The position numbers were made by a program, and so were the translations under genes. Shown here one piece after another: positions 1 to 17,557 of a stretch of 17,557 nucleotides of DNA. The first letter of the stretch is position 1. Every line of letters starts with the position of its first letter. This DNA is from a bacterium (GTDB taxonomy: Bacteria > Arandabacterota > Arandabacteria > Arandabacterales > JALGWA01): the NCBI GenBank assembly GCA_050125095.1, contig JASFEA010000069.1:1-17557 (forward strand). Direction: 5' to 3'. Below the pieces are notes generated by a model. That model worked only from the letters and a program-made list of their open reading frames with translations, was not told where the DNA came from and searched no databases.

Positions 1-522
1 TCACCGGCCGTCTCCCTCATCGGCGACGCGGACGCCGCCGAGCGCGAGCTCGTAGACGGTTTCATGAAGAAATATGCCGAGCGCCGGCTCGTCCCCATAA
101 CCTGGGATGACGTCGCTTCCGCGGTTTATATAGAGCAGTGGACCAACCTTATAGCAGAGCGCGGAGGATGGCTCGAAGGCATGACGCCCGCGTCACTTCC
201 GGATGTAGTCAAGGACCTGAGACCGCTCGCGGCGAGTTACCAGCAGTTTATCGGCCGGCTACCGCCGGGAGAGGCCTTCCAGCAGATCTTGACAATGTCT
301 CTCGGCGCGTCACTTGCGGTGCACCTGGCGAGCCGCGGCTATGAGCTCAACGAGCGCCCGTCGCTGGGGTTCATGATGCATAAGGACGACGAGGAGATCC
401 AGCCGTTCGGAGTCCTCCCCAGACTTGCAATGGGCGAGATCAGCCCGGAGGACTGGGTCAGGCAATGCCAGACGATTGGCATCGCGGACGCAGACCTGGG
501 AAGCGTTCCGCGGACGGGCTAA
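1..522 (+). CDS. 5'-truncated CDS, C-terminal part of a hypothetical protein; tentatively the tail of a long M48-family Zn peptidase
   Basis: Frame 1 is open from base 1 (SPAVSLIGDADAAERELVDGFMKKY...) to TAA at 520-522, so the ATG at 64 is probably internal. The product guess is only recalled resemblance of the 'ITWDDV..AVY..W' and 'GEISPEDWVRQCQTIGIADADL' segments; no HExxH motif lies inside the window. Confidence 0.65.
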   Translation, partial: SPAVSLIGDADAAERELVDGFMKKYAERRLVPITWDDVASAVYIEQWTNLIAERGGWLEGMTPASLPDVVKDLRPLAASYQQFIGRLPPGEAFQQILTMSLGASLAVHLASRGYELNERPSLGFMMHKDDEEIQPFGVLPRLAMGEISPEDWVRQCQTIGIADADLGSVPRTG

Positions 523-1223
523 TACACTCCCGGCAGCAGCTTGTACCTCACCCTTTCAGCATATGCCTCATAGCCGGGGAGCTCGCGCCGGAGGGCCGCG
601 TCCTCGAGCCGTGTCCTTATCACCAGCAGCAACCCCACCAGTCCGGCGGGCACAAGGGCCCACAGCGAGCCCAGCACTATTGATATTGAGGCTTCCATCA
701 GGATAATGCCGGTGTAGCCCGGATGCCTAACGTAACGGTAGGGCCCTGAATCGATGACCGCGTGCCCGCTCCCGGGGCGGATTGCAACCGTGCTAGTGTA
801 GTGTTCATTCGCCCTGATGGCCCAGAGATGAAGGTGGGCGGAGAAGACGTAGACGACGTAAGCCGGCGGGTAAACCCAGAGCGGCAGAGGAGATGTCCAG
901 CCGAATCGCCCGCCGTCAAGAGCGCCGAGCGCAATCACGATGCCGGCAAGCGGGAAGAAGAACGCCATTAAGACCTTGTCCCAGGCTTTGGCGTCGGCGG
1001 CGGGTTTCATGCGCGCCCTTATGGTATCGGCCACGCCCGCCAGCAGCACCGCCACCGCGGTTATAAGGGCGAGATTCACCAGGCCGAAAACCCAGGCCTG
1101 CCAGTAGTCGGCCCGCCCCCCCAGCACGAGCAGGAGCGCCGCCAGAATCACTATCATGGCCGCGCCTCTTATGAAGAGTCTGAGGTTCAACTCAAGCCGC
1201 CCCCCCGCCGTGAGCTGCGCCAC
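519..1223 (-). CDS. Isoprenylcysteine carboxyl methyltransferase (ICMT/Ste14/PEMT-like) family membrane methyltransferase
   Basis: Several hydrophobic helices plus the family motifs 'H.VIDSGPYRYVRHPGY.G' and 'RTRLED..LRRELPGYEAY..RVRYKLLPG'. The start is uncertain: GTG 1223, or in-frame TTG 1190 one base after the upstream stop, or ATG 1157. Confidence 0.9.
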   Translation of the reverse strand: MAQLTAGGRLELNLRLFIRGAAMIVILAALLLVLGGRADYWQAWVFGLVNLALITAVAVLLAGVADTIRARMKPAADAKAWDKVLMAFFFPLAGIVIALGALDGGRFGWTSPLPLWVYPPAYVVYVFSAHLHLWAIRANEHYTSTVAIRPGSGHAVIDSGPYRYVRHPGYTGIILMEASISIVLGSLWALVPAGLVGLLLVIRTRLEDAALRRELPGYEAYAERVRYKLLPGVY

Positions 1224-1950
1224 CCGGCCCGGGTTTCTTCTTTATAAGCCCGAGCCTTATGCCCATTTTGATTATGCCGCGCCCCATGGCGGATATCTTC
1301 CAGGCCTCGGTGGGGTCGTTCCACACGGGGTCCTTCTTCAGCTCGAACCACGCTTTGGCCTCCGGGATGGAGGACACGGCGAAGAGTATGTTGATGATCA
1401 CCACATAGGCCAAGACGTAGGGGTCGCGCGTGCGCCACCAGAGCCACGGAACGAGCAGCCACAGGCCGGCCATGTAGGTGAAATAAATATCGCGCAGCAC
1501 CGCGAACCCGAATATCATCCCGCCGAAGGCCGCGATAAACACGCCTATCCAGTCAATCGCAAACACGCCCCCGTAAATGGATGCGACGCCGCGGCCGCCC
1601 TTGAACCCGTGATACACCGGCCAGATGTGTCCTACAACTCCCGTTGTCGCCGCAATGAGGTAGTAGGGTTCTCCCGGCATGTAGTGCTTGAGGAGAAACG
1701 TGGGGATGAACACCTTGAGCACGTCGCATACGAATGTCAGGAAGCCGTAGCGGGGGCCCACATTGGCCGATACCGACGTGGCGCTCACCGACTTCATGGT
1801 CATGGTCTTGTCGCTTCCGTCGATGCGCAGCACGGTCTCTTCGGGGACGGGTTTGCCCGGCGCGAAGATGGCGGAGACCACTCTGGCGAATGAAATGCTG
1901 CCGATAAGGTAAGCTCCCACGGCGACAACTGCGGCGACTAGGGGATTCAT
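1192..1950 (-). CDS. PlsY-family glycerol-3-phosphate acyltransferase homologue (divergent)
   Basis: N-terminal 'AYLIGSISFA', 'DVLK' and motif 2 'GHIWPVYHGFKGGRGVAS', with a multi-TM profile. Start placed at ATG 1950, which follows an AGGAGG SD and lies just after the upstream TAA (1955-1957), rather than at 1977. Confidence 0.85.
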   Translation of the reverse strand: MNPLVAAVVAVGAYLIGSISFARVVSAIFAPGKPVPEETVLRIDGSDKTMTMKSVSATSVSANVGPRYGFLTFVCDVLKVFIPTFLLKHYMPGEPYYLIAATTGVVGHIWPVYHGFKGGRGVASIYGGVFAIDWIGVFIAAFGGMIFGFAVLRDIYFTYMAGLWLLVPWLWWRTRDPYVLAYVVIINILFAVSSIPEAKAWFELKKDPVWNDPTEAWKISAMGRGIIKMGIRLGLIKKKPGPGGAAHGGGAA

Positions 1951-1954
1951 GACA

Positions 1955-4462
1955 TTAACCTCCTCCTTCATCCACATAGCCAGGGTAAACCCTGCCGGTA
2001 CTGCCGTCTATTGTTATCCGGTCACCGTCGTTTATGATGCGCGTGGCCCTCTCGACGCTGACCACCGCCGGGAGGCCGTACTCCCTCGCCACTATGGCGC
2101 TGTGAGAGAGCTGGCCGCCCGTTTCGGCGACTATTCCGCCTATGTTCGCGAACAGAGGAGTCCAACCGATGTCCATGAAGGGCACGATGAGGATATCCTC
2201 CCGGTTGAGTTTTCCTTGTATGCTTGATGGGTCCCTTACCACCCTGGCGCGGCCGCACACCCTTCCCGCGCTGCCGGGGATGCCGCGGAGGTATTCTAGG
2301 TTCTCGGGGAGGGGGCGTTCGCGGAGGGCGCCCTCCTCGCCGCAGATGATGTCGGGTACGTCCGCCTCCGCGTCCGCCTCCAGCTCAGAGCGCCGCGCGG
2401 CGATTGTCCTCTTCGCATCGCCGGGGGCCAACCTGCCTTCGGCGAGGTCGAGCAGTTCGTCGAAGTTGAGGAAGAAGAGGTCCGTGTGGCCTGCGAGCCG
2501 GCCGTCCTGCCTGAGGGACGATCCCAGCTCCAGGTAGAGCCTCCGCATCTGGTAAGCGTCCTCCGACATGAGGAAGCTTATGCGCTCGCGGAGGTTGAGG
2601 TATGTGATGGTAGAGTCGAGCAGCCTCGAGAACATGACGCGCCGCACGGGTCCCAGATTCCGCTCGACGGCCCGCCTGGCCTCCATGCGTTCGGCCGCAA
2701 CGTCCCTGCGCGCGGCATCTTCAGCGGCACCGCCGGCCATGGCCGCTATGCTCCTCCATATGAAACGCGGGTTCTCTATCCAGGGCGGCAAGGTGAAGTC
2801 GGTGGCGCTTGTGCTGAGGTAGCCGTAGCGCTCCATGAAGGCCTCGAAGCGGTCTAGAACGGCGCGCCCGGCGTCGGTTTGCTCCAGGCGGGCGACTATG
2901 TTCTCGGGCTCTCCCGTCTTCAAGAGGTCCAGAGCTTCGGGGATGCCTGCGGCTATATGGTCGGCGATGTTGCGCATCTCGTCATGGGGCTCGAGCGACT
3001 TGAGACCGGTGTATCCGGCGAGCAGCTTGCCGGGGTCAACGCCCGGAGCGCGCTTGCGAACCAGGCTCGAGAGCATCTTGTTGCGCACGAACATGTTTAT
3101 GGCCGTGATCCACATGTACCATTGCGTCTCCCCGTGGCTGCGCCGTAGGGAGGAGATCTCATCTAGAAGGTCATGAGGAACAACCCCCGACCAGTCGGCC
3201 GACCGGTAGCGCTTAAGCCTCGCCTCGTGCCTCGCCACGAAGGACCGTGCCCGCGCCGCAACGAAGGCGTTCTTGAAGACGAAGGACAGGAGTCCCAGGA
3301 GCCGTCGCATGAGTTGCGGGGACATCCTGGGGCGCTTGTGCACCGCGGCCTCGTCCCTCGCTATCATCTCGAAGAGGTTGACGGGCATCCCCATTTCGCC
3401 GAGCAGCTTCGCGAAGAGCGTGGCGTTGGCGAAGACGCGCGAGCGGATCAGCTTCACGAGGTCGGTGTAGTTTATATCCCGTCGCCCCAGCACCGTGTTG
3501 AATACCGGGCCGAAAACGTTGGTGGTCATGTCGACTATATTAGTCGAAAAGTAAAGCGGCTTGATCGGGCCGGGCGCCATGTCGCGCGCGAGCTTCCGCG
3601 AGTAAACATTCTTGCCGTAGAGCGACGTTATCGGGCGCGTCTGGAGTATCGCGAAACCGTCACCGTCCAGCGCCCACTCTATGTCCTGCGCCAGCGCCCT
3701 TTCGCGACTCACGGCCACCACCGTGTCGGCGAGCTGCTTGAGGCTGTCGCCGTCGAGCACGGGCCGCTCGGGGTCGGAGCAGGTTTTCTCGATAACTTCG
3801 CCGCCATGCTCGATCACGTAGCGGTCGGGGTTCCCGCGGCCGCTTGCGGCGGAATCGCCGAGCCCGCGCACCGCCTCGATTATGATGCGGAAGCGGCCGG
3901 TGTCGGGGTCGGCGCTGAAGGCGATGCCGGCGGCGCGAGGGTTCAGCATAGTCTGGACGAGCACCGCCATACCCGTGTCGTGAATAGGCCCGGGCGACGC
4001 GCGCCCAACGTGGCCGTGAAGGTATTCGATCAGGCGGTCGCTGAAGGCCGACATGTAGCACTTGCGTATGGCCTGCATGAGGGATTCCTCGTCCGTGACA
4101 TTCAGGAAGGTCTCGAGCTGGCCCGAGAAAGAGGCATAAGTGGAATCCTCGCCGACCATGGATGACCTTATGGCGACGGGGCCGCCCAGCGCGCGGAAGA
4201 CTTTCCTTATCTCGCCCTCGATTCGGGCCGGGAACTCGACTTCAAGAAGCGCCTTACGGATCCGGCCGGCCTCCAGCGTGTCCATCGGGGCGCCGACGCC
4301 GTGATTTGCGAGGAGTTCTGCGAGCACACCGGTGGGGATGACGAAACCGGGCGGCACCCTGAATCCCCTTCGGGCAATCCGGGCAAGGCTGGCGGCCTTT
4401 CCGCCGGACAGGGCTTCGCGGAGCGCGCGCCTGTCAGAGAGGTGGAACAGGGGACTACCCAT
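1955..4462 (-). CDS. PEP-utilising dikinase-family phosphotransferase with rifampin-phosphotransferase-like domain order (ATP-grasp, substrate domain, C-terminal phospho-His swivel domain)
   Basis: N-terminal motifs 'GGKAASL', 'VPPGFVI', 'AIRSS..GED...SFSGQLET', 'MAVLVQ', 'QDIEWA' and 'ILQTRPIT'. C-terminal 'ETGGQLSHSAIVAREYGLPAVV' (His codon 2102-2104) and 'IDGSTGRV'. There is no C-terminal pyruvate-binding TIM barrel. Confidence 0.92.
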   Translation of the reverse strand: MGSPLFHLSDRRALREALSGGKAASLARIARRGFRVPPGFVIPTGVLAELLANHGVGAPMDTLEAGRIRKALLEVEFPARIEGEIRKVFRALGGPVAIRSSMVGEDSTYASFSGQLETFLNVTDEESLMQAIRKCYMSAFSDRLIEYLHGHVGRASPGPIHDTGMAVLVQTMLNPRAAGIAFSADPDTGRFRIIIEAVRGLGDSAASGRGNPDRYVIEHGGEVIEKTCSDPERPVLDGDSLKQLADTVVAVSRERALAQDIEWALDGDGFAILQTRPITSLYGKNVYSRKLARDMAPGPIKPLYFSTNIVDMTTNVFGPVFNTVLGRRDINYTDLVKLIRSRVFANATLFAKLLGEMGMPVNLFEMIARDEAAVHKRPRMSPQLMRRLLGLLSFVFKNAFVAARARSFVARHEARLKRYRSADWSGVVPHDLLDEISSLRRSHGETQWYMWITAINMFVRNKMLSSLVRKRAPGVDPGKLLAGYTGLKSLEPHDEMRNIADHIAAGIPEALDLLKTGEPENIVARLEQTDAGRAVLDRFEAFMERYGYLSTSATDFTLPPWIENPRFIWRSIAAMAGGAAEDAARRDVAAERMEARRAVERNLGPVRRVMFSRLLDSTITYLNLRERISFLMSEDAYQMRRLYLELGSSLRQDGRLAGHTDLFFLNFDELLDLAEGRLAPGDAKRTIAARRSELEADAEADVPDIICGEEGALRERPLPENLEYLRGIPGSAGRVCGRARVVRDPSSIQGKLNREDILIVPFMDIGWTPLFANIGGIVAETGGQLSHSAIVAREYGLPAVVSVERATRIINDGDRITIDGSTGRVYPGYVDEGGG

Positions 4463-4472
4463 CCTGGCTCCT

Positions 4473-5387
4473 CTATTTGCGCAATGCCGCCTTGGTCAGC
4501 ATGTGATCCGGGATCTCCACGTCCGGGTCTATGCGCTTGACGATGTACTCGGTTCCCCCGCCCTCGGCGAGCTCGTCCTTGAAGATCATATGCCTGGGGT
4601 ACCAGCCGTCGCCAAGCCTGGACACCTCGGTTATGGTGGTGGTCTTGAGGAGCTTTCCACTCCTGGCGAAGCGCTCTTCCCTCAGGGGAAGCCAGCGCTC
4701 CTTGTCGACCCAGACCTTTCGCGAGTAATAGGCCACGTCCTTAGCTGTCGAGTTGAGTTCCACCACCCAGCAATCCCTGCCGTCCAGCTCCTCGCTGCCG
4801 ACCACGGCGGCTTCGTACTTGTCCAGCAGCCTGTGGTTCTCGGTTATATCTTCATACGAAAGGTCGGAGCCCATGACCGACTGCCTGAGGAGGTGGCCGG
4901 ATATGGCGATGATACGGTCGGTGGGCTCGGGGATGTAGTTCCATATCTTGTCCCCGAGCCGTAGCATTTTCTTGCCCTTCTCGCGCGGCGGCGCGAGGTA
5001 GAGAACGAGGGCGTTGTCCACGCCCTTTCTGTAAACCCGGGACTCTATCGTGCGCGTGCCGCTGCGCCCGTGTACAACCATGTCGGATTCTATCTCGGCC
5101 TGGTCGAAGTACATGTTGCCGTCGATCCGCTCGAGCACCTCCTCGCCCGTGGGGGTATTCCCGCCTACCGTGGTCTCGCCCGGAGCGGTCTCAGCCACGG
5201 TGGTCTCGCCCGCGGCGGTCTCGCCCGGAGCGGTCTCGGCCGAGGCGGGCCCCGCGCCCGGAATCCCGAATACCGCTAACGCCGCCGCGAGCGCAATCAG
5301 TATAGATGAGAGCAGGGCGGCCCGGACATAATGCTTCCCGGGCGCTATCGCAGCCGCAACCGGAAGTCGTCTCATGTCATCAATCAT
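4473..5387 (-). CDS. LolA-like 'outer membrane lipoprotein-sorting' family periplasmic protein
   Basis: Hydrophobic signal/anchor segment, then 'YLAPPREKGKKML', 'MGSDLSYEDI', 'WVDKERWLP' and 'SGKLLK'. ATG 5387 follows an AGGAG SD; ATG 5411, overlapping the upstream stop, is an alternative start. Confidence 0.85.
   Translation of the reverse strand: MIDDMRRLPVAAAIAPGKHYVRAALLSSILIALAAALAVFGIPGAGPASAETAPGETAAGETTVAETAPGETTVGGNTPTGEEVLERIDGNMYFDQAEIESDMVVHGRSGTRTIESRVYRKGVDNALVLYLAPPREKGKKMLRLGDKIWNYIPEPTDRIIAISGHLLRQSVMGSDLSYEDITENHRLLDKYEAAVVGSEELDGRDCWVVELNSTAKDVAYYSRKVWVDKERWLPLREERFARSGKLLKTTTITEVSRLGDGWYPRHMIFKDELAEGGGTEYIVKRIDPDVEIPDHMLTKAALRK
5163..5237 (-). repeat. Five in-frame 15-bp tandem repeats encoding ETAPG-ETAAG-ETTVA-ETAPG-ETTVG
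   Basis: GGTCTC recurs on the + strand every 15 bp, at 5172, 5187, 5202, 5217 and 5232. Confidence 0.9.
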
Positions 5388-5410
5388 ACCATTTGCTCCT
5401 GTTTTCTGCA

Positions 5411-6685
5411 TCAGGCTTCGAGCTCTTTAAACAGCTGGGCGGTCCGGCGTTTGAATATGCCGATTCCGGATATCGCCGTTCCCACAAGGGTTGCAAGGAG
5501 CCCCGGGATGAAACCGATATAGTAAGCCTCGGGCGTAATCTTGGCCCGGATAACGTTGGCCATGAGCACTCCCGAGCTCTTGGTCATGCTGGTCACATCA
5601 AGCCCCACTTCCTGCAGGTAGTAGGAAACACCGAGCCCGACGGCCGTGCCGAGGGCCGAGCCCACGAAGCCTATGAGAAGCGACTCGGACAGCATCGCGA
5701 AGTACACCCTGTCCTTGGATTCGCCTATTGCGAGCCGGACTCCTATTTCCCCGTACCGCCTTATGCCCGACATGAGGCCGGCATTCCACAGCACGATGGA
5801 CATGACCGCGAAGAACACGAGCAGCATGAGCGAAGCGCGGAAGCCGACGATGTCCAGGTATTCGCCGAGGCCGTTCTGCTGGCGCAGCGTTACCATGACC
5901 GGAGTGAAGTCGTCTCCGTCGTCCGAGCGGCTCCCGTTGAAGGCGGCCGCGAGAGTGTCGGCCGCATGCCTGCTGTAAACCATGTTGGGGAAGAAGCCCA
6001 GGATCTCGGACGCGGCACCTTCCATGTCCAGGGCGTACTGTATGTCGGCGATATCGGCTATCATGGTATTGCGATCGAGTGGCCCGATGCCGAAACGTAT
6101 GGTGCCGGCTATAACGAAGTTCTGCGCCGCAAGCGCCCCGTAAGCCGTCGATCCTATGAATGTGGCCGTCTCCCCGGGTCCGACCTCGAGCGTCGCCGCG
6201 AAGTCGTCGCTCACAAGTATCTCGCCCGGGGCCGCGGGCATCCGGCCCCGGTGAATCGCGCCCGCGAGTCCGAGCCTCTCTGGCTCGCGCGACCCCGCGC
6301 CGAGGATGTCGATGGCCATTCCCATTACGGGGCCCTGGGAACGCGTTTCGCCCTGCTCGTCGGGTATGTCCAGGAGGCCGCCGTACTTGATGCGCGCCGT
6401 CCACTCCATGGCCGGGTAGTCGCGCTTGAGCTCTTCCAGGACCGCGGAGAGGTTTCTCACAGCGAGGTCATTTGGTATCTGGCTGGATATCGCACGGTAT
6501 CCGCGCGTCATGACTTTGACATGGCCCGTGTCTATCTTGGCGTTGCTCCGTACTGCCTCATCGATGACGCCGTACATGAAGCAGTACGCGAGCACCGCGA
6601 GCGCGACCCCCAGTGTCACCACGATGATGGGAAACGTGCTCCGGTGCCGGTCTCTGAGGAGGCCTTTCATCAGGAACCTGATCAT
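5411..6685 (-). CDS. ABC transporter permease, FtsX/MacB/LolCE family
   Basis: True start is ATG 6685 (MIRFLMKGLLRDRHRS...) in an ATGA overlap with the upstream gene; the ORF-track extension to 7171 overlaps another CDS. One TM, a large periplasmic domain and three TMs, with 'RRYGEIGVRLAIGE'. Confidence 0.92.
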   Translation of the reverse strand: MIRFLMKGLLRDRHRSTFPIIVVTLGVALAVLAYCFMYGVIDEAVRSNAKIDTGHVKVMTRGYRAISSQIPNDLAVRNLSAVLEELKRDYPAMEWTARIKYGGLLDIPDEQGETRSQGPVMGMAIDILGAGSREPERLGLAGAIHRGRMPAAPGEILVSDDFAATLEVGPGETATFIGSTAYGALAAQNFVIAGTIRFGIGPLDRNTMIADIADIQYALDMEGAASEILGFFPNMVYSRHAADTLAAAFNGSRSDDGDDFTPVMVTLRQQNGLGEYLDIVGFRASLMLLVFFAVMSIVLWNAGLMSGIRRYGEIGVRLAIGESKDRVYFAMLSESLLIGFVGSALGTAVGLGVSYYLQEVGLDVTSMTKSSGVLMANVIRAKITPEAYYIGFIPGLLATLVGTAISGIGIFKRRTAQLFKELEA

Positions 6686-7869
6686 CGGCGTTTCCCCCTG
6701 AGAGCATGCGTCGGGTTGAGCTTGGCTATGCGCGAAGCAGGCAGGCCGCTTACGATAGTCACGCTGATGAGTACCAGTAGCGTGGTGCCCAGAACGAGGC
6801 GGGCTCCGTAAACCGGGTAGAGCACCTGCGGCACGGGCATTCCCATGTCGCTCATCATCTCGGGCACGGCGAATCCCCTGGCTTTGGAAAGGGCGAGAAT
6901 GGGGATGCCGTATGCGGCGCCGACTACGAGCGCGAGCACGCCGTGCATGGCGCCCTCGAGTGTGAAGAGCCAGATTACCCTGGCCCGGTCGAGGCCGAGA
7001 GCGATCAGCGTGCCTATCTCCTTGCGCCTGCGCCATATCGCCAGCACCTGCGTATCGAATATCGCCAGCAGGCCCATGAGCAGCATAATGCTGTATATGA
7101 TATGCGAGCTCGACGACTTCATCTCCACCAGGTCCTCTATGTCCTTTAAGAGATAGTCGAGGTCGTGCCATATCCAGGCGGCGCTGCCCGCCTCAACGGG
7201 CTCGGCGCCCTGCGCCAGCACCACCAGGCTCGCCTGGCCGGAGACCTGGAGCATTTGCTGCAGGTCTTCGATTGGAAGCCACATCTGCCCCCGGTCCATC
7301 CCCGGCACCGAGAGACTGACGACATGCTCTATGCGAACCTCGCCTGCATCGAAGGTGCCGTTGACGTCGCGCCACCTGACGGTCACGTAATCGCCGACAC
7401 GCAGGCCGGTTTCCCTGGCGGTCTGTGCGCCGATCATGGCCGACACCACGTCCGCGTCGTCGTTTACCATCTCCTGCGTCGGAATATTGAGAATGGTCTG
7501 GCCGGGTTCCATTCCATAGAGCACGACGGCCTGCGCCTGGCCGCGGGGATATATGGCGCCGGTGGTTATGAGTATGGGCGTGGCCTCCCTCCGCGATATG
7601 AGCCGGTTGAGCGCTTGGGGAATGGGGGAGTGGCTCTCTTCGAATGTAAGAGGGTCGTAAGGGTCGTAGGTAGCCTGCCAGTACTGGCCGCCGCCCGCTT
7701 CGAAGTCGATCTTGGCGTCGACCATGGCCCTGCTCATGCCGCCCACTATGCCCTGCGCCCAGATGATCATGACGAAGGCGGCCGAGAGCACGAACACGTT
7801 AAGCCATGTTCTGAGGCCGGCGCCCAGGATGTTCCTCAGTGCGAGTTTCGCTAGCAGTCCGAATCTCAT
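6682..7869 (-). CDS. ABC transporter permease, FtsX/MacB/LolCE family
   Basis: 'LALRNIL...RTWL', a periplasmic domain, 'RRRKEIGTLIALG' and the C-terminal 'LPASRIAKLNPTHALR'. ATGA overlaps at both ends. Confidence 0.92.
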   Translation of the reverse strand: MRFGLLAKLALRNILGAGLRTWLNVFVLSAAFVMIIWAQGIVGGMSRAMVDAKIDFEAGGGQYWQATYDPYDPLTFEESHSPIPQALNRLISRREATPILITTGAIYPRGQAQAVVLYGMEPGQTILNIPTQEMVNDDADVVSAMIGAQTARETGLRVGDYVTVRWRDVNGTFDAGEVRIEHVVSLSVPGMDRGQMWLPIEDLQQMLQVSGQASLVVLAQGAEPVEAGSAAWIWHDLDYLLKDIEDLVEMKSSSSHIIYSIMLLMGLLAIFDTQVLAIWRRRKEIGTLIALGLDRARVIWLFTLEGAMHGVLALVVGAAYGIPILALSKARGFAVPEMMSDMGMPVPQVLYPVYGARLVLGTTLLVLISVTIVSGLPASRIAKLNPTHALRGKRR

Positions 7870-8576
7870 TCTTCCGGCTCCGGCGTTTGCTCGACGTCCT
7901 CGACGACGCGGCCGTCCATCAGGGTTATCTTGCGGCGCAGGTACCTTATGACCTTGGAGTCATGCGTCGCGAACACGAACGTGGTCTTGAGGTCGGTGTT
8001 GAGGGCGGCCATGGTCCGGAGAATATTGTGCGAGTTGGCCGCGTCGAGGTTGGCCGTGGGCTCGTCGGCCAGGACTATCTCGGGTTTCTTGACCATGGCC
8101 CTCGCCACGGCGACGCGCTGGCTCTCTCCGCCCGAGAGCTGCGACGGCTTAGACTTCGCTTTGTCTGTGAGCCCTACCCACTCCAGTGCCTCCATCACCA
8201 TCTGTCTGCGGCGGGCTCCGTCGATATCCAGAAGAAGCAGCGGGAACTCGACGTTCTCGTAAACCGTGTAGACCGGGAGGAGGTTATAAGTCTGGAAAAT
8301 GAAACCCAGGTGCTCGCTTCTCAACCGGGCGGCTTCCCTGTGGCTGAGCTGCGATGTGTCCTGCCCCAGCACGATGGCCTTGCCGGCGGTGGGGAAGTCG
8401 AGCGCGCCCACGAGGTTGAGCAGCGTGGTCTTTCCCGAGCCGCTGGGGCCCACGAGCCCCACGAACTCGCCCCTGTCTACACTTAGGTTGACGTCGGCGA
8501 GGGCCGTGAAACTGCCTCCCCCTACCGGGTACCGCTTGACCAGGTCATTGGTCTTGATCAGCGCTCCGTTTTGCAT
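7866..8576 (-). CDS. ABC transporter ATP-binding protein, LolD/MacB type
   Basis: Walker A GPSGSGKTT, Q-loop GFIFQ, signature LSGGESQRV, Walker B/D-loop VLADEPTANLD and H-loop ATHD. GGAGG SD upstream. Confidence 0.96.
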   Translation of the reverse strand: MQNGALIKTNDLVKRYPVGGGSFTALADVNLSVDRGEFVGLVGPSGSGKTTLLNLVGALDFPTAGKAIVLGQDTSQLSHREAARLRSEHLGFIFQTYNLLPVYTVYENVEFPLLLLDIDGARRRQMVMEALEWVGLTDKAKSKPSQLSGGESQRVAVARAMVKKPEIVLADEPTANLDAANSHNILRTMAALNTDLKTTFVFATHDSKVIRYLRRKITLMDGRVVEDVEQTPEPEE

Positions 8577-8662
8577 CGCGCGTCCTCCGCGAATTCTAAT
8601 CGTCTTTTGCCTTCCTATTCCATATTCGGCCGGCGCCCGGGGCGAAAGGTCCGCCGCGCGCC

Positions 8663-9847
8663 CTAGTGGTTGAATATCAGCATTACCTGCCCGCCGTAGC
8701 CTCCGCGCAGTATGAGGGGATTGTAGACCCCACCGGGCTCCTCGGGGCGGTTTTCCGGATAGTAGAACAGGCTCACGTTGAGAGACAGGTATGTCCAGTA
8801 ATGGTCCCAGGCCGCGTACTGCGAAAAGTCCTGGTTGTCCCAGGAGTAGAATGATATGGCCGACAGCCTGTCGACGTACCCGGCCGGGTAAGACAGCGAG
8901 AGCCCGCTCGTGTTGGATGTCTCGCCCGACTCGAAGGCCTGCTCGGACGAGTTCATGACCATATGCTCAAGCAGGGTATGAAGGCCGTTCCCGAGTCCGA
9001 AGGTGTAGTCGACACCGAGCGTGGTCATATTGAGCCACTTGTAGTTGTAAGGAATGGAGTCTGAATTCTTGTATGTCAGTGAAGTCTCGAACCATGCACC
9101 CACCACGACGTCCCACCTGCCGTCCAGCCCCAGCCTGTATTCGGGGAAGTCGGCTACGTAAGGGGCGGGGCCGTCGACGACGCGGTGGTGATAGGTAATG
9201 GCGGCCTCACCGGTGAGGAGCGGGAACTGCGCGCGCCCGCCGTACTCAACCCGGTCTGTAACCGAGGGCCACATCTCGTAGCCCTTGGGTTCGTCGTTTC
9301 CGTAGAGAAGCCAGAGCCAGATGGTGGAGTTCTCCGGGCTTACGTATTTGAATGTCGCTGCGTAGACTCCGTCGGTAAGGCTCTGAGGGTCACGCGGGTC
9401 CAGAACGTCGAACCAGCGGAGGGCTCTGAGAAGATAGGCGGGCCCGAAGTTGATTTGTTGCAGCCCCGCGCGAGTCTCGCTGCTCGCGCTCGCGAAGCGC
9501 AATTTCAAACGGTATAGGTCAACGTAAGCGGTGTCGTCGTCGATGTTGCTTACCCGGGAGGCGAGGGCGTCCAGCGAAGCCTCAAGGTCGAAAAAGGTGT
9601 TGTCGCTTGTCTGCTGGTAGAGCGTGAGCTGAGGTATGTAGCTTGCGCCTGTGCCGATGCCCCACCTGTCCTGATTCTCGACATGGTTCAGCCACGTCGA
9701 GGCCTGGCCCCTGAGTTCATAGGTTAAAGCGGACGCCTGATCATAAGCGAGCCCGAGGCTGGCGAGAATCAACGTCGCAAGGAATGCCGGCAACACTATA
9801 CGCATTTCTCGCCGCGTTTTCCGACGCCTTTTATACAAGCCCGTCAT
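8663..9847 (-). CDS. Hypothetical exported protein, probable outer-membrane beta-barrel
   Basis: Signal-peptide-like N-terminus (alternative start ATG 9805, MRIVLPAFLATLILASLGLA). Aromatic-rich alternating strands, 'RAGLQQINFG', and a terminal strand 'GGQVMLIFNH'. ATG 9847 forms an ATGA overlap with the tetR stop. Confidence 0.75.
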   Translation of the reverse strand: MTGLYKRRRKTRREMRIVLPAFLATLILASLGLAYDQASALTYELRGQASTWLNHVENQDRWGIGTGASYIPQLTLYQQTSDNTFFDLEASLDALASRVSNIDDDTAYVDLYRLKLRFASASSETRAGLQQINFGPAYLLRALRWFDVLDPRDPQSLTDGVYAATFKYVSPENSTIWLWLLYGNDEPKGYEMWPSVTDRVEYGGRAQFPLLTGEAAITYHHRVVDGPAPYVADFPEYRLGLDGRWDVVVGAWFETSLTYKNSDSIPYNYKWLNMTTLGVDYTFGLGNGLHTLLEHMVMNSSEQAFESGETSNTSGLSLSYPAGYVDRLSAISFYSWDNQDFSQYAAWDHYWTYLSLNVSLFYYPENRPEEPGGVYNPLILRGGYGGQVMLIFNH

Positions 9848-10449
9848 ATCTTGTCTCCGCCCTGCTCGCGGGGGAGCAGGCCATAGAAGAAAAGGCCGTT
9901 CAGGTCGCGCGCGAAATCCACGTTGTCGGTATAGGAGTCCCGGAGTTCCTTGTTGTGAGCGAGCTCGCCCATCTTGTCCAGGGCGGCCATGAAGAGCTCC
10001 GGTCGCACCTCCCGCATGTCGCCGCGCTTCTGGGCCCTCTCGGCGAATTCGAGGAAGAGGTGGAAGCTGCGCTCCCTGATCTCGTTCATGAAGGAGAGGA
10101 TCTCGGCGTCGCTGCCGAGGAGCTCCTCGATTAGATCGGGCGACATCTGAGACATGAGCGACATCTTGTATTGAAGTATGAGGTTTAGCTTCTCGGCGAA
10201 CGGCACCGGCATGGCGTCGATTTCATCGACCTTGCTGTAGGCCCGGTCTAGGAGATCGTTCCATGTGAACTTGAACACGTCGAGCTTGTTGGCGAAGTGC
10301 TTGTAGAAGGTCATCTTGCTCGTCTCCGCCTTCCGGCATATCTCTTCGACCGTAACCCTCTTGAATCCGAACCGGTTGAAAAGTCGCGACGCCGCAGCCA
10401 CGATGTCGGCCTTCTTATCCCCCCGGCGGTTTGTATTGCTGCGTGCCAT
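9844..10449 (-). CDS. TetR/AcrR family transcriptional regulator
   Basis: N-terminal HTH 'IVAAASRLFNRFGFKRVTVEEICRKAETSKMTFYKHFANK', 201 aa, GGGAG SD. Confidence 0.95.
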   Translation of the reverse strand: MARSNTNRRGDKKADIVAAASRLFNRFGFKRVTVEEICRKAETSKMTFYKHFANKLDVFKFTWNDLLDRAYSKVDEIDAMPVPFAEKLNLILQYKMSLMSQMSPDLIEELLGSDAEILSFMNEIRERSFHLFLEFAERAQKRGDMREVRPELFMAALDKMGELAHNKELRDSYTDNVDFARDLNGLFFYGLLPREQGGDKI

Positions 10450-10491
10450 GACGGCGTCTCCCGGACTATTCGCCTATACGTTTGGTAGACG

Positions 10492-10512
10492 TATATACTA
10501 TTATCGTATATA
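10492..10512. promoter_or_regulatory. Putative TetR operator 1: TATATAC-N7-GTATATA
   Basis: Perfect 7-bp inverted repeat abutting the -10 element and covering the predicted start site of the tetR operon promoter. Confidence 0.7.
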
Positions 10513-10540
10513 TTCTAACTCATAGTAAACGAATCGTCAA
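10512..10540 (-). promoter_or_regulatory. Sigma70-type promoter of the tetR operon
   Basis: Minus strand: TTGACG (10540-10535), 17 bp, TAGAAT (10517-10512). Confidence 0.75.
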
Positions 10541-10564
10541 CGGTGAATTTACGATATGCACATA

Positions 10565-10585
10565 TATATACCAATATCGTATAAT
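10565..10585. promoter_or_regulatory. Putative TetR operator 2: TATATAC-N7-GTATAAT, overlapping a + strand TATAAT (10580-10585)
   Basis: Near-direct copy of operator 1 (TATATACnantatcGTATA), offset by 73 bp. Confidence 0.6.
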
Positions 10586-10674
10586 ACTATGGTCTACGTA
10601 AGACCAGGCCAGCGTATCAGCCTCCGGATGAAACATGTGGAGACTCGTGAGTCGGGGGGCCTATAATGTAAAGC

Positions 10675-11145
10675 ATGGGAACACTCGGCTCCTTCTGGGG
10701 CGTGGGCGGCATACTCGCGGTAATCGGGTACGCCGTATTCAGGCTCGCCATCCGCGCACGTTATATCAGTACGTATGAACTAGTGTGGTATCACTGGGTA
10801 GTGCTTGTGCTCGGCACCCTGATCCTGGTCTACGTCAAATCTTATAGAGCTTTTCTGCTCAAGCTTGCCCCGAGAATCGCGACCAGGGCCAGAGATATAC
10901 GGGCCGAACCGAAACCTGCAAAAGTCATCTTCGCGCCGTTCTACTGCATGGGGTTCTTCGGGTCGGGCAGGCCGACACAGGTGAGAATAGTCTCCATAAC
11001 CCTGGCCATGGTGGCCCTGATCATAGTGGTCCGCTATCTGCCCGAGCCGTGGCGCGCTATCCTCGATTTCTGTATCGCAGTTGCCCTCGCTCTTGGTTTC
11101 TATTTCATACTTCTGGAGAGCCTTCGACATAAACCTGGGGATTAG
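10675..11145 (+). CDS. Hypothetical small integral membrane protein (about 4 TM)
   Basis: 156-aa ORF with four hydrophobic segments and a 'FAPFYCMGFF' motif, divergent from tetR. TATAAT lies 7 nt upstream of the ATG. Confidence 0.8.
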   Translation: MGTLGSFWGVGGILAVIGYAVFRLAIRARYISTYELVWYHWVVLVLGTLILVYVKSYRAFLLKLAPRIATRARDIRAEPKPAKVIFAPFYCMGFFGSGRPTQVRIVSITLAMVALIIVVRYLPEPWRAILDFCIAVALALGFYFILLESLRHKPGD

Positions 11146-11264
11146 GTCAGGAGTCACGGTCGCGTCCCCGCCGGGAAGAGGTCCTGTTAATGCCCGCCAC
11201 GAGTTTGTACTTGACATTTCATTTTGCAAAATGCTTCGCGCGCTGAACTAAAATCTCCACCTTC

Positions 11265-11294
11265 TTGACACTCGCTTCGGGCACTTGGTATAAT
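11265..11294 (+). promoter_or_regulatory. Consensus sigma70 promoter upstream of 6S RNA
   Basis: TTGACA (11265-11270), 18 bp, TATAAT (11289-11294), with an extended -10 TGn. Confidence 0.8.
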
Positions 11295-11350
11295 GATGTC
11301 AGATGGTGATGTTGACATCTGAAATCCAAAACCGAATAGCATAGATAGGC

Positions 11351-11539
11351 AAAAATCCCTGTCGGTGCACGAGGCTGCTCCAGCTTATTCTGAGCCAACA
11401 GCACTTTAAAGGGAGCTGAAATTCTTAGGCTGATTGAATGCCCGGCTTGCCCGGGAGCATGAGGTCTATGTGACGGCACCCACCTGGATTTATCCGGGAT
11501 TTGGAATAACCTGGGCACACGGCCATGACGGGGATTTTT
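11351..11539 (+). ncRNA. ssrS: 6S RNA
   Basis: About 189 nt whose ends pair (AAAAATCCCTGTC with GACGGGGATTTTT). Internal motifs recalled from 6S RNAs: CTGAGCCAAC, GGGAGC and GACGGCACCCACCTG. Strong promoter upstream, U-rich tail, and no credible ORF. Recognised by eye, not by a covariance model. Confidence 0.8.
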
Positions 11540-11544
11540 CTTTT

Positions 11545-11599
11545 GGGGTCAGGTCTCGGAATGCACAACCCATCGGGGTCAGGTCTCGGAATGCACAAC
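11545..11599 (+). repeat. Two identical 25-bp repeats GGGGTCAGGTCTCGGAATGCACAAC (REP-like dispersed family)
   Basis: Copies at 11545-11569 and 11575-11599. Confidence 0.9.
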
Positions 11600-11601
11600 G
11601 G

Positions 11602-11653
11602 TACCGCAGGGCTGTGCCACAGGGCTCTGCCGCAGGGCCTTGCCGCGGAGGCC
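11602..11653 (+). repeat. Degenerate 13-bp tandem repeat x4 (consensus TGCCGCAGGGCYN)
   Basis: taccgcagggctg / tgccacagggctc / tgccgcagggcct / tgccgcggaggcc. Confidence 0.7.
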
Positions 11654-11733
11654 TGTCGTCGCAGCGTTCACCTGAGCCGAGCCGCGCGCCGCATGTCGCG
11701 TCGAGCTACCGGGCCGGCCCCTTGGCGAGCTGC

Positions 11734-14700
11734 CTATCTCACCAGCAGCATTTTCTTGGTGGCAGTATACTCGGGCGCCGTCATCTTATAGAAGTAGACC
11801 CCGCTGGACACGCTTTCGCCCGCGAAATTCCTGCCGTCCCATCTTGCGGTATAGCGTCCCGGCTCTACAGGCCCGTCGACGAGGGTGGTCACATGCTGGC
11901 CCAGCGTGTTATAAACCCTTATGCTCACCGCGCCCGTCCGCGCTACTTCATACCGTACCTCGCAGGCTCCTGCCGCGGGATTGGGAGCGCTCTGGTGTAG
12001 TGCCCAGCGGAAGGTGCTTCCCGCCGGGATATCACTCGTCCCGCCCGTTCCGCTCCCGCCCGATGCCAGTCCGAAGATATCCTCGAGCACCGTGAGCAGC
12101 AAATCGACCCGCCCTTCGTAACGCCCTGCATCGAAGTCCTCGTATCCGGACGGCGCGTGGCCGTCGCAGTACCCGTATTGGTGATTCACGCTCGCGGAGA
12201 GATCGAAGTCTATGAAGACACTCTGGCCACTGCTCTGGTACTCCGAGTATATGGCCATGTCGGCGTCGGCGACGTCGGGATTGATGACCGACAGAAGGGC
12301 CTGGGTAACGTATCCTCCCGGCGGGGAAGTCTCTGTCTTCACCCAGCTCATGTCTTTAAGATACGGGCAGTCGCGGTAAATTGCCATTGTGTCCAGCCCG
12401 AGCGGAGTGGGTGTCGAGAACACGTTGATAGTCGGCACACCCTCGCAGTATACGTACGGTTTTACGAACGGCGAGTCCATCTCGCTCAAGTAATCGCAGC
12501 CCATGATACCGCTCATGAACTCCCCGCCCAGGGAGTCATAGCCCCCGCCGCCTTCCGACTCTGGCGCGACGTGGTAGGCCGCTCTGTCCCCGCATATCAC
12601 GATTTTACCCCCGGCCGCCAGGTAGTTGCGCATCTCAACCATAGCTTCCTTGTCGAAGAGGTAATTGGAATTATACGGGCCCGTGACCCAGATCACGGCG
12701 TCGTAATCGGTGTTCCAGGTGCAGAGATAGTGTATGTGCTCGTTTGCCCCGGCCCCGGAGATGTCGTAACGGTCGAAGCAGTATCCGGCGTCGGCAAGGG
12801 TGCGGGCGTATATGTCTTTCAGCGGCACCCTGTTCTCGGCCGTCGCGAAGCACTCGGCGTAGTCGAAGGCCGTCCGCGTAAAACCGTCGACCAACAGTAT
12901 CTTCGATTCCGAGAAGCTCTCGGGGTACATGGGGAGAATCGAGAACTCGAAATAGTCCGCGCTCAGCCCGGTGTGGTCGGCATGGCCCGGGTCGGCCTCC
13001 GCCGGGAAATAGGCTTCGTTGCTCGACTGGTCGGTGCACCTGACGTAATACCATGCTTCGGTGCCGGCATCCCACTCGGCCAGCCCGAAGGTGCTCGGGC
13101 AGAGAGTGGCATAATACTGACCGCCCAGGTCGGGCTCCTCGGGGTCCAGCGGCTCGGATTGGGTCATGGCGACGTTTATCCAGGTGGCTCCCTCGTCGAT
13201 CGTTCCGAAAAGCGTCACGGCCTGCACGTAGTCTTTGTCTATTACCTCAACGACGAACTGCTGGTATTTGGGATATGGGTGGGCCTCCCCGGAGTAATAG
13301 TTGAGCGTGTCCTGGTCGTACGCGGCAAAGAAGGAGTTGTAGGCGCAGAGATCTGTGAAGTACATGTCTTGAAGCATGTCTATGCTGCGCGCGTAAAACG
13401 CGGTCGCGCTGCCGTCGAAGTAGCCGACCGAGACGTTGTCGATAAGATGGTCGGTTCTGTAGTGCTTGCCGCCGCAGAAGTCACCGGGCTGGCTTACGTC
13501 CAGGAGATCAAAACCGAACTGCACCGACTCATCCGACGCGCTGTAAAACGCGGTGACATCCTCATTGCGGTCGAAGTCCCAGAAGAAGCAACCGCCATTC
13601 TCAGCGAAGCCGTCGATGTCTATCCACGGGCACCACGTGCCGCTGGGCGTGTCGAAGAAGCGGACCACCGAGTTCGTATAGTCGCAGGTATATTCCAGCG
13701 CGCATATATACTGGTCATACTGAATAACACATCCGGTCTCCTGGATGGGAATGGCGGGCGTTGTGAGCCTGTAAAACCAGCGATTCCTCCATGGCGTTCC
13801 GACCGGATAGCCGCCCTCAGGGCGCCCCCTGTATACTATCGAGCTGTCTATGGTGCACGTGCTTCGGTCGCCTCCGTCGCCTCCCTCATACGGCGGATCC
13901 GGATCCCAGGTCATATGCCACTGGTCGGTGACGCCCTCCGGGTCGGGGAAACTCCAGTAGGAGTCGAGACCACTCTCGAAATCGATCTCATATCTTTCGT
14001 CGTCGCCGTAGACGCCGACGTTGTCAATGAATGCCGCCCCGTCGGTGTCGACATTGCCGTCAGCGTCGCTCCAGGAATTGTCGGATGCGAAGCGCCAGCG
14101 GAAGATCGGCCCCGACGTGTAAGAATACTGCGACGCATCGATGCCGGCCTTGAAGGCCGGGACGCCGGTCTCCGTTCGGGTCTGCCAGTTGCATTGCGTG
14201 AGTCTGTTGGTGTCGGTATTGCCCCAGTGGTCCGGATTGGGGCCCGATCCCCCGCACGGGTCGCCGGGGTTGTTACTCGTTGCGTTGAAGACTCCAAAAG
14301 CCTCCCACTTGGTCCCGTCATAGAGCTCCAAGTAGAGGTAGTCGTACTTGCACTCGGTGTCGTACCTGGGATCGAACAGTAGCGTGCAGCCGTTTGCCAC
14401 GTCGAAGGTCTCCGGAAGCGTGAGCTGCGCGATGCAGTTCCACTGGTCGCCGTATCCCGGGGGTGTCACCCACGCGCCGCATTCGACCGGGCTTCCGTTC
14501 CAGAGGCTGTCGGATCCGCACCAGAGGGCCGAGTCACCGCAGTAGGACCTCTGGTCGGTGCGGTGCGAGCTCACGTGCCAGTAATTCACGTCGACCTGAG
14601 ACGGAAGCGCGCGCACGTCGTGATGCTTGAAACACTTAATATCCCACGGGGCGTATGTCCCGCAGGAGTCGCCCCAGGGCCAGTCGCTCTCGAAGCACCA

Positions 14701-14982
14701 TGTCTCTATGCCGCCGGGACCGCCCGTGCCCTCGCCGCCGTGTCCGCCGGCCGGGTCGCCGGGGCAGTGTGAACCGTCTACGTGCACTTGCACCCAGGTG
14801 GTATCGCCCGCCTGAAGAATGACGAAGGGCCCGGCGACCGGCGTCCTCCCCACGGCGTAGCCCGGTGGTGTGGCGGGCCTGGTGCTCGGCTTCATTGCCG
14901 ACAGCGGGGGCACACGGGCGAAAATAAGCGCTGCGGCAGACAGCATTATGGCAAGAAATGTGGTAGGCCCTCTGGATTTCAT
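11734..14982 (-). CDS. Large secreted Cys/Asp-rich multidomain protein with C-terminal FlgD-Ig / T9SS type A sorting domain
   Basis: ATG 14982 with a GAGGGG SD gives a signal peptide (MKSRGPTTFLAIMLSAAALIFA). C-terminus 'LHQSAPNP...IRVYNTLGQHVTTLVDG...WDGRNFAGESVSSGVYFYKM...KKMLLVR'. Two beta-sandwich-like modules end in IDNVGV and IDNVSV, and there is a GATase1-like alpha/beta segment (KILLVDG...YDAVIWVTG...YLAAGGKIVICG). Confidence 0.9.
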   Translation of the reverse strand: MKSRGPTTFLAIMLSAAALIFARVPPLSAMKPSTRPATPPGYAVGRTPVAGPFVILQAGDTTWVQVHVDGSHCPGDPAGGHGGEGTGGPGGIETWCFESDWPWGDSCGTYAPWDIKCFKHHDVRALPSQVDVNYWHVSSHRTDQRSYCGDSALWCGSDSLWNGSPVECGAWVTPPGYGDQWNCIAQLTLPETFDVANGCTLLFDPRYDTECKYDYLYLELYDGTKWEAFGVFNATSNNPGDPCGGSGPNPDHWGNTDTNRLTQCNWQTRTETGVPAFKAGIDASQYSYTSGPIFRWRFASDNSWSDADGNVDTDGAAFIDNVGVYGDDERYEIDFESGLDSYWSFPDPEGVTDQWHMTWDPDPPYEGGDGGDRSTCTIDSSIVYRGRPEGGYPVGTPWRNRWFYRLTTPAIPIQETGCVIQYDQYICALEYTCDYTNSVVRFFDTPSGTWCPWIDIDGFAENGGCFFWDFDRNEDVTAFYSASDESVQFGFDLLDVSQPGDFCGGKHYRTDHLIDNVSVGYFDGSATAFYARSIDMLQDMYFTDLCAYNSFFAAYDQDTLNYYSGEAHPYPKYQQFVVEVIDKDYVQAVTLFGTIDEGATWINVAMTQSEPLDPEEPDLGGQYYATLCPSTFGLAEWDAGTEAWYYVRCTDQSSNEAYFPAEADPGHADHTGLSADYFEFSILPMYPESFSESKILLVDGFTRTAFDYAECFATAENRVPLKDIYARTLADAGYCFDRYDISGAGANEHIHYLCTWNTDYDAVIWVTGPYNSNYLFDKEAMVEMRNYLAAGGKIVICGDRAAYHVAPESEGGGGYDSLGGEFMSGIMGCDYLSEMDSPFVKPYVYCEGVPTINVFSTPTPLGLDTMAIYRDCPYLKDMSWVKTETSPPGGYVTQALLSVINPDVADADMAIYSEYQSSGQSVFIDFDLSASVNHQYGYCDGHAPSGYEDFDAGRYEGRVDLLLTVLEDIFGLASGGSGTGGTSDIPAGSTFRWALHQSAPNPAAGACEVRYEVARTGAVSIRVYNTLGQHVTTLVDGPVEPGRYTARWDGRNFAGESVSSGVYFYKMTAPEYTATKKMLLVR

Positions 14983-15037
14983 CTTTGCCCCCTCGTCAAT
15001 TGATGTATCACGCCGTTCCATGAACCGCAGCATTGTA

Positions 15038-15066
15038 ATTATACCATAGAATACCGGTGGGGTCAG
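15038..15066 (-). promoter_or_regulatory. Putative sigma70 promoter of the large secreted-protein gene
   Basis: Minus strand: CTGACC (15066-15061), 17 bp, TATAAT (15043-15038), with an extended -10 TGn. Confidence 0.6.
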
Positions 15067-15112
15067 GTCTGAAAATGCACAGTGGTTGGGGCCAGGTCTG
15101 AAAATGCACAGT
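15059..15112 (+). repeat. Two 25-bp repeats GGGGYCAGGTCTGAAAATGCACAGT (same family as 11545-11599)
   Basis: Copies at 15059-15083 and 15088-15112, with one mismatch between them. Confidence 0.9.
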
Positions 15113-15130
15113 CGCGTATCCTTACGCGAC
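15111..15130 (-). terminator. 8-bp hairpin GTCGCGTA-TCCT-TACGCGAC, possible terminator of the 15177-15947 gene
   Basis: Perfect inverted repeat 46 bp past the stop codon. The adjacent U-tract is weak. Confidence 0.4.
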
Positions 15131-15176
15131 CATGAAGGGTTTCACACTGTTCCGGAGGGGGAACGACGAGAGTTGA

Positions 15177-15947
15177 CTATGTCAGATCGAAATTGAATGA
15201 AGGATCGAGTTCTCGGAGCTCCGCGGCGAGGAGGTCTACCCGGTGCTTGAGATCATCGTACCCCGGCCTCATGTCGGAGGCCGTCTTGAGCTTGAGATAG
15301 GCGTCCAGGAACTCGTCCTGCTTGATTTTAATCTTGAGCTGCTTGAGTGATTCCTCGACCGAGCGGTCGAGCACGTACACCTCGGCGTCCCTGAAACGCC
15401 TCTCGAGGTTGTATGGCTCGCCCTGGAGATAAGTGACAATGGTGACGTACTTGTCGAATCCGGTGGCGATTTCCTCCAGCACGCCCGCTAACGCCGCTTC
15501 GACGTCGGACACCATGTGAGTATATGTATATGCAAACCGGAAATGGGTTTCTCCCCTCCCCATTTGACCTTGTTTGCCGTTTGTACGTTCCGGCTCCTTC
15601 GAATAGGAGTCCGGGTTCTCGTTCTCGAAGAGCGCCACGGCCGTTACCAGCACATCGTCCTCTGTTCTGTAGATGACGTACTTGACCCTGGCGTCGCTGG
15701 CGTTTCGCAGGCGCCTGAAGAGATCGAGATCGGGCTCATTCAAATAGGGCTTCAGGTGCTCTGCCCGGGCCGGGTTCTTAAATGCGGCCATCAAACTTGA
15801 TATATAAATGTCCACCTCGTCCTTGAAGGCCTCCCTGGTGGCGGTTTTCTCGTCGCCGTAGCGCGTGAGAAGAAGGCAGTTGAGGGTTATCCCGGTCTGC
15901 TGGTTTAACTTGCCGATCTTTGTATTTTTTGAACCATCATGCTGCAT
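15177..15947 (-). CDS. Hypothetical soluble protein, 256 aa, with a helical/coiled-coil-like C-terminus
   Basis: Long ORF with GAGGAAGG SD and a charged, protein-like composition. No family recognised. Confidence 0.8.
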   Translation of the reverse strand: MQHDGSKNTKIGKLNQQTGITLNCLLLTRYGDEKTATREAFKDEVDIYISSLMAAFKNPARAEHLKPYLNEPDLDLFRRLRNASDARVKYVIYRTEDDVLVTAVALFENENPDSYSKEPERTNGKQGQMGRGETHFRFAYTYTHMVSDVEAALAGVLEEIATGFDKYVTIVTYLQGEPYNLERRFRDAEVYVLDRSVEESLKQLKIKIKQDEFLDAYLKLKTASDMRPGYDDLKHRVDLLAAELRELDPSFNFDLT

Positions 15948-16098
15948 TTTTACCTTCCTCTGAGTCTGGCGAGGGAGCCCGGGGCCCGCTCCTTGTTCCA
16001 GTGGGAGCGCCTTCGCGTGGGGCTTAGTGCGAGCCCCGAGCTGTTACTGCTAGTGTCAGTAAGGAGGCTTACGTGACCCATCGTCACCCTGTACATAA

Positions 16099-16114
16099 AG
16101 CACCTTGCGTGCCA
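16099..16114 (-). promoter_or_regulatory. Sigma54 (-24/-12) promoter
   Basis: Minus strand TGGCACGCAAGGTGCT matches TGGCAC-N5-TTGCW with one mismatch and correct GG-N10-GC spacing. Confidence 0.75.
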
Positions 16115-16228
16115 TGGGCGGGCGATTTGGCCGCCGGCCCGCGAATCTTAGAACTTGTTTATTTCTAAGGGAGTATGCTATGAATGGAGTCTGGCGCGGA
16201 GCCGGGCCTGTCCGGATCGCGCGGGGAA

Positions 16229-16265
16229 GTGGGGGATTTCCCGCAAATGGCGGGGCGAAACCCAC
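16229..16265. promoter_or_regulatory. Putative tandem enhancer (UAS) sites for a sigma54 activator
   Basis: GTGGG-N6-CCCGC (16229-16244) and its inverse GCGGG-N6-CCCAC (16250-16265), 21 bp apart and 115-150 bp upstream of the -24 box. Confidence 0.5.
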
Positions 16266-16335
16266 AGGTCAAGGACGTGCGGAATAGGGCGCGGGCCGCT
16301 TGAATCGCCCGCTGCTGGCTGACGGGAGGAAGCGC

Positions 16336-17145
16336 ATGAGAATCGGGTTCTTGCAGTTCTTTCCCAAGTTCGCGCTGGGTGAGGAAGACAAGGCCAAGAA
16401 CATAGAGAAGATCCGCGGGTTCATGGAAGGGGCCAAGGCCGACATCATCGTCCTGCCCGAGCTCTTCGCCACGGGCTACCTGTTCGAATCACGTGAGGAA
16501 CTCGCAAGGCTCGCCGAGGCGGCCGACGGCCCGACGGTGACGGCCCTCAAGGGGCTCTCGCGGGAATTCAACACAGCGCTGATCGGCACCGTCGCCGAGC
16601 GTTCGGGCGACGACATCTTCAATACATGCTACGCCGTCTCGGGAGGCGAGGTGGCGGGTAACTACAGGAAGGTCCATCTCTTCGACCGCGAGAAATACCT
16701 CTTCGCCGCCGGCGATACTCCCTTTCCCGTGATCGACATAAAGGGCGCGCGCGTCGGCCTCATGGTCTGTTTCGATTGGATATTCCCCGAGGTCGCCCGC
16801 GTTCTGGCGCTGGAAGGAGCCCAGATACTCTGTCATCCCTCCAACCTGGTGCTGCCCTATTGCCCCGCCGCGATGGTGACGCGCTGTATCGAGAATCGCG
16901 TATTCGCCGTGCTCGCCAACAGGGTGGGCATGGAGCGTACGGGTGATACTGAGCTCGAGTTTATAGGCATGAGCGAGGTCGTCGCCCCCAACGGCGACAT
17001 TCTGGCTCGCGCCGGCAGGGAGGACGAGCTGCTGCAGGTGGTCGACGTCGATCCCACCGACGCCGACGAGAAGATGGTGACGTCGACCAATGACGTCTTC
17101 GGAGACCGCAGGCCGGAGTTCTACAGGAAAATCTGCGAGCAGTAG
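16336..17145 (+). CDS. Carbon-nitrogen hydrolase (nitrilase superfamily amidohydrolase)
   Basis: Catalytic triad motifs Glu 'IVLPELF', Lys 'YRKVHLF' and Cys 'VCFDWIFPE', plus the terminal 'DRRPEFY'. ATG 16336 follows a GGGAGG SD. Confidence 0.93.
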   Translation: MRIGFLQFFPKFALGEEDKAKNIEKIRGFMEGAKADIIVLPELFATGYLFESREELARLAEAADGPTVTALKGLSREFNTALIGTVAERSGDDIFNTCYAVSGGEVAGNYRKVHLFDREKYLFAAGDTPFPVIDIKGARVGLMVCFDWIFPEVARVLALEGAQILCHPSNLVLPYCPAAMVTRCIENRVFAVLANRVGMERTGDTELEFIGMSEVVAPNGDILARAGREDELLQVVDVDPTDADEKMVTSTNDVFGDRRPEFYRKICEQ

Positions 17146-17195
17146 GAAGCGACGGGCCGGCCAATGGCGGCCATCGCGCCCGAATTCGGAAGCAC

Positions 17196-17320
17196 CTGTA
17201 CATCATGAGACCGGACGCCGGCGCCTATCTCGCTCAAGTCCGGCGGCCATTGTGCATCATGAGACATGATCCCGGTGCTTGCGGCGCTTGCGGGGATTGT
17301 GCAATCCGAGACCTGACCCC
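17196..17320 (-). repeat. Three copies (one good, two degenerate) of the GGGGTCAGGTCT...TGCACA repeat on the minus strand
   Basis: Reverse complements: 17297-17320 GGGGTCAGGTCTCGGATTGCACAA; 17250-17273 GGGATCATGTCTCATGATGCACAA; 17196-17219 GGCGTCCGGTCTCATGATGTACAG. Confidence 0.75.
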
Positions 17321-17337
17321 ATGAGGTTCGGAGGAGG

Positions 17338-17363
17338 GGGGGCCGGCGTAGTGGCCGGCCCCC
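17338..17363. terminator. 10-bp GC hairpin between convergent genes, probable terminator
   Basis: GGGGGCCGGC-GTAGTG-GCCGGCCCCC, 25 bp past the minus-strand stop at 17389. No clear U-tract. Confidence 0.55.
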
Positions 17364-17388
17364 TGAAGCGATGAAAGTGCCAAGTAGG

Positions 17389-17556
17389 TTACTTGATCTT
17401 GATTACCTTGGTCACACCTGAAAATCCGCTTGCCTGCATCCGGACGAAGTAGAGCCCTGGCGCCACCACCCTACCCCTGTTGTCTTCGCCATCCCAACCC
17501 ACGGTGTGAACCCCCGGATCAAACGTCTCGTCGACCAATGTCGTCGTGAGCCTTCC
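17389..17556 (-). CDS. 3' end of a protein with a FlgD-Ig / T9SS type A C-terminal domain (runs off the window; absent from the ORF track)
   Basis: My translation: ...GRLTTTLVDETFDPGVHTVGWDGEDNRGRVVAPGLYFVRMQASGFSGVTKVIKIK*. It has the same pattern as the C-terminus of the 11734-14982 protein. Confidence 0.88.
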   Translation of the reverse strand, partial: GRLTTTLVDETFDPGVHTVGWDGEDNRGRVVAPGLYFVRMQASGFSGVTKVIKIK

Positions 17557-17557
17557 C

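What the first reader, a model, noticed from the sequence alone, without database searches (positions are those of the whole stretch)
519..10449. Nine-gene TetR-controlled operon joining a trans-envelope Lol-like transporter to a dikinase, a PlsY homologue and a membrane methyltransferase: candidate uncharacterised lipid transport and remodelling system
Seen: nine co-oriented genes with ATGA overlaps (9844-9847, 7866-7869, 6682-6685) or very short gaps, apart from one 86-bp gap, behind one promoter with an operator-like dyad. Known: LolD/LolCE-type ABC systems and LolA folds move hydrophobic cargo across the periplasm; PlsY uses acyl-phosphate; ICMT/PEMT-family enzymes methylate lipidic substrates; TetR proteins often sense hydrophobic ligands. 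Inference: barrel, LolA-like carrier and ABC move a lipid-like molecule, which is phosphorylated, acylated or transferred, and methylated at the inner membrane. Direction (import or export) and substrate cannot be read from sequence. I know of no characterised pathway with this gene set.
Basis: partly seen in the sequence, partly recalled or inferred. Interest (0 to 1): 0.8.

Follow-up and report, generated by a model that had tools for sequence, protein, structure and literature searches.

The report
Kinase–PlsY lipid module with Lol-like transporter
An uncultured sediment bacterium carries a repressor-controlled gene cluster that joins a lipid-extracting transporter to a kinase and an altered copy of the lipid-building enzyme PlsY, a pairing kept in many uncultured bacteria and likely to be an undescribed way of attaching fatty acids to membrane lipids.

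Summary
Nine co-oriented minus-strand genes (519-10449) are packed as described. The three ATGA overlaps sit exactly where stated, and there is one 86-bp gap.

The link between enzymes and transporter is conserved.
- In 71 of 71 related loci with enough upstream DNA, an RPH/PigC-type swivelling-histidine dikinase lies directly upstream of the PlsY paralogue.
- In 19 of 21 loci visible on both sides, a type VII (FtsX) ABC permease gene lies alongside: 15 of the LolA_like type and 4 of a MacB_PCD type.
- The TetR and the ICMT-like methyltransferase are variable accessories. Other lineages carry lipase-like hydrolases or a PucC-like MFS transporter instead.

The PlsY paralogue keeps the acyl-phosphate site of PlsY but has lost the glycerol-3-phosphate clamp. 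The genome has a normal PlsY and PlsX elsewhere and no DegV/FakB.

My best reading: the dikinase turns a free fatty (carboxylic) acid into an acyl-phosphate, and the PlsY paralogue transfers it to an acceptor other than G3P. A Lol-like extractor, carrier and porin-like barrel move the lipid outward. The chemistry and the transport direction are inferred, not shown.

The module is rare and patchy (1 of 18 and 1 of 151 genomes in two phyla). I found no paper describing it. This scan noted the same pair before on other DNA (e1-966690).

The parts
10567..10583 (.). Candidate TetR operator O2 (TATACCA-ATA-TCGTATA). It overlaps the -10 hexamer of a plus-strand promoter-like site facing the divergent gene at 10675.
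   Evidence: Motif scan; 73-bp-spaced direct repeat D1; plus-strand promoter-like site 10557-10585.
10512..10540 (-). Promoter-like site for the operon: -35 TTGACG, 17-nt spacer, -10 TAGAAT.
   Evidence: This is a consensus match only; no transcript data exist.
10494..10510 (.). Candidate TetR operator O1 (TATACTA-TTA-TCGTATA), starting 2 nt downstream of the -10 hexamer.
   Evidence: The same 7-3-7 motif is a perfect palindrome upstream of the TetR orthologue in L118 (15211-15227).
9844..10449 (-). g1: TetR-family regulator, 201 aa. A variable accessory of the module.
   Evidence: PF00440, 48.4 bits against a cut-off of 24. No NCBIfam equivalog is reached. Homologues occur in 2 of 84 loci.
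8663..9847 (-). g2: secreted porin-like outer-membrane beta-barrel, 394 aa, of an unnamed family.
   Evidence: No Pfam or NCBIfam hit. The AF2 model has pLDDT 75.6 and pTM 0.73, with about 18 strands. The top Foldseek matches are general porins and AlgE, TM about 0.5. Conserved in 14 of 84 loci. Read as a fusion or read-through with a PlsY-like gene in P0031.
7866..8576 (-). g3: ABC ATPase of the LolD/FtsE/MacB type.
   Evidence: PF00005, 119 bits. LolD TIGR02211 scores 235.2, below the 307.75 cut-off.
6682..7869 (-). g4: FtsX-type (type VII ABC) permease, 395 aa.
   Evidence: PF02687, 50.5 bits. lolCE TIGR02212 scores 41.1 against 362.45. Only distant matches to solved LolC, MacB and YtrF.
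5411..6685 (-). g5: second FtsX-type permease, 424 aa, a likely heterodimer partner of g4.
   Evidence: PF02687, 54.3 bits.
4473..5411 (-). g6: LolA_like periplasmic carrier, 312 aa. It has an N-terminal hydrophobic segment, no lipobox cysteine, and a Glu/Thr/Ala/Pro/Gly-rich repeat linker.
   Evidence: PF17131, 172.9 bits. The closest solved chains are 3buu, 3bk5, 4z48 and 9tp6, none with a named function. It is the only PF17131 match in the genome. The N-terminal features are my reading of the translation.
1955..4462 (-). g7: swivelling-histidine dikinase with RPH/PigC architecture (ATP-grasp, central domain, mobile His domain; no PEP/pyruvate barrel).
   Evidence: PF01326 and PF00391 only. 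Best NCBIfam scores are far below cut-off: 357 against 945, RedH 328 against 1350, RPH 311 against 999. PDB rifampin phosphotransferases match at E 4e-62. His787 in GGQLSH is invariant in 25 orthologues.
1192..1950 (-). g8: PlsY paralogue, 252 aa. The acyl-phosphate site is kept, the G3P clamp is lost, and there is a new beta-hairpin insert and a C-terminal extension of about 45 aa.
   Evidence: PF02660, 71.7 bits; TIGR00023 scores 60.1 against 137.2. Alignment with the genome's own PlsY. Residue roles come from PMC5700162. The model has pLDDT 83.2 and matches only PlsY structures, TMt 0.78-0.81.
519..1223 (-). g9: ICMT/PEMT-family integral-membrane methyltransferase, 234 aa. A lineage-specific accessory.
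   Evidence: PF04140 47.7 bits and PF04191 33.2 bits. GPYxxVRHPGY is invariant in 13 homologues. Present in 16 of 84 loci, in two different positions.
10675..11145 (+). Divergent 156-aa membrane protein of unknown family; a possible member of the same regulon.
   Evidence: No Pfam hit. Homologues lie next to the module in L086 and L091. Operator O2 overlaps its promoter-like site. The Atlas lists only hypothetical proteins.

Best explanation
This is an accessory, horizontally scattered envelope-lipid module.

Shown:
- An RPH/PigC-type swivelling-histidine dikinase (g7) and a PlsY paralogue (g8) form an obligate gene pair.
- The pair almost always lies beside a type VII (FtsX) ABC transporter. 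Here that transporter comes with a LolA_like periplasmic protein (g6) and a porin-like outer-membrane barrel (g2).
- g8 has the PlsY fold. It keeps the residues that hold acyl-phosphate and has lost those that clamp glycerol-3-phosphate.
- The genome has its own canonical PlsY and PlsX.

Inferred:
- g7 uses ATP to phosphorylate the carboxyl group of a free fatty (or other lipid) acid through its phospho-histidine, giving an acyl-phosphate.
- g8 takes this labile intermediate at the cytoplasmic face of the inner membrane and esterifies it to a membrane acceptor other than G3P, for example a lyso-lipid or another hydroxyl lipid.
- In this lineage the ICMT-like enzyme (g9) offers a second way to cap a lipid carboxyl group, by methyl esterification.
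- The ABC (g3-g5) extracts the amphiphile or its product from the outer leaflet of the inner membrane, hands it to g6, and it leaves or enters the outer membrane through g2. This outward direction is what all characterised type VII ABC systems use.
- The TetR (g1) binds two 17-bp operators and probably releases them when the lipid acid accumulates.

The role I think most likely is handling free fatty acids or lyso-lipids (detoxification and recycling), not bulk phospholipid synthesis.
For: Pairing and linkage:
- The dikinase is directly upstream of the PlsY paralogue in 71 of 71 loci with at least 300 nt upstream. It is also there in 4 of 4 close dikinase orthologues from species genomes.
- 0 of 76 more distant RPH-like dikinase loci carry a PlsY-like, FtsX or LolA_like match.
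- A type VII ABC permease lies beside the pair in 19 of 21 loci with at least 1.5 kb visible on both sides. Fifteen are LolA-type, co-oriented or divergent, and four are MacB_PCD-type.
- A database protein (P0031) reads the PlsY paralogue and a g2-type barrel as one 622-aa ORF, 40% identical to g2, E 2e-70.

Active site (roles from PMC5700162 passages):
- Kept: the A-T of the SAT motif (acyl carbonyl binding), the His of GH.WP, and the GG(K->R)G phosphate-hole loop.
- Not kept: Arg45, Asn37, and His177/Asn180 of the HxxN motif.
- The fold matches only PlsY structures.

Why a free acid:
- The genome has a canonical PlsY (176.8 bits) and PlsX, so ACP-derived acyl-phosphate is already provided for.
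- No DegV/FakB was detected (the MAG is 91% complete).
- The genes that recur beside the pair elsewhere are lipase/esterase-like hydrolases (30 of 84 loci), an ICMT-like carboxyl methyltransferase (16 of 84) and a PucC-like MFS (14 of 84).

Regulation: the operator motif is shared with a 34%-identical TetR locus.

That is not independent evidence.
Against: - No member of the PEP-synthase/RPH superfamily is known to me to phosphorylate a carboxylate. The known substrates I can name (recalled) are enols, phenols and hydroxyls.
- Retention of the carbonyl-binding Thr is suggestive, not proof, that the donor is an acyl-phosphate.
- The alignment around the first PlsY motif is ambiguous. MAFFT keeps a Ser opposite Ser35, while HMMER places a hydrophobic residue there.
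- Transport direction is argued only by analogy.
- Barrel plus LolA-like pairs (DUF1302/DUF1329) in Pseudomonas are needed for growth on fatty esters (passages of bioRxiv 10.1101/2020.07.04.188060), which could equally point to uptake.
- A cytoplasmic hydrolase (hydA, no signal peptide) is not obviously needed in a detoxification scheme.
- The TetR is absent from most related loci.
- There is no expression, biochemical or lipid data of any kind.
Confidence: 0.5

Rival explanations
1. Dedicated biosynthesis and export of a special outer-membrane or surface lipid. The dikinase and PlsY paralogue build an unusual acylated (and here methylated) lipid from an acid that is not made on ACP. The Lol-like system delivers it to the outer membrane, as DevBCA does for heterocyst glycolipids (recalled).
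For: The core evidence is the same. In addition:
- The barrel gene is directly fused or adjacent to the PlsY paralogue in P0031.
- All characterised type VII ABC systems act outward.
- In L126 the neighbours are a fatty-acid desaturase, a GT2 glycosyltransferase and a radical SAM enzyme, which looks biosynthetic.
- Borrelia BBJ23-29 has been read in print as an export system for a non-polar ligand (PMC13078400, abstract and passages).
Against: - A structural envelope lipid would be expected to be lineage-wide, yet the module is found in 1 of 18 and 1 of 151 genomes of two phyla.
- Control by a TetR-type repressor and the recurrent lipase-like neighbours fit substrate-induced handling better.
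- If the acyl chains came from fatty-acid synthesis, PlsX would do and no dikinase would be needed.
Confidence: 0.25
2. Uptake and salvage. The barrel and LolA_like carrier bring exogenous fatty esters, fatty acids or lyso-lipids to the inner membrane, and the dikinase and PlsY paralogue fix them into the cell's own lipids. This would be a nutritional analogue of FakAB/PlsY or LplT/Aas.
For: - No DegV/FakB was found in the genome.
- Secreted (hydB, with a signal peptide) and cytoplasmic (hydA) esterase-like genes lie beside the pair in other lineages, together with a PucC-like MFS that could flip a lyso-lipid inward as LplT does. For LplT/Aas I saw only the start of the abstract of PMC11416262 in the listing.
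- DUF1302/DUF1329 mutants of P. putida are unfit on Tween 20 and butyl stearate (passages).
- The Atlas's nearest Pfam-bearing cluster to g2 is 41% DUF1302. That is a lead only.
Against: - No type VII ABC transporter is known to import, and their mechanism does not pass substrate across the inner membrane (recalled; MacB review seen only in the listing).
- Free fatty acids need no protein to cross the inner membrane.
- The link between g2 and DUF1302 rests on a language-model similarity without an alignment.
Confidence: 0.12
3. Antibiotic or xenobiotic defence. The RPH-like kinase inactivates a hydroxylated hydrophobic toxin by phosphorylation and the TetR-controlled ABC pump expels it. The PlsY paralogue has a secondary or unrelated role.
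For: - The closest solved relatives of g7 are rifampin phosphotransferases, E 4e-62.
- The RPH, PigC and RedH models are among the top NCBIfam hits.
- TetR plus MacB-type pumps are a classic resistance layout.
- The distribution is patchy, as for resistance genes.
Against: - g7 scores far below every RPH/PigC/RedH cut-off.
- The strict 71 of 71 pairing with a PlsY paralogue that keeps the acyl-phosphate site has no place in a simple inactivation scheme.
- 0 of 76 RPH-like loci from actinobacteria and others carry the PlsY paralogue or this transporter.
Confidence: 0.08
4. Neighbours by chance: two or three unrelated operons (transporter, enzymes, methyltransferase) that merely abut in this contig.
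For: There is an 86-bp gap between g2 and g3. The TetR and ICMT-like genes are not conserved with the core. There are no transcript data.
Against: The linkage is conserved in different gene orders and orientations, across PlsY-like sequences that fall into 63 clusters at 90% identity and 25 at 70%. Start and stop codons overlap through the cluster.
Confidence: 0.03

Closest known systems
PlsX/PlsY and FakAB/PlsY acyl-phosphate pathways of bacterial phospholipid synthesis
   Same: g8 has the PlsY fold (TMt about 0.8 to 5xj5-5xj8). It keeps the acyl-phosphate 'phosphate hole' and the carbonyl-binding Thr. An ATP-using enzyme is encoded next to it, as a kinase feeds PlsY in the Fak system.
   Different: - The G3P clamp residues Arg45, His177 and Asn180, and Asn37, are not kept.
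- A beta-hairpin insert and a C-terminal extension of about 45 aa are added.
- The partner is a swivelling-His dikinase, not PlsX or FakA/FakB.
- The genome keeps a separate canonical PlsY.
Rifampin phosphotransferase (RPH), PigC/RedH, and related PEP-synthase-like dikinases without the PEP/pyruvate domain
   Same: Three-part architecture: ATP-grasp (PF01326), central domain and mobile His domain (PF00391), with the GGxxSH histidine invariant.
   Different: - g7 scores about a third of the curated cut-offs.
- It is about 30% identical to the RPH-like proteins of actinobacteria.
- It is always paired with a PlsY paralogue.
- The proposed substrate, a carboxylate, would be new for the superfamily.
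LolCDE-LolA lipoprotein release system of E. coli
   Same: A LolD-like ATPase, two different FtsX-type permeases and a LolA-superfamily periplasmic protein, encoded together.
   Different: - The LolD, LolC and LolE equivalog cut-offs are not reached.
- A real LolCE scoring 373.6 bits lies on another contig.
- The carrier is PF17131, not PF03548.
- The system has its own porin-like barrel, has enzymes attached, and is a rare accessory rather than essential housekeeping.
Borrelia BBJ23-BBJ29 cluster (PMC13078400; computational study, abstract and passages read)
   Same: An outer-membrane barrel gene, a MacB-like type VII ABC with its ATPase, and a LolA-like protein in one cluster, proposed to move an unidentified non-polar ligand from the inner to the outer membrane.
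   Different: - The Borrelia barrel is Omp85-family; g2 is porin-like.
- Borrelia has one permease (a homodimer) and TPR proteins.
- No dikinase, PlsY paralogue or methyltransferase is described there.
LplT-Aas lysophospholipid repair system (abstract start of PMC11416262 seen in the listing; the rest recalled)
   Same: An MFS flippase is coupled to an ATP-dependent re-acylation of a lyso-lipid at the inner membrane. In related loci a PucC-like MFS follows the dikinase-PlsY pair directly.
   Different: There is no homology to Aas or LplT. Activation would run through acyl-phosphate, not acyl-ACP. The window itself has no MFS gene in the cluster.
DUF1302/DUF1329 barrel plus LolA-fold pair of Pseudomonas (PP_0765/PP_0766; bioRxiv 10.1101/2020.07.04.188060, passages read)
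   Same: An outer-membrane barrel is paired with a periplasmic protein and an inner-membrane transporter, with mutant phenotypes on fatty esters. The Atlas's nearest Pfam-bearing cluster to g2 is 41% DUF1302.
   Different: g2 gives no Pfam DUF1302 hit. The Pseudomonas transporter is RND, not ABC. That DUF1329 has a LolA-like fold is recalled and was not tested here.

Membership tests
PlsY (glycerol-3-phosphate acyltransferase, PF02660 / TIGR00023) | Pfam family score over the gathering cut-off | tested here: met
   71.7 bits against 24.1; 68.6 bits in the genome scan.
PlsY (glycerol-3-phosphate acyltransferase, PF02660 / TIGR00023) | NCBIfam equivalog cut-off (same function as PlsY) | tested here: not met
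   60.1 bits against 137.2. The genome's other copy scores 176.8 bits on PF02660.
PlsY (glycerol-3-phosphate acyltransferase, PF02660 / TIGR00023) | Seven-helix PlsY fold | tested here: met
   The AF2 model has pLDDT 83.2. The only Foldseek hits at E <= 0.001 are five PlsY chains, TMt 0.78-0.81.
PlsY (glycerol-3-phosphate acyltransferase, PF02660 / TIGR00023) | Acyl-phosphate site: Thr41 and Ala40, His92, Lys104-Ala107 loop (roles from PMC5700162) | tested here: met
   The SAT motif, GH.WP and GGRG(V/I/L)(S/A) are invariant or nearly so in 25 sequences; Lys104 is Arg.
PlsY (glycerol-3-phosphate acyltransferase, PF02660 / TIGR00023) | G3P clamp: Ser35, Arg45, Asn180, His177 (plus Asn37) | tested here: not met
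   The Arg45 position is Ala/Val/Leu/Met/Tyr. The HxxN motif is replaced (an I/V-P-E motif lies in that region). Asn37 is not kept. Ser35 is ambiguous between two alignments.
RPH / PigC-type swivelling-histidine dikinases | ATP-grasp (PF01326) plus mobile His domain (PF00391), without a PEP/pyruvate TIM barrel | tested here: met
   Only PF01326 (182.8 bits) and PF00391 (80.3 bits) are found at E <= 0.01. His787 is invariant.
RPH / PigC-type swivelling-histidine dikinases | Equivalog-level score for RPH, PigC, RedH or PEP synthase | tested here: not met
   RPH 310.7 against 999; PigC 303.3 against 1300; RedH 328.4 against 1350; PpsA TIGR01418 206.9 against 739.75.
LolCDE-LolA lipoprotein release system | LolD, LolC and LolE equivalog scores | tested here: not met
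   LolD 235.2 against 307.75. lolCE scores 41.1 (g4) and 17.9 (g5) against 362.45. A true LolCE elsewhere scores 373.6.
LolCDE-LolA lipoprotein release system | Carrier belongs to LolA proper (PF03548) | tested here: not met
   g6 matches PF17131 (172.9 bits) and MucB_RseB only. PF03548 finds nothing in the genome. That model also missed Bacteroides in the control, so it may be blind in this group.
LolCDE-LolA lipoprotein release system | Substrate is a triacylated lipoprotein | not testable with these tools
   No biochemical data exist.
Type VII (MacB/FtsX) ABC transporter superfamily | FtsX four-helix permease domain with a separate or fused ABC ATPase | tested here: met
   PF02687 scores 50.5 and 54.3 bits; PF00005 scores 119.2 bits.
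ICMT-family membrane methyltransferases | Pfam ICMT score and the RHPxY cofactor-binding motif (motif recalled) | tested here: met
   PF04140 scores 47.7 bits against 24. GPYxxVRHPGYxG is invariant in 13 homologues. The NCBIfam isoprenylcysteine methyltransferase equivalog is not reached, 35.6 against 160.
Borrelia BBJ23-29-type export cluster | Omp85-family barrel next to a MacB-like ABC and a LolA-like protein | tested here: not met
   The top Foldseek matches of the g2 model are general porins and AlgE, not Omp85. The ABC and LolA-like parts are present.
TetR-family repressors | N-terminal TetR helix-turn-helix | tested here: met
   PF00440 scores 48.4 bits. DNA binding and ligand were not tested.

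The most novel reading that the evidence does not exclude
g7 is a 'fatty acid, water dikinase', which would be a third and so far unknown route to acyl-phosphate besides PlsX and FakAB. It arose inside the PEP-synthase/rifampin-phosphotransferase superfamily. It feeds a PlsY paralogue whose acceptor site has been rebuilt for a lipid other than glycerol-3-phosphate. Together they form an ACP- and CoA-independent lipid acylation pathway that evolution has repeatedly wired to type VII ABC lipid extractors and, here, to a complete inner-to-outer-membrane conveyor.
Probability: 0.35. Interest if true: 0.85.

Novelty: new variant of a known kind. Interest (0 to 1): 0.7.

Why it matters
PlsY has so far been known as a single-purpose enzyme with one acceptor (G3P) and two suppliers of acyl-phosphate (PlsX and Fak).

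A conserved paralogue with an intact donor site, a rebuilt acceptor site and its own dedicated ATP-dependent kinase would widen acyl-phosphate chemistry to new lipids. It would also add a new reaction type to the RPH/PEP-synthase superfamily.

The module also gives a handle on the many uncharacterised LolA_like (PF17131) plus FtsX transporters. Their cargo is unknown, and the attached enzymes here point to a fatty-acyl compound.

The parts are few and soluble or small, so the idea can be tested directly by expression and lipidomics. It is not a housekeeping system: it is rare and patchy, so its ecological role in anoxic sediments (fatty-acid stress, lipid scavenging or surface lipids) remains open.

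Tried and rejected
- Complex prediction: dikinase residues 283-835 with the PlsY paralogue, both as alignments. Result: no verdict (score 0.00, mark 0.32, controls not run). This says nothing for or against binding.
- RNA evidence for co-transcription: no RNA holder is listed, only DNA metagenome runs. I therefore did not use read laying.
- Single-dyad statistics: the best palindrome in the intergenic region is matched by 62 of 300 shuffles, so I dropped the dyad as stand-alone evidence and used the cross-locus motif instead.
- Omp85 barrel as in Borrelia: not supported. The top Foldseek matches of the g2 model are general porins and AlgE.
- Housekeeping Lol system: rejected.
- Taxon-wide trait: rejected. 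The PlsY paralogue is in 1 of 18 genomes of the window's phylum, including 0 of 2 same-genus genomes (83% and 93% complete), and in 1 of 151 sampled genomes of the phylum of L009.
- Literature: searches for dikinase plus PlsY, PlsY paralogues and LolA-like plus FtsX clusters found no description of this pair. bioRxiv supplements were closed and PMC supplements were not opened, so a mention there would have been missed.
- Atlas searches for g2 and the 156-aa divergent protein gave only unnamed clusters.
- Failed calls corrected: wrong frame, redone; wrong argument, redone through. (bad word format) was not repeated.

Full report
ANATOMY

The window is a whole 17,557-bp contig of a 3.35-Mb, 91%-complete MAG. 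Nine ORFs lie head to tail on the minus strand between 519 and 10449.

Pfam and NCBIfam give:
- g1: TetR
- g2: no family
- g3: LolD/FtsE/MacB-type ATPase
- g4 and g5: FtsX permeases
- g6: LolA_like (PF17131)
- g7: PPDK_N plus the PEP-utilizers mobile domain, and nothing else
- g8: G3P_acyltransf (PlsY)
- g9: ICMT/PEMT

ATGA overlaps lie at 9844-9847, 7866-7869 and 6682-6685. There is a one-base overlap at 5411, gaps of 10 and 4 nt, one gap of 86 nt, and a 32-nt overlap of g8 and g9. g8 has a GGAGGAGG ribosome-binding site before the ATG at 1950, so I take that start and not 1977.

REGULATION

A sigma-70-like promoter (TTGACG-17-TAGAAT, 10540-10512, minus strand) precedes g1.

The palindromes in the AT-rich intergenic region are not remarkable by themselves: 62 of 300 shuffles do as well. 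A specific 17-bp element is different.
- TATAC(T/C)A-N3-TCGTATA occurs twice, 73 bp apart, at 10494-10510 (just after the -10) and at 10567-10583. The second copy lies over the -10 of a plus-strand promoter-like site that faces the divergent 156-aa membrane protein gene.
- The same 7-3-7 element is a perfect palindrome immediately upstream of the only other distinct TetR orthologue found (L118, 34% identity).
- Elsewhere in 645 kb of window and related loci it appears only in L086 (the same population as the window) and, with two mismatches, inside a gene in L126/L127.

I take these as the TetR operators. This is inference; no binding data exist.

IS THE LINK CONSERVED?

Dikinase as anchor. 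A scan of one genome per species kept 80 loci.
- Only 4 are close orthologues (39-45% identity): an unclassified MAG, a Calditrichaceae MAG, a WOR-3 MAG and a Candidatus Eisenbacteria MAG. All 4 have the PlsY paralogue directly downstream.
- The two with upstream DNA carry g3/g4/g5/g6 homologues in the window's order.
- The other 76 loci are RPH-like genes of about 30% identity, mostly actinobacterial. None has a match to g4, g5, g6 or g8. This serves as a negative control.

PlsY paralogue as anchor. A metagenome scan kept 80 more loci. Of the 84 loci in all:
- 71 have at least 300 nt upstream, and all 71 have the dikinase directly upstream.
- 21 show at least 1.5 kb on both sides of the pair. 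Fifteen of these have the LolA_like-type transporter (11 co-oriented upstream as here, 4 divergent downstream).
- Four have instead a MacB_PCD-type FtsX permease directly upstream of the dikinase (L123 and L147 by tblastn; L109 by Pfam; L136 by clustering).
- Two have neither (L126 and L127, one population).

The loci are not all independent. The 82 complete PlsY-like ORFs fall into 63 clusters at 90% identity and 25 at 70%, and the 21 two-sided loci represent 19 clusters at 90%.

A further link comes from the representative library. One protein (P0031, 622 aa) reads a PlsY paralogue and a g2-type barrel as a single ORF (40% identity to g2 over its whole length, E 2e-70), and P0054 shows the same start. 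Whether this is a true fusion or a read-through, the two genes abut in that lineage.

WHAT VARIES

g1 homologues occur in 2 of 84 loci and g2 homologues in 14.

Downstream of the PlsY paralogue, among 64 loci with at least 800 nt of sequence:
- 20: a 236-262-aa PGAP1/lipase-like alpha/beta hydrolase with a GHS(A/T/S)GG elbow and no signal peptide (hydA)
- 13: the ICMT-like gene
- 12: a PucC-like MFS
- 3: a HEAT-repeat protein with an ICMT/DUF1295-like part
- 16: something else or nothing recognised

Other variations:
- In L116 and L118 the ICMT-like gene sits upstream of the dikinase instead.
- A secreted PETase/PAF-acetylhydrolase-like esterase (hydB) follows in 5 loci.
- L136 has two tandem dikinase-PlsY pairs.

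The theme of all these partners is ester and carboxyl chemistry on lipids.

THE PlsY PARALOGUE

The genome has a normal PlsY on another contig (176.8 bits). By my reading of the translations, it lies between ORFs that look like der and gpsA; I did not scan those ORFs.

g8 scores 60.1 bits against the 137.2 cut-off for the PlsY equivalog. Its model (pLDDT 83.2) matches only PlsY crystal structures (TMt 0.78-0.81).

The structure paper on Aquifex PlsY (PMC5700162, passages read) assigns these roles:
- Acyl-phosphate phosphate: the backbone of Lys104-Ala107 and His92.
- Acyl carbonyl: Ala40/Thr41.
- G3P: Ser35, Arg45, Lys104 and Asn180, with Ser142 and His177 on the 2-OH.
- Oxyanion: Asn37.

In the alignment of 20 paralogues with the genome's own PlsY, and in the HMMER alignment to 5xj5:
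- The donor-side residues are kept: S-A-T, GH.WP and GG(R)G.
- Arg45 is Ala/Val/Leu/Met/Tyr.
- The HxxN motif is gone.
- Asn37 is not kept.
- Ser35 is ambiguous between the two alignments.

New features are a six-residue insert that models as a beta-hairpin (residues 39-52), new invariant residues (D133, R153, W169, R173, T174, D176, P196, E197), and a conserved amphipathic C-terminal extension.

The plain reading is the same kind of donor and a different acceptor.

THE DIKINASE

g7 has the three-part layout of rifampin phosphotransferase: ATP-grasp, central domain and swivelling His domain. It matches the solved RPHs at E 4e-62. The GGQLSH histidine is invariant in 25 orthologues. It reaches only about a third of any curated cut-off.

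The substrates of this group known to me are enols, phenols and hydroxyls. This is recalled; a two-component hydroxyphenylethanone kinase paper, PMC12167813, appeared only in the listing. A carboxylate would be new.

The argument for a carboxylate is indirect.
- The obligate partner keeps an acyl-phosphate site.
- The genome already has PlsX for ACP-derived acyl-phosphate (two pieces on separate contigs), so a dedicated kinase makes sense only for free acids.
- No DegV/FakB was found.
- The variable partners are esterases, and a carboxyl methyltransferase family.

THE TRANSPORTER HALF

- g3-g5 are a type VII ABC system but not LolCDE. A real LolCE scoring 373.6 bits is elsewhere, and g4 and g5 match solved LolC, MacB and YtrF only at E 1e-3 to 1e-5.
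- g6 is the only PF17131 protein in the genome. By my reading of the translation, it has a hydrophobic N-terminus with an Ala-x-Ala site and no lipobox cysteine.
- g2 is a conserved, secreted protein ending in FNH. It models as a barrel of about 18 strands (pLDDT 75.6). The top Foldseek matches are general porins and AlgE, TM about 0.5. Its most conserved stretch (residues 124-160) is modelled with low confidence and may be an internal loop or plug.

The nearest published analogue is the Borrelia BBJ23-29 cluster: an Omp85 barrel, a MacB-like ABC and a LolA-like protein, proposed from structure prediction to export an unknown non-polar ligand (PMC13078400).

A looser analogue is the DUF1302/DUF1329 pair of Pseudomonas. 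It is co-fit with an RND transporter on Tween 20 and butyl stearate, and its role is disputed between export of a wall component and ester hydrolysis.

DISTRIBUTION

- The PlsY-paralogue profile finds 146 representatives at E <= 1e-30 among 1.84 billion (fragments included), 626 at <= 1e-10 and 7,395 at <= 0.001, the last figure including ordinary PlsY.
- It is in 1 of 18 genomes of the window's phylum. Neither of two same-genus genomes (83% and 93% complete) has it.
- It is in 1 of 151 sampled genomes of the phylum of L009.
- Near-identical DNA is held by metagenome runs labelled wetland, sediment, marine sediment and seawater. Five runs hold half or more of the sampled words, and one of them may be the source sample.

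The module is therefore a rare accessory spread across distant lineages.

MECHANISM AND RIVALS

I commit to this order of events:
1. A free lipid acid is phosphorylated by g7.
2. The acyl group is transferred by g8 to a non-G3P acceptor at the inner membrane.
3. The carboxyl group may alternatively be methylated by g9.
4. g3-g5 extract the compound outward, g6 carries it, and g2 passes it through or into the outer membrane.
5. g1 derepresses the operon.

Steps 1-3 rest on residue conservation and gene context, step 4 on analogy, and step 5 on a shared DNA motif.

As to role, I prefer handling of free fatty acids or lyso-lipids (confidence 0.5 for the whole statement). The rivals are:
- dedicated biosynthesis and export of a special lipid (0.25)
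- nutritional uptake (0.12)
- xenobiotic inactivation (0.08)
- chance adjacency (0.03)

NOVELTY

Each protein belongs to a known superfamily. The combination, the altered PlsY and the implied dikinase reaction are not in the literature I could search (supplements not searched).

An earlier agent of this scan described the same kinase-PlsY pair on another genome (e1-966690). My counts were made before I saw that note and agree with it.

Noticed in passing
window 10675-11145 (+): A 156-aa multi-pass membrane protein of no known family, divergent from the TetR gene. Candidate operator O2 lies over its promoter-like -10. Homologues sit beside the module in L086 and, on the far side of the ICMT-like gene, in L091 (45% identity).
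   Followed up: partly
window 11734-15033 (-): A 1099-aa secreted protein with a C-terminal T9SS type A sorting domain (TIGR04183, 30.9 bits against 23) and a FlgD-Ig-like domain. The rest of the protein has no family hit.
   Followed up: no
window 15177-15947 (-) and 1-522 (+): Two ORFs (256 aa, and 173 aa open at the contig start) without any Pfam or NCBIfam match. The second converges on g9 with overlapping stop codons (519-522).
   Followed up: no
window 16300-17145 (+): A carbon-nitrogen hydrolase. Its best NCBIfam hit is archaeal-type nitrilase, 246.7 bits, below the 500 cut-off.
   Followed up: no
L136 2030-5280 and 7475-10753: Two tandem dikinase-PlsY paralogue pairs in one metagenome contig. 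They are separated by a PGAP1-like hydrolase and a 459-aa protein with a weak ferrochelatase-family hit.
   Followed up: partly
P0031 (622 aa) and P0054 (381 aa), representative library: A PlsY paralogue and a g2-type porin-like barrel are called as one ORF, with a signal-peptide-like stretch between them. This is either a true fusion or two abutting genes without an intervening stop. Seen only as proteins, with no DNA context.
   Followed up: partly
L126 6185-14853: A variant neighbourhood without an ABC transporter: a fatty-acid desaturase upstream of the dikinase, and a HEAT-repeat protein with an ICMT/DUF1295-like part, a GT2 glycosyltransferase and a radical SAM/SPASM enzyme downstream.
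   Followed up: no
L006 1707-2702 (-): An IS110-family transposase directly upstream of the dikinase, where other loci have the transporter. This fits the module being mobile or rearranged.
   Followed up: no
G000 contigs C10 (41252-41779) and C25 (26707-26940): The only PlsX matches are two partial pieces on different contigs (profile positions 1-176 and 245-322). This is probably one gene split by assembly.
   Followed up: no

Follow-up and report, generated by a model that had tools for sequence, protein, structure and literature searches.

Conserved pairing of an RPH-type dikinase with a divergent PlsY paralogue, a module with a probable role in making an envelope lipid

The solved structure of the acyltransferase PlsY has assigned roles to the residues of its acyl-phosphate and glycerol-3-phosphate sites (PMC5700162, sections 9 and 10), and the N180D change in aaPlsY removes more than 95% of the activity and raises the Km for glycerol-3-phosphate 22-fold (PMC5700162, Table 2). 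FakA/FakB and PlsX are the two acyl-phosphate sources for PlsY described in the available parts of PMC10146087 and PMC9136124. In the rifampin phosphotransferase (RPH) RPH-Lm, the catalytic residues are Lys22, Arg666-Glu667 and His825, according to the available part of PMC4844700. The acceptors listed for RPH, HpeHI, PpsAB, CreHI and HapC/PigC in the available parts of PMC12167813 and PMC13534948 are hydroxyl, phenolic, enol-type or amide/amine groups; the same parts report no PEP-utilizer/RPH dikinase that phosphorylates a carboxylate. Our literature search found no publication on a dikinase/PlsY-like pair.

Such a pair lies in the window (the whole stretch of DNA analysed, 17,557 nucleotides), embedded in a nine-gene operon that is headed by a TetR gene and includes a Lol/MacB-type export system:

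1955..4462, minus strand: small-molecule dikinase of RPH architecture, 835 aa (Pfam PPDK_N and PEP-utilizers).
1951..1965, minus strand: translational-coupling junction, read directly from the sequence, with the ribosome-binding site GGAGGAGG, TAA, a 4-nt spacer and ATG.
1192..1950, minus strand: divergent paralogue of the PlsY family of integral membrane acyltransferases, 252 aa (PF02660, 71.9 bits).
519..1223, minus strand: ICMT/PEMT-family membrane methyltransferase (Pfam ICMT 47.7 bits, PEMT 33.2 bits); start uncertain, either GTG at 1223 (overlapping the 3' end of the PlsY-like gene) or ATG at 1157.
4473..5411, minus strand: periplasmic LolA_like (PF17131) protein with an N-terminal signal/anchor (Pfam, 172.9 bits).
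5411..6685, minus strand: FtsX-type ABC permease 1 (Pfam FtsX), its ATG sharing bases with the stop codon of permease 2, which lies upstream (ATGA).
6682..7869, minus strand: FtsX-type ABC permease 2 (Pfam FtsX).
7866..8576, minus strand: ABC ATPase of LolD/MacB type (Pfam ABC_tran, 119 bits).
8663..9847, minus strand: putative outer-membrane porin-like protein, 394 aa, without a Pfam family; in the ESM Atlas, the clusters closest to it carry the name 'Porin family protein' (score 0.99), which serves only as a lead.
9844..10449, minus strand: TetR-family regulator (Pfam TetR_N, 48.4 bits), opening the run of nine minus-strand genes.
10540-10512, minus strand: promoter-like site, a 10/12 consensus match only.

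An earlier, sequence-only reading had placed the dikinase and PlsY-like genes at these coordinates, 4 bp apart, and inspection of the letters bears this out; both genes are on the minus strand. The dikinase stop (1957-1955) is followed by four bases and then by the PlsY-like ATG at 1950 (GAA GGA GGA GGT TAA tgtc ATG); GGAGGAGG, a Shine-Dalgarno/ribosome-binding site, falls within the last codons of the dikinase gene. As read from this junction, the two genes are translationally coupled. The pairing extends well beyond the window. A dikinase homologue is present in 70 of 74 PlsY-like loci (L005-L078), and 57 loci have it on the strand of the PlsY-like gene within 300 bp (44 upstream, 13 downstream). 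Related loci span at least eight phylum-level lineages, their record titles naming Krumholzibacteriia, Calditrichota, Vicinamibacterales, Aminicenantes, Zixiibacteriota, Cloacimonadaceae, WOR-3, Anaerolineae and Actinomycetes. In five of five further genomes, the best dikinase match (265-675 bits) adjoins the PlsY-like gene, other paralogues scoring 113 bits at most. The module is rare and patchy, occurring in 1/18 genomes of the window's phylum and 9/151 of a second class. All nine PlsY-like-positive genomes of the latter sample have a dikinase of at least 719 bits, unlinked RPH-type paralogues reaching no more than 599; two genomes have a high-scoring dikinase and no PlsY-like gene that was found, and 140 have neither. 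Pairwise distances of the two proteins are correlated (r = 0.60), a value equalled in none of 2000 permutations. On comparative sequence grounds, then, the two genes form a conserved two-enzyme module and a functional unit, much as the sequence-only reading had supposed. The PlsY-dikinase fusions that it mentioned did not turn up, either in a word-indexed search of proteins of 442-2000 aa (weak evidence) or among the best 150 matches of an exhaustive profile search.

The PlsY-like protein scores well above the PF02660 cut-off (71.9 vs 24.1 bits) and well below that of TIGR00023 (60 vs 137.2). The top Foldseek match of its AF2 model (pLDDT 80.3) is aaPlsY (5xj5; E 5.8e-8, TM 0.76 by target), and hhalign against canonical PlsY gives a probability of 99.9%. 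Its clade splits from canonical PlsY with 100% SH-aLRT, and canonical PlsY coexists with it in six of six genomes checked; by these comparisons it is a separate paralogue. A beta-hairpin insertion, roughly 10 residues longer, stands where canonical PlsY has the GSGNxGATN loop; also new are a C-terminal amphipathic extension (…SAMGRGIIKM…), an invariant Arg23 and a near-invariant Glu197. Residues were mapped with HMMER against 5xj5 and with hhalign, and counted over 35 sequences, with roles taken from PMC5700162. Equivalents of His92 and of Gly102, Gly103 and Gly105 (GG-x-G) are kept in 35/35, Ala40 in 33/35 and Thr41, as Thr or Ser, in 31/35. Asn37, His177 and Asn180 are absent from all 35, and the Arg45 position is basic in none; Asn180 is replaced by Glu or Asp in 32/35, while the Lys104 position holds Arg in 26/35 and Lys in 0/35. 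The placement of His177 and Asn180 rests on alignment, on which MAFFT and hhalign agree. The pattern indicates that the acyl-phosphate site is kept and the glycerol-3-phosphate pocket lost.

Retention of the acyl-phosphate-binding residues agrees with a dikinase that supplies the donor. The sequence-only reading had left two roles for the dikinase, supply of an acyl-phosphate donor or of a phosphorylated acceptor. The first gains from the residues kept; the second is weakened by loss of the phosphate clamp, the invariant Arg23 keeping such an acceptor possible. That reading had further suggested a possible route to phosphorylated lipid precursors that bypasses PlsX and FakA. Taken literally, a fatty-acid kinase and a glycerol-3-phosphate acyltransferase isozyme would replace PlsX/FakAB-PlsY for lysophosphatidic acid, a role to which PF02660 membership, the PlsY fold and the retained acyl-phosphate site lend themselves; a search of the host genome (91% complete) for the FakB (DegV) and FakA (Dak2) families gave no match. 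Against it, Arg45, His177 and Asn180 are missing throughout, with an acidic residue at the last position in nearly all sequences, and the TIGR00023 score is low. The host itself has PlsX and a canonical PlsY in a der-plsY-gpsA context, canonical PlsY being present in every genome checked; the module is rare in both lineages and shares its operon with a TetR regulator and Lol/MacB-type export. A replacement route to ordinary phospholipid precursors is thus very unlikely. The presence of PlsX also counts against the donor idea, in that acyl-phosphate could be supplied without the dikinase.

The dikinase has the RPH domain order that the sequence-only reading saw in it: an ATP-grasp domain (~1-283), a central substrate-binding domain (~284-750) and a C-terminal phospho-His swivel (754-823). 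The Pfam search returned PPDK_N (E 1.4e-53, best stretch 18-229) and PEP-utilizers (E 8.1e-23, 754-823), with no further family and no match to a PEP/pyruvate-binding barrel; the His motif, GGQLSH (residues 782-787, with His787), has Leu where PPS/PPDK have the regulatory Thr. The centre, previously taken to be free of motifs, has to be viewed differently, its ~470 aa being covered by NCBIfam NF004877 (aligned to residues 233-825) and by the AlphaFold match to RPH-Lm. The latter is the closest solved relative (E 4e-62) and, at full length, the top Foldseek match of the AF2 model (pLDDT 86.3; ~900 alignment columns, E 1e-40). By alignment, the RPH-Lm residues Lys22, Arg666-Glu667 and His825 have K22, R625-E626 and H787 as their counterparts; K22, R99, E262, R625 and H787 are invariant among 35 linked homologues, and the family consensus retains E626. 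Every NCBIfam match is far under its cut-off (PRK06241.1-3, 357 vs 945; RedH, 328 vs 1350; RPH, 311 vs 999; PigC, 303 vs 1300), and phmmer gives no alignment to RPH over the pocket region, 284-496. Nothing in the sequence points to the substrate, which counts against the proposal favoured here.

In that proposal, held tentatively and at somewhat less than an even chance, acyl-phosphate produced by the dikinase serves the PlsY-like protein as donor for acylating some acceptor that is not glycerol-3-phosphate, with export of the product to follow. The pair would probably make an envelope lipid by a new route. Because the RPH catalytic residues are conserved, the first step can be modelled on RPH: ATP-grasp would pyrophosphorylate swivel His787 and water would strip the gamma-phosphate, yielding AMP + Pi. 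The swivel would then ferry the phosphate to the central domain, where Arg625-Glu626 may position it for transfer to a hydrophobic acid, in the simplest case a free fatty acid, whose carboxylate would thereby be turned into an acyl-phosphate. Such carboxylate phosphorylation is without precedent in the dikinase's enzyme family. Exchange between a mobile phospho-His and an acyl-phosphate has its chemical precedent in succinyl-CoA synthetase and the ADP-forming acyl-CoA synthetases. That the host search gave no FakA or FakB, the alternative acid kinase, speaks for this proposal as well. In the membrane, the PlsY-like protein would bind the acyl-phosphate in its retained phosphate hole and acylate the acceptor, which is probably neutral or cationic since an acidic residue stands in place of Asn180. 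In some lineages the product may be modified further by the ICMT-like methyltransferase or an alpha/beta hydrolase. From gene context, the ABC/FtsX pump would lift it from the inner membrane to the LolA-like protein and on to the porin-like outer-membrane protein. The module is read here as an accessory trait, spread horizontally and standing outside housekeeping lipid synthesis. Two loci with full flanks (L045 and L062) that have no dikinase count against this proposal, as do the two genomes in which a high-scoring dikinase but no PlsY-like gene was found and the lack in the window cluster of any gene for fatty-acid binding or release.

The lack of a carboxylate precedent is one point in favour of another scheme, in which the dikinase, like PigC/HapC, phosphorylates a non-carboxylate oxygen (enol, hydroxyl or phenol) of a hydrophobic molecule and the phosphate hole of the PlsY-like protein holds the leaving phosphate until it is displaced by a second substrate, in an alkyl/aryl transfer or condensation, with no acyl transfer. 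HapC/PigC, at a similar NCBIfam distance (303-328 bits), turn MBC into MBC-P and then condense it, according to the available part of PMC13534948; the characterised members covered in that of PMC12167813 all use non-carboxylate acceptors, and within the PlsY-like protein conservation is highest at the phosphate hole. However, the Ala40-Thr41 equivalents, which in aaPlsY hydrogen-bond the acyl carbonyl, are kept as well, suggesting that a carbonyl still adjoins the phosphate, and neither PMC5700162 nor our literature searches yielded a report of PlsY chemistry on donors other than acyl-phosphate. We consider this scheme unlikely.

The surroundings of the pair are consistent with the export step of the favoured acyl-phosphate proposal. 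ABC/FtsX genes of a MacB/Lol-type exporter lie within 7 kb in about half of the loci (36/74). Homologues of the window's ABC ATPase occur in 35 of the 74, of the LolA-like protein in 19, of permeases 1 and 2 in 18 and 17, of the ICMT/PEMT methyltransferase in 11 and of the porin-like protein in 10; Anaerolineae loci combine an ABC gene and HlyD with a permease in which MacB_PCD and FtsX are fused. In one database ORF of 622 aa, a PlsY-like domain is fused with a homologue of the porin-like protein (40% identity, E 2e-70), and Lipase/LCAT/PGAP1-like hydrolases stand beside the pair in 14/75 loci. The same pump and the TetR gene at the head of the operon would suit a detoxification or resistance island, in which the dikinase phosphorylates a hydrophobic xenobiotic or antibiotic, TetR senses it and the pump expels it, the PlsY-like protein using PlsX-made acyl-phosphate for separate membrane repair or conjugation. 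RPH as closest solved relative, the patchy, accessory distribution and the presence of PlsX agree with this. Yet the dikinase is far from the RPH equivalog cut-off and its counterpart of the rifampin (RIF)-binding region does not align; there were 0 matches in 72,556 plasmid records; and an island of this kind leaves unexplained why a PlsY paralogue should be translationally coupled to the kinase and stay with it across phyla. Its probability seems low.

Other neighbours hint at something besides plain fatty acids, to the detriment of the favoured proposal: a membrane-anchored chelatase-like (ferrochelatase/CbiX-like) gene in 16/75 loci, HupE/UreJ with DUF6512 in 7-8, a PucC-type MFS transporter in 5 and a chlorophyllase/PETase-like hydrolase in 3. 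They raise the possibility that the activated carboxylate is a tetrapyrrole propionate or another metallophore acid, which the PlsY-like protein would esterify or amidate and the pump would move. A similarly built cluster of Porphyromonas gingivalis, PG1175-81 (TetR-porin-LolA_like-transporter), responds to iron limitation with a 13-136 fold induction and is also up in a hemH mutant, according to the available parts of PMC10434189 and PMC13096392; it is likened to the window by gene make-up, and its pump is of the MMPL type. All of these neighbours are absent from the window and from the closest diderm-type loci, the Pfam scores of the chelatase-type genes are low (30-42 bits), and 19 sources searched for riboswitches, of the cobalamin or any other type, gave none. 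We regard this variant as quite improbable.

Set against the systems it most resembles, the module combines familiar parts in an unfamiliar way. With PlsY (PF02660, TIGR00023; 5XJ5-5XJ9) the PlsY-like protein shares the fold and the acyl-phosphate site (His92, the Gly102-Gly103-x-Gly105 phosphate hole, Ala40-Thr41). It differs in its separate clade, changed loop, lost glycerol-3-phosphate residues and C-terminal extension, in its context (dikinase and pump, as against der/gpsA/plsX) and in being a copy additional to canonical PlsY in the genomes checked. With RPH (NF041857; 5FBS, 5HV1) the dikinase shares the order of ATP-grasp, central substrate domain and C-terminal His swivel and the Lys22, Arg666-Glu667 and His825 equivalents, whereas its score is low (311 bits vs 999), RPH Lys670 is Ser629, region 284-496 (RIF-binding in RPH) is unaligned by phmmer, and the available part of PMC4844700 describes no pairing of RPH with a membrane acyltransferase homologue. 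The prodiginine-condensing enzymes PigC/HapC/RedH have the same architecture (NCBIfam, 303-328 bits) and belong to a family able to phosphorylate a substrate and so activate it for later group transfer (PMC13534948, available part); the dikinase is far under their cut-offs (1300-1350), no prodiginine genes are near, and here a separate membrane enzyme would carry out the transfer that follows. LolCDE-LolA, MacAB-type (FtsX-family) ABC systems and PG1175-PG1181 resemble the window in its ABC ATPase, two FtsX permeases, LolA_like protein, porin-like outer-membrane protein and TetR regulator; the window gives no indication of LolB or of a lipoprotein substrate, and PG1175-PG1181, likened by gene make-up, has an MMPL pump and no dikinase or PlsY-like gene reported in the available parts of PMC10434189 and PMC13096392. 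FakA, FakB and PlsX belong to unrelated families, and the dikinase stoichiometry would be ATP to AMP + Pi and not of the kinase type. If the favoured proposal is true, delivery of acyl-phosphate to a PlsY-fold enzyme would nevertheless follow the same logic as FakAB-PlsY, as that is described in the available parts of PMC10146087 and PMC9136124.

The dikinase and PlsY-like genes belong to a run of nine tightly packed genes, all annotated on the minus strand between positions 519 and 10449.

Genes of the run, in order of transcription
9844-10449, minus strand: TetR regulator, transcribed first of the nine
8663-9847, minus strand: 394-aa porin-like protein without a Pfam family, second
7866-8576, minus strand: ABC ATPase (ABC_tran, 119 bits), third
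6682-7869, minus strand: FtsX permease, fourth; ATGA overlap with the next permease gene
5411-6685, minus strand: FtsX permease, fifth
4473-5411, minus strand: LolA_like protein (172.9 bits), sixth
1955-4462, minus strand: dikinase (PPDK_N and PEP-utilizers in Pfam), seventh
1192-1950, minus strand: PlsY-like gene (PF02660), eighth
519-1223, minus strand: methyltransferase of the ICMT/PEMT family, last of the nine

Four bases separate the dikinase stop codon from the PlsY-like start, with GGAGGAGG immediately upstream. Sequence and annotation agree with the description of these two genes in an earlier, sequence-only reading of the window, including the GGQLSH motif of the dikinase. A sigma-70-like site, a match to the consensus only, lies upstream of the TetR gene. 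The adjacent, overlapping genes in the middle of the run carry the components of an exporter (FtsX matches of 54 and 50 bits besides those to ABC_tran and LolA_like), which by gene content is a predicted FtsX-family (LolCDE/MacB-type) exporter with a periplasmic carrier. No riboswitch was found in the window and 18 loci searched, which yielded only two tRNAs and one 6S RNA. The latter (6S/SsrS, 11353-11538, plus strand; 75.5 bits, gathering score 46.4, full model covered) lies between the TetR-headed operon and a large gene for a 1099-aa protein (11734-15033, minus strand). The only Pfam matches of this protein are C-terminal (FlgD_ig at 30 bits, with Por_Secre_tail and CHU_C marginally under cut-off), the remainder having no family; it is probably type IX secretion cargo. 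A carbon-nitrogen hydrolase (16300-17145, plus strand; PF00795, 170 bits) and a 256-aa ORF without a Pfam family (15177-15947, minus strand) have no relation to the cluster.

A scan covering a single genome of each species recovered 80 loci, 74 holding members of the PlsY-like subfamily and six holding distant canonical PlsYs. Dikinase homologues were present at 70 of the 74 and at none of the six. The two genes lay at most 300 bp apart on one strand at 57 of the 74 loci (dikinase upstream at 44, downstream at 13), were adjacent on opposite strands at two and were 380-4322 bp apart, often with one gene between them, at 11. Among the four loci without a dikinase, L040 and L078 are cut by contig ends; at L045 and L062 the absence is genuine. 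Record titles place the loci in Krumholzibacteriia, Calditrichota, Vicinamibacterales, Aminicenantes, Zixiibacteriota, Cloacimonadaceae, WOR-3, Anaerolineae and other Chloroflexota, and Actinomycetes. In five genomes the best dikinase match always adjoined the PlsY-like gene, other paralogues scoring far lower. Counts from a 151-genome sample of one class are to be read as a pattern and not as a statistical test, the genomes being related. Nine of these genomes had the PlsY-like gene, and every one of the nine had a dikinase scoring 719 bits or more; in eight the two genes shared a contig and lay within about 1.5 kb of each other. A dikinase scoring this high but no PlsY-like gene occurred in two further genomes of the sample, and unlinked RPH-type paralogues reached at most 599 bits. 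Pairwise distances of the two proteins were correlated (r = 0.60), a value equalled in none of 2000 permutations. The linkage counts exclude chance adjacency and show the two genes to be one conserved unit. The sequence-only reading had coupled the enzymes functionally and made that proposal hang on a conserved link between their genes, and the link is there. An exhaustive profile search found 169 PlsY-like representatives at E <= 1e-30 (about 170 clusters at 50% identity), and a tblastn search of 72,556 plasmid records returned no match to the PlsY-like protein. The gene pair is robust, widely distributed and uncharacterised.

The module is rare: within the window's own phylum the PlsY-like gene was found in one of 18 genomes, and a search of two genomes of the same genus (83% and 93% complete) found it in neither. 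Dikinase matches at E <= 1e-30 occurred in two of the 18; the second (locus L090, genome G002, contig C83, 3-929) is a contig-start fragment with a GGSLSH motif and 38% identity, and the genes after it are a small PIN-like ORF and one for a TypA/BipA-like GTPase, with no PlsY-like gene there. Unlinked RPH-type paralogues therefore exist in this phylum. A LolA_like homologue, 69% identical, occupies a tiny contig (G011:C300:44-760) of a 57%-complete relative in which neither the PlsY-like profile nor the dikinase query gave a subfamily-level match; the cluster may be present there as fragments. In several Anaerolineae loci the PlsY-like subfamily is duplicated within the module, two genes standing in tandem or flanking the dikinase (L016 6785-8497, L032 869-4873, L055 1467-5385, L049, L052 and L056).

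The PlsY-like protein passed PF02660 (71.9 against 24.1 bits) and fell short of the TIGR00023 equivalog (60 against 137.2 bits); the label "PlsY" under which such proteins appear in databases is automatic. Its AF2 model (pLDDT 80.3) has the seven-helix PlsY fold, and Foldseek matched it to aaPlsY structures only, ranks 1-5 all being aaPlsY entries (E 5.8e-8 to 2e-6; TM 0.75-0.77 by target). A tree made by a quick method (LG+G4) split 35 PlsY-like from 14 canonical sequences at 100% SH-aLRT. The structural account of aaPlsY, the solved PlsY of the 5xj5 series, describes an acyl-phosphate grip formed by His92, the Lys104-Ala107 backbone in a Gly-rich turn and Ala40-Thr41, the phosphate hole at Lys104-Ala107 being shaped by Gly102, Gly103 and Gly105; it lists as G3P contacts Ser35, Arg45, Lys104 and Asn180 plus Ser142 and His177, has Asn37 stabilising the intermediate, and reports a loss of more than 95% of activity for N180D (PMC5700162). 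These positions were mapped onto the 35 sequences by HMMER alignment to 5xj5 and by profile-profile alignment (99.9%), so that the counts are alignment-dependent. The acyl-phosphate residues are kept: His92 and each of the three glycines in 35/35, the Ala in 33/35 and Thr/Ser in 31/35. Those for G3P are gone, no sequence having a basic residue at Arg45 or retaining Asn37, His177 or Asn180 (0/35 each in this mapping). Glu or Asp stands at the Asn180 position in 32 of the 35; the Lys104 position is never Lys and is Arg in 26; Ser or Thr occupies the Ser35 position in 23, by the hhalign mapping only. Arg23 is invariant within the subfamily, which is further set apart by an inserted beta-hairpin and an amphipathic, basic extension at the C-terminus. 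The alignments show the predicted acyl-phosphate site kept and the predicted G3P site lost, the simplest reading being that the protein would still take an acyl-phosphate-like donor and that its acceptor has changed.

The genomes themselves bear on the idea of a literal alternative PlsY. In the window's genome a different contig carries a canonical PlsY (176.8 bits), flanked by der and gpsA, and all five other genomes with a PlsY-like gene also have canonical copies (127-192 bits); the PlsY-like protein is not the genome's single housekeeping PlsY in a phospholipid-gene context. With the G3P residues lost as well, this part of the sequence-only reading, which envisaged a route to phosphorylated lipid precursors independent of PlsX and FakA, falls away from the pairing that the loci bear out, and we regard it as very improbable. 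PlsX is encoded across two contig ends of the window's genome (G000 C10:41252-41779 and C25:26707-26940, profile positions 1-176 and 245-322); the split is an assembly break, with no sign of a broken gene. A search of this genome (91% complete) revealed neither FakA nor FakB, so that no known fatty-acid kinase rivals the dikinase for the role; PlsX could still supply acyl-phosphate.

Fusions of PlsY to a dikinase, mentioned in the sequence-only reading, did not turn up: a word search of the size range 442-2000 aa, a weak probe, gave no PlsY-like match at E <= 1e-5, and the only long forms among the best 150 matches of the exhaustive profile search have a porin-like partner and no dikinase. In these two database ORFs, P0149 (622 aa) and P0163 (381 aa), a hydrophobic stretch resembling a signal peptide connects the PlsY-like domain to a following porin-like homologue, which in P0149 is 40% identical to the window's 394-aa protein (E 2e-70). 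They may be true fusions with an internal cleavable signal or gene-calling read-through; even if read-through, the 622-aa ORF shows PlsY-like and porin-like genes directly adjacent in another lineage.

Pfam found only PPDK_N and PEP-utilizers in the 835-aa dikinase, whose His domain occupies 754-823; the PEP/pyruvate-binding TIM barrel and central His domain of PEP synthase and PPDK were not found. All NCBIfam models were missed by a wide margin, the best being the PRK06241-type "PEP synthase" subfamily (357 against 945), with TIGR01418 at 206.9 against 739.75. A role as the organism's PEP synthase was rejected, a canonical PEP synthase being found elsewhere in the genome, as were PtsI and PPDK. 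The nearest solved structures are those of Listeria RPH (E 4e-62), and the AlphaFold model (pLDDT 86.3, pTM 0.84) had full-length RPH as its first fold match (E 1e-40). The domain order proposed from sequence (ATP-grasp, central domain, C-terminal swivel His) is borne out by this match, and the central region, previously taken to lack a recognisable motif, is therefore the family's substrate-binding domain and not an unknown insert. Residues described as essential in RPH (Lys22, Arg666-Glu667 and His825; PMC4844700) align to K22, R625-E626 and H787 of the dikinase; the 35 PlsY-linked homologues compared all have K22, R625 and H787, and the family consensus keeps E626. RPH Lys670, in contrast, is replaced by Ser629. 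With the full RPH catalytic set, the protein is an active-looking RPH-type small-molecule dikinase by alignment and model.

Its scores against the RPH models were 310.7 for a cut-off of 999 (NF041857) and 227.6 for 1700 (NF000283). Phmmer aligned the dikinase to RPH over 10-283 and 497-825 only, and the RPH rifampin contacts (Gln336/337, Tyr351, Val368, Phe479 and others) fall in the unaligned stretch, about 284-496. That these genes, with their TetR regulator and pump, make up a detoxification island seems to us unlikely. We give as little credence to a PigC-like phospho-activation, in which the donor would be non-acyl. The prodiginine ligase models (NF052631 and NF052632) gave 303 against 1300 for PigC and 328 against 1350 for RedH, and annotation placed no pigment biosynthesis genes within the window. 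A complex prediction for dikinase residues 284-835 with the PlsY-like protein scored 0.00 and was counted neither for nor against.

Neighbours of the pair were counted by tblastn over the 74 loci, many of which are too short to show more: ABC ATPase at 35, FtsX permeases at 17-18, LolA_like at 19, the porin-like protein at 10 and the ICMT-like methyltransferase at 11. The TetR homologue was found at none (0/74), an uninformative count, as the 7-kb flanks mostly end short of its expected position. Clustering of 75 loci, the window included, added a cytoplasmic GxSxG hydrolase (PGAP1/LCAT/lipase-like) at 14, an HlyD adaptor at 14, a membrane-anchored ferrochelatase/CbiX-like protein at 16, DUF6512 with HupE/UreJ at 7-8, and a PucC-type MFS transporter and an FAD monooxygenase-like protein at five each. 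Anaerolineae loci run PlsY-like, dikinase, ABC, fused MacB_PCD/FtsX permease, HlyD. Shared across lineages are the pair and an FtsX-family pump, with accessory enzymes varying by lineage; the module is accessory and pump-linked.

The ferrochelatase/CbiX-like protein, a membrane-anchored protein of class II chelatase type by likeness, has about 410 aa, three N-terminal TM helices and HGEP and GHGQP motifs (Pfam 30-42 bits); its gene is in the pair's operon in Anaerolineae and Actinomycetes (L041 5530-6774, L044 3285-4520, L065 5453-6712 and 13 other loci). A Porphyromonas gingivalis cluster of TetR, porin, LolA_like and transporter genes, described as strongly induced when iron or haem is limiting (PMC10434189, PMC13096392), bears a loose likeness to the window's operon, by gene content alone. 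That the substrate is a tetrapyrrole or metal-linked acid we hold to be quite improbable.

In the favoured reading, the phospho-His of the dikinase would phosphorylate a carboxylate, giving an acyl-phosphate; the PlsY-like enzyme would pass the acyl group to a non-phosphorylated acceptor; and the product would be exported. This sequence of events is plausible, at somewhat less than an even chance. It is possible, if on balance doubtful, that a swivelling-histidine dikinase of the RPH family acts as a carboxylate (fatty-acid) kinase, a third biological source of acyl-phosphate, feeding a PlsY-derived acyltransferase in which G3P has been swapped for another acceptor and, with the Lol/MacB-like pump, building and exporting an undescribed envelope lipid in many uncultured anaerobic phyla.

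Literature searches returned no paper linking a PlsY homologue with a PEP-utilizer/RPH-type dikinase; two papers in which terms for both occur appear to use them in unrelated contexts. To our knowledge, the RPH-type dikinases described so far all act either as kinases on antibiotics or phenols or as pigment ligases, and almost nothing is known of the lipid biochemistry of Calditrichota, Aminicenantes, Zixibacteria, Anaerolineae and their relatives, for whose envelope lipids the pair would provide a two-gene handle. Since the acyl-phosphate half of PlsY is kept, the G3P half discarded and a dikinase orthologue travels with it, new chemistry is predicted for both families, namely acyl-phosphate synthesis or use by a new route and transfer of the acyl group to a new acceptor. 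The mechanistic prediction is specific and testable: two recombinant proteins and lipidomics would suffice. PlsY is presented in the aaPlsY study as single-function, with an "invariable" G3P pocket (PMC5700162), and the characterised RPH-type members described in PMC12167813, PMC13534948 and PMC7500099 target hydroxyl, phenol or enol-type groups or nitrogen. Both proteins come from known superfamilies; the novelty would lie in the predicted chemistry and pathway. We know of no precedent within the PEP-utilizer family for the step from phospho-His to acyl-phosphate; outside it, the step has precedent in succinyl-CoA synthetase and the ADP-forming acyl-CoA synthetases.
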